Of a stretch of DNA of 64,000 nucleotides, positions 1 through 64,000 are shown in pieces (position 1 is the stretch's first letter; each line of letters begins with the position of its first letter). The notes beneath the pieces are model-generated. The model was not told the DNA's origin. It ran no database searches and saw nothing but the letters and a program-made list of their open reading frames with translations. The DNA is from Clostridiales bacterium. GTDB taxonomy: Bacteria > Bacillota > Dehalobacteriia > UBA7702. Position numbers and translations under genes: made by a program. The stretch is from contig JAXGQJ010000001.1 of the NCBI GenBank assembly GCA_040766505.1, positions 64,836-128,835 of the forward strand. The letters run 5' to 3'.

Positions 1-3000
1 GTGCCGTTCAAGGTATAGGAACCGTCCGTATTGGCGGGTTCCGCCAGCTCCGTAAAGGTGATATTGCCACCGGCAATCTTATGGATGGTAACTTTCGTTG
101 CGGTGGGCCGATAGGCATTGGCGTCTTTGGGCTGCGCCGTGAGGATATAGACGAAGGGGCCATCGCCGCTGCCCGGATTGGTGACTTCCAACAAGAGGAA
201 TTGCGCGAAACCTGCCTCCGGGACATCTTTCATAATGCCGCCGCCGGCTTCAATCGGATCCGTCGTCGGTGTCGACTTATATCTGGCGGTGTATTCGGCT
301 ACCAAATCGCTGTTTTCCCAAATTAGATAATAGGCACCGTCGGGGGTATTCGGCCCAAAGAGGGTCATCGCCTCAATGGGCAGGGGGGCCCGCTCATCGG
401 CAAGTACCGTATCGGGAGCGAAGCCGACGGTATAGGTATCCAGCATGTCGCGTTCACTGCCTTGCCAGCGGACATCGACGATAATGTCGTCAAGGGAAGC
501 GAGGGGAACGATATTTTCACCAACAAAGGGCGCCCATGCCCCGCCATTGATGCGGTAGGTGGCATTGGGATAGCTGCCGGCGGGAGGTGTAATTACAAAG
601 CCGATCTGCGGCGTGGCAGGGTCGCCGTAAGCGGCCACAGTGCCGGAGAAGGTTAAGGCTTTGTCGCTGCTGTTTGCCAGGGACAGGCTGCCGCCCACAT
701 TGCCGGTTTGTTCGTCGTTCCAGTTGATGACGCCGCCTTCGGGAACGGGGATTTTGCCCAAGGTAACGGTGTACACCTTTTGGGCCACTTCCACGCCGCC
801 GGCGGTGGTTAGGGTCAGGGTATAGACATAATCCGTTGCCGGGTCATCGGGGTAGATATTGCCGGTCAGCGTTGCGGTAAAGCTTTGACTGTCGTCCACC
901 GCAACGGCAAAGGTCTTGGGATATTCCGGCCCGCCGCCGGCCAGCGCCAATTCCGCCACATAATTGCCGGGCAAAAGTTTGGCGCCAAGGACATCGACAC
1001 GGTAGGGGATCTTGCCGTCGCCTGTCATAACGGCGTCGCCGGGAACCGTCAGAACATCGCCGTTGATGGCAATGTCCGCATCGTTGGTGCCTGCCTTGCC
1101 ATTGGCCAAGGTGAGGGTGACCGGATGCAATTCCAATTTCACTAGGGCCGGCTGATGGGCGTCGACCGTTACATTCTTATCAAAGCGGAATACGGGATTG
1201 CTTCGGGTAGGTTAGCGCGCAAGCTGATGCCGGGCAGATAAAGGTTGATGCCATTGGCGCCGTAGGGCAATCCGAGGCTTGTGCTGTCGGCCGTTGCCGC
1301 TTACTTCATTATAAGCCAGGACAGGCGGCCGCTTAAGTGAGAATGGGCACGATATGCCCTTCGGTGGGATTAGCATAGACGGTATCGGAAGGAACGACGG
1401 CATTGGCCAAGTCGCCTTCGGTAGTGCCCACGAGATAGCTGGTGTGCTTCAGTTCTCCGGAGTTCAACCGTTTGCGATCGGCGGTGATACCGGTAAGGCT
1501 TGCCGCAGGCCATATCAACCGCGTGAAATCGGGGGTATCGCCAGGTGAGCGGCTTAGCAAATTCTCTAAGGATGGCGTCAAATCCAGACATTGACGGTAT
1601 GGAACGCACCTGTAAAGCCCCGTCCAGCTAAGGATGGTTCCGTTCAGTGCAACATCCTCCGGTGCCGCCTTCTTCGTTATGCCGAAAGTGCCTGCTTCGG
1701 AAGGAATGGTGAAGAGAGCCGTTCCAGCGGGAAGCGCCGTTACGTTCACCGTATTGCTGGCATTCAGTTCATGGTGGGCAAGATAGTATTCGCGGCGTGG
1801 TTATCCGACAGTCCGGCATCGAGCGCCACCGCATAGGCAGCATCGCTTACATCTTCCCAGTTGAGGAGATAACCGCCATTGTTCGCGCTTAAAGTTGGCC
1901 GGTGCCGCAGTTTATGGACGGTTTGGTTCTGAGCGGTTTGCTGTCAAGATAGAGATTGATAACCGCCGTGCCGTCGGTGCGAACGCCAGTGGCCGGTGGC
2001 GTCAATACCCGCCAGCGCCGTTATGGCGATATCGCGCAGCCGCGCTGTTGCGGGAATATTGAAGTTGACCTTGTTGTCGCTTACCGCAGCAAGACGGGAT
2101 TCATGCGCCAGCATGGCGGAATAGCCGGCCGCATGATCTAGCGCATCCCAATTGAGGTCATAACCACTGGCCGCTTCCGTCACGCCGGTAAAGGTCACCT
2201 CGCCCAAGCGGGCCAAATGGACGACAGTTGTTGGCATTGTATTTGCCGGCATTGGCGGCGCTGCGGGTTTGCCGATGATATTAAAGGTATAGGGCCCATT
2301 GCCAGTTAGCTTACCCAGGGCGATGAGGGCCTTGGCGGGGGAACCGGCAATATCGGCGTCGAGCTGATTGGTCGTCGAACCGCCTACCGTGCGTTTGACG
2401 CTATGGAGAACAACCTTTTTCGCCGGCCGCCCATTCCAGATAGAATTCGTCCGCATCGGAATTGGCAAGAAGATTCTCGGCTTCGTCAATTAAGGAGCAA
2501 ATCGACGGTGGCCACTTGATAATTGGCGGAGAAGGCCAGCCCGGAGCCGATTTCATTCGTATCGCTCAGTGCTCTCACGCCGAATTTGAAGGTTTCGCCA
2601 TAATTGGCTTCGATATTCAAGGCGGCAAGGATCGCCGTCATATTATAGCTGGTTTCCGTCAGCTGTGCAGTGCAATCCCGTCATAAAGGAATGCCATCAT
2701 TATTTATAGACAGCGAATTTCATGGGTGGCGCCCGCGGGGAGCCGAGGCGGCCCGGTTTAAGTCGCGGGGCTTTCGGTGGCGGGAGTAAAGGTCACCGCT
2801 TGCGGGGTGCTGTAATCATTAACGTCTAAGGTGCCGCTAGAGGCCGCATAGCCATTGATGAGGGCCGGGTAAGCGGTTACCAGAACTTCATTTACTTCGC
2901 CGACGGCAATGCGCTTTAATGCAAAATTTCCAAACTGCGCGTATCCGCCGTAAGGCCGGATGCGATTACATCGGTGCCTACCTTGACGATAAAGCCGCCG

Positions 3001-3736
3001 ATATTGTCCTCATTGGCAATTTCCCAAGTAAGGGTGCCGGTGCCGTCGCCGGGTTCAAAGGACAGATTGGTGGGCACGGCTACGGGAACGCCCGCCGCGC
3101 CTTCCCAACGAACAAAAGTGTCAGGGCCCGCCCCGGAGGGTAGAACCAGTTTGCCGCTATTGCCGGAGGAACGGAGCCGACGCCCATTGTCCGTTTTTCG
3201 CTTGGAGCCCCGGCGTAGAGCAAGGGCACCAAATCATAGCCCGCCGCGTCCATCTCAACAAGGCCGCTTTGGGTTAAATGGGTCATCCCTTCAAGGGTGA
3301 TCTTCATATCATAGTTGCCGTCATATGCATCACCCGGTAAGCGCAGAGTCATTTGGTAATTCGCATCGTCTACGGCCACATCGGCGGGCGCGGCGGCTCT
3401 TGCAACGCGGCGGTGGCGGGCAGAGAATCCCGCAACAAGTCTGCGTCACTCAGCATGGTCACGGCTATGTCCGGGCCGCCGCCATTGGCAATCCAGTTCC
3501 CCGGCAGCGTCAATTCGCCCGCTTTTGTCAGGGTTTGGGGCGCCTTGCCTACGGGTTCTACCAGATAGCCACCTGACGTTGACGTCATTGCTCCAGGAGA
3601 GATACTGTCTGGCCACATCTTCGCCGTAATCGTCCGTTTCGATGGTTTCGCCGACGGCAAAGCCGGAGGGTTCCGCCAAGCGGGAGAAATCCTGCGTTGC
3701 GGCTGCGGAAGTGCGGTAGAAGTTTGCCGTGCCCAC
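1..3736 (-). pseudogene. Distal part of the giant SLH-anchored surface protein (Ig/FN3-like beta-repeat modules). The frame is broken repeatedly and the gene continues beyond the window start.
   Basis: Minus-strand fragments 8..226, 365..565, 1333..1749, 1944..2489, 3080..3379, 3370..3660 and 3446..3736 share the T/G/A/V-rich repeat composition and recurring 'GY..W' / 'TGY' motifs of ORF 3736..5622. No other coherent coding signal is visible. Confidence 0.5.
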
Positions 3737-5622
3737 TACCGGCTGAACCGGGGTATTGTAAGGCCGTTCCGAGGGCAGTACCGTCGCTGTATCCGCCGCA
3801 ACTTCGGGGTTACCGCGCGGGAAAGCACATCGGCGGCCAAATTTTCACCGGCGGGAATGTCGGCGTCGCTGTAGTGATAACCGGTGGCCTTGGCAACCGC
3901 CGTCCAGTGAATGGCATAGCCCGTGGCCTCCGCACCGGTAATTGCGGTGAAGGAGGGGGCGGCCAGTTTGCTGAATACCACCCTTGTGGTGGAAGGACTG
4001 TAGGTATCGGTATCCTTCGGCACCGCAACAAAGGTAAAGACATGGTTTTCATCTTCCGCCAGGCAGGCGGTGATGTCAAGTTCAGGATTGGCTATATTGG
4101 TATTGTGGTACAAATCGTGGTTGCAGGTAACCAGATAGTGATCCACAAGGCCATCGGCAGCCCAGCGCAGCATGGTTTTGGAGGAATCGACGGGGTTGAT
4201 CTGCAGATCGCTCAGCTGATCCAAGGCATTGGCGCCCTCCGGTACCACATAGGAAAGGCCGCCGCTATCGCCCCAGCCGGAATCAAAGGTCGTGATGTCC
4301 GCCCCATTGTTGTTGTTGCCCTGGGCCATCAGGGCGAAGGTATAGGGATTGCCGATATTGGCGGCGATATTGACACTGTCAATGAAGGCGCTCAAATCGT
4401 ATGTCCCGCCGGTACCGATGGCAACGGTGCCGGGAAGGAGCGTGGCGGACGGTGCGCCGGGCGCCTGGACAAAGATTCGCAGCAGATAATCTTCCGCGGC
4501 CACGTCGCCGGGGGCGCTCAAATTATAGGAAAGGATATTCGTTTCCGCATCAAAACCGGCAATGACCGGCGGTGCGAAAACGGTAAAATCTTTCTCCGCT
4601 TCGGCATCGATATAACCTAGGTTTGGCGCCGAATCGGCAAGGGAGGTGATATGAACCGTCGCAGTCGCCCCGGCGGCCAAGGCGGTATCCAGGCGGTAGC
4701 CGGGAACCCCTGTGGCGACGGCGGCGCCGTCCACCGCGACATCATAACCGGTAATCATATAATCGCTGTCCACCACCCAGGAAATGAAAGCGGCGCTTTC
4801 TCCTGTGGCAGGGGTATAAGCAATGTCCTTGGCGGCGGCCACCGGTAAGGTTCGCGCGGACACATCAAGGGTATAGGGAGCGCTGACAGGGTTGCCGATC
4901 ACGATGGAACCTTCAGAACCGGTGGCGGTGACGACGATGGTATAAACGCCGTCGGAGCCAAGTTCATAAATGGCGGCTCCCAGGTCATAGCTGCTACCGT
5001 TGATATCCTCGATGACCATTTTTTCTTTTTCGCCCTTGCTGATGGCGATGGCATAAAGGGTATCCGCGGGGTTGTTCACTGTCTGCCAGGTCAAAAGAAA
5101 GGTTCCTGCAGCGATATGAAGGTTATGGGGGGCTTCCAAACGGTAAACGGTTTGGGTACCCTCGGCGGAATCAAGCCAAAATACATTGCCTTCCTCGGCG
5201 ATGACCTTGGCGGAGGCGGTAATTTCATTGGCGCCAAAGACCAGGTCTTCCACTTTAAAATCAAGCTGGCTTTCGCTCAATCCTTGGGGATATTGGAAAA
5301 CAGCGGTGGTTTCACTGTCGGTGATATGCTTGACGACGGCGGCGTCTCCTACTGCCTGCTCTTCATGGAGCACCTTCCAGTCCAGGGTGTATTCATTTTC
5401 ATCGCCTTCTCCTTTGGCAAGCACCGCGAAGCCGCCGGGCGCGCCCAGCTTGCCTACGGATTGTTTTGCCACCGGGGAATTGAGCTCCGGAACGCCGTCG
5501 GGATCATTGAGGCCCTTGCCCACGGCGACGGCCCCGAAGATCACCGCCGTTTCGGGGGTGAGGTAACTGTCGATGAGGATCGTCCATTGATTATTGTTTT
5601 CCGTAATGTTCAGGGGTAACAT
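3736..5622 (-). CDS. Cell-surface repeat protein segment (tandem Ig-like/FN3-like modules); probably the central part of one giant SLH protein.
   Basis: 628-aa intact ORF. It has a low-complexity beta-rich composition and repeated modules of about 90 aa with motifs such as 'ATGYAIHWTAVAKATGYHY', typical of FN3/Big-type surface repeats. Confidence 0.65.
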   Translation of the reverse strand: MLPLNITENNNQWTILIDSYLTPETAVIFGAVAVGKGLNDPDGVPELNSPVAKQSVGKLGAPGGFAVLAKGEGDENEYTLDWKVLHEEQAVGDAAVVKHITDSETTAVFQYPQGLSESQLDFKVEDLVFGANEITASAKVIAEEGNVFWLDSAEGTQTVYRLEAPHNLHIAAGTFLLTWQTVNNPADTLYAIAISKGEKEKMVIEDINGSSYDLGAAIYELGSDGVYTIVVTATGSEGSIVIGNPVSAPYTLDVSARTLPVAAAKDIAYTPATGESAAFISWVVDSDYMITGYDVAVDGAAVATGVPGYRLDTALAAGATATVHITSLADSAPNLGYIDAEAEKDFTVFAPPVIAGFDAETNILSYNLSAPGDVAAEDYLLRIFVQAPGAPSATLLPGTVAIGTGGTYDLSAFIDSVNIAANIGNPYTFALMAQGNNNNGADITTFDSGWGDSGGLSYVVPEGANALDQLSDLQINPVDSSKTMLRWAADGLVDHYLVTCNHDLYHNTNIANPELDITACLAEDENHVFTFVAVPKDTDTYSPSTTRVVFSKLAAPSFTAITGAEATGYAIHWTAVAKATGYHYSDADIPAGENLAADVLSRAVTPKLRRIQRRYCPRNGLTIPRFSR

Positions 5623-6019
5623 TGGTGGGGTCGCTCAGCGGCGCGCGGCCGATCCTCAGCGATGTGGCGGTGCTGTGTTCCAAAATGATAGATTTATTGT
5701 TTGGCACTTGGGTTACGCTTGCGGTAGGTGGGAGGCGCCAGCCGTTCGAAAACGATGGAGGCGGGTTCGGTGTCGCTCCATTCACTGCCGTCGGTTTTGG
5801 CTACGACAGAAGAATTCATAGGCGCCGCTTTGCTCCACATGGTTTGATGTTAACGTTTTGAACGCCCGGGTTAACGGTGCCGACCTCGGTGCGTGCGCCA
5901 TTTCATGTTTGAAATAGACTTCATAGTTTTTGACCGAAGCTCCGTCTGGCTCCAGACCGGTCACATCGGTGTCCGTCCATTTTCAAATAAGAGATCCTCG
6001 CCCACATCGGCGCTGCCTT

Positions 6020-6718
6020 CTAAATGAAGTTTGGTCGGCGCGGGCAGGGGTTGGGCACACCGCGGACTTCCCCTTTGATGATATTGCTGATGCTCTTCAC
6101 ATAGGCGACCTCGTCCTCGTCAACAAAGACGATGGCGCCTTTATCAATGGTAAGGGCGGTGGGGAAGATGGCGCCAAAGATCCGCAGATTGCCATTGGCA
6201 TACAAATGGCCGACGGTTCCTTCGCCCAAAACCCTTAAATTGGTTTGGTTTTTCTGTTCGGGATTTACATATAAGCTGCCAATATGGGAATCGTCGATGA
6301 CGATGTCGGAAGCCTTATTGACGGTGATGGTCTCCACATTGGCGGTTTTCAAATCAATATCGGCTGCGGTCTCCACGATGAGGTTCTTTATATCGGAAAG
6401 GCTATGGAGCGCCACCCGATCCGCGGCGTTGATGGTGACGTCAATGAGGCCGGGGCCGGTCAGAACCCATTCGGAAATGAAGGTGTCGGCGGCCACGGTC
6501 AGCCGGTTGATTTCTGTATAGCCGGAACCGTAGAGCCAAACGCCGTCTTTCCCCTGTTTGACGTCGACGGCTTTGGTATCGATAAAATCGACGTTATGGG
6601 GAACGTCCCCTTCCAATTCCAACGGGCACAGAATGACGCTGTCGTCAAAAGAAACGGTGCCCTGGCTGCCGACGGAATCATCGATGGTGATGCCGCCGGT
6701 GAAAATGATTTCCTGCAT
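6020..6718 (-). CDS. Surface protein segment, beta-helix-like repeat region (continuation of the SLH protein after a frameshift near 6700-6770).
   Basis: 232-aa ORF with repetitive short beta-strand turns (IDD/VTIN/ITVN). It overlaps the end of the SLH ORF in another frame, and the peptide QEETIVKKATRITTPNTTMQEIIFTGG can be read across the junction. Confidence 0.55.
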   Translation of the reverse strand: MQEIIFTGGITIDDSVGSQGTVSFDDSVILCPLELEGDVPHNVDFIDTKAVDVKQGKDGVWLYGSGYTEINRLTVAADTFISEWVLTGPGLIDVTINAADRVALHSLSDIKNLIVETAADIDLKTANVETITVNKASDIVIDDSHIGSLYVNPEQKNQTNLRVLGEGTVGHLYANGNLRIFGAIFPTALTIDKGAIVFVDEDEVAYVKSISNIIKGEVRGVPNPCPRRPNFI

Positions 6719-7367
6719 CGTTGTATTGGGAGTGGTGATTCTGGTGGCTTTTTTGACGATGGTTTCTTCCTGTAAGAATCCTTTCGAGAATGCTGATGGC
6801 TTCCGCCCGGGTCAACCGTCCTTGGGGCCGGAAGCTATTGTTGGGATAGCCCGTCAGGTACGTCTTGTTATACAGGCCGACGCCATCTCTGGCCCAGTTG
6901 CTGACGGCATTGAAATCTGAAAATTTCATGATGCCGGAAAGTCCTTGGGTATCATCCTTGGGGATGATTCTGCTTAAAATGACCGATCTTGCTCTTCTCT
7001 CGTGATCGGCCGGTTGGGGCGGAAAGGTATTGTCCTCGTAGCCGTAGATATACTTGGCATAAACGGCATGGCCAACATCATTGTAGAACCAGTCGCTGTC
7101 GGATACGTCGCTATAGGCAACCGTATCGGCAAAGTGTATGCCGAAAATCCGGTTGACCATAGCGGCAAATTCCGCCCTGGTGACATTGTTCTGCGGCCGG
7201 AAAGTGCCGTCTTTATAACCGCCGACATAGCCGGCGGCGGCGGCGTCATTGATGCTCTTTTCCGCCCAATGTCCGGAAATGTCGGAAAAGGTCGCGGCAA
7301 AAGTACCGGCACTCAGAAATAGGAGCAGGCATAGCACCAATGCTATAATTTGGCGGTTCTTTCTCAT
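6678..7367 (-). CDS. N-terminus of an S-layer-homology (SLH) domain protein: signal peptide plus three SLH repeats.
   Basis: Signal peptide MRKNRQIIALVLCLLLFLSAGTFA. SLH repeats include FSDISGHWAEKSINDAAAAGYVGGYKDGTFRPQNNVTRAEFAAMV and FSDFNAVSNWARDGVGLYNKTYLTGYPNNSFRPQGRLTRAEAISIL. RBS AAGGAGAAG lies upstream. Confidence 0.85.
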   Translation of the reverse strand: MRKNRQIIALVLCLLLFLSAGTFAATFSDISGHWAEKSINDAAAAGYVGGYKDGTFRPQNNVTRAEFAAMVNRIFGIHFADTVAYSDVSDSDWFYNDVGHAVYAKYIYGYEDNTFPPQPADHERRARSVILSRIIPKDDTQGLSGIMKFSDFNAVSNWARDGVGLYNKTYLTGYPNNSFRPQGRLTRAEAISILERILTGRNHRQKSHQNHHSQYNDAGNHFHRRHHHR

Positions 7368-8653
7368 AGTTCTTCTCCTTTTTATATTTATAAATAATGA
7401 TGAATTGTTAAATCAAGTGCGTCACTTTGTGTAAAGAGATCTAAATTGGTGATTTCCAGCCCAAATATTTCGTGGCCTGGAGTCGATCGGAACCAAGTTG
7501 TATGCTCATTTTTCTTGTTGGGGCCAACCAAAATTGGTGGTTTGAGGATACAAATCTTTGCAACAGGCTATGGGGGTTTTCATTGGCGCCATGTTGTCAT
7601 GAAGAATAGGCGCCGCGATTCGGGTGTCCCAATTGTTTGGAACGGCTGTACGGCAAGCAAATTCTTGTCCGTCCTGTGTGCAGATTTAAATGCGCCTTCG
7701 GGCAGTGTGCGGCGATCCCCAAGATCTGCTCCGTTTGAATATTGTCTGTGCAACTCCTTTCTGTGCGAAGTTGCATTGTGGGTTTTACCCATTAAGGGTG
7801 GCGCGCTTCATCGCTATAGATGCCATCATAGAAAACACACGATCCATTTTAAATTCCGTCGCCATGGTGTCTGCCCAAAGGACCTCCTTTCCCGCCCGGA
7901 TATCCTTGACTGCGGCAAATGTTCCTCTTCTCCTTTCAGCGCAAGCATGGGCGAAAAACATGGCTGGGCAAAAATATGGACAATGTTAAATAGCGTACTT
8001 ATTGATTAGAATGGGGCATTTTGCAGATCCCGGTATGTAAACCAGTGAAAGAAGCCGCTTCTACAATAAAAGCATTTTCCCCGCGGCCCCTTCACCCATA
8101 AAGAGGGGAATGGAGAAACCACCGCTGCTTTCCGTACGGTTTCTTTCGTACAATACACAATCTTAATGCATTGTTTCAGGTCATAAAGCCGGATGTATTC
8201 CCGCATACCGGAAACACAAGGGAGCGAAGCGGTACCCTTTTCCTTGCCGTTCTTTGCGGTCGCCGCCGCCTATAGCGGCAGGCTGTTGGCCCAAATTCGG
8301 CATTGCTTTTTGACCTAAAACCCAAAGGCGATGCTTATCTCTTTTCCACCAAAGAAATAAGGGGCCTCGGTAGTAAAGTAAACCATAACTGTCTCATCCT
8401 GGAAGTATCATGGCAAAAATTATGTTTTAAAAGAAAACTGTTAACAAAATTTAATACCATCGCCCAATCCAATGGGCACCTCCTTATGGCAAAATAGGCA
8501 AAAAAAAACGCCGGTGGCGCAGATTTTGAGGCGGATCGACGGCAATTCAAATCGATATGATACGGCCAAAATTTAGCCCCCCGCCCGGATTGAAGCAGTG
8601 GTTCCCGGGTCGGCGGCAGTGCCATCCTTGTCGCGGCAGTTTGTGATTTGCCG

Positions 8654-9382
8654 CTATTTCCAATACACCTCGACCTGGTGGCCCTCCTGCACACAGAGGC
8701 GGTACCCATATTTATAGATGCTCAAAATCTCTATGGGGGAGGAAGCGCTGTCCGTCTTTAATTTCCGCCGCAGGCCCGCCACATGCACTCGAACCGTACG
8801 GAAATCATCGGTTTCCTGCAGGCCCCAAATGTTGCGGTACAGTTCTTTTGTGCTGCAATCCCGCCACATATTGTCGACAAGCATTAGCAAAAGGTAGTAT
8901 TCTTTCGCCTTTAAAAGCAAGTCCTCTCCATCGAGATAAGCCCGGCGGGCCATAAGATCCATGCGCAAATTGCCGATGTGGATTGCGCTGCGGCTTCGGT
9001 TGCGCTCAATTTCCACCCGACGCAAATGTGATTGGATCCGTAGCGCAAATTCATCAAGGTCATACGGTATGGCCAGGTAATCGTCGCCGCCGGAGCGGAA
9101 CCCTTCCACCATTTTTTCCTTACCGGCCAGACAGGTTAAGAGCAGAATCGGCACGGTGGAGCTTTCCCGAATCTTACGGCAAAAAGCCATGCCGTCGCCA
9201 TCGGGCATGATAATGTCCAGCACGATCAAATCCGGGGGCTTTTCTTTTAAGCAATGTTCCGCCTCGGCCAAGGTATTGGCACAGGCAATGTCATAGTCCT
9301 CCAATTCTAAAACCCTTTTGTTGGTTTTTAGAATATTTTCATTTTCTTCTACCAGCAAAATCTTTGCCCGAATCATATTCAT
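8654..9382 (-). CDS. OmpR/PhoB-family response regulator (receiver plus winged-helix domains).
   Basis: ORF 8654..9448; the likely start is MNMIRAKILLVEENE at 9382. Receiver motifs include DLIVLDIIMPDGDG, and the C-terminal winged helix reads TVRVHVAGLRRKL...YGYRL. Confidence 0.85.
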   Translation of the reverse strand: MNMIRAKILLVEENENILKTNKRVLELEDYDIACANTLAEAEHCLKEKPPDLIVLDIIMPDGDGMAFCRKIRESSTVPILLLTCLAGKEKMVEGFRSGGDDYLAIPYDLDEFALRIQSHLRRVEIERNRSRSAIHIGNLRMDLMARRAYLDGEDLLLKAKEYYLLLMLVDNMWRDCSTKELYRNIWGLQETDDFRTVRVHVAGLRRKLKTDSASSPIEILSIYKYGYRLCVQEGHQVEVYWK

Positions 9383-9384
9383 TC

Positions 9385-10339
9385 CTCCATATTGTGGAGA
9401 TTGGTAGGGCGAAGGATGCGCAGGTTCCCCGTTCCTGTTCGCCGCCAAGCCGGGTCATCGTGCCGTGCGGTTCCACCGTTTCCTCGCAAATGGGGAAGCC
9501 GGGCCCGGTACCGACGCTTAACCCGTTGATGCTTCGTTCAAATACCCGGGGCAAAAATGTGGGCGCGATTCCCCGGTTCGGCTTCCCCGGCAATCGGTTA
9601 CAGCTTTTGGGTACTCCATGTTCATGGCAACCTCTTTCCGCCGTTCTTTTTGCCAACCCGGCGTCGCCGGAAACCGCCGTGATTGGCGTAAGAATTTCAT
9701 GGCAAATATTGAAGGAAACTTCGTTTATAAGCAATTGTTACGGTTGGCGGAAGATTGTTGTTGGCCGGGTCTTTTTCTCTGTCTCCGCTTATGATAAAAA
9801 TACGGCGGCAAGGAAACGATGCCATTAACAAGAAAAATCAATATGCCCATTTGGGTCGGGTGCCGTATTGGGATAGGTAAAAGCAGCCATCAAAAGCGGT
9901 GAAAAGGACAGCATTGAAGCAAAGCGGGAAAGACTGAAATGGCGGAATGCCGGCTTATTTGCGATTCACCGCACCGGCTTGCCGGCAAGCCATGTTGTGC
10001 GCAACATGTTCCCTGGCGCGGAGTTGCCGATGATAGGCGGGCGGCCGATATAAAGGGGACAAGCGCCATCGGACATATTTTATGGGAAAACGCCGGATGA
10101 TGGCGGAAATTCCCGGGGATATAAAAAAACATCATTTGAACGAGAAAATTTCCCCCGCCGACGCGGGCAATTTTTTGGGAAAGATCGGGGATCATAAATC
10201 CGACGGTGCCACCGCCGTTTCCGGTATCGGCGGCCGCATTTTTGCTATTGGGCAAAAAGCCTAAGAGCGCGGCGAAGAGGCAAACAATGCCTAAGAAAAG
10301 AATCGCGCCCGGCGCCTTTTTATGCCAAGGCATATCCAA
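9385..10339 (-). pseudogene. Sensor histidine kinase remnant, frame-broken and internally truncated.
   Basis: There is an N-terminal TM segment (ORF 9890..10339), an H-box-like CHEILTPITAVSGDAGLA and a G2-like GTGPGFPICEETVEPHG. These lie only about 50 aa apart, against the roughly 130 aa I expect, so most of the ATPase domain is missing. The remnant sits directly upstream of the response regulator. Confidence 0.5.
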
Positions 10340-10669
10340 CCCTCCCGCCCCTTTGCGTCAATGCCCTCCACTATATCTTAACGCAGATTATTTTCCCGTG
10401 CAACCGTATTTTGCAATTTTCGACCTTCTCGTTTTCGGTGCCGGGATGGATTGGTTAAGGCCAAAAAGGCAAAACGCCGCAATTTTTGAAAAGCGGCGGC
10501 GCAAGCTTTTCATAAAAGCAATCGGCATAATGGCCATCGTAAGATGAGATAAGAAAGGCGTTTTCTATTGGGAAGAGGGCGGAACAAGGCTCGGCTTAAC
10601 CGATTTAGGAAAATTTTTGTTTCAATATGCATTTAAAAATGGTAAGATAAAAAAGAAGGAGGGAAGGGG

Positions 10670-11121
10670 ATGCAGCTTGGAATTGAAGCGGCGGTCGTCC
10701 GCCTTTTGGTGGGATTTGCCATTGGTTTTGTTATAGGCTTTGAACGCTACAACCGGAAGGAAGCGGGTAGCGCACCCTATGCGGTGGTATGTGTTACCGC
10801 GACGGCCCTTACCATCTTATCGGCTTACGGTTTTGGTGATTTTGCCAATACCCGCACGATGGACCGGCCCGTTTGATTGTGGCGATGGTAACGGGAATCG
10901 GTTTTCTCGGCGCCGGCATGATCTGGAAGAGAAGGGCCATCCACGGTTTAACTTCCGCCGCCAATATTATGGCCGTTACGGTGCTGGGGATTACTGCAAA
11001 TGGCCTTGGCCATTTTGCTTTGGCTTTCGCCACTTTTCTTTTGATTATCGCCGCTCTCTATATTCCACGGTTCTATGTAAGGAGGCACCGGGTGCAGGGG
11101 AGGAAGGCGAAGTGGTTCTGA
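10670..11121 (+). CDS. mgtC: MgtC/SapB-family membrane protein, with one frameshift near 10870.
   Basis: ORFs 10670..10876 and 10873..11121 give FAIGFVIGFERYNRKEAG and IVAMVTGIGFLGAGMIWKRRAIHGLTSAANIM, the characteristic MgtC motifs. RBS GGAGGGAAGGGG lies upstream. Confidence 0.75.
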
Positions 11122-11411
11122 AATCGACGACCCCGTGAAATAGAAAAAACAGCGGAAGAAAGCTTGTTCATCGTAACGCTCTCTTTTGTAACTGTTTCAT
11201 TTTTCACGCTTTGTGGTATGATTGTCTTGGCTCATCCCCTTCTTCCACCTCCGTTGCTTTGTTGTATCGCAAACTTCAGTGTAACCGATTTCGGCTTGGG
11301 ATGAAATTGTACATGCACCGAGCCATTCATTTTACAACTTACCACGGCGGAAAAAATTAACCATAACCCTTGTCAAACGAAATGATTGATATGGCCAACA
11401 GCTACTGTTAA

Positions 11412-11493
11412 GCCGAAGTGATGGAACTGGCAGACGTGCCGGACTCAAAATCCGATTTCACCTTGTGCCGTTCAAATTCCACCTTCGGCACCA
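11412..11493 (+). tRNA. tRNA-Leu (anticodon CAA); the T-stem does not pair as written.
   Basis: Acceptor GCCGAAG pairs with CTTCGGC and is followed by ACCA. The D-loop is AACTGGCAGAC and the anticodon loop is CTCAAAA. However, the 5' T-stem strand (TGCCG) does not pair with TCCAC, and the variable arm is short for a class II tRNA. Confidence 0.65.
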
Positions 11494-12307
11494 AAGGCGT
11501 TGTATACCGTACAGCGTCTTTTGTTTTTTGCCAGCGTAGGGTATGTATTGCCACACTTTTTCCTTCCCGCTTTATTGTAGTTTTTCGCTGTGTTGCATTT
11601 TTTCGGCCCGATGCAACATGAAATACAACACGGGACACGACGCAAAAAAGTCTTTTGAAAGGGCGCTTCGAACTGTTGACAAAGTCCATCCATCAGGATG
11701 GATTTTGTAGTATGGAGAGTTAATATATGCATAATTCAAGTGAAGATGCCACGAAATCGAAGGGAACGTTCTCTGCTGAGTGAAAATCGAATGGCAAAAA
11801 TGCAGCAAATCCAAGGATACTCTCTCGGAAATGAAGAGAGGGGAAATAGCGCAGACCCTGCTCCGCGAAGCATTGGAGAACGGCAAGGCCAGCGAAGAGG
11901 GAATCGATGCCGATGCGGACACAAAAGACTACCCAAAAGTGTGTCCGGCATAGATTTTCCACTCACTTGTTCCGATGGAAGAGGACTTCGATTCGGCGCG
12001 TTAATACCCAAAGCCGCTTATAGTACAGGGTAAGCGGTACCGGCGCCTGCTGCAATGGTTCGGGTTGCTGCAAATAATGACAGACCGTTTTTATTGGCAT
12101 GGCTCGACAGACATGGGGCAAATTTAACGAATGGACCGCACAAAGCGCAATCCCCAAATGGTTCTCACGCATTCCCTTCATTCCCATCAACGAAATCCAC
12201 ATCATCCCCATTAACATCTGAATCTTCATTCTCATCGGCACGCCGAACTTGTTCGTGTATAGCTTTGACCATTTCAACGCCGCTTTCGACCCTCTTGTTG
12301 TGAACGA

Positions 12308-13032
12308 TTATGCCAGCCCGTGTACCCGAAGGAGATCGGTTTTCCCTTTCTTTTGCGGTGCGACCGATTTCCCTTGAAGAAAAACTGCCGACTTTATCCT
12401 TGAATATATCGTCTCAAATTCTCGCCAAAGGCTACAACCAGGTGGGCAATACCTTTTAACATATTTGAGGACAAAAGAATTCATATCACCCTCCCAAGCG
12501 CCAATACATAAGCGAAGGGTTCGGTCTAAGACGTGGAAACCGTATTTTTGATAAATATAGCCCAGCGTCGCGACGGCGCATATACCGCCCGGAACCTTAT
12601 TTGATGTGATTGAAAGGCCGTATGATTCAACCAAAGACTTAATAATAAGCTGGTCATCATTACCCGCTTCACATTTGCCATAAAGATTTCATATGGGAGC
12701 AAAGGCCTGATGTATTTTTGCTGATTGGCGAAAATATCCGCTTCCTGAACATAGTCCAACTCATCGTAAACCATGCACCAGACGGGCGTTTCACGGGAGC
12801 CGGATACCGTTGCGACAATCTCGATCGTATGCTGACCGTTAAAAACGTAATTGATTCCGCTGCGGCGGCTGGCCTTCACGGGGTTGATTTGGTAAAGTCG
12901 AAGTTCTCCACTGTCCGCCGGATATGGGCAGCCGATAAATTGCGCTGGTATTCCTGATTGGATACCAGATTTTTTATGGGTATCTGTTCAAAATGAACCT
13001 TTGGGACAAACATACTCAGGTCTTCCATCATT
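12308..13032 (-). CDS. ParB/Srx-fold (DGQHR-like) domain protein, with one or two frameshifts.
   Basis: The reconstructed peptide is MMEDLSMFVPKVHFEQIPIKNLVSNQEYQRNL...INYVFNGQHTIEIV. The 'IPI..L..NQEYQR' and 'NGQHT' motifs resemble ParB N-terminal / DGQHR domains. ORFs 12526..12879 and 12308..12634 join near 12650. Confidence 0.5.
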
Positions 13033-13100
13033 TTTCCTCCTTGACCGCCGAAAGCACCGTATCAACGGCAGACCGTAAACGGTTTAATTCATTTTCAAGC

Positions 13101-13427
13101 CTATGGCTTAGCATTAAAACCCTTGTAAAATCGGCCAGTACGCGTCCGCTCGATGGAGCTGATCCATGACGGGATTGTGAACACAAGGCTCAGTATTTCC
13201 GCATCCGGGTCATATGCGGGCATATCCTTTACTGAAATTTCAAGGGGCGGCAGGTAATCCTTTTGCCTTTTCTTTTTGGGACAATACTCCTCGTATCCGA
13301 ATACCCGGCATCGCCTTCCGTTAATTTTGCACTTACACGCTGAATATCTGACGGCGACAGCCAAGGCAAGCCTAAGAGATGTTTTCCTGTGAGATTTTAA
13401 TTTGCCGGACAAAATCTTGGGCGTCAA
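13101..13427 (-). CDS. Hypothetical protein of the island; the reading continues in another frame to about 13036.
   Basis: 108-aa ORF. Its downstream tail, LENELNRLRSAVDTVLSAVKEEK, ends next to the start of the ParB-like gene. No family was recognised. Confidence 0.3.
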   Translation of the reverse strand: MTPKILSGKLKSHRKTSLRLALAVAVRYSACKCKINGRRCRVFGYEEYCPKKKRQKDYLPPLEISVKDMPAYDPDAEILSLVFTIPSWISSIERTRTGRFYKGFNAKP

Positions 13428-13866
13428 CTCCGGAATCTACCCTTGAAAGCAAAGTCAATGGCATTTGCGCTGCCCGTATTTATCCGACGGGCTGCATGTG
13501 AAATACAGTACTCTTGCAAGGCGCTCGCGGGTGTGACGAGCAGTTTCTTCAAAAAGTGGTTCGGCCAACATTTTGGGCTAACCTCATTCCTTGTGTATTA
13601 GTTTTGTCCGGCGGCATTATGGGCGCCGATAATTTGTTCCATTATCTTTTTCCGATTAAATACCGGCGTGATTCGTCCGTTATATTATGGCAGCCAGTTG
13701 GTTTGCCTTATCCACGCGACCGCTTCCTCCCGGCTACGCAGGAGAATATGGGCGATTTTAAAGGGAATTTGGCGACGGGTGCAAATCATCGCATGCGGTT
13801 AGCCGTCAGGATGCGTTTTGTTCCACACGCAAGAGGCTCGCGGCATCGTCTTGAATGAGGGTTTCT

Positions 13867-14327
13867 TCAAGCTGTTTTCATCATCCGGTGAAAGGGGCGG
13901 GATGAGGTTCTTGTTCCTCGTCGATTTTCAATGTATAGACCGCCATATTCGGTCATTTTGCCCCTCATTCCGTAAGTGGGCATGAACTCTGAAATGTAAA
14001 ACTGCGCGATGCCTTCATTTTTAACGACTTCGCCATAGATGCGGTACGAATAACCGTCCATCCAGTCATCACACATACCGCGCGCAAGTTCCGCACCAAC
14101 GCTTTGCTGTGGAGCTCAAAGCATTGTGACATCAAACCGCGCTTGCCGTAGGCGGAACGCCTTTGGTCATCCCGGTCGCTGCGGAGGATAACGATTGCGC
14201 GGTTTTCCGGTTGACGAAGCAGCAGTATGTATTTTGGATCGCCAATGGCGTGCAGCGTCCTTTTGTATATCCGTATCATCTTTTTCAGGTCGATCAATAT
14301 AGCCGGGCGGCCGGAATCATCGCTCAC
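13867..14327 (-). CDS. Hypothetical protein, a paralogue-like partner of 14483..14959, with one frameshift near 14070.
   Basis: ORFs 13965..14327 and 13867..14076 join as ...LRAVC/DDWMDGYSYRIYGEVVKNEG. The layout parallels the neighbouring protein (IRIYKRTLHAIGDPKYILLL.. versus ITFNNHKVSLNTACLKRLPDVEYVQIL..). Confidence 0.4.
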
Positions 14328-14482
14328 GGGTATTTACCTGCCTCCTTCTGCGACTGTACGGCGCTATCCGCCGGTTCTGCCGGCGGTTCATTATTTACGC
14401 TGAATACCGTGTAACCTTTGAAGATATTCACCTGCAGCCGTTTTCGGTGTTCCTCCACGGACAATCCAAACTGGTTTCCACT

Positions 14483-14959
14483 CTATGGGGAACACAGGGG
14501 TACGGAATAACGCGGGCTTTCCGCCTTCTGCAACAAGCGCTGGAAAATCTCCGTCGAGGTTAAGTCAAAAGCGAACAGGTACTCATCGCCGCTGCGGATC
14601 AGTTTGCCGAGCAGCTTATAACGGTAATCCGGATTCCACCCCATTAAATCTATGATCATGGCGAAGAAAACCCGGCAGGTAATTTGTTTCGGTTTCCTTT
14701 TTCCGCCGCTTAAGGTACACCAAATGAACGCGTCTTTTTCATCCTCGCTGCTAGGTCGAACGACGAGCTTATGCTCATTCTGGTTGATAAGGATTTGCAC
14801 ATACTCCACATCGGGCAGGCGCTTCAAACAAGCGGTATTCAGCGAAACCTTGTGGTTGTTGAATGTGATTGAAGGCTCGCGGAGATGGGCAAAGAATTCA
14901 CCGCGAACCACCTGATACCCGTCATAACTAAAGGAATCATCCTGTATGATTTCTTCCAA
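14483..14959 (-). CDS. Conserved hypothetical protein typical of Clostridia integrative elements; function unknown.
   Basis: Intact 158-aa ORF (MEEIIQDDSFSYDGYQVVRGEFFAHLREPSITFNNHKVSLNTACLKRLPDVEYVQIL...). I recognise it as a recurrent element-borne family but cannot name its function. Confidence 0.5.
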   Translation of the reverse strand: MEEIIQDDSFSYDGYQVVRGEFFAHLREPSITFNNHKVSLNTACLKRLPDVEYVQILINQNEHKLVVRPSSEDEKDAFIWCTLSGGKRKPKQITCRVFFAMIIDLMGWNPDYRYKLLGKLIRSGDEYLFAFDLTSTEIFQRLLQKAESPRYSVPLCSP

Positions 14960-15008
14960 ATGTGGCGCCGCCGGTTCGGTACGGGCAGTTTATCCGGTAT
15001 CGGGCGCC

Positions 15009-16857
15009 TTATATTCCGTTTTCATCGTCCGTGCCCCCTTGCTCCATATCGGAAATCATTTGTTTTATGCTGCCGGAAAGGGTTTCCGCATCGGTTACAT
15101 TGATATCCGGCGTACCGTTGTAGGGTTGCCCCTCCACAGCGACATTCCACATGCCGTCCTTGTCGATTGCCGCCAATTCCCGCGCCTGTGAATGGCGGTA
15201 ATAATTGTTGCCGAAATTGCCCGCCCAGGACGGCGGGAAAGCTACGACGGTATTTTTACGGTTCGCGTTCACGGGATTTCAGACATTGTCACTAAAATAA
15301 CCGTCAGCCGCCATGTCGGGAATAAAGATTTCGGTATCCCTCATATCGAAAATCACAACGGATTCATTGTCTTTTTGCCTGCGCACGCCCCGGACACGGT
15401 ACCGTAGTTCGGGATCCCAGCGAATATTTCATATAACGTAATCAAATATGCCGCGCCGCTGATCATCGCGGATTGTAATTTGCTTTGTTGATCTTTGCCC
15501 ACCTGACGGCGTTCATTCGCTTAGCACCAGGGACGGACGGCAAGCAAATGTTCATGGGGATGAACCAGCATCTCTGTCCCAGCTCTTTCTTGAATTTTCG
15601 GATACATTCCGTGCCGACCAGATGTTTTCGGTTGAAAGTGTAACGCACAATTTGCGGGCGGTATCAAGGGTGAGGCAGGTTACCTCGACGCACAAATCAA
15701 AATCACCGGACTGCGCCTTTACTTCAAGGCTTTGGTTCCGGTTTATCCGCCATATACACTTTCGGAGGCTATGCGATAATCGTCGGCGCTGAAAGCCGCC
15801 CAGCGCGGATTGATGGAAACAAAGCCTCAGCGCTCCTTCCGTAATCACCTTCAGTTCGGGCAATATGCCTTTGTTCCCGTATTTGGCATTGCTTATCAGG
15901 CGCTGAACCGCAATGAAATCATCCCGCGAGACGATGGCCTCATGGTTGTCTTTCCTGGTATACTGGTTGTGGTTGTTCCGGTTTTTTCGCGGCGGAGTGA
16001 GTCAAGGCCATCATCATGTCTTACGGCGAGTATGTCCCCGCCAATGCCGTTCGTTTTGCAATATTTGCAATATTGAACCGGGCGCCCATGCGGTGTTGCC
16101 CTTTTTTGTCATCCGTTTCAAAGACGTAAGCATTTCCGCTATTTGCCGGCAGGTGCAGCCGTATAAATACATAAAGAAAATCAGCCGTACGGTTTTCGCT
16201 TCTTCCGGGTTAATGATAAGGTTGCCGTCCCCGTCCTGGTCATAACCGAGCAGCGGCGGGGTCAGAAATATACCGCGCCGGAACCGTTTTTCAATGGAAT
16301 CATTGGCGACCCTGCTTTTGATATGCGATTCTTCCTGCGCCAATGTGGACATAAAGGAAAGGCTCATCTCACTGCTGTCATTCAATGTATAGAGACCGCC
16401 ATTTCAACACTTCGGCGGTTGCGTAGCAGCCAGTTGCCGCACATACCGATACAATCGACGACATTGCGGGCAAATCGAGGAACATATTCCGTGACAATCA
16501 AGTCAATCCTACCGGCTTTGCAGTCGCCCCAGCCATTTTACAAAGGCGTCGCGATGCTTCAGCGATGTCCCCGGATCTTCCCTCGTCGCTGTAAATGTCA
16601 GCAGTTTCCGGATTCTTGTGGCGGTTCAGCATTTCCGTATAATAGCCTTTCTGCAACTCGAACGACGACGTTTGCCGCGGGTCGTCGGTGGACACGCGCA
16701 CGTAGAAGGCCACCCGTTTCTCTTTTTCATCCTCAAAAAGGTTCTCCTCTGGTGTTGCCGGTATATTATCAATATCATCAGGAATCGCGCTTTGGTATTT
16801 CGCGCGTATTTTCTTTGCGGTTTTCGGCGTCTTTTTCGCCGGTTAGTTCTCTTGCAT
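15009..16857 (-). pseudogene. Large serine recombinase (resolvase catalytic domain, recombinase domain and zinc-ribbon region), multiply frameshifted.
   Basis: The catalytic N-terminus reads VAFYVRVSTDDPRQTSSFELQ (16498..16713). The recombinase domain reads FMSTLAQEESHIKSRVANDSIEKRFRRGIF...NPEEAKTVRLIFFMYL (16014..16385). Further fragments run down to about 15009. The ATG at 16857 follows a GGAGGG RBS. Confidence 0.7.
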
Positions 16858-17074
16858 TGCGAATCCCTCCGAATGATAGAATATTGTTATTATGCGGGGG
16901 TTTCGCCAATAAAGGGAAATTCACCACCGGAAGTAAACCACTTTACCGCCAGTTAATATTCCGGGAATCTTTTGCAGCTTCCCAAAAAATAGGGGTGAAG
17001 GCCGGCTGTTATCCTGAAGCTTTTCTTGAATTTGGAAGCCACTCGAAATGATGCGCCTTTCATAGTTGTTACAA

Positions 17075-17337
17075 TCATTGATCAGGCACGCAAATCGCAG
17101 TAGTATTCCGCAGCGTCGTTGGTTTGAATTTGCCGCTGAGTAAGGCATACACCGTAACGCCGAGCGCATTGGCAATCAGGATCAGGATGGAAAGGCTTGG
17201 CTTTTTAGCGGCGGTTTCAATCGGGCTTATGTACGGCACGGACACATCAATCTGCTCCGCAAGCTCAGCCTGGGACAACCCTTTCGCGTGGCGGATTTCC
17301 TGATCCTCCGGCCTATGTGCTTGAAATTGACTGACAT
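17075..17337 (-). CDS. XRE-family helix-turn-helix regulator, with one frameshift near 17290.
   Basis: The peptide LSQAELAEQIDVSVPYISPIETAAKKPSLSILILIANALGV is a classic HTH_3 motif, and upstream residues IRHAKG can be read in another frame from the ATG at 17337. Confidence 0.7.
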
Positions 17338-17369
17338 AAAAACAATCACTCTATTGTGTATGATGTTTC

Positions 17370-18403
17370 ATTCAACACAATGGAGGATATTTTGAGCACT
17401 CGGTGCCGGCATTTTTGCATCGTTTGTGGTGCTTTTATACTGTCCCTTCACGCAGGATATCAAGGTAGGCGGCATAGGGAAAATGTTCTGTTGCGCTGCT
17501 CGCCGGAGTTTTGTGTCAAGGATACTTATTTCACAAAGCCGCCGGGCAAGAATCGGATACCGCCTTAAATGTGGTATCCGGCTTGGCCGCCGTCTTTTGG
17601 CGGCGCGGCCCATCCGCTGATAGCGGCGATATTTTTATCGTGGAGCGCCGTCAGTTTATCAATGGCTCACGATGCGACCACGGCGGATTCGTAAATCGCC
17701 TGCGGAAAAATTTGATCCACCGCCCATAGTTCCCGTTTCCGCGCACTTCGCTCATGCTGATCCGTAATATTCGATTGCCGGTTCTTTTTCAGGAAATACG
17801 AAATATATAGCACGCGGGGGTTGTCGGCACGCCTTTGTCCATCGGGTATAAGGTGATGAGCAATCGGCCGATACGTTCCGTTGCCGTCAAAAACAGGTGT
17901 ATGGTTTCAAACTGGTAGTGGATCAAGGCGGCGTGAATCAAAACATCAAGCGAATCATCACTGTTGATGTATTTTCTAGGTCGGACATTGCCACCGTCGT
18001 ATCTTCCGGCGTCGGAGGATAAACCTGGCATCCTTCAGTATTGCTGCCCTGGCCGCCGATCCAGTTTTAAGAGATAGCGAAACTCACCGGATTTTTTCTC
18101 TATCCTGGACGCGCCATCAGCACAGTGGCTGCTTCCTTAATCGGTCGGTTGCAGGCAGTTCGTTCAACCAGGTAATCGCAAAATCGGTGGCCTTGATGTA
18201 GTTGGTCACGGCGGCGACATGCGGTTGTCATTTTCGTTAATTAACGGGTCAAGCACATCCTCAGTGTGGCCTGGGTTCCTTCTGCTCTGGGACGGCATCG
18301 CGCTTCTCGTGGACATACGTTGATATAAACAAATTAACATTCGGAATCCACCAACGATACGCTTCAGAAACCAGCGCCGATCATATGCAGAAAAAGATTT
18401 CAA
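17370..18403 (-). pseudogene. Fic/DOC-family protein, multiply frameshifted.
   Basis: HYQFETIHLFLTATERIGRLLITLY corresponds to the Fic motif HPFxDGNGRxxR read across a frameshift. Downstream, YISYFLKKNRQ and a C-terminal HTH-like part are readable in shifted frames. Confidence 0.65.
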
Positions 18404-21400
18404 TTGATACTCTCAAATGCGTGATAGCTTCAAACCCAAAGTCATGAGTTCCTTCGGTAGTATTTCAATCTACACTCCCCGTGGGGGGGGTGACGGTGGA
18501 ATGGTGTCCGGCGGTATACCCAATTTCAATCTTCTCCCCGCGTGGGGGTGACAGGAAAAAAAGTTTTTTGTTATGCCTGCTACACGTTTAATCCTACTCC
18601 CCGTGAAGGGCAGCCATATAGGACGTCGTCCGTACCAGGCATCAATTTCAATCTTTACTCCCCGTGGGGTGACTGCGGGGGCTTCCTCTTTCGGCGGTGC
18701 TTCCGATTTCAATCCACCACTCCCGTGGGGGGTGACGAAGTATCGGGGCGTGTGGCACACGGTTGCGGTCAATTTCAATCCACACTCCCGTGGGGAAGAT
18801 GACCGCTTGCTGGGCGAGTTTATGATCGGCGATGATGTTTCAATCCTTTCTCCCGTGGGGAAGGTGACGGAAAAGATCAAGGGAAGTTTTCTTTGGTGCT
18901 GGATTTCAATCCGTCCCCGTGGGGGAGTGACAAGGGATTCACCCTTAATTTGTCGAAAATGTGTTATTTCAATCACGCGCTCCCCGTGGGGAGTAAAATG
19001 GGAAGCGCTCTGTCCGGTGGTGGGATAGATTTCAATCCACACACTCCCCGTCAGAGGTGACGTCAAGCTGGCGATTCTTCACCCTTGACGGCTGCGATTT
19101 CAATCCACCTCCCCGTGGGGGTGACTTGATGTGTTCTTCCGCTTCCTCTGGGTTTTGCATTTCAATCTGCTCCCCGTGGAGGTGACATACGTCAACGCTT
19201 GGTGGGATGAGTACGAGAGATTTCAATCCACACTCCCCCGTGGGGGAGTGACGGCCCGGTGCGATCAAAAGGCCAATAAGGTGGACAATTTCAATCCACA
19301 CTCCCGTGGGGAAGTGACATGAAAAATGAGTCAAAACACAAAAAACTATAAAATTTCAATCCACTCCCCGTGGGGGTGACGGCTTTCAAAAACCGCATCG
19401 CTTCTTCGGATTTCAATCTACCTCCCGTGGGGTGACTTGTCTGCTCGTACAGGCGATAAGTTTGCTCGGATTTCAATCCTATCCCCGTGGGGGGTGACTT
19501 GCTATGTTCCTTCCTGCCTGCAGCGCACGCGAATTTCAATCCACCTCCCCCGTGGGGGTGACGCGAGCAGTCGGCGACGGCGACGATGACCATTATTTCG
19601 AATACACTCCCCGTGGGGGGTGACGTCTTTCGCGAAACGGTTGTCATAGCCGACTTTATTTCAATCCACGCTCCCCGTGGGGGTGACGTGAGTAATGAAA
19701 CGGACTGGCAAGTATTCGGCGAATTTCAATCCACACTCCCGTGGGGGGGTGACCAGGCGAACTTTGGACGGCAATTAAGAATGGCAAATTTCAATCCACA
19801 CTCCCCGTGAAATGACTATAAACACGCTCTAATCAAGGTTATGAAGGATTTCAATCCACCACTCCCCGTGGAGGGGAGTGACTTTGTGTTTTGACTCATT
19901 TTTTCATCCCTCCATGATTTCAATTACACTCCCGTGGAAGATGACGATGATCGTTAAATAAGCACATCCCTTGCCCATTGCATTTCAATCCACACTCCCC
20001 GTGGAGAGTGACGGGCGCAAGCGGCTCCTGCCGCTCCTGGTGTTGACGAATTTCAATCCACCACTCCCCGTGGGGGGAGTGACCTGTTTTTCTTCTGCTT
20101 CGGATTGCCCATATTTCTTTTCCAATCCACCACTCCCCGTGGAAGGCCGGCGATCAAGCAGGGCGCTCTGGACGGCGCTGATATGTTCAATCCCACCGCT
20201 CCCCGTGGGGGTGACGGTGACGGCATAACTATCCGGTTTCTTGTACCACGACCAGCTAATTTTACTCCCGTGAAGTGACGTTGGGCGGCGACGGCAGCCC
20301 CGCTGTCTCAATTTCAATCCGCCTCCCGTGGTAGCTCGCCGATGGTGGCGACTCTTGGACTTTTTGGCGAATTTCAATCACCATCCGTAAGTGACTTTAT
20401 TGATCTTGCAGCTTATCCGCGAGGCGTTTCGTCCATCGTCAGTGTGCTGTTATATCGGCAAAAACAATGGGCGACATAGTTTTATTCACACTCCCCGTGG
20501 GGGGGCTGACCGAGCGGTAGCGCTTTTCCACCGCGACCACGTTATTTCAATCCTCCCCCGTGGAAGTGACGAGATACGCGCTTTCACAAATTATATTCAC
20601 AGAATTTCAATCTCTGCCTCGTGAGAAAAGTGACGGAAACTCATAAATGTATTGCCGTCGATGATCGTTATTTCAGTCTGCTCCCGTCTCGGGCGCGGCT
20701 TCATCCGCTCGTACAGCGATGGGTTTGCTCAGGATTTCGTCTACTCCCATTGAAGTGACCTCCTGTTGGCAATCTCCCCGCTGACACGTTCCAATCCCTG
20801 ACTCCCGCGTGAAGGTGACTGATTGATGCCCAACGTCAAGCTCTCAACGAATCGCACAATCCACCATACGTGGAAAGATGACTACAAGATCGGAGATTAA
20901 TCCTTGAGCAATATTTTCGTCCTCCCCGTGGGAAAGGCGATAACGGCTTTCCATCCATGGACGGCCATTCAAATGGTACAATCCTACCACTCCCCGTGGG
21001 GGAAGTGACATTTATGTCAGCTTACCTGCCGTTGACTTTTTATTTCGTCCACAACCATTATGATATTATCTCTCAACTGCGCTCCAATCAAGGTTACGGG
21101 GGAGGTGACCTCCCCGTGGGGAAGTGACGCGACATATGATCGGCAATGGGCGAACTAGCCACACGGGGAGTGACGCACTCCCCGTGTGATGAAGCAGCTA
21201 TGCGGTGAACGTACCCGTGGTCACCAGCCGGGGAAGTGACGCACTCCCAGTGGGGAGTGACACGCAGGCAATCGGGATTTGTATAGATCGGTCAACGGGG
21301 TGACACTCCCCGTGAAGGAAGTGACAAGAATGAGGGCTGCTACCTGGATAAAATATCTGTCAGGAGATGACATACAGTAAGAGAAGTGACAGGTTGGTGG

Positions 21401-21513
21401 GCTGCAAAAAGTCATTTTTATGGGGGAGTGACACTCCCGTGGGGTGACGCTGAAGGGCAATAATACGATGCGCTGGATAGTGATGCCAAGAGGTGAAAGG
21501 CATACGTAGTGAC
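18397..21513 (-). CRISPR. Type I-C-like CRISPR array of about 47-49 units with a period of about 65 bp.
   Basis: The consensus repeat on the transcribed (minus) strand is GTCACTCCCCACGGGGAGTGTGGATTGAAAT. Its GTC...GTGGATTGAAAT layout matches known I-C repeats and it has the same orientation as the cas operon. Spacers are about 28-35 nt. A degenerate terminal repeat lies at 18397-18428, and repeats become increasingly degenerate from about 20230 toward the leader. Confidence 0.9.
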
Positions 21514-21650
21514 AGCAACGTGTTTGCTTCTTTTTGGCTAATATGGGCCGGTTTACTTGTTGTTCTTCTAAAAATCCGTGATTGCTCATTTCCTTTGCTT
21601 TTTTAGGGACGATATATGTATTTTAGGGTGCGAGAACCCTGAGATTTCTG
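21514..21650 (-). promoter_or_regulatory. Putative CRISPR leader: an AT-rich spacer between cas2 and the first repeat unit.
   Basis: This AT-rich stretch of about 140 bp has no ORF and lies between the cas2 3' end and the array. That is where the leader sits in the I-C loci I know. Confidence 0.5.
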
Positions 21651-21945
21651 GTCGCTTCGCTGCCTCAAAATCAAGGGTTTCTTTCATGTTTAAACCGACC
21701 TTCGCGCCGATGTGTTGTTGTTTGGAAGTTACCTTTCGATAGTAAAAGCGGAGGCTATCCCGTTCTTTATCGATCAGGCCTTCCAGAATATATTCATTCG
21801 GCTTGCGCCAGCGGCAGGGGCGAGACGTTCAAACACTGAATTTTCAGACACTGAATTCATCAATTTTCGCATTGTTTGGCGACTTTTTGCAGACGTCTTT
21901 TTCCTCCGTTTCTGTGCTGACGTCATGGATAATCAACATCAGCAT
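21603..21945 (-). pseudogene. cas2: Cas2, frameshifted; the 3' end is uncertain, somewhere between about 21603 and 21655.
   Basis: The ATG at 21945 gives MLMLIIHDVSTETEE... Shifted frames then give NSVFERL, LIDKERDSLRFYY and HIGAKVGLNMKETLIL, matching Cas2. Confidence 0.7.
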
Positions 21946-21954
21946 ATCGACACC

Positions 21955-22974
21955 TCATTTCCATAAAAACGGGGGATAGCCGTCAAGATCGCCCCGCAGG
22001 AACCTGGCCAGCAACATTGCCATGCATAGGAACTAGGCCCCCGGGATCTTTCCTTTAAAGGGTGTAAGATTTCACTCCTTTTTTCTTTCTTGCCAGCCGG
22101 AAAGCACCGTCACCGCGTTTCATCGTCCATCTCCGCACAGCGCCATTTCTTTTTTATGAAAGCCCTTTGCCTGTATTTCCTTTTTGTTAATGAGTGTAAT
22201 GGCCAGACGCTCCGCCAATACGCCGCGCATTTCTTCATTAGATCAAGCCAAAGAAGCCCGCCCCGGCCGATCCCGATGAAGGAAGCCCACATAGGCATCG
22301 GGGCCAACGCTTTCAATGCGGCGGCACAATCAGCGGCAAGCAATGTATAAAGGAAAGACAATAGGGCATTGAAGGAATCGAGTGGCGGCCGCTTATTTCT
22401 TCCTCGAAAATAGAAGAACTTCCTTTTGTTGGAGGATGAGCTGATCTAGTTCATGTGAAGCCAATAACCGCCGCCTTCCCTTCGATGCCCCGCAGCGATT
22501 CTAAGTCGCCGCAGGCCTCGCCATTTTTAACAGGTCGGAAAGCCGAAGCGACGCGGCTTTGACCTTCTCGTATCGATACGCCTGCGCCAGTCGCGCATAG
22601 CGCCGCTCAAAATCCATTTGGCATTGTAAATCTTGCCGACAATAAAATTTTCGCGATGAAGCAGCTTTTTCCGCGCTGTCGCTATGCCGGTACTGCTCTT
22701 TGCGCAAAGTGACATTGCCATGGCTTTCCCCGACGACCCGCGCGAGAAAGCGGCCGTTCGCCGTTAAGCTCAGGCCGATATTGCGCTCGGCACAAGCGCC
22801 CATGAGGCCAGGGCTGGCGCCCCGACATAGCCGAAGGTGACGATGGTATCAAGATTGTGGAGGGGCAATTTGCATCTTCGGCTCCTCTTTTTTGGTGAGC
22901 AGCCACGGCTTCGCCCTCAGGCCCAAATAAATTTCGGGGGTTATGACATATAGGGTGTTCAGCAATTTTTTCAT
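21955..22974 (-). pseudogene. cas1: Cas1 (I-C type), at least four frameshifts.
   Basis: The ATG at 22974 gives MKKLLNTLYVITPEIYLGL. Further Cas1 segments are MGACAERNIGLSLTANGRFLARVVGESHGNVTLRKEQYR (22501..22803) and a C-terminal ...LRGDLDGYPPFLWK* ending at 21955. Confidence 0.8.
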
Positions 22975-22986
22975 GGATTCAGATGG

Positions 22987-23623
22987 CTAGAAATGTAGTC
23001 GGCGACCTTTTTCCTCATTGAGCTGCGCTTGAGCAAGTATCGCTGAAACAGGAACGGCAGAAAGCCGCCGGTTTACCTTTGGCGTATGTTTTTCTTGAAA
23101 AATGGTGCATTTCCCCGGCCATTTGTGCCAAGCAATCCCGCGATTCCTGTGTAAATACCCGCCCGTGCGGCGCTTTGTTTCGCCATAATAAAGGTATCCT
23201 TTGGCAACCGTGCAGGCCAGCATTTCTTCAAGGCAAATGGCTTGGGCACAAAGCTGCAAATCGTCTTCCCGCCCCTTTTTTGGGTTTTCCTCTTTTGTAT
23301 TCCACGGGGCAAAGCAAATATCTGCCCGCTTGCGCCCAAGAGAACGCCATTTTCGTCCTGATAAAACTCCACTACATCCTGATACCGGAAAGTCCCACAG
23401 TTCGCAGGGAGGAAACCGCCAGGCCGCCAATGGTGAGCAACCCTTTTCGCTTTTCTTGAAAGGAATCGCCGTGGACTCTTTCGTAGAGAATCTTCCCTTC
23501 CGTGGTGAGTAGATTTTCCTGCACCACTGCCTTTCGATATGGATCAAGGCCCACTGGCGGCGACGGGGCAAAATGCTGTATGCCGGAAAGGCAGATAACC
23601 GCACCTCTTCAAAATCAGGTCAT
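22987..23623 (-). pseudogene. cas4: Cas4 (RecB-like nuclease), at least three frameshifts.
   Basis: Its start overlaps the cas7 stop (ATGA at 23620-23623). Recognisable segments are RRRQWALIHIE, VEYKRGKPK-like EYKRGKPKKGR and DDLQLCAQAICLEEMLACTVAKGYLYYGETKRR. Confidence 0.75.
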
Positions 23624-24510
23624 TTTATCAGCCGCATTACAGTCACTCCCGGGGGGATTCGGCTTTCATCCAATTCTACCCGATAATCGCCGTATTTTCT
23701 AGCCGGAAGGTCGTGGATTTTCTCGACGTGGATTGTGTCGAACAATGTATGGGCGGGCGCATTGCCGAAGATGCTTTCATGTTGAAAGACGATCAGCTCT
23801 CGCACGGCCATTTTTCCCCTGGCGGCGGAACGGTCTTCTTCAAACATGTGGATGATGGCTTCCCAGAGCAATTGCAAATCTTCTTTGGAAAAACCGGTGG
23901 ATTTTTGCGATAGATTGGCGGATACGAAACCCTCCGCCCGGTAAAGGCCATAAGGAACCACATGTTTTCTACCCATTTCCGTCCCTTTTTTGGCGGCGTC
24001 CTCCTCTTTGGTGATGGCCACCCGGGTGATGGTCACCTCCCTTTGTACGATCGGATCGATGCTGCGGCTGAAGCCAATCTGCACCGGCCCGCGGATCTGA
24101 CCGCAGTTGAGGGCTGCCTTGACGAAGGTGACCATCACCGCGCCAAAGGTGCGGATATCGTAGAAATTTTGGCACATATAATCGCGGATTTTCCGGTCGA
24201 TCTCAGGATCGCTCTTTTTTAGGTCTATAATTTTATTCTCTTCGGTGCCGAATTTGCTATAGGCCTGTTTGTCCAGAACATTGAGGGGGGTTCTTTCTTG
24301 AATATAGATACCATAGCCCTCTTCGCCTTCTTTGACGGCCTGGACATAGTTGCGGATTTTTCGTTTCAAACAGACGTCGGTAACGATGCCGTGGCCGGTT
24401 TCCGGATCGATTCTGGGCATATTTCCAGCGTCGGGATCGCCATTGGGGTTGCCGTTTTCCACATCGTAGAGAATGACAAATTCGTAACGGTTTTTAATTG
24501 CTGTGGCCAT
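23620..24510 (-). CDS. cas7: Cas7 (Csd2, type I-C); the only cas gene with an intact frame.
   Basis: 296-aa intact ORF beginning MATAIKNRYEFVILYDVENGNPNGDPDAGNMPRIDPETGHGIVTDVCLKRKIRNYV, the Csd2/Cas7c signature. Confidence 0.9.
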   Translation of the reverse strand: MATAIKNRYEFVILYDVENGNPNGDPDAGNMPRIDPETGHGIVTDVCLKRKIRNYVQAVKEGEEGYGIYIQERTPLNVLDKQAYSKFGTEENKIIDLKKSDPEIDRKIRDYMCQNFYDIRTFGAVMVTFVKAALNCGQIRGPVQIGFSRSIDPIVQREVTITRVAITKEEDAAKKGTEMGRKHVVPYGLYRAEGFVSANLSQKSTGFSKEDLQLLWEAIIHMFEEDRSAARGKMAVRELIVFQHESIFGNAPAHTLFDTIHVEKIHDLPARKYGDYRVELDESRIPPGVTVMRLIK

Positions 24511-26277
24511 TGTTTTTTTCCTCCTTGTCCTTCTTTACAAAAAAGGCTTTTTTCTGATGGTAATAGCCGAGGATGAAAATACCTTGGTCGTTCAAAGACA
24601 GGTGCGCGGGAAAAGGCGCATCCTCTACGCTTAGCTTGTCCAGGAGATGCTGGATTCTGCGGTCGCTGACATAGCCATACGTAGCCTTGGCGATGTGATG
24701 ATTGGACAGTCGCAGCAAAGTGGGGAAGATGCTTTCCGGATTGGCACAGGCCGAATCGAAATAGCGGTCTTTGATGGTGGCATTGAGGCCGGGGCTCGCA
24801 TCTTCCTGCGCTTTTTCTAAAACGGCGAAAAGCCGCCCCAGGGTATAGGCTTTATTTTTGCTTTCTTCGCTTAAAGACACCTTCAATTCCTCCTTATATT
24901 TTTCTTTTTCTTTGCGGAGCAAAAACGCCTTGATGATGGCGGCTTTGCCGCGGTTGATGTCCTTTTCCGCCCGGATGCGGAGGATTATGCTGTTAAACAG
25001 CAATTCGGGATAGGAAAGACCGCCAAAGATGGCGCGCAGCACCGCCCCGGCCAAAAGGGGCGAAGCCGCCTTTTCCTTGGCCTTGGGGGGTACCGTTTCC
25101 AGCATCAGCTTCCATAGGGGCAGATAAGGGGGATCCTGGGGCGCTCTCTCAATCTCCAAGTCGCGGTAATGGGCACGGATATTTTCGATAAAACTGCCGA
25201 AGGTATTGGTGAGAAAAAAGCGTACCGATATTCTGGCCACATTGGGAGAGAGACCCAAAACATAGAAACGGGTATCAAGGTCAAGCCGATCACGAAAATC
25301 CTCCGCCGGCGCGCCGGCCATGATTTTCTGGAAAAGCTCCCGAAGTCCGGCTTCTACCTCCCGATCCACCATAAGATCTCCGCCGTCCTTTTCCTCTGTG
25401 GGATTGAGGCAAAAGGTAAAGAGGTCTTGATATAGCGTGGAAGGGCTCACAACCCAATAAACAAGGTGGTGTCGCCGAAAACTTGGGTGTTTTTGCCGCG
25501 CAAAAGATGATTGAGAGCCGTCGTATACGCAAAGGCGGCATATTCGCTGACAGGGGCATTGCGCCCTTAAGTCCTTTAACTGTCCCGCATACATAGGATT
25601 CATAGGCATTGGCATTGAAGGAGACGATGGAAGCGCCGGTTCCCTGGGCGCCCCTGACCCGTTTAATGCTTGGATGCAAGATGGCGATGGGGGCCTTTTC
25701 CCCTGTGATCAGACATTGCATTTCGATCTTGCTACTGTGGGCGGCGCGATGGCGCTCCCAGGCGGCACGCAGGGCCGGGTGGTCGTGGGCATAGCGGTCG
25801 CCGAGCATAAAAACAATATTGCCGCCGCCGGTCAAGGCATCCAACTGTTCCTGAAAGGCCGGAACTTTGGCAATCAAATCCGGCTGCCAGCGCGCTAAAA
25901 AGGACAGGAATTGCCTTGGCTTCCGAGGATCTCCCAATCGCTTTTAAAAGCTCTTGGTGCAGGGCTTGAAAGGCAGCGAAGCATTGTTTTGCCCTTTGGG
26001 GCTTGCCTTTTGATCCGCACACAACATAGGTGGAATTGCCCCATAGGAAATTGGCGCTGATGTCCGCCGCTTTCTTTTTTACTTCGGTAATTCCAGCGTT
26101 TAGAGGATTTCACCGTCTTTTGCCCCGCAAGACGCTGGTCTTTTGAAGCAAGCTTGCGGCTCTCCTTCCGCCGTAAGCTGGAGGGCAAAGGAAATGTCGG
26201 CCTGCGCCAGCCGGGCTTCGAAATCTCTCCGACCCCGTCCGGAATTTCGCAATCCTCACCAGAGATTGCAATATCAT
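24494..26277 (-). pseudogene. cas8c: Cas8c (Csd1) large subunit, at least four frameshifts.
   Basis: The ATG at 26277 gives MILQSLV..., a Csd1-like start. The C-terminal 373-aa ORF 24494..25615 is intact, and fragments 25290..25937, 25732..26022 and 25895..26188 cover the rest. It sits between cas5 and cas7, as expected for I-C. Confidence 0.75.
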
Positions 26278-26932
26278 CTGACCACCCGCAATCCTTGAGA
26301 TCGAGGGTGCCATTGGTGAGTTGGGCGCGAAAGAAGGTGGGCCGGATATCCGGGGATTGGAATAATCCATATCGAAGAGCATATAGCCCAGATCAAAATA
26401 CTCCCGGATGCGCAGGCTATTTCCTCCTCTTCCAGCAGGCAATAAACTGGGGAATTCGCGGCAGCCAAAGCATGGCTGGTGAAAACGCATTGCCCCGACC
26501 GCAAGTAGCGCAAGGCAATGTGCCAATGCTTTTCCGGCGCTTCTCCCCGGGCCGGCTTTGTCCGTGAGCTCGAAGTGGGCTTCGATCACGAAGCCGGACA
26601 TCCCGCAGCACCAAAACTGGCCCGCTGCTGAATGGCAGTGAGTGAGTATAGATGGGCTTCACACTTTTTACCATGGCGCTTCGGACATTGAACGCCGAGA
26701 GTTGTCGCTCCCACCTCATTGCGGCGGATATTGGTGAAGCGAATGGGAAAACATGGATTTTGTCGATTTTCCAGCGCAGCGCCGGCTTCCAATAAATAGC
26801 CTCGATCAGGCCCCGGGCCGCCGACGGCGTCATGACCTCATAGCTTACCCTCTCCACCTTCATCTCCGGGCGGCTGAAGAGGGCGTATTCTCCCCAGGTT
26901 TCAACCCTGATTCCGTATCCCAATGGTTTCAC
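26274..26932 (-). pseudogene. cas5: Cas5c (Cas5d) pre-crRNA endonuclease subunit, at least two frameshifts.
   Basis: The N-terminus is [61 protein letters not shown]. Shifted frames then give [12 protein letters not shown] and [14 protein letters not shown]. Its stop overlaps the cas8c ATG. Confidence 0.8.
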
Positions 26933-26969
26933 TCCTTTCTTTCATTTCATCTGGAAAGTTTCTTCCTGT

Positions 26970-29104
26970 TTAAATAAAAACACCCATTCCGTCATCCACC
27001 TGATCGTCGAGGCCGGTTTCTTCGCTATAGCGGCGCAGATCGACCAGGATGGAAAGCTCTTCATCTAGGGCTTCAATGGCCTGAATTCCCAAAAGCGCCC
27101 GGTAGGGTTTGTCATAGACATTGACAGTATAAAGTTGCATCTTGCGGAGCAAATCACGGTTGCGTTCCCCGTTTCGCAGCCTTTCGGCGAGGGCCTTGGC
27201 CTCCTGATCCCGAGGGATAAAGACCGCATGGGTGGCGTCGGCGATAAGGTGAAAGTTTTCCGCAATCGTAGCAAAGGGAAAGCTGCCGCCATTTTGGGCG
27301 CCTTCTTCAAAAGCGTTGACGATCCCGTTGGCGTCCAGACCTTCCCCGGTTGCCGTATGGAGCAGAGTGAAAAAAGCGTCAATGGCTTCCGGTGCGGCAA
27401 TGTCGTCATATGTTGCGATGATGCTTTTGCCCACATGAACCGGTCGACGGAGCATGGCGGGAAGATGGTCTCTATAGGCCGCCTCGGGCCGGAAATGGTA
27501 AACCGGGCCGCTCTTCCGTTTGCCCTCCCGGTTGCAGCGGCCCGCCGCCTGAACCAAAGAATCGATGCCGGTTTCGGCCCGGTAAACAGCGGGAAAATCC
27601 ACGTCGACGCCGGCCTCGATCAAACTGGTGGAAATGACGCGGCAGTGGAGATCCGCCTGTAAGCGCCGCCGGATCTCCTCTAAAACAGCTTTTCTGTGGG
27701 CCGGAAACATCAGCGTGGATAGGTGAAAAACCCCTTCCCCTTTTAGGCGTCGGAAGAGGTTTTGGGCTTGCCTGCGCAGATTGACGATGCAGAGGGCTTG
27801 CCGTTCACCGTTGAGGCGGTCGGCCAAAGCCGCATCGTCCAATTCGCCTAAGTTGACGAATTCGGTGCGTCTAAAAAAAGCATACATTTCCGCCGTATTT
27901 TCGCATATTTCTCTGGCATTGATCTCCGGCGGAAAATGTTTGTCAAGGCGGGGTTGGGTGGCGGAGCAGAGCACCGCCGTGCTCCCGTAATTGTAGACGA
28001 GCTCGGCGATGGCGCGGACGCAGGGCAAAAGATAGGGATGGGGAGCATTTTGCGCTTCGTCGAAGATGACGATGCTATTGGCGAGATTGTGGAGTTTGCG
28101 GCATTTGGAGGGGCCGGTTGGCAAAGACAGATTCAAAGAACTGCACCGTTGTTGTCACGATGACGGGCATATCCCAGTTTTCCGTCGCCAACCGCTGTTT
28201 GGTCAAGTTTTCGTCGGCGTCGTCGTATGCGAAGTTGGCATGGTGCTCCAGCACATTTTCCTTTCAAGATGGATTTAAACACCGCCGCGTTTTGCTCGAT
28301 AATGGAATGGTAGGGGATTACATAGACGATGCGTTTCAGCCGATGTTTTTTGGCATGTCGCAAGGCGAAGGCTAGGGAGGAAATGGTCTTTGCCGCCGCC
28401 GGTGGGGACGGTGAAGTGAAGAGACCGGGGTTCCCAGGCTCGGTCAAGGCAGTTTTGTAGTATGTCCGAGCGCTTGCGTGGTTGATATTGAAGTCAGCGG
28501 TTCAAAACCGGCGATATATTGTGCGAGTTTGGGCAATTCGGGATTGCGATCGAACGCCGCGTTCGGTCGGCGGAGACATGAAGGCTTCCGTATCCAAGAA
28601 AGTCCGCATCGACCAGGCAGGAGAAAAGCATGCGTATATAAAATGAAAGGCTAAAGCCGCCGTTTCCCAGCGGCTTGATCGGGAGATTTGTTTTGGGTGC
28701 GGGGATTTCCAGTTCCGTGCAAAAGGCGCCATAGTCCGGCAGCGCTTTTTTTAGCCGCCCCGCCAAGGTAGGCTCTCCTCTCAGACTGGCCAGGGAACCG
28801 CCGTCGGGCAGGCCGCGCCATGGTGGCCTGCGATGGCATAGGCATACAACCGCCCCAGGGGTTTGATAACGGTTCGCTTCACGGCGCCGGCGGTGGAATG
28901 GTCCTGAGATTGCTGCCGCGGATGCGTTTTTGGAAGGGTTGGGAATACTTGCCAATATCGTGAAACAAGCCGCAGCGCCAGGCATCCTCCTCGCCGAAGC
29001 CGTCACCAAAACGTTTGGCCTGCGCGGCGACGGCTCCAGATGGGCTTTTAGCGTCTGTTCTTCGCCATCTTTCCCTGATAGCGGGCGATATAGGTTTCGG
29101 TCAT
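26970..29104 (-). pseudogene. cas3: Cas3 (HD nuclease plus DEAD/DEAH helicase), at least four frameshifts in the N-terminal half.
   Basis: The C-terminal 388-aa ORF 26970..28136 carries VIFDEAQ and helicase motifs. The Walker A region PTGGGKT is readable near 28400, and the HD motif LFHDIGKYS near 28960. The ATG is at 29104. Confidence 0.8.
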
Positions 29105-29721
29105 ATCGATCACCTTCTCAAAAAGCCGTTTTGCTGTTCCTACGGCTTTGCATTCCACCGAGCGGCTGGATATCGTTGAAGATCGTTGCCGCATTCAATG
29201 TCGGGCATTGGCGGGCCATTGGGAAGCGTGGCGTCGGCGGCAATCTCCCCATCGTCTTCGGCAGCGCGGCTTTGCTGCCGCAGTTAAGAAGGCGATTCCT
29301 TTGAAAATAGGCTTTTTTGAATGGGCGGCCGCCGCGAGAGAATAAGCAATGGCGCTCCCATTTGCGGCTTTTTGCAGGCCCTCCGTTTTTTAGTCCTGCC
29401 AACCGCCTTTACAGGCAATCGCGGCCATTCGCCTTTATCGGCCATTTCATCGGCTTTTCCCTTTTTATATCTATTCTTCGTCAAATAAAAAAACTCCGGA
29501 GTTTGATCCAACCATAAAACATTGAAGCGAATTTCGCCCTATGGGTTTTGGCCTTGCCCTTAAATCGAAAAAACAGGCCGGGCCGGCCGCCGCCTTTGCC
29601 CTTATATTGGGCCATTGGCGGGCATGCGAAGGCGGAAAAACCGAAAAGAGGAGAAACGGCCTTTGTGGTCTAATACTAGATACTACAACGGTTCCTCGGT
29701 GGAATATGGGGAGGTGAATCT

Positions 29722-30096
29722 TTGCATATGGCACTGCAAATCAAACGCATCTATGACCCCTTTCAGGCCGGCGACGGAACGCGTTTGCTGGTGGATCGTC
29801 TATGGCCGCGGGGTGTTTCCAAAGAAGGGGCCCGTCTGGACGGATGGGCGAAAGCGCTGGCCCCCAGCGGGGGACTTCGAACCTGGTTTGGGCATAAAGC
29901 GGAAAACTTCGCTGAATTTGCCCTGCTTTACCGCGCCGAACTGGACGCGAGCAAAGAGGCGCAGGCAATGGCCGAACAGGTCATTCTTCAAAGCGGGGAG
30001 GGCATGGTCACCTTGCTCTATGGGGCAAAGGATCCCCAAATCAACCACGCCATTGTTTTAAAAACATATTTGGAGGAAAAATCAAAACCCAGGTAA
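29722..30096 (+). CDS. DUF488 (YeaO-like) family protein.
   Basis: Intact 124-aa ORF. IKRIYDPFQAGDGTRLLVDRLWPRGVSKEGARLDGWAKALAPS closely parallels E. coli YeaO (KRVYDP...GYRILVDRLWPRG). Confidence 0.85.
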   Translation: MHMALQIKRIYDPFQAGDGTRLLVDRLWPRGVSKEGARLDGWAKALAPSGGLRTWFGHKAENFAEFALLYRAELDASKEAQAMAEQVILQSGEGMVTLLYGAKDPQINHAIVLKTYLEEKSKPR

Positions 30097-30172
30097 GCAG
30101 CCTGGGTAAAGTGTGGATATATCGCGAAGGCGCGGGCAGAATAATGCATGATATGCCCATATTCGGCAAGCC

Positions 30173-30751
30173 TTGGAGGAAGAAATGCATCCATGCTTTG
30201 CACCGTCGATCTGGCCGGAAGATGAAATCCCGGCGGGGGCCGACCATTATCGCCAATGTGAACTGTGCACGCAAAAGTCCCGCGTCATTTGGGGGGAAGG
30301 GAACCCCAAAGCGCCTGTTTTCATCATTTTAGACAATCCGGGGGCCCGGGAAGATCAAGGCGGCAATGCATATGTTTGCCCAACGCGGCAAACCCTGCAA
30401 ACAGCATTGCATCAAGCCAATCTAGGGCCGGATAATGTTTATGTAACCTATCTATTGAAATGCAAACCCCTGCGCCGGTATGACAAAGAAGAAGCCCGGG
30501 CCTTCAGCAAGCCATTTTTAATTGGCCAGATAGAAAGGATGCGGCCAAAGTTCATTGTCTGTCTGGGCGATGTGGTCGTCCGGGTGATGTTTGATGACCG
30601 AGAGGCTTGCGTAAAAAACTTGAGAGGCCGCTGGCATACGGTTCTGGGACGCCCCTGCCTGGTTTCCTACCACCCGTTGGCGGTTAGGAGACGGCCCAAT
30701 CTAATGTGCCGGTTTATGGAAGATTGGAACATGTTGGCGCAGCGTTTATAG
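30173..30751 (+). CDS. Uracil-DNA glycosylase superfamily protein (family 4/5-like).
   Basis: Intact ORF; CELCTQKSRVIWGEGNPKAPVFIILDNPGAREDQGG matches the UDG family-4-type motif. The start may instead be the Met at 30185. Confidence 0.75.
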   Translation: MEEEMHPCFAPSIWPEDEIPAGADHYRQCELCTQKSRVIWGEGNPKAPVFIILDNPGAREDQGGNAYVCPTRQTLQTALHQANLGPDNVYVTYLLKCKPLRRYDKEEARAFSKPFLIGQIERMRPKFIVCLGDVVVRVMFDDREACVKNLRGRWHTVLGRPCLVSYHPLAVRRRPNLMCRFMEDWNMLAQRL

Positions 30752-30837
30752 CGGGAAGGATCGGGCATCGCATTCCCCCGTTTTTGGTCTAGGCAGTGAT
30801 CCGGGCCGTACCCAAATATGACCGACGCTATGCCCCG

Positions 30838-30876
30838 CCCCGCCGACAGACAATCGGCGGGGACTTTGTTTTTTGT
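30838..30876 (+). terminator. Rho-independent terminator downstream of the UDG gene.
   Basis: Stem CCCCGCCGA / TCGGCGGGG followed by a T-rich tract (TTTGTTTTTT). Confidence 0.6.
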
Positions 30877-30930
30877 GACCGGCGAACCTTCCGCACCGGT
30901 AAGCATATATTGTAAATACAAGGAAGGGGG

Positions 30931-31164
30931 ATGCATTTTATGAACCAGTGGCTCAGAAGTTTGAAAACCGCTACGCCGCAAGAGGGCTTTGAATTGGCCA
31001 TTAAACTTTCTCAAAAAGGTGTGGAGTATACCCAGCCATCCGCGGAGATTCGAAAACGGTTGCGCCCCAAATACTCAAAAAACGCCGACAGTCTGATCTC
31101 CGCCACGCAAGTAATCGCCATAAATTACCAAACGGTGGCCGCCGCGAACAACTATTGGAGGTAA
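30931..31164 (+). CDS. Small hypothetical protein.
   Basis: 77-aa ORF preceded by AAGGAAGGGGG. No family was recognised. Confidence 0.35.
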   Translation: MHFMNQWLRSLKTATPQEGFELAIKLSQKGVEYTQPSAEIRKRLRPKYSKNADSLISATQVIAINYQTVAAANNYWR

Positions 31165-31204
31165 TCATAGATGTCATAAAAAGCGGGGCCGGTTGCGGCG
31201 GCCG

Positions 31205-31250
31205 CGCAAAACAAAGTCCCCCCAGCCTATGCCGAAGAGGGGACTTTCTT
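31205..31250 (-). terminator. Rho-independent terminator downstream of the lutBA fusion gene.
   Basis: Stem AAAGTCCCC / GGGGACTTT (31213-31247), followed on the minus strand by GTTTTG. Confidence 0.55.
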
Positions 31251-31310
31251 TACACCCCGGGCCCGCCGGTTTAACGGGTGCCGATCGGGTGATTTTATGG
31301 TTCGCTGTTT

Positions 31311-33440
31311 TTAAGAGAAGTATTCCGCCAGCAGTTCCGCCGTATGCTTCGTTCGGATCGGTAGTCCTTCCCTTTTCAAACCGCCGCTGATCTGCAAAAT
31401 GCAGCCGGGGCAATCGGTGGCCACGGTGTCGGCGCCGCTTTGCAAAATCGCGCCGCATTTTTTTTCCGCCAGCGCCCCGGAAATTTCCGGGTGTTTAAAA
31501 AGATAGGCGCCGCCAAACCCGCAACAGGCATCGGCTTCCGCCATCTCCCGGGTAACGGCGATTTTGGCGAGCAAAAAGCGGGGCTTGTCCGCAAGGCCGA
31601 GGCTCCGTTTATAATGGCAGGAATCGTGGTAGGTGACCTTGCCTTTGATTCCGATCCGCTTTAACAGGTTCATTTCCTTCTCTATGCCGGCGATGAAGGC
31701 GGTGAAGTCCACCGTCATATCCCGGATTTTCTTGCCCCTTTCCCTGAGCGGCCCTTCCGGCAGCAGATCGACAAACCGGTTTTGGATGAAAGCGGTACAG
31801 GTGGGACAAGGTGTGAGGATAAATTCATGATCGCCTTTTTCAAAGGCATCTAAAATTGCCCGGGCCATTTTTTGGGCGGATTTTTTATCCCCCAGATAGT
31901 AGGCGGGGGCGCCGCAGCAGCCTTGATTTGCCGGGTAGGTGGCGCGGATGCCGTATTGATTGAGCACCTTGACCATAGCCTCGCCGATCCGGGGATATAG
32001 GGCATTGACGAGGCAACCGCCAAAAAGCGCCACTTCGCAGCGGCCCGCCGTTTTTTGCTCTATATTCTTGAAGGTGCCGCTCAGGGGCGGTTTCAACCCC
32101 GGCGGCGCCAGCACATTGCCAATGCCGTGGGGCAGCGGCAATTTCTTGAAATAGCCATCGCCGTCCAAAAGGGGTTTTTGTAGTTTGGCCCCGAGGGAAA
32201 GGCAGACTTTCATCGTTTTTGGCCGGGTGAGGAAGTGCCGCAAAACCAGCCTTTCCGTAAAATTGCCGCCGTCGGCAAGATCCTCCCTTAAACGCATGAT
32301 CAGGCCGGGCAGGTCGATGCCGGCGGGACAAACTTCTTTACAGCGGCCGCAGGCGATGCAGAGGGACTGGATGTCCTTTGCGGCCGACGCTCCCGCGGTA
32401 AATGCGGTCAGAATGCTGCCGATGGGGCCCATGCGGACATGGCCGAAAACCTGGCCGCCGACCAAAAGGTAAACGGGGCACACATTTAAACAGGCGCCGC
32501 AGCCGATGCAGTGCAGCGCCGGGCGGAAATCCGCGTTCTTTTGCAGATCAAGGCGGCCATTGTCCAAGAGAACGATATGGAGCTCCTTTCCCTTTTCCCC
32601 GTAACTGTCGAGATAAGGGGGGTTGCCGGTGACCATCGTAACATAACTGGTGCTGTTTTGGCCGGTGGCGCTCTTGGGCAGCGCTTCGACGATGCGGAAG
32701 CATTCGTCCAGCGTGGGGACGAGCTTTTCATAACCCGCCAATACCAGATGAACCTTTGGCACATTTGCCGCCAGGCGGGCATTGCCTTCATTGCTGGCAA
32801 TGAAAATGGAGCCGGTGTCCGCGGCAAGCAGATTGGCGCCGGTGATGCCCATCCCGGCCTCCAGGAATTTCGGCCGCAACGCGGCGCGGACGAGGGCGAC
32901 CATATCCTTGATCACAGGTTCGACGGGGCGGCCCAAATAGGCGCCGATATATTTGGCCACCTCTTCCTTGGAGAGGTGAATGGCGGGAAGCACCATGTGG
33001 GAAGGCTTTTCTCCCAGCAAATGGATGATCCATTCGCCCAGATCCGTCTCTGTGACGGCGATGCCGGCTTCCTCTAAATGCCGGTTCAGCCCAATTTCCT
33101 CTGCGGTCATCGATTTTGCTTTGACGGCTGCTTCGATGCCAAGATCCTGGGCCAGGCTGGTGATATAGCGATTGGCATCGTCGGCGTTCCGGGCCCGGTA
33201 AACGATGGCGCCGAGTTCTTTGGCACTGGTTTCAAAATCCCGGGCCAATTTTTCCAGGTTCGCCGCGCCATAAGCGCGGATGGCGGCAATGTCGCGGCGG
33301 ATGGCGGCAAAATCCAAACTTTGATAGGCGGCGTCTCTGGCCCGCTCGGCATCGGCGGCAAATTTTCGCAGGGTTTCCCTGGCGCCGCCATTGGCCAAGG
33401 CCCGGCGCACGCTGTCGCGAAAGGCATGGTTATCCGGCAT
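31311..33440 (-). CDS. lutB: LutB-LutA fusion: a LUD/DUF162 plus 4Fe-4S protein fused to a CCG-domain Fe-S oxidoreductase (lactate utilisation type).
   Basis: Intact ORF; the likely start is MPDNHAF at 33440, after GGAGGAAGGGGG. The N-terminal half carries the LutB-like pair CIGCGACLNVCP / CIACGRCKEVCP. The C-terminal half has two CCG motifs (QGCCGAP, DACCGFGG), as in LutA/GlpC. Confidence 0.8.
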   Translation of the reverse strand: MPDNHAFRDSVRRALANGGARETLRKFAADAERARDAAYQSLDFAAIRRDIAAIRAYGAANLEKLARDFETSAKELGAIVYRARNADDANRYITSLAQDLGIEAAVKAKSMTAEEIGLNRHLEEAGIAVTETDLGEWIIHLLGEKPSHMVLPAIHLSKEEVAKYIGAYLGRPVEPVIKDMVALVRAALRPKFLEAGMGITGANLLAADTGSIFIASNEGNARLAANVPKVHLVLAGYEKLVPTLDECFRIVEALPKSATGQNSTSYVTMVTGNPPYLDSYGEKGKELHIVLLDNGRLDLQKNADFRPALHCIGCGACLNVCPVYLLVGGQVFGHVRMGPIGSILTAFTAGASAAKDIQSLCIACGRCKEVCPAGIDLPGLIMRLREDLADGGNFTERLVLRHFLTRPKTMKVCLSLGAKLQKPLLDGDGYFKKLPLPHGIGNVLAPPGLKPPLSGTFKNIEQKTAGRCEVALFGGCLVNALYPRIGEAMVKVLNQYGIRATYPANQGCCGAPAYYLGDKKSAQKMARAILDAFEKGDHEFILTPCPTCTAFIQNRFVDLLPEGPLRERGKKIRDMTVDFTAFIAGIEKEMNLLKRIGIKGKVTYHDSCHYKRSLGLADKPRFLLAKIAVTREMAEADACCGFGGAYLFKHPEISGALAEKKCGAILQSGADTVATDCPGCILQISGGLKREGLPIRTKHTAELLAEYFS

Positions 33441-33999
33441 ATTCTTCGCCCCCTTCCTCCACGACATAGATATAAACCTTTTCCGGGCCATGTACGCCAA
33501 GGGTCATGCTCCGCTCGATATCGGCGGTGCGGCTGGGCCCCGCGATAAAACTGATTTGCCCCGGTATTTTGCCGTAGATGCGCCGGATATGCAGGGGGAT
33601 TTGGCGGCTGTCGGCGATGATATTGCTTTTATAGAGAACGATGCAGTGAATTTTCGGCAGCATCGTTAAAAGCCGGGCGGAGTAAAATCCGGTGCCGGAT
33701 ACGATGGCGCCGGTGGAAGCGATGCCCAAAGCGGCGGTGGTCAGAGAAACCGAGATTTCCCCGGCCTTTTCCAGCACTTCTTTTCCGTTCCAGGGTTGAA
33801 ATATGTTGACGCGCCTCTGGAAGAGTTTTTCGCCGATTTCCCGGGCGATGGGGCTATTGTCTACGGCCAAGCCGGAGATATTTTCGGCTTTTAATAGATT
33901 CTCCACCGAGGCGGCGATGGCATTCAAGTTTTTGATCAGGTAGACGCGGCTGCCGGCGGCATTGCCATTGCGTCTAAATTCTTCTGTCAGTTGATCCAT
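33430..33999 (-). CDS. lutC: LutC-like LUD-domain protein.
   Basis: Intact 189-aa ORF immediately upstream of lutBA and overlapping it. It has the size and position of LutC, with the C-terminal LUD motif region ...PSRTADIE...GVHGP. Confidence 0.7.
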   Translation of the reverse strand: MDQLTEEFRRNGNAAGSRVYLIKNLNAIAASVENLLKAENISGLAVDNSPIAREIGEKLFQRRVNIFQPWNGKEVLEKAGEISVSLTTAALGIASTGAIVSGTGFYSARLLTMLPKIHCIVLYKSNIIADSRQIPLHIRRIYGKIPGQISFIAGPSRTADIERSMTLGVHGPEKVYIYVVEEGGEEYAG

Positions 34000-34213
34000 A
34001 ACGGCCTCCTTCTCCCTTTTCTCTTTCGCTTTCTAATTCTCTTTTGGCTTTGGAAATCCTGCCGTTTTTATGTTTCGACGCGGGAATTCTTGCCGTCGGA
34101 GTGAAAACCCCAGGCAAAACTGGGATAATTTTCTCGGTTTCCCGGCAATACTAAAGATAAAATAAAAATAAGAGCGGGCTACAGATCGGAAAGGAAAGGA
34201 AGGAGGCTTATCA

Positions 34214-35818
34214 ATGGCGGGATACGGTTTTCAAATGATATTTTTAATTATGGGTTTTCTGTTCATTTTGGCCATGCTGCTGGGAAGAAGGGAAAAACCG
34301 CAAAAAACAAAAGCGTCGGAATACGATGTTCGCCATGCGGAAAAGGAGGTTTGCCGCCTGGAAAAACTTCGTTCCATTCACCTCAATATGCCCCTGGCGG
34401 AAAAAACGCGGCCCAAAGATTTTTCGGAAATGGTGGGGCAGGAAGAGGGGATCATGGCCTTGGAAGCGGCGCTGTGCGGCCCCAATCCCCAGCATGTGAT
34501 TGTGTATGGACCGCCCGGCGTCGGGAAAACAGCGGCGGCCCGCCTCGCCCTGGAACGGGCGAAGCAAAGCTCGGGAACGCCCTTCCAAGGGGATGCCAAG
34601 ATGATCGAGGTGGACGGCGCCACCTCCCGCTTCGATGAACGTGGCATTGCGGATCCGCTGCTTGGCAGCGTTCACGATCCGATTTATCAGGGCGCCGGCT
34701 CCTATGGCCAGGCGGGGATTCCCCAACCCAAGGAAGGCGCCGTCAGCAAAGCCCACGGCGGCCTGCTTTTCATTGATGAAATCGGGGAACTGCACCCGAT
34801 TCAATTGAACAAGCTGTTAAAAGTATTGGAAGACCGCAAGGTGATGCTGGAAAGCTCCTATTATCAACCGGAAAACCCCCAGTTTCCCAAGCACATTCAC
34901 GATATCTTTCAAAATGGACTGCCGGCGGATTTTCGCCTCATCGCCGCCACAACCCGCAGCCCCGATGATTTGCCGCCGGCCCTCCGTTCCCGCTGCCTGG
35001 AAGTGTTCTTTCGCAGCCTCCGCCCGGACGAGCTGCATAAAATCGCCGGCGCCAGCGCATTAAAAGCCGGTTTTGTGCTGGGGGCGGAGGAGGCGGGGCA
35101 GGTGGCGGAATATGCCGCCAATGGCCGTGAAGTAGTGAATATGGTGCAGTTGGCTGCCGGCATCGCCCAGCGGGCCGGCCGTTTGCGCATCGAAAGGAAA
35201 GACCTGGATTGGGTGATCAACCAGGGGCGTTACTGCCCCCATCCGCCTCAGAGGATGCCGTTGCAGGCGAAAGTCGGTGTTGTGATGGGCCTCGGCATCG
35301 GCCCCGGCGGCGAGGGCAGCTTATTGGAATTGGAAGCCCTGGCCGTGCCGGGGCAGGGCGGCCGGGTTCTTACGGGCCTGGTGGACGAAGAGGAATTGGG
35401 GGGCAATGGCAGAAAGATCCGCCGCCGCAGCATGGCGATGAGTTCTGTCGACAATGTGGTGACGGTTTTGAAAAGCCACTGTCATCTCGAAGTGGATCGG
35501 TTTGACTTTCACCTGAACTTTCCCGGCGGCATTCCGGTGGACGGCCCCTCCGCCGGGATTACCATGGCGGCCGCCCTATTTTCGGCCATCAAAAAATGCC
35601 CGATTGACAATGAAACGGCGATGACCGGCGAAATCTCGATTCTCGGCCGGGTATTGCCGGTGGGAGGTGTATCGGCGAAGATCGGCGCCGCCGTCCGGGC
35701 CGGGGCGAAACGGGTGATCATTCCAAAAGACAACTGGCAGAAAGCTATGGGGATTTGGGCGTTGATATTTTGCCGGTATCAATTTCGATGAGGTTCTCGA
35801 CACGGTGGTGCGGCTATA
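34214..35818 (+). CDS. lonB: LonB-type ATP-dependent protease (N-terminal TM, AAA+ and S16 protease domains), with one frameshift near 35750.
   Basis: Walker A is YGPPGVGKTAAARLA and Walker B is LFIDEIGEL. The protease domain contains VDGPSAGITMAAAL. The natural C-terminus ...DILPVSNFDEVLDTVVRL* is readable in another frame and ends at 35818. Confidence 0.8.
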
Positions 35819-35856
35819 AAAATGTAAACCAAGCGGCAAAGGCGTGGCATCGAAAA

Positions 35857-35886
35857 GGCCGCCTTCCCTTTGAAGGACAGGCGGCC
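35857..35886 (-). terminator. Hairpin between the convergent lonB and FAD-oxidoreductase genes.
   Basis: Stem GGCCGCC / GGCGGCC, followed on the minus strand by TTTTCG. Confidence 0.4.
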
Positions 35887-35985
35887 TCAGACTGAAGAAA
35901 ACTCCTGCGCAGCGACCTTGGACGATCCGGAAAAGGATTTTGGGAAGGATCGGCAACCGTTACATGGAACGTGGCGTCGAAAAAT

Positions 35986-37905
35986 TTATTGTGTAGCAAC
36001 ACGCCTTTTTATGTTTTTATCAAAGTTTGTCTCGGTGGTATTCGTTTCCTGGCTTTCCATAAAGAGAACGAGGCAGCGCAAAACAGCATAATATTCGCCA
36101 TTGGTAACGGTGGTTTTTCCGGCAATGTGGTTGTAAATGGCCTCGTGAAGGATGCCCCGATCCAAATATTCTTTAAGGGCGGACGGTTCTTCCCGTAGGA
36201 AGGAGGCGATTACAATCTCCAAATCGGCGGGGTTAAGGCCCTGTCCTCGGAATCAATTCCACGGGAATGGTCGAGGTTTGGAACGGGGAATTGGATTGCA
36301 TCGCATACTGGGTTCGGTTCACCGTTGCCCGGGTCAAATCTTCGTCGAGGGCATAATGGTCGGTATAGCCGATGCCGATCAAGCCTTTGTCCCGCAGCGG
36401 CTGAATATAGTCATAGGCCCAGTAATTGATGAAGTTCAATTGTCCTTCGGTCTGTTTGATGTCGTGAAAGACAACGCCCTGGGATTTTAACAGCGATTTG
36501 AGGCTTTTGATCTGTCCCATATCGCCGGCCATCTCCCGGTAGGAATCGGTGGCCCATTTTTTCGCGACGACCGCGGCGGCGCCGGCGCTTTCTCCCAGGG
36601 CCATGCCGACGGGAACCGTACGCGCGCTGCCGAAGGCCGGCAGGTCATAACCGCCGGCTTTGCCGACGACGAGAAGATTGTCCAAGGTTTTCGGCACCAG
36701 CGCACCGAAAGGGATGCCATAGGGCATTGTGGCCGACAGTGAGATGCCGGAAGATTTTTATTTCTGGCTTGCAAATCGATGGGATAAGAGCCTTCGGCGA
36801 CGGCGTCCTCCGGATTGCGGCTTTCAAAAACATCGCTGGCGGTCAGGCGCTTTAAAGCGTCCATATGATAGCTTTCACGAATATAAAATTCCGGCGCGAC
36901 GTCGACGAATACCGCCTCTTCCCAACCGGGGTAGTGTTCCCGCATGAAGGGCATGATGTCGTTTTCGATGATCGTTTTGGCCTTTTCTTTTGTCTCTTCA
37001 TAGGCGTCCCGATCCTCAAGATCCATATGATAGATCAGGAGGCTGTTTAAGAGCAGGGAACCGTCATTTTGCCGGCCGATATTCGGAGCCCGAACGCCGA
37101 AGTTTTCGTCATCGATCACAACGGAGGACAATTCCAGATAACCCCAGGCGGCATGGTCGGTGCTGCCGGTGCCGTCGATGCCGTCTTTGTCGAGATAGGC
37201 GGTCACTGCATCCCAGTCGACTTTGTCGACCTTAAATACTAAGGTATCGGCACCCCGAAGGCCCTTTAAGCCAAACTCCTCCTGGCCGTCGAAAAATGTG
37301 ACGCCGGCGGCGCGGGCGATGTCGGCATTTTGGGTGGCGTCAATATAGGTTGCCGCCTCAACCGTGACGGCATTTTCGCCCTCGGTCACCTCAATGCCGG
37401 CGACGCGGTCATCCTCCGCAAGCACCTGCCAATCGGTTTTCAGATCGGTGACAACTTTCACGCCGTATTTGTCCAACAGGCGGACAAATACCTGCTCGAT
37501 TTCACCGGTATCAAAGGCGCTTTTGCTGCCGATGGCGGCGAAAACCTCGGCGAAAATTCCATGTTGCAAGATCTCGCTGGAACCGCCGCCGATATAGTTC
37601 AGATCGATCATATTCAGCCAACCTAAGGTATAAAGACCGCCGATTTTGTCGCGATTAAAATCAATCAAAACGGTGTCAAGGCCATTTTTCGCACCGGCGA
37701 TGGCGGCGGCGATGCCTTCAGGTTCGCTGCCGATCACAACCAGGTCGTAGCGGCTGTCGCCATTGTCGCTGCCATTGGAAAGTTGGAACGGTTGATTTTT
37801 GCCCATGCACGCCGACAGAAGCAGGGTGCTTGTGACCAGAAGAACGGTGAGGCAGAGGCGCCGGATCATCCTTTTGCTCATTTTGGTCGTCCTTTCTTTT
37901 TTCAA
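35986..37905 (-). CDS. FAD-dependent oxidoreductase lipoprotein, with frameshifts near 36730 and possibly near 36230.
   Basis: Lipobox LLLSAC. The dinucleotide-binding motif is DLVVIGSEPEGIAAAIAGAKNG. The C-terminal part continues in ORF 36233..36727 and probably 35986..36222. Confidence 0.7.
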
Positions 37906-38085
37906 TTTTAAAATGGACGGGTCGTATGATATGTCACATCATTCTGAAAAAGGCCCGGTTTCACATTGCCATTAGTATATAAGATGGAAATTGTTTAAAC
38001 AAGAGAAATTTATGTTCTGATGGGGAAAAATATGGGATGAAATGGCAAAATGGCAAAGAAGACCGGGCGGCCACCGCCGCGGCGT

Positions 38086-38136
38086 AAAATAAAAAAGCGC
38101 AAGGCGTTTAACGGTTCCGATGCCGCCGCCTTGCGC
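38086..38136 (-). terminator. Rho-independent terminator downstream of the ABC ATPase gene.
   Basis: Stem GCGCAAGGCG / CGCCTTGCGC (38097-38136), followed on the minus strand by TTTTTTATTTT. Confidence 0.65.
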
Positions 38137-38246
38137 TTGCCCTTTGGCCCCCGCCTTTTCCGGCGGATATGGTGAGAGCGCCGCCTCCCGGGCGGAGGCC
38201 ACGCCCTTCTAGTTTTCAGATATGATGGCCGGCAGCAACCGGGCGC

Positions 38247-38999
38247 TTACCATTTGGACAGAGACGCCTTCATCCAGCTTTTGATATCGACGCCATAGGT
38301 TTCATTGAGGGCGTCCCCTTCAAAAACGTGGTCGCTTTTTCCAAAGGCGATGGTATTGCCGTCTTTCATCAAAAGAACCTGATCGGAAAAGTCCCGTACC
38401 ATGTTGAGATCGTGCAAGACGCCGATGACGCCGCGGTTTTTTTCCTTCGCCCAGCGGGATAAAAATTCCAGCAATTCCAACTGGTGCTTGATGTCCAGAT
38501 GGTTTGTCGGTTCGTCCAGCAGGATCAGTTCCGGATCCTGGGCCAGGGCCCGGGCAAGAAATACCCGCTGCATTTGGCCGCCGGACAGTTGGGTGATCGG
38601 TTTATCCTTCATATCCAACAGATTGACTTCTTCCATGCATTCCAAAACGAAGTTTTCATCGGCGGTGGACAGATCGAAAAACGCTTGTTGGTGCGCATAG
38701 CGGCCCAAGGCCACTGTTTCAAAGACGGTATAGGAAAAGTAAGAGGCGCTCAACTGTGTCATCAGCGCGATGCTGCGGGAAATTTCTTTGCGGCGCAGGG
38801 AAGAAACCTCCCGCCCGCAAAATTCTACGCTGCCTTCATAGGGAAGGATATGGGTTAATGCCTGCAGCAGCGTCGTTTTTCCGGCGCCATTGGGGCCGAT
38901 AACGCAAAGGTTTTGGCCCCGGCGCAAGGTGAAGGATACGCCTTTAACGATTCTGCTGTTCTCTTCATAACGGAGATAACCGGTCTTCGCATACATCAT
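38247..38999 (-). CDS. ABC transporter ATP-binding protein (FecE/BtuD-like).
   Basis: Walker A GPNGAGKTTLL, signature LSGGQMQRV and Walker B ELILLDEPTNHLD are all present. The internal Met at 38999 gives 251 aa. As written, the frame runs on from the permease with no stop. Confidence 0.85.
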   Translation of the reverse strand: MMYAKTGYLRYEENSRIVKGVSFTLRRGQNLCVIGPNGAGKTTLLQALTHILPYEGSVEFCGREVSSLRRKEISRSIALMTQLSASYFSYTVFETVALGRYAHQQAFFDLSTADENFVLECMEEVNLLDMKDKPITQLSGGQMQRVFLARALAQDPELILLDEPTNHLDIKHQLELLEFLSRWAKEKNRGVIGVLHDLNMVRDFSDQVLLMKDGNTIAFGKSDHVFEGDALNETYGVDIKSWMKASLSKW

Positions 39000-40012
39000 C
39001 TTCTTCAACGCTTCTTTTCTTTCTTTGATAAAGATGTAGGCGAAAAAGGGCGCGCCGACCAAAGCGGTGACAACGCCAACGGGAATTTCCGTCGCAGGGA
39101 TCAGCGTTCTGGACAGCAGATCCGCAAAGATCATAAAAATGCCGCCAAAATGATCGACATTGGCAACATAACGGTGGGCGGAGCCGAAAATCCGGCGCAC
39201 CACATGGGGGGCGATGAGATCGATAAAGCCGATCACACCGGCGAAAGCGACGGCGCTGCCGGTTAAAACGGCGGTCAGCGCAAGCAAAACCCACTTCACC
39301 TTTTCTGTTTCCACACCGGCGGGCCTTCGCCTGTTCCTCCCCGAAGGTCATGATGTCCATTTCCCGCACATAGAAGAGAACGCCAACGGTGCCGATGAGG
39401 AAAAAGGGCAAAGCCTCCGACATGGATCCAGCTTCTGCGTCGCGAAGGTGCCCATTTGCCAAAGGACGATGTGCTGCAGATCGTCCTTAAAACATCGCGG
39501 TGATGGCGAGCAGAAAAGGCATTGATGAAGAGGGAAAACACCATCCCCGCCAGAACGATTGTATTGTTGCTGAGGTTTTTATCGATTTTACTGGCGAAAA
39601 CGCCGCTGAATACCGTGACCAATCCGAAAAGCAGGCCGACAATAGGCAGTGTGAATACCGCCAGAATCGCGCAATGTAAACCCGGTGATGATGACGATGC
39701 CGGCGCCGAGGATACCGGCGGAAACCCCAGCGCGAGGCTGGCGGGTTCCCGCAGGATCGATTGCACTGACGGTGCCGCTGGCGGCCAATGAACCCCCGAC
39801 CATATAGGCGAGGATAACCCGGGCAGCCGCATTTCCCAAACGATCGCCATTTCGTTCTTTGTCATATCCGCCGCCAGATAAGAGGCCAAAAAAGGCGGTT
39901 GCCGATGATGGACAATGTGCATCGGGTGAATATTGAAGCTTCCAAGGCTTATGCCGAGGAGGACAAAAAGCAGGCTGTGCGCCAAGCTCAGGACGATTTT
40001 CTTCCCTGCCAT
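38996..40012 (-). pseudogene. FecCD/BtuC-family ABC permease, multiply frameshifted.
   Basis: The N-terminus is MAGKKIVLSLAHSLLFVLLGISLGSFNI. The C-terminal segment reads IDLIAPHVVRRIFGSAHRY...VGVVTALVGAPFFAYIFIKERK, which is typical FecCD. The frames in between are broken. Confidence 0.7.
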
Positions 40013-40050
40013 TGCTTATTGAAAATGTTCCGGATAAATGGCCTTCGCGA

Positions 40051-40941
40051 TCAGGTCAACTCCTTGATGATATTTTGCGTCGGGCGGGACGTCGGATTGA
40101 GGCTGACAAGGCGCACCTCTTCATTGGTACGGCGGGGATGACGCTGCCCAACTGGCCCGGGTCATGATGGCGCCTACCGGATCCTCCTGATAATCGGCAT
40201 TGGTGACGATCACGTCGGGAGCGGCGGCAATGACCGATTCCGTATTGACGGTGATCCAGCTTTTTCTGGTCGGCGAAAATGTTTGTAGCCCCCACCAGTT
40301 CGATGATCTCACGGCGAAGTTGTCGCTGCCGAAGGAATAAAGGGAAGGGTTCGAATCGATTTCAAAGTAGACTTTTTCTTGTCCGTGATGGTATTGCCGA
40401 TCTGGCGGTAGGCGTCAATTTGCGCCGACAGATTTGAAATCAGCGTTTCACCCGCTTCCTTCACATTGCAGACGTCGGCGATAAACAGGATGTCGCTGAT
40501 GCCTTCCAGCGAAGTGGCATTGTCGGTGAAGATGACGGTTACGCCCTGGTCCACCAAAGCCTGATAGGGATTTTCCGCGCCGGAAACGAGGCTCATGCCG
40601 GAAGTGATCAGAATTTCCGGTTCCAGGCTTAAAAGGTTTTCAATGTCGGGGCTGAGAGAGTCGAAGGTGGGGATGCCTTCCGGCAGGCCCTCTACATCGG
40701 TGCTGTAATTGTCGATGGCCACAAGTTTGTCGGCTACACCGAGGCCGACCATGATTTCAACCACCGAAGGCGCGCCGGCAATGATTTTTTTGGCATCGGC
40801 GGGAATGGTGATTTCTTCCCCGGCGCTGTTAACGACAGTGCGGGTGTTTTCGCCGCTTTCGTCGGCATCGCCGCCATTGCCGCAAGCGGCGAACAGAAAG
40901 ACAAGGGAAAGGATCGTCAGGGCAGATAACAGCTTTTTCAT
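40051..40941 (-). CDS. Periplasmic-binding-protein-type substrate-binding lipoprotein (BtuF/FecB-like), at least two frameshifts in the C-terminal third.
   Basis: Lipobox LFAACG. The 210-aa ORF 40309..40941 has a PBP type 2 fold-like sequence, and the C-terminus is readable in shifted frames down to the stop at 40051. Confidence 0.7.
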
Positions 40942-40975
40942 TGTGGTTCCTCCTTAAAAAGGTGATGGGGCAGGC

Positions 40976-41007
40976 AAACAAAAAATCCAATCTTCACGAA
41001 GATTGGA
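40976..41007 (-). terminator. Intrinsic terminator forming the expression platform of the cobalamin riboswitch.
   Basis: Stem CCAATCTTC / GAAGATTGG, followed on the minus strand by ATTTTTTGTT. It lies about 35 nt upstream of the binding-protein RBS. Confidence 0.65.
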
Positions 41008-41222
41008 CAGAAAACCGTTTAATGTCACATCCTTCATACCGCGTGAAGCTTTGTGTGAGCAATAAAGGCAGGTTTTCCGGCTTAACTTCATCACCACCGC
41101 CAGCCTTCCCAGTTTCCCAGTGGCATTTTTGGCGGGGCTCCGTTTTACGGAGGCGGGACCGCGCAGGACTTACACCTGCTTCCCTTTATGCATAAGCACC
41201 TTTATCGAAAGGATTCAGTTGT
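40976..41222 (-). ncRNA. Cobalamin (B12) riboswitch.
   Basis: The minus strand reads AGGGAAGCAGGTGTAAGTCCTGCGCGGTCCCGCC...GCCACTGGGAAACTGGGAAGG...AAGCCGGAAAACCTGCC. These are the conserved core, the GCCACTG element and the B12 box. It sits upstream of a BtuFCD-like operon. Confidence 0.8.
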
Positions 41223-41229
41223 TGCCTTC

Positions 41230-41258
41230 ATTCTAAAGCCTTCGCCGTTAAAAGTCAA
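41230..41258 (-). promoter_or_regulatory. Sigma-70-type promoter for the riboswitch/ABC operon.
   Basis: On the minus strand: TTGACT, a 17-nt spacer, then TAGAAT. Confidence 0.5.
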
Positions 41259-41343
41259 GAAAGATTTCGGCGGAAATCTTTTGCGCAATTCCGCGGTATC
41301 ATAAAAAATTGACGGGCGGTTCCCGCCGCATTCCTTTCCTCAT

Positions 41344-41372
41344 TGCTTACCTAAGCTGTTTTCTGCTATAAT
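41344..41372 (+). promoter_or_regulatory. Sigma-70-type promoter for the chrA pair.
   Basis: TTGCTT, a 17-nt spacer, then TATAAT with an extended TG (TGCTATAAT). It lies about 20 nt upstream of the RBS and ATG at 41393. Confidence 0.5.
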
Positions 41373-41392
41373 ATCTAGCAGCGGAGGAAAAT

Positions 41393-41929
41393 ATGAAAGA
41401 GACGCTCAAACTGTTCGCCGTTTTTTTAAAGATCGGTTGCTTTGCCTTCGGTGGCGGCCTCGCCCTTCTGCCCGCCTTAAAGCGGGAACTGGCGGAAAAG
41501 CGGGATTGGATCGATAGCGATGTGCTGGTGGATTTGTTTGCGCTGGCCCAAACCTTGCCGGGGCTTGTCGCCATCAATGTTACGGGCTTTATCGGCTACC
41601 GCATCCGCGGTGTGAAGGGCGCGATTCTGGCGGCTTTGGGCATCCTTTTGCCGCCGATCATTATCATTACGCTGATCGCCGCTTTTCTGCAAACCTTTGC
41701 GGATCTGCCTTTGGTGGCGAAGGCTTTCCGCGGCCTCAATATCGCCGTGGTGGTTCTGATCGCCCAGGCCCTCTTTGTTATGGGTAAGCGGGGTTTGGTG
41801 GACAAGGTCACCGCCGCCGTCTTTTTCCTGGCTTTGGCGGTTTATGCCGTCTTTTCCATCAATCCGGTTTTTCTTGTACTCGGCGGCATACTGTTGGGGC
41901 TTTTATTGCGGAGGGGGACGGTGGAATGA
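41393..41929 (+). CDS. chrA: Chromate transporter family protein (ChrA half-size, first of a pair).
   Basis: Intact 178-aa ORF containing FLKIGCFAFGGGLALLPALKRELAEKRDWI, the CHR family motif. Confidence 0.85.
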   Translation: MKETLKLFAVFLKIGCFAFGGGLALLPALKRELAEKRDWIDSDVLVDLFALAQTLPGLVAINVTGFIGYRIRGVKGAILAALGILLPPIIIITLIAAFLQTFADLPLVAKAFRGLNIAVVVLIAQALFVMGKRGLVDKVTAAVFFLALAVYAVFSINPVFLVLGGILLGLLLRRGTVE

Positions 41930-42462
41930 CGCTTTGGCTCCTCTTCTATGAATTCATCAAGATCGGCCTCTTCTCCTTCGGCGGCGGCTATGCGACTTTG
42001 CCCTTTCTTTACAATTTGACGACCCGCTATCCCTGGTTTGATGCGGCGACTTTGGGAAAACTGATCGCCATCGCCGAGGTGACGCCGGGGCCTGTGGGGA
42101 TCAATGTCGCCACCTATGCCGGATATTTGGCCGGCGGCGTTCTTGGCGGCGTGATTGCCAGCGTTTCATTGGTTTTGCCGGCTTTCTGCATCGTCGTCTT
42201 TTTAGCGAAGCGATTCCCGAATTTTCACGCGCATCCCATTGTTATCCGGGCTTTTTATGGTCTCCGCCCGGTGGTGGCGGCGATGGTGACGATGGCGCTG
42301 TGGCAAATTGTCCGCACCGCTTATGGGGCTTTGACACAGGGCTGGGATTGTCTGTTTGGCGCTTTGTTGCTGGTCGGCTTGCTGCTATTGTCCTTCAAAT
42401 GGAAGGCAAGCCCTTTTTTGCTGCTGGGCATCGGCGCCCTCTGGGGCATCTTGCTTTTATGA
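41926..42462 (+). CDS. chrA: Chromate transporter family protein (ChrA half-size, second of a pair).
   Basis: Intact 178-aa ORF with FIKIGLFSFGGGYATLPFLYNL. It overlaps the upstream gene by 4 nt. Confidence 0.85.
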   Translation: MTLWLLFYEFIKIGLFSFGGGYATLPFLYNLTTRYPWFDAATLGKLIAIAEVTPGPVGINVATYAGYLAGGVLGGVIASVSLVLPAFCIVVFLAKRFPNFHAHPIVIRAFYGLRPVVAAMVTMALWQIVRTAYGALTQGWDCLFGALLLVGLLLLSFKWKASPFLLLGIGALWGILLL

Positions 42463-42474
42463 GGGGGTGAAAGG

Positions 42475-43407
42475 ATGAAGAACGGTCTCGTTCTGGGCGG
42501 CGGCGGCGCCCGGGGTGCCTACCAAATCGGGGTTTGGCGGGCGCTCCGGGAGGAAGCCTGGCCGGTTCATATCGTCTGCGGCAGCTCCGTCGGCGCCCTC
42601 AATGCCGCCCTGGTCGCCCAAGGCGATTATGATTTGGCGGCGGAAATCTGGCTTTCCCTCTACACCGGCGCCGTCTTGTCGATGGAATTGGACGAGGAGG
42701 ACGCAGAGTATAAAAAGATGTTTCAGACCTTTCATACCTATCTTAAAGGCGGCGTTTCCTTCGGTGCAGCGGGGCTCGACACTGCCGGCCTTAAAAGCTG
42801 ATGACGGACCATCTGACGAGGCGAAATCCGCTCCTCCGGCCTGGAAATGGGCTTCATCACTGTATCGATATGGGCCGGCCCGGCCCTCGTTCCCCATCAG
42901 CTTTTTTGCCGGACATTCCTTGAGGGTCGGCTGGTCGATTATATGATGGGCAGCGCCTCCTCCTCTATCCCGCGATGAAATACGGTTTACATCGACAAGG
43001 CGCTGCGGTCGATGCGTTTCGTCGCTGATGAACTTGCCTGCTCGCGCGCCTTTGCCGCTGGCGCCGACTTTGTTCTTGCCATCGACATCCATGGCCCCGG
43101 CCGCATCCATGAAGTAGAGCTGGAACCGGGAAAAGAACTACAGGTGCTGGCTAGTTTTTGGCCGTTGGGGCTGATGCTTCTTTTTGAAAATCGCTGGATC
43201 CGAAAGGATATGAGCTGGCCATTTGATGGCAAGAAGGCTTTCGGCCACTATAGCGGTTGCTATTTTACGTTTCAGAAGCCGGGCTTTGGCTCCGCCGCGG
43301 CGAGAGCGGGCGATCTTCAGGCGGTGCGCCGCCATTTAGGGCGGGAAAGCGGCTACGGTTCCTTCTACCAAAATAGCTTTGACCGCTGGGTACGTCGAAA
43401 GTACTAG
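42475..43407 (+). CDS. Patatin-like phospholipase, frameshifted after about 110 aa.
   Basis: The oxyanion motif is GLVLGGGGARGAYQIGV and the nucleophile motif is GSSVGALNAA. The C-terminal region ...GADFVLAIDI... is readable in ORF 43012..43407. Confidence 0.75.
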
Positions 43408-43416
43408 GCATTATCA

Positions 43417-43761
43417 TTGGTGGCGGATCTTCCGGCCATCTTGGCGGAAGCGGCGGGGGAGGTGTTTTTCATGGATCCTACCGTTGTTTATGACGATGCT
43501 TCGCTGGCGGCAACGCGGCAAAGCATTGCGGCGGCGAAAGGAGCCGGGATGGCGCTGCTTGGGAAGGTTTCCGGAGTAGGGAAATGCCTGTCGGTCATCA
43601 AGGGCGGGCTTGCATTTGCCCGGGGCCTTCAAGCCGGAAACGAAGGTCTGGCTTTTGCCACCGCTGTCAATATGTCGGTACGGGAATACCTGGCCGGCGC
43701 ATTTCTCTACCTATACGGCCTCACGCCTTCGGGGATGACATCGATGGATAAAGTAGGTTGA
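43417..43761 (+). CDS. Hypothetical protein.
   Basis: 114-aa ORF in an operon-like position between the patatin and lipid-kinase genes. No family was recognised. Confidence 0.3.
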   Translation: MVADLPAILAEAAGEVFFMDPTVVYDDASLAATRQSIAAAKGAGMALLGKVSGVGKCLSVIKGGLAFARGLQAGNEGLAFATAVNMSVREYLAGAFLYLYGLTPSGMTSMDKVG

Positions 43762-43779
43762 AAGGCTGTGTGTGAAACG

Positions 43780-44677
43780 ATGCGACATGTGTTTATTGTC
43801 AACCCCGCTGCCGGCAATGGCAACGGCAGCGGATTTTGGCCCTGTCCATCGCGGCGGCGTTGGCGGCGCCGGGGTTGCGGGGGAAGTTTATACTACGAAA
43901 GGCGTTGGGGACGCGAAGCGGTTTGTCGCCGCTTATCCCCGGGGTGAGGCATTGTTTTATGCGGTGAGCGGCGATGTGACGATGAATGAGATCGTTTGCG
44001 GCATTATGCGCAGGGCGGCGGCATTGTGGGCAATGTACTCTGCGGCACCGGCAATGATTTCGTGCGGCTTTTCGATGATACGGCAGCCTTTATGATATCA
44101 AAAGGCAGATCGGCGGAGAACTGATCGCCCTCGACCTCTTGCGGGTCAATGGCGAATATGCCGTCAATCTCGTAATAGTGGAATCGATGCCGAAGTTGTC
44201 GCCAAGGTGCTGCGCTATAAAAATGGTTCCTGGGGCCGATGGCCTATCGCCTTGCGCTGCGCCAAGTCCTCTCCCCATTGGGGCAAGCGATGCGCATTAC
44301 CCTGACGGCGGCGAGACTTTTGAGGGGAATTCTTGTTTGCTTCTTTCGCCAATGGTTGCGCTTCTGCGGCGGCGGCTTGCCGCTCCAAGGGCATTGCCGG
44401 ACGATGGGGCCATAGAATTTTGCGTGGCCCGGGTGATTTCCCGGTTTAAGCTCGCCGCCTTGGTCAAAGGGTATAAGGCCGGGCGCCATTTGGATGAACC
44501 GGCCTTTCGCCCCATCGTCACTCATCGGCGCTGCCACTCTTTGCTGCTGGAATTGCCAACCCCGCTCCTTTCTGCAAGGATGGGGAAATCAGCGCCGAAA
44601 CCCGGGTGGAAATTTCCGCCCTTCCGGCGCTGCGGTTTCAGGTGCCGGCGGGTGCGCGGCTGCTGCCACCGTTTTGA
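43780..44677 (+). pseudogene. Diacylglycerol/lipid kinase (YegS/DagK family), multiply frameshifted.
   Basis: The ATG at 43780 gives MRHVFIVNPAAGNG. SGDVTMNEIVCGIM corresponds to GGDGTxNEVxNG. Later segments (GTGNDF-like CGTGNDFVRLF) are readable in shifted frames. Confidence 0.65.
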
Positions 44678-44733
44678 AAATGGCAAGGCGCTGTGAGAAA
44701 TGGGAAAAAGAAAGAAAGAAAAGGTAAGATCGG

Positions 44734-46918
44734 ATGGGAAAGACTTTGGTATTGGCGGAAAACCGTCGGTGGGCCGGGATTTGGCCCGGGTTCTGGGGGC
44801 AAAACAGGCAGGGAATGGCTGCATCCATGGGCGGCAATATATTGTTACTGGTTCTTTGGGCATTTGTGACTTTGGCGGATCCGGAGCATTATTCCGACCG
44901 CTATAAAACTTGACATTGATCGTTTCGCCGATGCTGCCGAAGAAGCTGATCCTCGTCATCATCAAAGAGACCGCGAAGCAGTTTAAAGTTGTTCAGGATT
45001 TGATGCGCAGCGGCGAAGTGGCGGATCTGGTCATCGCCACCGACGCCGGAAGGAAGGGGAATTGGTGGCCCGCTGGATCATTGAGAGGGCCGGTTGTAAA
45101 AACCGGTGCGCTGCTCATGGATTTCTTCCCAAACCGATAAAAGCGTCTGTGAAGGGATTTCCCAAAAGCTAAAAAGCGCCAAAGAATACGATAATCCTGC
45201 AGTACTTCAATCGGCCTGCTGCTGGCCTATGCCGATTGGTTGGTGGGGCCTCAATGTCACCCGGGCTTTGACCTGTAAGTTTAATGCCCAGCTTTCCGCC
45301 GGAAGGGTGCAGATGACTTTGCCATGATCGTCTGGCGGGAACGGAAATCAAGGATTTCCAGCCCCGGGATTATTATCATCTGAAAGCCGACTTCGGCACA
45401 TGGAAAGGCCGTTGGCTGGACGGAAGTGGCACCGCCGCAGCGACGATGCCGAAAAAGCCTGGCCATCGCCGACCGCTGCGGCGGCAAAACGGGAACCGTC
45501 GCGACTCAAAGCGGGAGCAAAAAAGCCGGGCGCCGCCGCTTCTTTATGATTTACCCGAATTGCAGCGGGATGCCACGTGAAATTCGGCTATACTGCCAAG
45601 GAAACCCTGCAATATATGCAAAAGCTATATGAAGTGCATAAGGTGTTGACCTATCCCAGAACCGACAGCCGCTATATCGGCCAGGATCTGGTGCCTTCGC
45701 TGGCCCAAAGGGTCAAGATGATTTCCGACGGGGCCTTTCCGCCCAGATTCGGGAGATTTTAAAAGGCGGCATCGTTGCCAGTAAGCGTTTTGTCGACGAT
45801 GCCAAAGTCAGCGACCACCATGCCATCATCCCCACCGAAGAACCGGCGCGCCTTTCCGAACTTTAGCTTCGACGAGCGGCGGATCATGGATTTGCGGTTC
45901 GCCGCTTTTTGGTGGTTTTGTCGCGGCCTTGCCTGTGGCTGGAGGCCGTTTCCTTGGTGGCGACTGTCGCCGGGGAGCGCTTCTGGCGCCAAAGGCAAAG
46001 CGGATTTCGACTCCCGGCTGGAAGGCGCTTTACGGTTTCGCTGAAAAAGAGGAGGACGACGATGACGACCGGAAAGAGGATGACCAGAACCTGGGGGCCA
46101 TCAACAAGGGCATGGCGGTGACGGCGAAAACCGTCGCCGTCTTAAAGGGGAAAACGAAACCGCCGCCCCGTTATACCGAAGCCACTTTACTGACGGCGAT
46201 GGAGCATCCCGGCAAACAGATCGCCGATGCCCAGCTGTGGGCGGTTCTGGAAGGCCGGGGCGGCATCGGCACCCCCGCCACCCGGGCGGACATCATCGAA
46301 AAGCTTTTCGCTTCCAGCTATGTGGAGCGTCGGGGCCGGGAAATTTGGCCTTTAAGCAAGGGGATGCAACTGGTGGATCTCGGGCCCGAACCGCTGCGGT
46401 CCCCGGAATTGACGGGGCAATGGGAGGAAAGGCTGCTGCGGATCAGTGAGGGCAAGGAGCCCGGCGCCACCTTCCTCGACGAGATGTACGCTTTTGCCGC
46501 CGCGCTGGTGCGGGATGTAAAACAGAGCGAGGAAACCTACCGCCACGACAATCTAACCCGCACACGCTGCCCCCTCTGCGGCCAGTTCCTGCTGGAAATC
46601 AATGGCAAGAAGGGCAAACGCCTGGCCTGTCCCGACCGGGAATGCGGCTATCGGCAGAATCTGTCTTTTACCAGCAATGCCCGTTGCCCCCGCTGCCATA
46701 AACGCCTTGACGTGGTGGGGGAAGGGGAAAAGCGGCTCTATGTTTGCAAATGCGGTTTTCGGGAAAAGTTCGACCGCTTCAATGAAGAACTGAAGGCCAG
46801 GGCCAATCACAGCGGCAAGCGGGATGTGGCGGACTATATGCGCAAACAGCAAAAAGAGGAAGGGCAAACCTCGCCCTTCGCCGCGGCTTGGGCCGACGCG
46901 CAACGGAATAAAAAATAA
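44734..46918 (+). pseudogene. topB: DNA topoisomerase III; the N-terminal 1.2 kb is heavily frameshifted and the C-terminal 329 aa are intact.
   Basis: The start is MGKTLVLAEKPSVGRDLARVLG. Fragments GHLVTLADPEHY and TYPRTDSRYI (45577..45762) are readable. The C-terminal ORF 45929..46918 has zinc-ribbon Cys pairs (CPLCG...CPDRECG, CPRCH...CKCG). Confidence 0.8.
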
Positions 46919-46962
46919 GGGTTCCCGCTCTGTAACGCGAAAAACGGAAGGAGGAAAGGACG

Positions 46963-49900
46963 ATGGGGCTCCATTTTATTCTCGGACGGCGGGGAACGGG
47001 GAAAACCCACTGCTTATATGAAGCGATCTTTGCCAAGGCAAAAGCCCGGGCAGGCCCCTTATACCTGCTGGTGCCGGAACAGTCCACCTTCATCCATGAG
47101 CGGGCCATCGACGATTTGCGGCAAGGGCAAAGCCTTTGGGATTTGGAGGTGACCTCCTTCACCCATCTGGCCGGGCGCTTTGTCAAACGCCCCGCTTTGG
47201 GAAAATTGGGGAAGAAATTTTTGGTTTACCAGGTATTAAAGGAAAACCGGGGGGAATTGGAAGCCTTCGGTAAAAGCGCCCTCAGCGCCGGATTTCTCGA
47301 TGAATTGCTGTCGGTGCTGGCGGAAATCGACGACAATCAGCTTTCCCCGGCGGAATTGCGGCGGCTCGCCGCCGTTTTGACGGAAAGCCGGGACGCGGTG
47401 GATTTGCCGGAAAAGCTGCGGGATTTGGCCCGGCTGCGGGAGGCCCTCGACCACAAAAGCGCCGAACGGAACCTCTGGGATGAAGAGATGCTGGAGATTT
47501 TCGCCCGGGAGGCGCCGCTTCACTTTGCCGACGCCCATTTCTTCTTTGACGATTTTTATGATTTCACGGCGCTGGAATATAAAATCATCGCCGCCTTACG
47601 GCAATCCGGCGCGGATCTGACCTTTTCTTTGCTTTATGACGGGGCGGCGGACGATGGGGAGGAAACGGCTTTGCAAAAAACCGCGGCGGCCTATCGCCGC
47701 CTGCGGGCCATGGACAAAAAGGCCAAGGTGATCTTCGTAAACCGCCGTTTGGAAGCGCCGGACGCCCTGCTGTATTTGGAAAAGGAATACGGACGGCCGG
47801 AAGCCGGGGCCTATCGGGGCGACGGCGCCGGTCTGCGCCTGTTTTGGGGCCGGGACATCCGCAGCGAGGTGGAGGGCGCGGCCCAGCAGATCGCCCGGTT
47901 GTTCGACAAGGGCTTTCAAGCGGAAGAGATTGCCGTTTGCCTCCGCAATGTCAGCCCCTATGACCGGATCATCGCCGAGGTTTTTCCCGCCTATGGCATC
48001 GGCTTTGATTTGGCGACGCCCCATTCCCTGGCCGACGCGCCGCTCTTCGCCTATCTCCGCGACTTTTTGCGGCTGTTTGCCGAAGCCTGGTCTTTCCCGG
48101 CCGTGATGACGCTGGTAAAAAACGGCCTTTTTCCCATCGCCCCGGCGGACGCCGACCGCTTCGAAAACTACTGTTTGGCCCATGCCATCAAAGGCCGCCG
48201 TTTCTATCAGGAGGAAGATTGGCCCTATCCGGATGAAGAAATTGATCTCGCGGAAATCAATGCGCTGCGCCGGGGCATTCGCGACTTTTTATACCCCTAT
48301 GGCCAGAGGATCAAAAAATCCGTCACAATGGGAGATTATGCGCGGTTGCTTTGGGATTTCCTGGAGGAAAGCGGCGTTTACGGCATTTTAAAGGCCTGGG
48401 CCGCCGAAGAGGAACGGCGGGGCCGCCCCCTTAAAGCCAAGGAATTGCTGGAGAGCTATGAAGCCGCCATTGAAATCCTGGAACAGTTGGCGGCGGCATT
48501 TCCCGATGCCGCCTATAGCCAGGACGAGGTGGCGGATCTGCTGGATTTGGCCTTTGGCGAAGCGCAGATGCGGTCGATTCCGCTTTCCGCCCACCATGTG
48601 GAAATCGGCATTTTGGGCATGAGCCGCCTTGGCCGCAAACGGGCCGTTTTCCTTCTCGGCGTCAATGAAGGGGTGTTCCCCGCACCTTTGGAGAAAACAG
48701 GCCTTTTTCATATGGACGATCGGGAAATCCTGTCCCGTTTGGGGGATTTTTGGCCGCAAAACCGCCAATTTTTCTATGACCAGGAATCAATCCTCATCTA
48801 CCAGGCTTTGACCATGGCGAAGGAACTTTTTGTTTCTATCCTTCTCGACAGAGGGCGCCGGCGAGAAACGGCGGGCCCCTCGGAAATCGTTTTCCGTTTG
48901 GAACAGCTTTTCCCCGCGCTGGTACGGGAGGAAAAACCTGGCGGCCCGGCGGCGGTGAGGACGGGGAATTTCTTTGGTCGCCGGAGCGGGCCCTGTCTCA
49001 TCTCGGCTGGGCTTTGGCGGAAGGCGCAAGCCACTGGCAGCCGGTGGCGGCCCACTTTCAAAGCCGGCCCCGGTACCGGCAGCGGGCCGACCGCATTCTC
49101 GGGGCCTTGAACCATCGCAATCTGGCCAAACGGCCCGGAACGGAACAGATGCAACGGTATTGCCCCGGCGATTTGTTCCTCAATGTCAGCGCGATGGAAA
49201 CCTACCGGCGCTGCCCCTTTTCCTATTTTGCGAAATACGGGCTGCGGCTGCGGGAAAGACGGGAATTGGTGTTCAAAGCGCCGGATATCGGCAATATCTT
49301 CCACGAAGCCCTGCGGTTCCTGGCGGAGGAGATGGCCCGGCGGGGCCTCGATTGGAACACATTGGGCCGGGAGGGCCCCCGGATCATCGTCGCCATCACC
49401 GAAGAGGTCATGAAAAAATTTGGCGAGGACAATCTCTTTTCCCCGGGCCAGGCGGATTTTGTTTTGCGCCGCATCCAAGAGAATCTGCTGCTGATCATCG
49501 AGATCATGGCGGCGCAAACCAGGGAAGGGGATCGCTTCGTACCCATCGGCTGGGAAGTCGCCTTCGGCCCCCGGGAAAAGATCGAGGGCCAGCGCTTCCG
49601 CCTGCCGCTGCCGGGCCGGGAGATCGTGCTGACGGGCCAGATCGACCGGGTGGACAAAGCGGAAGAGGAGGCAAACCGTTATTTTCGGGTCATCGATTAT
49701 AAAACCGGCGATATCGAACTAAAGCTGGACGATATCTATTATGGGGTAAAAATGCAGCTTTTGCTCTATATGATGATGGTGGAAAAAGCCTATCGGGAGG
49801 GGGAAGAAGCCGGCGAGGCGGCGGGCATCTTCTATTTCACGGCCCGGGATTTCTTCCTGTCGGAAAATGCGCCGGTAGGGGAAGGGGACCAAAGAGAAGT

Positions 49901-50265
49901 TGTTGAAAAAAGCGCGGCTCAAAGGATATATGATCGGCAGCGACGAGGTCATATCCCTCTATCCCGCCGGGGCGAAGCGGCGGCTGACCCGGGAGGAATA
50001 TGGGCGGCTGCGGCAGCATTTGCGACAGATGATCGAAGGCATCGGCGCCGAAATTTTGCTGGGGGAAAATGAGATCGCCCCCTATTACCGCAATGGGAGC
50101 AAATCCTGCGATCGCTGCCCCTATCTCGCCCTATGCGGCTTCGACCCCCAGCTCGGCAATCGCCTGCGCTTTCTCCACACCATGAAGGACGAGGCGGTAT
50201 GGGAACGGCTTGAAAAGGAGGAGACAAGCGATGCGCTGGACGGAAAATCAAAAGCAGGCGATTGA
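46963..50265 (+). CDS. addB: Helicase-exonuclease AddAB subunit AddB, with two frameshifts (about 48950 and about 49900).
   Basis: The N-terminus is MGLHFILGRRGTGKTHCLYEAI...LLVPEQSTF. The C-terminal nuclease/Fe-S region has ETYRRCPFSYF and CDRCPYLALCGF. Confidence 0.85.
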
Positions 50266-53200
50266 GACAAGGGGCGGCAATGTTTTGGTGGCCGCCGGCG
50301 CCGGGGCGGGAAAAACCGGTGTTCTCAGCCGCCGCATCGTCGCCCGCTTGGAAGAGGGATGCGACATTGACGAACTGCTCGTCCTCACCTTCACCCGGGC
50401 CGCCGCCAATGAAATGCGGAACCGTATCCGCAAGGGGATCATGGAAAGACTGCCGGAGGATCGCCGCCATTTCAGCCGCCAACTGCGGCTTTTATCCGGC
50501 GCGCCGATTTTAACGATCCACAGCTTTTGTTTGCAATTGCTGCGCCGTCACTTCAACCTTTTACCGGGACTTGACCCCAAATTTAAAATCCTAGACCAAA
50601 ACCAAGCAAAGGTGGTGCGGGACGACGTATTGCAGTCTTTTTTGAGGCGCAATACCTGGAAAGCGACATCGAACGGCGAAACGATTTTCTGCGGCTATTG
50701 CGTTACTTTGGCGACCGGCAAAGCGACGACGGTTTGAAGCAGGAGATTTTGCGGCTATTGGATTTCGGCCAGGGCGAAGGGGATCTGGAAGAATGGGCCG
50801 GAAGGGGCCTCGCTCTCTTTCAAGAGCGGGACTTTTGGCGGCAAAAGGCAAAGGAATCTCTGGACAGCGATTTGGACAGCGCGCTGGAGGTGTTGAACGA
50901 CGCACTCTTCTACTGCGCGGCAATGGAAGGGCCGGCGGGGTATATCGGCAGCCTCAATGCCGACGTCGCTTATGTGGCGGGCTTAAAGACCTTGGAATGG
51001 GAGGCTTTGTCGGAATGCGTTCCCGCCTTTTCCCGCCTTGCCGCTAAAAAGAAGGACGATGATCCCGGCGTGGCGGCCTGGGTGAAAAAGCGCCGGGACG
51101 ATGCCAAGGACATGGTGAAAGCGGCGCTGCTCCTCACCCGGTGCGAAGAGGACGCCGCCGCCCATGCCGACGTCGCGGCGGATCTCGCCGCTCTGGTGCA
51201 AAGGACAGTCGAATTCGCCGGGCTCTTTTCCGCCCATAAGCGGAAAAAAGGCTGGCTGGAATTTCAGGATTTGGAACGGTACGCCCACCGGCTGCTGGTT
51301 GAGAATCCCGCCCTGGCGGAGGAATACCGCCGCCATTTCATCGAAATCTTTGTCGATGAATACCAGGACATCAACGGTTTGCAGGGGAAGATCCTGGCCC
51401 GGTTGTCCGCTGGCGACAATCTTTTTTTGGTAGGGGATGTCAAGCAAAGCATTTACGGTTTTCGCGGTGCGGATCACCGGCTGTTCCAAGGGAAATATGA
51501 AAGCTTTGCCGATTCTGCGGCGGGATCCGCCGGTGCGCTGGTGCTGTTGAATGAAAATTTCCGCAGCCGCCCGGAGATTTTGGCCGCCGCCAATTTCTTT
51601 TTCCATCAATTGATGTCGAAGGAGGCGGTAGACCTCGCTTATGATGAAGCGTCGGCGCTCAACTGCGGCCGCGCCGACCGGGAGGAGGAAGGCCACAGCG
51701 TCGAACTGCTCTTTGTCACCGATCCGGAAGAGGATGCAATCGACGAATCCTTTGACTATCCCGAAAAAATACAGGCCCAGGCCCGCATGATCGGGGAACG
51801 CATCGAAGCCATGGTAGAGGAAGGTTTCTCGGTTCCCGGGGCGGCGGGGCCGCGCCCCGTTTCCTATGGCGATTTCGCCATTTTATTGCGGAGCGATGTT
51901 GGCCGGATCGCGCTGATCGAAAACGAATTGAAGCACCGGGGCCTGCCGGTGGAAAGCGGCGGCGGCGATGGCAATGGCGGCCAGGAAGTGCGCTTGCTCA
52001 TCGCCCTTCTTGCGGTTTTGGACAATCCCCGGCAAGACATCCCGCTGGCGGCGGTGCTGCGTTCCCCGCTGTTCGGTTTCGACGAAGGGATGCTGCTCGC
52101 CATCGGCCGCCGCCCCAAAACCAGGCGGCTTTGGGATGCTTTGCAGCAGGAATGGCCGGAACCCGTCGCCGTGGCGGTGGCGGATGCCTTGGAAAAAATC
52201 TCCGCCTGGCGGCGTTTGTCGAAGCGCTATGGCGTCGGCGATCTATTGCTTTTGCTGCTGGAAGAAACGGATTATCAAGCCTTTTGGGGCGCTTTGCCCA
52301 ATGGGCGGCAACGGGTCGGCCATATTGTGGCCTTCCAAGAGCGGGCCAGGGCATTTCAGGAGCAGTATCAAGGGGGCATCTTCTCTTTTCTTCGCTATAT
52401 GGAACGGGTGGAAGGGAGTGGAGAAACCGGCTTCAGCGCCGACGGCGATACCGTAAAGGTGATGACGATGCACCGGGCCAAGGGTGTGGAATTCCCCATT
52501 GTTTTCCTCGCCAACCTGGAACACGGCTTTCACAGGGACGGGGGCAAGCCATTGCTCGCCCTCGACCGGGAACTGGGCTTTGGGCCTAAGGTCAAAGACT
52601 GGCAACTGCGGGTTCGCTACCCGACTTTGGCGCGGCATGTGATCGACCGCAAGGGCGGAAGGGCCGCCACCGCCGAAGAGATGCGCGTCCTTTACGTGGC
52701 GATGACGAGAGCGAAGGAAAAGCTGTTCCTGGTTGGCGGCGGCGGCCGGCAAAAGTTCGGCAAAATGTTGGAGCGCTGCGCCCTTTGGGATCGGCCAAAG
52801 CTGCCCGCCGGCGATGTGCTCGCCGCCGGTTCCTATTTGCACTGGCTGGCGATGGCGGCGGGCCGCCACAGGGATTTGGGGGGAAGGGGCGATTTGCCCT
52901 ATGGGGATTTTTCGCTGCAGGTCGGAGAAGTGACGGCGACCGGGCCGGCAAAGCCTTCGGCGCGGCGGGAAACCGCTGCCGCCATGGCGCCGCTGCCGCT
53001 GGAGCGTCTGGAGAAAACAGCGCGGCATGGGCCGCGGCTGCCGCTGAAGGTGACGGTGACGGATCTTCTCCCCAGGGAAGAAACGCCCAAACGCCCGGAA
53101 TTCGACAAGGAAAAGGCGCTTACCGCGGCGGAACGGGGCACCGCCTTCCACCGTTTGATGGAACTGATTCCCTTCGACCGCGTTTGGGACGCCATCTCTC

Positions 53201-53629
53201 TAGCCGCCTACCAGCAAGAATTAAAAGAACGGGAAATCTTGGGAGAGCGGGAAATCGCTTCCTGGACAATGGGGCGGTGCTGGCATTTTTAGCCAGCGAT
53301 TATGGCCTGGCCCTGCGCGACAGCGCCGTGATGAAAAGGGAGCTGCCCTTTACCGTAGGCTTCCCGGCAAAACGCCTGTTCCCCGGCGGCGGGGAGGATA
53401 AGGTGCTGTTGCAGGGCGCCGTCGACCTGCTTTTTCAAAGCGCTGGGGGGATTGGTTTTGCTGGATTATAAAAATAGGCCGCTGCGGGATCGGACGCTTT
53501 TTCCAAACCTATCGCCTACAAATGGAATTATATTGTGAAGCGATGGAGAACCTGTATCATATCAAGATTCGTGAGGGGGCTTTTTATCTGACGGGGGAAC
53601 GCGCCTTTTTCCCCGCCTATCCTGTTTAA
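50231..53629 (+). CDS. addA: Helicase-exonuclease AddAB subunit AddA (UvrD-like helicase plus nuclease), with about four frameshifts.
   Basis: The start is MRWTENQKQAIETRGGNVLVAAGAGAGKTGVL. The 864-aa ORF 50698..53292 carries UvrD motifs (VDEYQD, TMHRAKGVEF). The C-terminal nuclease segment ...LQGAVDLLF...LLDYK is readable in shifted frames and ends near 53629. Confidence 0.85.
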
Positions 53630-53666
53630 GAAAACTTGCCGAGAAGGAACGGGAAATAAATTTTGT

Positions 53667-53695
53667 TTGGCATTGCCGTAAAAGTATGATAAAAT
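53667..53695 (+). promoter_or_regulatory. Sigma-70-type promoter upstream of the peptidase/efp genes.
   Basis: TTGGCA, a 17-nt spacer, then TAAAAT. Confidence 0.4.
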
Positions 53696-53710
53696 GAACG
53701 GGAAGATGGG

Positions 53711-54765
53711 ATGAAGAAAATGAGCCGATTGAACCGACTAAAGAAGGCATTGAAAGAAAAGAATCTGGATGCCGCATTGCTGATGAAAAGGGAGAACCTT
53801 TGTATCTAACGGATTTTCCGGTAGCTTAGGGGCTTTTCGTCAACCAAGACCGGGCGCTTTTGCTGGTGGATTCCCGCCATGTGGAACAGGCGGAAGCGGA
53901 AACCGAAGGTTGCGATGTGGTGGCGGTGGACTGCCCTTGGCAGATCGGGCCTTTTTTGTCCGGCGAGGCGCGCCTTGGTTTGGAATTCGACCATCTGACC
54001 ATCGCACTTTTTCGCGAAATCACCGCCGCTTTTTGCGGTGCAACCGGCGACTGCGGCAAGGTGGTTTCCTCTCTTAGGCTCTATAAGGACGAAGAAGAAA
54101 TGGCCCATATCCGGCGGGCGGCGGCCATTGCCGATGCGGCTTTTGTCCACATCCTGCCCTTTTTGAAGGAAGGGGTTTTAGAGCGGGAGATTGGGCTGGA
54201 ACTGGAATTTTTCATGCGCAAGGCCGGTGCGACGGGGCCTTCTTTCGATGGTATCGTCGCTTTTGGGAACCGCTCCGCATTGCCCCACGGCATCGCCGGC
54301 GACCAGGCCTTGCGGCCCGGGCAGATCGTTCTGATGGATTTCGGCTGCGTGTACCGGCACTACTGTTCCGACATTACCCGCACCGTCTTTTTCGGCAGAG
54401 GCGATGCGAAACTCGGCCGGGTATACGATATTGTTTTGGAAGGGCAGATGCGGGGAATCGACGCCGCGGTGAACGGCGGCCCCCTGCGGGGCCCCGACGA
54501 GGCGGTGCGGGCTTATTTCAGGGAAAAAAACCTGAACCAATACTTTGGCCACGGCCTCGGCCACGGGGTCGGTTTGGAGGTACATGAAGCGCCGGTCGTC
54601 AATGGCAAAGCCGACGGTGTATTCGAACCGGGCATGGTGTTCACCGTTGAACCCGGCATTTATCTGCCGGGACTGGGCGGTGTTCGCATTGAAGATATGG
54701 TCTGTGTGACGGAGAATGGCACGGAAATTTTGACCGGGGCCGCCAAACATAAGACCATCATATAA
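53711..54765 (+). CDS. M24-family Xaa-Pro aminopeptidase, N-terminal domain frameshifted.
   Basis: The N-terminus is [30 protein letters not shown]. The intact 301-aa C-terminal ORF carries metal-ligand motifs ([39 protein letters not shown]). Confidence 0.8.
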
Positions 54766-54802
54766 AATAAAAGTGATTTTTGAGGATATAGGAGGTAGAG
54801 TT

Positions 54803-55358
54803 TTGATTTCTTCCAATGATTTTCGGCCCGGCGTAACGATCGAAATTGACGGCGACGCCTATCAGATTATTGAGTTTCAGCATGTAAAGCCCGGGAAAGG
54901 CGCGGCCTTCGTGCGCACGAAAATGCGGAATGTCCGCACCGGGTCTACGGTGGAACGCACCTTTGACGCCGGGGAAAAAGTGCCGAAGGCGCGGCTGGAT
55001 CGCCGCGACATGCAATACCTATACAATGACGGCGATTCCTATATTTTTTATGGACACCCAAGACTATGAGCAGATTCCCATCAGCGAAGGGCAATTGGGG
55101 ACGGCAAAAAATTCTTAATTGAATATGGAAGTATCGATCCTCTTTTTCAAGGGGGAGATTGGGCGTTGATTTGCCGGGCCAGGTGGTTCTTGAGGTTGTT
55201 GAAACGGAACTCCGGCATCAAAGGAGACACCGCTTCCGGCGGCACGAAACCGGCGACGCTGGAAACCGGCGCGGTTGTGCGGGTGCCTTTCTTCGTCAAT
55301 GTCGGCGACAAATTAAAGATCAATACGAAAAAATGGCGATTATATCGAACGGGCATAA
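54803..55358 (+). CDS. efp: Elongation factor P, at least four frameshifts as written.
   Basis: A TTG start gives [47 protein letters not shown]. Shifted frames then give [50 protein letters not shown] and GDKLKINT, closely paralleling B. subtilis EF-P. Confidence 0.9.
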
Positions 55359-55480
55359 GTTACTACGAATGCATGGGTTATAAAACCAATGACAATGGCG
55401 AACAATATGAATCTAAGAGCATGATGGAACGCGGTAAAACCGTTTCCACGGTTTCCTCAAATGAAAGGAGCGGATAATCC

Positions 55481-55970
55481 ATGAGCAATTTAAACGAAAA
55501 GGTATCCTATTTGGAAGGGTATTTGGAAGGTCTGTCCGTGGATAAGGAAACGAAGGACAAGGCCATCTTGGCGATTCTTGTATTGGAAGAGATCGCCGGA
55601 TGAGGTGGAGGGCTTGAAAGAAGATCTCGAAGAGCTGGAGACTATGTGGAAGACCTCGACGAAGATCTGGAAGAGTTGGAAGACCGGATGGACGATTTGG
55701 ATGACCTGGACGAATTGGAGGACGACTTCGACGACGAAGACGAAGATTTTGAATACGGGGAAGTCGATGCCCGGAATGTGGCGAGGAAATCTGCTTTGAC
55801 GCGGCCATCGTGGACAGTGAAGACTGGTGGAAGTCGTTTGCCCCGAATGTGACGCCGTGGTTTTTGTCAATGACGGCGCCTGGACGATGTTTTGAAGGAA
55901 GAAGAGGAATTCTGCGACGATCCCAACTGCAGTTGCCACGAAAAAAGACGATGCCAAGGAGGATGAATGA
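55481..55970 (+). CDS. Acidic zinc-ribbon protein (CD1247 N-terminal-domain-like), frameshifted.
   Basis: The start is MSNLNEKVSYLEGYLEGLSVDKETKDKAILAIL, followed by a D/E-rich tract. Two CPxC-type ribbons are readable in shifted frames (CPECGEEICF, CPECDAVVFV). Confidence 0.5.
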
Positions 55971-56022
55971 TCCTTCGTGCCCGATGAGGGGAACGGATTG
56001 CATCAATGGAATGAGTGAAATG

Positions 56023-56056
56023 GGCGGCTTCGGCAAACCCGAAGCCGCCTTTGTTG
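56023..56056 (+). terminator. Rho-independent terminator.
   Basis: Stem GGCGGCTTCGG / CCGAAGCCGCC with loop CAAAC, followed by TTTGTTG. Confidence 0.65.
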
Positions 56057-56133
56057 TGGAGGAAGATCAAAGTCTAGCGGGCCGGGCTTTTAAAACCCGG
56101 CCTTAAAAAAGGCCGCAATTTCATTTTGGTGGA

Positions 56134-56162
56134 TTGACTTTCCCCCATCGCTATATTATACT
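56134..56162 (+). promoter_or_regulatory. Sigma-70-type promoter of the Moco-biosynthesis cluster.
   Basis: TTGACT, a 17-nt spacer, then TATACT. This leaves a leader of about 135 nt before the ATG at 56304. Confidence 0.5.
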
Positions 56163-56303
56163 TACCCTAGAATAAATTCAGGCGGGAAACGCAACAAACA
56201 GAGAAAAAAGAGAAAAATAGAAAATGGGATGAGATACGGGCTTCCGAAACTGCGCAAACCGCGCCGACTTGATTGGGATAAAGAACAATGGAGGGTCGTT
56301 TGG

Positions 56304-57323
56304 ATGAAATTGATTCGTACGGAAGATGCGGTGGGACATGTTTTATGCCACGACATTACACAGATTGTCAAGGGGGCAACGGGTGACGCTTTTGTTTTGC
56401 AAGGGCATGTGGTGACGAAGGAGGACATTCCCGTTCTGCTGTCCTAGGCAAAGACCATCTCTATATTTGGGAAAAGGAGCCCGGCATGCTTCATGAGAAT
56501 GATGGCGGAGCGGCTCTCTATGTTTTATGCGCCGGCGCGCTATGCTGCTGACGCCGGTAAAGGAAGGGAAGATCGAGTTGATCGCCGCCTGCGACGGTCT
56601 GTTTTTGGCCGATGTGGAAAAACTCCGGGCTGTGAATGGTCTCGGCGAGATCATGATCGCGACCCGGCACAGCCATTTTCCCGTTCGGAAGGGCGATAAA
56701 TTGGCGGGAACCCGTGTGATCCCGTTGACCATAAGGGAAGAGAAATTGGCCGAGGCCAAAGACCTGGTGGGGGATGCTCCGCTTCTGGGTATTCGGCCTT
56801 TTCTACATAAAAAGATCGGGATCATCACCACCGGCAATGAAATCTACCATGGCCGGATTCAGGACACCTTTACGCCGGTGCTCCTCAAGAAATTGGAGGA
56901 ACAGACACCGAGGTCATCGGCCACACCGTCCTAGACGACAACCATGAAAAAATTACCGCAGCCATTTTGGAACTGCTGGGCAAAGGCGCCGATATGGTTC
57001 TCTGCACCGGTGGCATGAGCGTGGATCCCGACGATAAAACGCCCCTCGCCATCAAAAACACCGGCGCCGAGATCGTCTTTTACGGCGCGCCGGTTTTACC
57101 CGGCGCCATGCTGATGGTCGCCTATCATGAAGGCCGCCCCATTTTTGGGCTTCCCGGTTGCGTGATGTATGCGAAGCGCACCGTCTTTGATCTGGTGCTG
57201 CCTTTGGCCATGGCCGATGAAACGGTGACCGCCGGGATCTGGCGGCAATGGGCCATGGAGCGTTTCTGCCTTTCCTGTGAAAGCTGCACCTTTCCCCAAT
57301 GCGGTTTTTGGCAAAGGCTGGTG
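56304..57323 (+). CDS. Molybdopterin-binding (MoeA-like/MoCF-biosynthesis domain) protein, at least three frameshifts.
   Basis: The start is MKLIRTEDAVGHVLCHDITQIV... Later segments include IGIITTGNEIYHGRIQDTF and a MoCF_biosynth-like LCTGGMSVDPDDKTP. Confidence 0.6.
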
Positions 57324-57816
57324 ATGGCGATGGAATTTACACATTGATGAAAAAGGGGCAGGGCCCACATGGTGGATGTGGGAGCCAAAGGCGAAAGCGA
57401 ACGGAAGCGGTGGCCAAAGGCCGGATCGGGATGGCGCCTCTCCTGCTTTATACTGCTGGCGGGGGCCGTAAAGAAGGGCGATGTTTTCGCCGTGGCCCGG
57501 GTCGGATCATGGCGGCGAAGCGGACGTCGGAATGGATCCCGCTTTGCCATCCGCTCCAGATCAGCCAGGCAGCGGTGGAATTTTTGCCTCTTTCCCGGTC
57601 AAAAGAGGTGGAGGTCACTTGTACCGGTCCGGCTGTTTTGGCCGCACCGGTGTGGAGAGATGGAGCGCTTTTGACCGGTGCTACGGCCGCCCTTCTCACG
57701 ATCTATGATATGTGCAAAGCCTTGACAAGGCGATGGTGATCGGCGGTGTTTATTTGGCGAAAAAAACCGGTGGCAGAAGCGGGAAAATTGAAAACCTGCC
57801 GCCGGGGCAGAGGTGA
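57324..57816 (+). CDS. moaC: Cyclic pyranopterin monophosphate synthase MoaC, at least four frameshifts.
   Basis: Across shifted frames one can read MAMEFTH..., HMVDVGAKGESERK, IMAAKRTSEWIPLCHPLQISQAAVEF and LTGATAALLTIYDMCKAL. Confidence 0.8.
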
Positions 57817-57826
57817 GAAAAAGACG

Positions 57827-58795
57827 GTGAAGGATTTATACCAGAGAAACATTGATTATCTGCGGGTTTCCATTACGGATCGCTGCAATTTGCGTTGCCA
57901 ATATTGCATGCCCCAGGAACTGCCGCTTTTGCCCCATGGCGATATTCTGCGCTATGAGGAAATTCTGCGCATCTGCGGCATCGCCGCGTCTCTCGGCATC
58001 CGCAATCTAAAGATCACCGGCGGGGAGCCTTTGGCCCGGCGGGACGCTGTGGAATTCCTCGCGAAATGCAAAGAGATCCCCGGGATCGAACATGTTACGC
58101 TGACCACCAATGGCGTGCTTTTATCCCCCCATATACAGGCCATGAAGAACATGGGGCTGGATGGCGTCAATATCAGCCTCGACGCCCTCGACCCGGATAC
58201 CTACCGGAAAATCAGTGGGCGGGACGTTTTTGCGCAGGCTTGGCGCGGTTTTCTCGCCGCGGTGGAAAGCGGCGTTCCGGTAAAACTGAACATTGTTCCA
58301 ATGCGGGGCCAAAACGAGGGGGAAATTGTGGGCCTGGCGGCACTGGCCGCCTCGTACCCTGTCGACGTTCGCTTTATCGAGCTGATGCCGATCGGCAGCG
58401 GCAGTGGGTGCGCCCCGATTCCCGGCGACGAGATTTTGGCATTGCTGCAAAACGTTTATCCCGATTTAAGCCCGGATCCCCGCCGCCACGGTTGCGGCCC
58501 CGCCCGGTACTGGCTTTCCGCCGCTTTAAAAGGGAGCATCGGCTTCATCGACGCGGTGAGCCATAATTTTTGCGATACCTGCAATCGCATCCGCTTGACC
58601 AGCGAAGGTTTTTTAAAACCCTGCCTCTATCACAGTGAAGGCTATGATCTGCGGGCGGAGCTTCGAAACGGAGCCGATGACGAACAGATCGCCGCCACCA
58701 TAAAGAAGGCGATCCGCACGAAGCCGAAAAAACACGCATTCTATGATCTGAACCGCATCGGGGAACGCAGGGCGATGTCGCAAATAGGAGGATAA
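57827..58795 (+). CDS. moaA: GTP 3',8-cyclase MoaA (radical SAM).
   Basis: Intact frame. A GTG start gives VKDLYQRNIDYLRVSITDRCNLRCQYCMP (the CxxxCxxC motif). The C-terminal cluster motif is CDTCNRIRLTSEGFLKPCL. Confidence 0.9.
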   Translation: MKDLYQRNIDYLRVSITDRCNLRCQYCMPQELPLLPHGDILRYEEILRICGIAASLGIRNLKITGGEPLARRDAVEFLAKCKEIPGIEHVTLTTNGVLLSPHIQAMKNMGLDGVNISLDALDPDTYRKISGRDVFAQAWRGFLAAVESGVPVKLNIVPMRGQNEGEIVGLAALAASYPVDVRFIELMPIGSGSGCAPIPGDEILALLQNVYPDLSPDPRRHGCGPARYWLSAALKGSIGFIDAVSHNFCDTCNRIRLTSEGFLKPCLYHSEGYDLRAELRNGADDEQIAATIKKAIRTKPKKHAFYDLNRIGERRAMSQIGG

Positions 58796-58796
58796 G

Positions 58797-59750
58797 ATGG
58801 GAATTGTCAAGGCAGTTTGTATCAGCGAAGAAAAGGGGACGGCCAAAACCAATGTGGGAACCGCCGCTTTTGCCGTGGCGTGCGGCATCGTCAACGATGC
58901 CCACCGTGGCCCTTGGCACCGGCAGATTAGCTTGCTCTCCTACGATAAGATCAGCGCCTTTCGCCAGAGAGGCGCCGATGTGGCATTCGGCGCTTTTGGT
59001 GAAAACCTGGTGGTGGAAGGGATTGACTTTCGCAGTTTGCCGGTGGGAACCCGTTTTCGTTGCGGCGATGTTTTGTTGGAAATGACCCAGATCGGCAAGG
59101 AATGCCACCAGCATTGCCGCATCTATCATCAGGTGGGGGATTGTATCATGCCCCGGGAAGGGGTTTTTGCCACGGTGTTGGAAGCGGGGCGGATCAAAGT
59201 GGGGGATGAGATGACGGTTTTGCCACCGGAAAAAAACGCCTTGCCCCGGGCCGCCGTTGTCACCCTCAGCGACAAAGGCAGCCTCGGCCAACGGAGCGAT
59301 GAAAGCGGCCCCGCCGCGAAGGAAATTCTGGAAAAAAACGGCTATCGCGTCATTGAAATGCTGCTTTTGCCCGACGAGCAAAAGCGGATCGAGAAAGAAT
59401 TGCTGCGGCTGGCCGATGGCAGACAGGCGGCGCTGGTCATTACCACCGGCGGCACCGGCTTTTCCGAAAGGGATCGGACGCCGGAAGCCACCTTGGCGGT
59501 AGCGACACGGAACGCGCCGGGGATCGCCGAAGCCATCCGCTCCTATTCCATGCAGTTTACCGCCCGGGCGATGCTGGGTCGGGGCGTTTCCGTCATCCGC
59601 AATCGCACGCTGATCGTTAACCTCCCCGGCAGCCCAAAGGCGGTGCGGGAATGCCTTGGCTATCTCTTGCCCACCTTGGAGCACGGCCTTGCAATCCTGG
59701 TGGGTTCCGCCTCGGACTGCGCCCGCAATGATGATCCGATTGCCAAATAA
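58797..59750 (+). CDS. MOSC domain fused to a MogA/MoaB-type molybdopterin adenylyltransferase domain.
   Basis: Intact 317-aa ORF. The N-terminal MOSC-like part contains GAFGENLVVEGIDF...IGKECH. The C-terminal part (VVTLSDKG...LVITTGGTGFSERDRTPEA...LPGSPKA) is the MoaB/Mog signature. Confidence 0.8.
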   Translation: MGIVKAVCISEEKGTAKTNVGTAAFAVACGIVNDAHRGPWHRQISLLSYDKISAFRQRGADVAFGAFGENLVVEGIDFRSLPVGTRFRCGDVLLEMTQIGKECHQHCRIYHQVGDCIMPREGVFATVLEAGRIKVGDEMTVLPPEKNALPRAAVVTLSDKGSLGQRSDESGPAAKEILEKNGYRVIEMLLLPDEQKRIEKELLRLADGRQAALVITTGGTGFSERDRTPEATLAVATRNAPGIAEAIRSYSMQFTARAMLGRGVSVIRNRTLIVNLPGSPKAVRECLGYLLPTLEHGLAILVGSASDCARNDDPIAK

Positions 59751-59803
59751 ACGGGTTTGGAGTTATTTGGAAAAATAAAAAAACGGGAGGTAAGAAAACT
59801 AGG

Positions 59804-60610
59804 ATGAAAAAGAAAGTTTTTTCGGGCCTTGTTCTACTTTTATCCGCAATGGTGGCATTGGGCGGCTGTGGGCAGCAGGCAAACGAGGAAGAGGGCGAAA
59901 CCGGGAACGAGCCGGTCACCATCATGGTGGCAGCGGCGGCAAGTTTAGAAAATGCCCTGGTGAACGATTTGATCCCGCTGTTCCGGGAAAAGTACGATTA
60001 TATCACGGTGGAAGGTACCTATGACAGTTCCGGTAAATTGCAGACCCAGATCGAAGAAGGTCTGGCCGCTGATATTTTTATGTCCGCGGCGATGAAGCAG
60101 ATGGATGCCTTAACCGATGCCGGCCTTGTTGATGCCGCATCCGTTTCAACCCTGCTGGTCAATAAGATCGTTTTGATTGAACCTGCCGGCGCGGCAAAAT
60201 TGGTCGCTTTTGAGGACATCGCCCAGGCCGATGCCATTGCCATTGGCGATCCCGAAAGCGTTCCCGCCGGCCAATACGCCAAGGAAGCCCTGACCGCCCT
60301 TGGCCTTTGGGACCAGGTGGCGGCGAAGGCCAGCTTTGGCACGAATGTAACGGAAGTTCTAAACTGGGTGGCGGAAGGCAGCGCCGATGCCGGCGTCGTC
60401 TATTCCACCGATGCGCAATTCAATGACAAGGTTGCGGTGGTAGCGGAAGCTCCGGAAGATAGTTTGGAAACGCGGATCATCTATCCGATCGGTATGGTCA
60501 AAGCGTCGGCCCATGCCGATGCCGCCCAGCTATTCTTAGATTTCCTCGCTTCCGATGATGCGCTGGCGGTTTTCCAGCAATATGGCTTCACGATCAACCG
60601 CACCAGTTAA
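59804..60610 (+). CDS. modA: Molybdate ABC transporter substrate-binding lipoprotein.
   Basis: Intact 268-aa ORF with lipobox ALGGCG and ModA-like motifs (TYDSSGKLQTQIEEG..ADIFMSA, AIGDPESVPAGQYAKEAL). Confidence 0.85.
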   Translation: MKKKVFSGLVLLLSAMVALGGCGQQANEEEGETGNEPVTIMVAAAASLENALVNDLIPLFREKYDYITVEGTYDSSGKLQTQIEEGLAADIFMSAAMKQMDALTDAGLVDAASVSTLLVNKIVLIEPAGAAKLVAFEDIAQADAIAIGDPESVPAGQYAKEALTALGLWDQVAAKASFGTNVTEVLNWVAEGSADAGVVYSTDAQFNDKVAVVAEAPEDSLETRIIYPIGMVKASAHADAAQLFLDFLASDDALAVFQQYGFTINRTS

Positions 60611-60907
60611 GCGACGGAAATAACCGGAAATAACCGGAAATGACCAGGTGGCATAACGGGGGTAGCGGAGGAAGCTCCCTCCCCTCGGGCGATCGGCAAG
60701 CGGCCGCTGGCGCCGTTGAATCGAAAACCGCAGACCCTTACATACGCCCATGTATCGTTTGGGCCTGCGGTTTTGTAAGCTCTTAGCCAGACCGTTTCTC
60801 GAAGCCCGTCGGCATGTGGGCCAAAGCCGCTGCGGGGCGTTTTCATCGGTATACCGGGGGGAAAGGGGGAATCCCTTTCCTCTACATTATAGAAAGCAGG
60901 AAAGCCA

Positions 60908-61603
60908 ATGGATTTTTCTCCGGTTCTCATCTCGATGAAAACCGCCAGCGCCGCAATTTTTATCACCTTTTTTCTCGGCGTTTTCAGCGCCAAAATGGTG
61001 GTAGCGATGGAACATGCCCGCTGGAAAATGATACTGGACGGTATCTTGACGCTGCCGCTGGTGCTGCCACCGACAGTGGCCGGCTTCTTTCTTCTCTATC
61101 TCTTTGGCGTAAACCGCCCTTTGGGGCAGCTTGTTTTTGAACTGTTCGGCTTTAAAATCGCCTTTTCCTGGTTTGCCACGGTCTTGGCCGCCGTGGCCAT
61201 CGCTTTTCCTTTGATGTACCGTTCCGCCCGGGGCGCTTTTGAACAGGTGGATCAAAACATCCTTTATGCCGCCCGCACCCTTGGAATGTCGGAAAGGAAA
61301 ATATTTTGGCGCGTTTTGATGCCGACGGCGATGCCCGGTGTGGCCACCGGCGGCGTTCTATCTTTTGCCAGGGGTTTGGGGGAGTTTGGCGCCACCGCGA
61401 TGATCGCCGGAAACATTGCCGGCAAAACGAGGACGCTGCCTTTGGCCATCTATTCGTCGGTGGCGGCAGGAGATATGGCGACGGCCTACCGCTATGTCGC
61501 CATCATCATGGTTCTTTCTTTCTTTGTCGTGGTGGCGATGAACTACTGCACGATGCAGGAAGGCCGGGTGGGGAAAAGGAGGCGGAATGGCCCTCGAAGT
61601 TGA
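60908..61603 (+). CDS. modB: Molybdate ABC transporter permease.
   Basis: Intact 231-aa ORF with the EAA-loop-like sequence EQVDQNILYAARTLGMSERKIFWRVLMP. It is typical of ModB/CysTW-family permeases. Confidence 0.85.
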   Translation: MDFSPVLISMKTASAAIFITFFLGVFSAKMVVAMEHARWKMILDGILTLPLVLPPTVAGFFLLYLFGVNRPLGQLVFELFGFKIAFSWFATVLAAVAIAFPLMYRSARGAFEQVDQNILYAARTLGMSERKIFWRVLMPTAMPGVATGGVLSFARGLGEFGATAMIAGNIAGKTRTLPLAIYSSVAAGDMATAYRYVAIIMVLSFFVVVAMNYCTMQEGRVGKRRRNGPRS

Positions 61604-62630
61604 CATTAAAAAAAGCGTAAAGGGGTTTGCTCTCGAAATCGCCTTCGCTTGCGACGGTGGCAGCCTTGGGATTCTAGGCGCTTCAGGCTGTGGAAAAAGC
61701 ATGACCTTAAAGTGTATCGCCGGGGTGGAAACCCCCGACGAAGGCAGGATCGTGGTGAATGGCCGGGTGCTGTATGATTCGGCGCGGCGGATCAATCTGC
61801 CGCCCCAAAAACGCCGCGTCGGCTATTTGTTCCAGGACTATGCCTTGTTTCCCCGAATGACCGTTACTGAGAATATCGGCTGCGGTATGCCGGGGAAAAA
61901 GGGGGAAAAGCTGGCCAAAATCGGTGAGATTTTGGCGCGTTTTTCTCTAAGCGAATTGGGGAACCGCTATCCCTGCCAGCTTTCCGGCGGCCAAAAGCAG
62001 CGGGTGGCACTGGCCCGGATGCTGGCTTCCGCGCCGGAGGCCGTCCTGTTGGACGAGCCTTTATCGGCTTTGGATGCGCATCTGAAAGAGAGGCTGGAAA
62101 TTGAACTGGCCGAATTGCTTTGTGCTTATGGCAAGGATGCCATTCTCGTTACCCATAGCCGCGATGAAGTATACCGCCTTTGTGATCGGCTGTTGGTAAT
62201 GGAAAACGGAAGGAGCTTAGAATATGGCGAGGCAAAGGTGCTGTTCAAAAGCCCCAAAACCCTGGGAGCCGCCAGGTTAACCGGCTGTAAAAATCTTTCC
62301 GCCGCCCGCACCGTCGGCCCCACAAAGGTGGAAGCTTTGGATTGGGGCGTGGTGTTTGAGACCCGCCGTCCGGTTCCTTCCGGGGTGACCCATGTCGGCG
62401 TCCGGGCCCACGATTTCTTCCCGGCTTCGGGGGGCGAGGAAAACCAAATTCCCATTCTCATCCAAAAGCAAGTGGAGGAAGCCTTTGAATGGAACGTCCT
62501 CTTCATGGCCGCCGGCGCCGTCGGTAAGGCGGCGCTTTGGTGGAAGGTCAGCAAATCGATGTTAAGCGAAATGCCGCATCGTCTTGCCGTTGCCTGCGAG
62601 GACATCCTGCTGCTTTCTAACGAAAAATAA
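61587..62630 (+). CDS. modC: Molybdate/sulfate-type ABC transporter ATP-binding protein with a C-terminal regulatory domain.
   Basis: Intact 347-aa ORF with Walker A GASGCGKS, signature LSGGQKQRVALAR and Walker B VLLDEPLSALD. It overlaps the modB end. Confidence 0.85.
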   Translation: MALEVDIKKSVKGFALEIAFACDGGSLGILGASGCGKSMTLKCIAGVETPDEGRIVVNGRVLYDSARRINLPPQKRRVGYLFQDYALFPRMTVTENIGCGMPGKKGEKLAKIGEILARFSLSELGNRYPCQLSGGQKQRVALARMLASAPEAVLLDEPLSALDAHLKERLEIELAELLCAYGKDAILVTHSRDEVYRLCDRLLVMENGRSLEYGEAKVLFKSPKTLGAARLTGCKNLSAARTVGPTKVEALDWGVVFETRRPVPSGVTHVGVRAHDFFPASGGEENQIPILIQKQVEEAFEWNVLFMAAGAVGKAALWWKVSKSMLSEMPHRLAVACEDILLLSNEK

Positions 62631-62693
62631 GCATGGCATTGAAAACGGAATTGACGGGCAATGGAAAAGGGTGTATTTTATATGATAGAATGG

Positions 62694-62716
62694 CGGATCG
62701 GCGCCGATTCGTTTTA
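62694..62716 (+). terminator. Possible terminator after modC.
   Basis: Palindrome CGGATCGGC/GCCGATTCG followed by TTTT. The stem is short. Confidence 0.35.
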
Positions 62717-62747
62717 TCGTCAAAGCAAATGCCGGGGAGGAAGAAAG

Positions 62748-63613
62748 ATGTTTTGCTCTCAATGTGGTCAAGAAATCCGGGATGACGGGCGGTTTTGCCC
62801 AAATTGGCGCACCAACCAAGGGCCCGGAAGTGCCGACGGGGAAAAGCGGCGGTTTCAGGCGCATTCATTTGGTTCTTATTCTGGCGGTGTGCTGCCTCCT
62901 TCTCGTTTTCGCTGCGGTAACGGCCTTGGTATTGAGCGATGGCGGGGAAAAGAACCCGGCGGTGGAAAAACCGGCGGTGGCGGCGGTTAACGGTTCGGAA
63001 ACCACCAGCGCCATTGCCCCTCATGAAGAAGGGGAAATTCCCATTGAGACAGAGAAAAGCAATGCCCATCTTTGGCCTACGGATCGTTATCCGATTGCCT
63101 ATGAGGACCTTGTGGGTTATGGCGGAAGGGGTGGCGGCAATCCGCAATGAGATTTACGCCCGACACGGTTATATTTTTAAAACCGCCCAGTGGAGCGAAT
63201 ATTTTGGCCAATTTTCTTGGTATGAGCCGAACGAGTTTTACAGCGAAGCCCTATTGAATTTCATGGAAAAATCGAATTTGGAGACAATCATCGCCTATGA
63301 GAAGGATATGGGTTGGCGTGACAGCGGAACGCCCGCTACCCATAGCGCGGCTCTGGGTGGATACCTTTGGCCCAGCGACCGCTGCTCGATTACAAACGGT
63401 GATTTGGCTTGGTATAGCCGGGACGAAGTGGCGGCAATTCGCAATGAGATTTACGCCCGCCACGGTTATATATTTAAAAAACAGGCCTGGCGCGATTATT
63501 TTTCCCGGTGCCCCTGGTATCAGCCGAATGCCGACTATAGCGACGCGCTCCTGTCTGATCTTGAACGGGCCAATATCGATACCATCGTAAAATATGAGCA
63601 CTCGATGGGCTGA
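62748..63613 (+). CDS. Zinc-ribbon, TM and 2x YARHG-domain protein, with frameshifts near 62800 and near 63125.
   Basis: The start is MFCSQCGQEIRDDGRFCPN, followed by TM segment IHLVLILAVCCLLLVFAAVTALVL. There are two copies of EVAAIRNEIYARHGYIFK...W..YF. Confidence 0.75.
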
Positions 63614-63652
63614 ATTAACGATCCGAATGCGGAAAATCCATGTATGGCATCT

Positions 63653-63682
63653 AAAATCCCGGCCCAAAAAGCGGGATTTTTT
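63653..63682. terminator. Bidirectional terminator hairpin between the convergent YARHG and sortase genes.
   Basis: Stem AAAATCCCG / CGGGATTTT, with T-runs on both strands. Confidence 0.65.
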
Positions 63683-63716
63683 AAAGCGCACAATTGTTTT
63701 TCTTGGCCATTCAGTC

Positions 63717-64000
63717 TTAGATCTTGCCTTTTACGATCAACCGTTCCGTCGGGCGAACCATCGGATGGCAGGTGATCAGCGTGATCTCCCGGTCTTGCCA
63801 TTGGCGTTTAAAACTCGACGGCGCCGGGGTCAACATAAAGAATTTCCGTTACGGTATAGGTAAAGGTGTCCGTGGCGGTTCGCACCATAATGGCATCGCC
63901 GGTTTGTATTTCCGCCAAACGGTTAAAATTGCGGCCAAAGGTATGGTTGCGATGACCGGCGACGACATAATTTCCGACCTCTCCCACCCGCGCCATGTTT
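63717..64000 (-). CDS. Sortase-family transpeptidase; only the C-terminal part lies in the window, and there is one frameshift near 63805.
   Basis: Readable segments are NYVVAGHRNHTFGRNFNRLAEIQTGDAIMV and, in a shifted frame, EITLITCHP (the TLxTC catalytic motif). The stop is at 63717. Confidence 0.7.

Follow-up and report, generated by a model that had tools for sequence, protein, structure and literature searches.

Type I-C locus and the quality of its sequence

The window analyzed here, a stretch of 64,000 nucleotides from a Clostridiales bacterium (contig JAXGQJ010000001.1), contains a type I-C CRISPR-Cas locus with its cas operon on the minus strand. The signature genes cas8c/csd1, cas7/csd2, and cas5c are all present in one operon together with cas3, cas4, cas1, and cas2, in agreement with a previous sequence-only reading that had called the type I-C; their products follow the order Cas3, Cas5, Cas8c/Csd1, Cas7, Cas4, Cas1, Cas2 on that strand. 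Pfam matches at the locus (PF09709, PF05107, PF09704, Cas3-like_C_2, and PF01867) were complemented by a tblastn search with the seven proteins of another I-C locus, L001, which matched collinearly from 28898 to 21700, again on the minus strand. The helicase/C-terminal part of cas3 (26973 to 28898), spread over several frames, was recognized by Pfam (Cas3-like_C_2 and Helicase_C) and by its similarity to residues 60 to 722 of L001 Cas3. It is followed by cas5c (26110 to 26932; Cas5d family, PF09704 and tblastn), with one frame change, and by cas8c/csd1 (24497 to 25937), which occupies three frames (PF09709 on two open reading frames and tblastn pieces in frames -3, -2, and -1). The intact cas7/csd2 (23623 to 24534; PF05107, E = 9.5e-105) is the final clean gene ahead of a noisy block, in which tblastn matches to cas4 (22990 to 23619) alternate between frames -1 and -2, with repeated frame switches. 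The translation of cas1 (21958 to 22974; tblastn to residues 1 to 343 of L001 Cas1 and Pfam Cas1 on a 100-aa fragment) contains eight in-frame stops and stretches without similarity, and that of cas2 (21700 to 21945; also matched by tblastn) contains two in-frame stops. None of cas1, cas2, and cas4 is demonstrably intact, which counts against the favored reading given below. A tRNA scan of the noisy block found none.

The main caveat to all that follows is that the stretch from approximately 9500 to 23600, about 14 kb, is of uncorrected, near-raw long-read quality. The sequence-only reading took the DNA to be reliable, an assumption that does not hold: across this stretch the error resembles that of raw reads, and stop-free runs reach at most ~170 aa between 10 and 23 kb, versus up to 900 aa elsewhere. 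The edge of the damage is sharp and falls inside one operon, at the cas7/cas4 junction, and unrelated neighbors (recombinase, Fic, and HTH genes) are hit as well. Even the best repeats of the array carry 13% error (42 substitutions, 28 insertions, and 38 deletions over 806 bases), and from ~20100 onward, exactly the half in which the variant described below lies, the rate about doubles, to ~30%. These errors are concentrated in C4/G4 runs and in the CACAC context, with A<->G and C>T substitutions dominant. Since the flanking genes are damaged equally, we attribute the 13 to 30% divergence among repeats to sequencing error.

The array itself spans 18462 to 21513, comprises about 49 repeats, and is read on the minus strand. 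A type I-C repeat of ~32 nt begins with a 2-nt 5' overhang, continues with a 7-bp stem, and ends with an 11-nt 3' tail (UGGAUUGAAAU/C), the source of the crRNA 5' handle (PMC8524198); the canonical consensus of units 0 to 41 fits this definition, including the 11-nt handle tail. Units 0 to 25 (18462 to 20083), with a repeat error of ~13%, have the transcribed-strand consensus GTCACTCCCCACGGGGAGTGTGGATTGAAAT, and units 26 to 41 (20118 to 21096), with an error of ~30%, retain the canonical handle; three or four spacers of this second group are collinear copies of those at 19126 to 19847. Throughout, the array is regular in its even spacing (unit periods of ~56 to 73 outside the variant block, with a mean near 64), with repeats 13 to 30% off consensus, none of them exact, and with three or four duplicated spacers; the exact 19-nt core ACTCCCCGTGGGGAGTGAC was matched by zero units in the window. 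Both the canonical and the variant "consensus" repeats given here are reconstructions and not copies of any single unit. Allowing at most one mismatch, ATTTCAATCCAC was found 18 times in the array (chance expectation, 0.4), not once beyond 20555, and nowhere else in the window. At the trailer end, the repeat scan detected a degenerate partial repeat (ATTTCAATTGATACTC, 18397 to 18412, minus strand). No second array or second repeat type was found within the window, and an Rfam search returned no CRISPR-DR family above threshold. Among the spacers, those at 19319 and 19883 derive from overlapping protospacers on opposite strands, as would fit an array that had sampled one target repeatedly in the past; a phage BLAST of the array for protospacers gave chance-level matches only, the noise in the spacers being too high for such matching.

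On the cas2 side of the first repeat lies a CRISPR leader (21514 to 21660, minus strand), identified by alignment with the leaders of three other I-C loci (L001, L002, and L012). It shares with all three a conserved TTCGCACC-like motif, here near 21625 to 21640, and the ..TTGCT/GTC junction to the array (here, ...CGTTGCT/GTCAC). The end of cas2 is ~150 to 190 bp from the units flagged in the sequence-only reading, whose placement of these units next to the leader is thereby borne out.

Variant repeats at the leader end

Six consecutive units on the minus strand (21097 to 21128, 21165 to 21194, 21230 to 21261, 21297 to 21325, 21362 to 21390, and 21422 to 21448) carry a repeat that reads GTCACTCCCCACGGGGAGTG(C)GTCACTCCCC on the transcribed strand, in which the hairpin survives and another sequence stands in place of the 11-nt tail. 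The swapped segment is exactly the 3' overhang/5' handle set out for I-C repeats, and the handle-encoding tail is absent from all six units (21097 to 21448). Per-unit edit distances separate two groups: in the six variant units the handle ATTTCAATCC is at distance 4 to 6 and GGGGAGTGAC at 0 to 2, whereas in units 0 to 41 (18462 to 21071) the handle is at 0 to 3 (5 in one unit) and GGGGAGTGAC, in the same position, at 4 to 7. The shared variant that had been proposed therefore holds for six units ending at 21128 to 21448, and a seventh, the first repeat, touching the leader (21489 to 21513, minus strand), is too degraded to be classed, with a distance of 5 from the handle and of 4 from GGGGAGTGAC. 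All seven of the proposed unit ends (21128, 21194, 21261, 21325, 21390, 21448, and 21513) are real, and the period of ~65 bp is matched by observed values of 66, 67, 64, 65, 58, and 65; length and period are the same as in canonical units. The spacers are likewise distinct, six of them being unique: the five between variant repeats and the one at 21449 to 21488 that links to the first repeat.

The variant is less uniform in its center than had been suggested, the dinucleotide GC being present in two of the six units (21165 and 21230) and not in the other four, in which GGGG(A)GTGAC runs straight into ACTCCCC; the variant repeat could thus be 29 or 31 nt long. The oldest variant unit is shorter, as a G-run in the adjoining spacer (21072 to 21102, a copy of the spacer at 19817 to 19847) overlaps the "left arm" and leaves AGGTGAC plus CTCCCCGTGGGGAAGTGAC as the repeat. 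RNA folding confirmed both of the alternative hairpins that had been predicted: the canonical hairpin has a free energy of -12.4 kcal/mol, and inclusion of the GC dinucleotide makes the 3' hairpin the fold of lowest energy (-13.6 kcal/mol), accounting for 58% of the ensemble. The switch from canonical to variant is abrupt, and the block is contiguous and next to the leader, with the leader-proximal end of the repeat intact, keeping in mind that the repeat actually touching the leader is unreadable.

Could random error have produced this pattern? In the other 42 repeats no part was read better than the handle, which excludes such error as the cause; in the best 26 repeats, ATTTCAAT was read correctly in 26 of 26. 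The errors observed are homopolymer indels and transitions, which would not repeatedly convert ATTTCAATCC into GGGGAGTGAC. Several other readings of the block were considered and rejected. If CCACAC before 21165 and ATTTTTAT before 21422 were remnants of the handle hidden where the "spacers" end, the true spacers would measure ~23 nt, with the period still ~65. A noisy second copy of units 22 to 27 finds no support (mean z of ~0, only pair 27/47 reaching z of ~2), although the noise keeps this rejection from being strict. CreTA-like psi-repeats consist of one or two degenerate repeats around one pseudo-spacer, versus six regular, array-continuous units here. Finally, a degenerate terminal repeat does not account for six units at the leader end of an array whose trailer has its own partial repeat.

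Candidate origins of the variant block

Our favored reading, to which we assign a probability of roughly 45%, is that a real mutation altered the first repeat and was then copied by later acquisitions. The rearranged leader-proximal repeat would have kept its first 20 nt, comprising the 2-nt overhang and the hairpin with its 7-bp stem, and would have exchanged the 11-nt 3' tail TGGATTGAAAT for a direct copy of its own first ~10 nt, (C)GTCACTCCCC. As Cas1-Cas2 duplicates the leader-proximal repeat at each integration, and as the leader-repeat junction and the hairpin part would have stayed intact, at least five or six more spacers could have been added, flanked by the variant and at constant length and period. 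What this reading leads one to expect is what is seen: one block at the leader, an intact leader-side repeat end, and conserved length. Continued acquisition after the mutation, as put forward in the sequence-only reading, is to that extent plausible, a contiguous shared-variant block at the leader being the expected outcome of first-repeat copying, but the sequence quality and the lack of an independent copy keep it short of a demonstration. Transcripts of variant units would not contain the conserved handle that Cas5c recognizes just downstream of its cut site and that also anchors the crRNA in Cascade, and in the GC version the new tail may compete with the canonical hairpin through the second hairpin. 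With the handle lost and the hairpin in competition, the newest spacers would probably be poorly processed or loaded and give little or no interference. Cleavage of the variant would be expected to drop or vanish if this Cas5c acts like BhaCas5c, and might persist in part if it has the tolerance of SmuCas5c (PMC8524198). While the anatomy of the block and its place in the array are observed, its propagation by acquisition and the loss of crRNA function are inferred, and the sequence beneath all of this is unconfirmed and of raw long-read quality.

No simple mutational path to the variant tail was found, which counts against this reading. Hairpin-arm inversion, quasi-palindrome template switching, and a 44-nt deletion followed by ruler-based duplication all fail to predict the boundary sequence at 21072 to 21128; with a 31-nt ruler, a deletion should have left a composite repeat where the block begins, and there is none.

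Three spacers appear twice, in the same order and about 20 units apart (19437 as 20701, 19754 as 20941, and 19817 as 21072), an offset that stands out at 3.2 sigma. The assembled array is thus probably a chimera, a mix of strains, or the product of rearrangement. This bears on an assembly or consensus artifact, in which an uncorrected bridge from ~9500 to 23600, built from one or few long reads over a strain-variable island (mobile element plus array), includes units that do not exist, generated by a chimeric read or a mis-registered strain consensus. Besides the duplicated spacers, the short stop-free runs, the rise in repeat error to ~30% in the half holding the variant, the scrambling of cas4, cas1, and cas2 beside an intact cas7, and the absence of an independent copy of the array anywhere we searched all speak for such an origin. 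We consider it a serious rival, though less probable than the favored reading. Against it, no known read or consensus error mode exchanges a well-read 10-mer for one particular other 10-mer without a change in length, six units in a row, and leaves 42 others untouched. Moreover, the plus-strand GGATTGAAAT expected from fold-back or inversion is missing, and the spacers show no reverse-complement symmetry (no antidiagonal signal; reverse matches of three variant-block spacers were borderline, at chance level). A search for nanopore or PacBio adapter remnants, a weak test, found none above shuffled controls.

The same duplicates also suit a variant that is real but did not come from continued acquisition in this array, having entered by gene conversion or recombination with a different array or that of another strain, or else reflecting a contig that joins two haplotypes (units 0 to 28 from a strain X; units 9 to 21, the variant block, and the leader from a strain Y). 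The order of the three spacers is kept, and the two copies of the 19817 spacer have different neighbors, canonical units next to one and the variant block directly next to the other, as expected of two arrays with old spacers in common and different leader ends. A donor for recombination is, however, lacking, both as a second array or repeat type in the window and as an array in the collections searched, and in the two-strain version the block must still have grown by acquisition in strain Y, a difference that concerns the history of the assembly more than the mechanism; we regard this origin as improbable. Genuine decay, with the adaptation module and array dead and the leader-proximal units degenerate remnants, is still more improbable. 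Stops and frame changes in cas1, cas2, and cas4 and a repeat degeneracy that rises toward the leader might suggest it, but decay does not make the same substitution six times, the sharp damage boundary at cas7/cas4, the hits in unrelated genes, and the dominance of homopolymer indels point to technical error, and ordinary I-C arrays (L012 and L001) have their degenerate repeat at the trailer end.

Relation to known arrays and significance

No second copy of the array or repeat was found in ~186,000 species genomes, JGI metagenomes, or 5.8 billion proteins, and a search of genome and metagenome contigs with the 19-nt repeat core gave single chance matches only. The top-scoring longer matches, L001 and L002, turned out not to be copies of the locus but unrelated I-C loci with clean arrays. 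Cas7 of the window is identical to NCBI protein P0002, which is the window's own protein, and the best nonself match is 75% identical. The comparison with related arrays proposed in the sequence-only reading has thus left the variant without any independent counterpart; in the comparison I-C arrays, every leader-proximal repeat is canonical.

Canonical I-C (Dvulg) arrays (L001, L002, and L012; repeats of Bacillus halodurans and Streptococcus mutans, PMC8524198) have the same order, cas3-cas5c-cas8c-cas7-cas4-cas1-cas2-leader-array, and, like units 0 to 41 here, a repeat of 31 to 32 nt in which a 2-nt 5' overhang precedes the 7-bp stem and the 11-nt 3' tail closes with GGATTGAAAT; their leader, too, ends in ..TTGCT. 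What sets the present array apart is six leader-proximal units in which the 5' end of the repeat itself has been copied into the place of the tail. Degenerate terminal repeats, such as the last repeat of L012 (GTCGCACCCTACACAGGGTGCGTGGTGTTTTTGG), resemble the variant in that the 3' part is off consensus and the 5' part is kept, but they are single, located at the trailer end, and drift into the flank, whereas here six units at the leader end carry one specific swap. Uncorrected nanopore-like assembly error likewise shares the 13 to 30% rate and the frameshifted genes but gives no account of a repeated, specific, length-neutral 10-nt swap. When types I-E and II-A acquire spacers, the leader-proximal repeat serves as the template, and its length is set in a ruler-like manner from internal repeat motifs. 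The inherited blocks of repeat polymorphism in these types are similar to the block described here in forming a contiguous one-variant run from the leader and in keeping their length despite a distal change. To our knowledge, the inherited repeat-variant cases are point variants, and we know of no description in type I-C of a swap of the whole handle segment with continuing acquisition; a literature search for I-C handle-segment replacement with ongoing acquisition found no case. Tentatively, and at less than even odds, this may be a natural I-C array whose first repeat lost the whole 11-nt handle segment, with a second copy of its own 5' end taking that place, and nevertheless supported at least five or six further integrations.

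The variant would be an unusual natural one, situated in error-ridden DNA that needs to be resequenced before others build on it. If it is an artifact, it is a warning that lightly covered long-read assemblies can show structured-looking CRISPR "variants" and that repeat-level claims need accurate reads. If it is real, it represents a natural separation of function, in which adaptation continues while crRNA biogenesis and Cascade loading lose the handle read by Cas5c and the complex, and it would delimit in vivo what the I-C integrase requires of the leader-distal repeat end: a leader, the two-thirds of the repeat that contain the hairpin, and a length ruler would suffice for adaptation. An array could then go on storing spacers that are probably of no use to its own Cascade, which would be one route by which arrays silently lose immunity at their newest end.

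The array, its operon, and its surroundings

The window contains one CRISPR array, at about 18462 to 21513, with approximately 49 repeats at periods of 56 to 73 (mean near 64), and the flagged interval forms its high-coordinate end. Directly to the right of the array lies a type I-C operon on the minus strand, in the order cas3 (about 28898-26973), cas5c, cas8c/csd1, cas7/csd2, cas4, cas1 (22974-21958), and cas2 (21945-21700). On the transcribed (minus) strand, the consensus repeat reads GTCACTCCCCACGGGGAGTGTGGATTGAAAT, and its layout, with a 2-nt overhang, a 7-bp stem, and an 11-nt tail, is of the type I-C kind (PMC8524198). The 150-bp gap between cas2 and the array could be aligned to the leaders of three other type I-C loci with clean arrays (L001, L002, and L012), all of which share with it the TTCGCACC motif and the ...TTGCT|GTC leader-repeat junction; the far end of the array carries a partial, degenerate repeat (18397-18412). 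Together, the leader homology on the cas2 side and the degenerate repeat at the opposite end place the flagged units next to the leader, as the sequence-only reading had them. Just 3' of cas2, the I-C leaders also have a common inverted-repeat motif, GTGCGAA...(AGTGAACA)...ATTCGCACC (L001, 11935-11975; L002, 3487-3530; L012, 8897-8945), of which only the second half is retained in the window (about 21625-21640) and which may be a terminator or regulatory hairpin.

Directly past the trailer end (12000-18400), the minus strand carries mobile-element-like genes, all of them frameshifted: a large serine recombinase with Resolvase and Recombinase domains, in three fragments (15555-16842), an XRE-type HTH (17078-17350), a Fic/DOC protein (17792-18034), and DUF6551 (12529-12987). 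A tRNA-like sequence with a CCA end (…GGACTCAAAATCC…TTCGGCACCA; 11405-11495) may be where the neighboring element integrated; ARAGORN called no tRNA there, perhaps owing to sequence errors.

Leader-proximal repeats with a replaced tail

For every unit, numbered from the trailer end, the segment upstream of the hairpin was scored by edit distance against ATTTCAATCC, the crRNA 5' handle, and against GGGGAGTGAC. Units 0 to 41 (18462-21071) lay 0 to 3 edits from the handle (5 in one unit) and 4 to 7 from GGGGAGTGAC, whereas this was reversed (handle, 4 to 6; GGGGAGTGAC, 0 to 2) in the units ending at 21128, 21194, 21261, 21325, 21390, and 21448. Six of the seven handle-less units originally proposed were thereby recovered, albeit with noisy consensus sequences; the seventh, directly at the leader (21489-21513), could not be assigned to either class because of its degradation (distances of 5 and 4, respectively). 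The sequence ATTTCAATCCAC, with at most one mismatch, occurs 18 times, always within the array and never past 20555.

The variant, taken on the transcribed strand, is GTCACTCCCCACGGGGAGTG(C)GTCACTCCCC: it retains the first 20 nt, and a copy of the repeat start stands in place of exactly the 11-nt tail, the rearrangement that had been described from the sequence. Since the periods of the variant block (66, 67, 64, 65, 58, and 65) are the same as those of the remainder of the array, the replacement is length neutral, and the period of approximately 65 bp is kept. An extra GC was seen in just two variant units, and the length of the variant, 29 or 31 nt, is uncertain because the CACAC-like context is the most deletion prone in these data. 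The six spacers between variant repeats are, as noted before, all different, with no significant similarity to one another or to any other array spacer. Folding bore out that two hairpins compete: the canonical one has an energy of -12.4 kcal/mol, and the variant with GC adopts the 3' hairpin as its minimum-energy structure (-13.6 kcal/mol; 58% of the ensemble), whereas the variant without GC retains the 5' hairpin.

The variant is set apart from the arrays of L001, L002, and L012 (a relative's locus, at 73% Cas7 identity), in which the leader-end repeats are canonical and only the trailer end carries a degenerate one. Searches of about 186,000 species genomes and of the JGI metagenomes revealed no array with the canonical core or the variant, and our literature search, agreeing with the initial impression of novelty, returned no account of a type I-C repeat variant that replaces the handle and was propagated.

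Sequence quality and competing explanations

The sequence-only reading had taken the array sequence as reliable, which proved unjustified. The 19-nt consensus core has no exact match in any repeat of the window, and across 806 reference bases the best 26 repeats have an error of 13% (42 substitutions, chiefly A>G, C>T, and G>A, together with 28 insertions and 38 deletions), clustering where C4 or G4 runs occur and in the CACAC context; in the repeats between about 20100 and the leader, approximately 9 of 31 positions are off consensus. Between about 9500 and 23600, the longest stop-free run is approximately 170 codons, whereas such runs reach 900 codons in other parts of the window. Here, eight in-frame stops interrupt cas1, which also has long stretches unlike its homologues, two stops lie in cas2, cas4 alternates between frames, and the serine recombinase, Fic protein, and XRE regulator past the trailer end are fragmented; cas7, adjoining cas4, is undamaged, and its product matches a database protein at 100% identity. 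This block of approximately 14 kb, with raw-read-like error, every gene fragmented, and sharp edges, is flanked by an intact response regulator (8657-9454) and by cas7 (23623-24534), and outside it frameshifts are only occasional (e.g., in cas8c, cas5, and cas3). Because a sharp boundary falls within the operon, the errors are indel rich, and unrelated genes are equally damaged, we regard the block as an uncorrected long-read stretch, apparently bridging a strain-variable island, and not as biological decay; on the same grounds, mutational decay is a very improbable source of the variant.

Three spacers are found a second time, in unchanged order, approximately 20 units (about 1.26 kb) away (19437-19469 and 20701-20733; 19754-19787 and 20941-20976; 19817-19847 and 21072-21102), with a weaker, possible fourth pair (19126-19158 and 20396-20429). 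This offset stands 3.2 sigma above all others, and the spacers lying between the duplicate pairs have no detectable similarity across it. The collinear duplicates look like a tandem join of two haplotypes with common old spacers, a chimeric read, or a genuine duplication of a segment. One copy of the 19817 spacer is followed by canonical units and the other (21072-21102) directly by the first variant unit, whose left arm overlaps the G-run ending the spacer. At 20396-20479, the worst spot of the array, the repeat expected near 20430-20455 is unrecognizable (edit distance, 14/31); if the sequence is chimeric, this is a candidate junction. Spacers 19319-19352 and 19883-19916 are reverse-complement copies of overlapping protospacers, ATGAAAAA(A)TGAGTCAAAACACAAA, consistent with one target having been sampled twice, on opposite strands, as in primed adaptation.

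The variant thus coincides with the noisiest, structurally suspect half of the array, which keeps an assembly artifact in play, namely, a consensus artifact peculiar to a tandem array that is mixed and of low coverage. However, the simpler forms of error each fail to account for the pattern. Random error is ruled out because no segment of the other 42 repeats is read more accurately than the handle (ATTTCAAT is free of error in all of the 26 best units) and because its replacement is one specific 10-mer, at constant length, in six consecutive units. A fold-back or inversion would put GGATTGAAAT on the plus strand, where it is absent, and the array spacers show no reverse-complement symmetry; likewise, no overall signal marks the block as a noisy second copy of units 22 to 27, and adapter remnants were not found in what is a weak test. 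We consider an artifact a serious, though less probable, rival to a propagated variant, and a real variant that was imported or produced by a haplotype join unlikely.

Proposed propagation of the variant and its probable consequences

We tentatively favor, at a probability of roughly 0.45, a real variant first repeat propagated by acquisition. A rearranged first repeat would be copied at every later integration, and this proposal of the sequence-only reading survives as the most economical biological one, weakened by the near-raw state of the underlying stretch and its signs of misassembly. The leader-repeat junction and the hairpin-bearing 20 nt are intact, and the constant repeat length would, by analogy, fit a ruler-type setting of the second integration site, a mechanism established for types I-E and II-A. 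As origins of the rearrangement, simple inversion, quasi-palindrome correction, and deletion plus ruler were rejected, the sequence predicted by each being absent at the block boundary.

BhaCas5c recognition is centered on the 3' overhang and on the three nucleotides that directly follow the cut, SmuCas5c is more tolerant, and the handle is held by Cas5c within Cascade (PMC8524198). In the variant, UGG... becomes CGU... and the whole handle is lost, so that, by analogy with these enzymes, crRNA processing and loading of the variant units are probably impaired. If real, a handle-replacing, propagated repeat variant would be new for type I-C.
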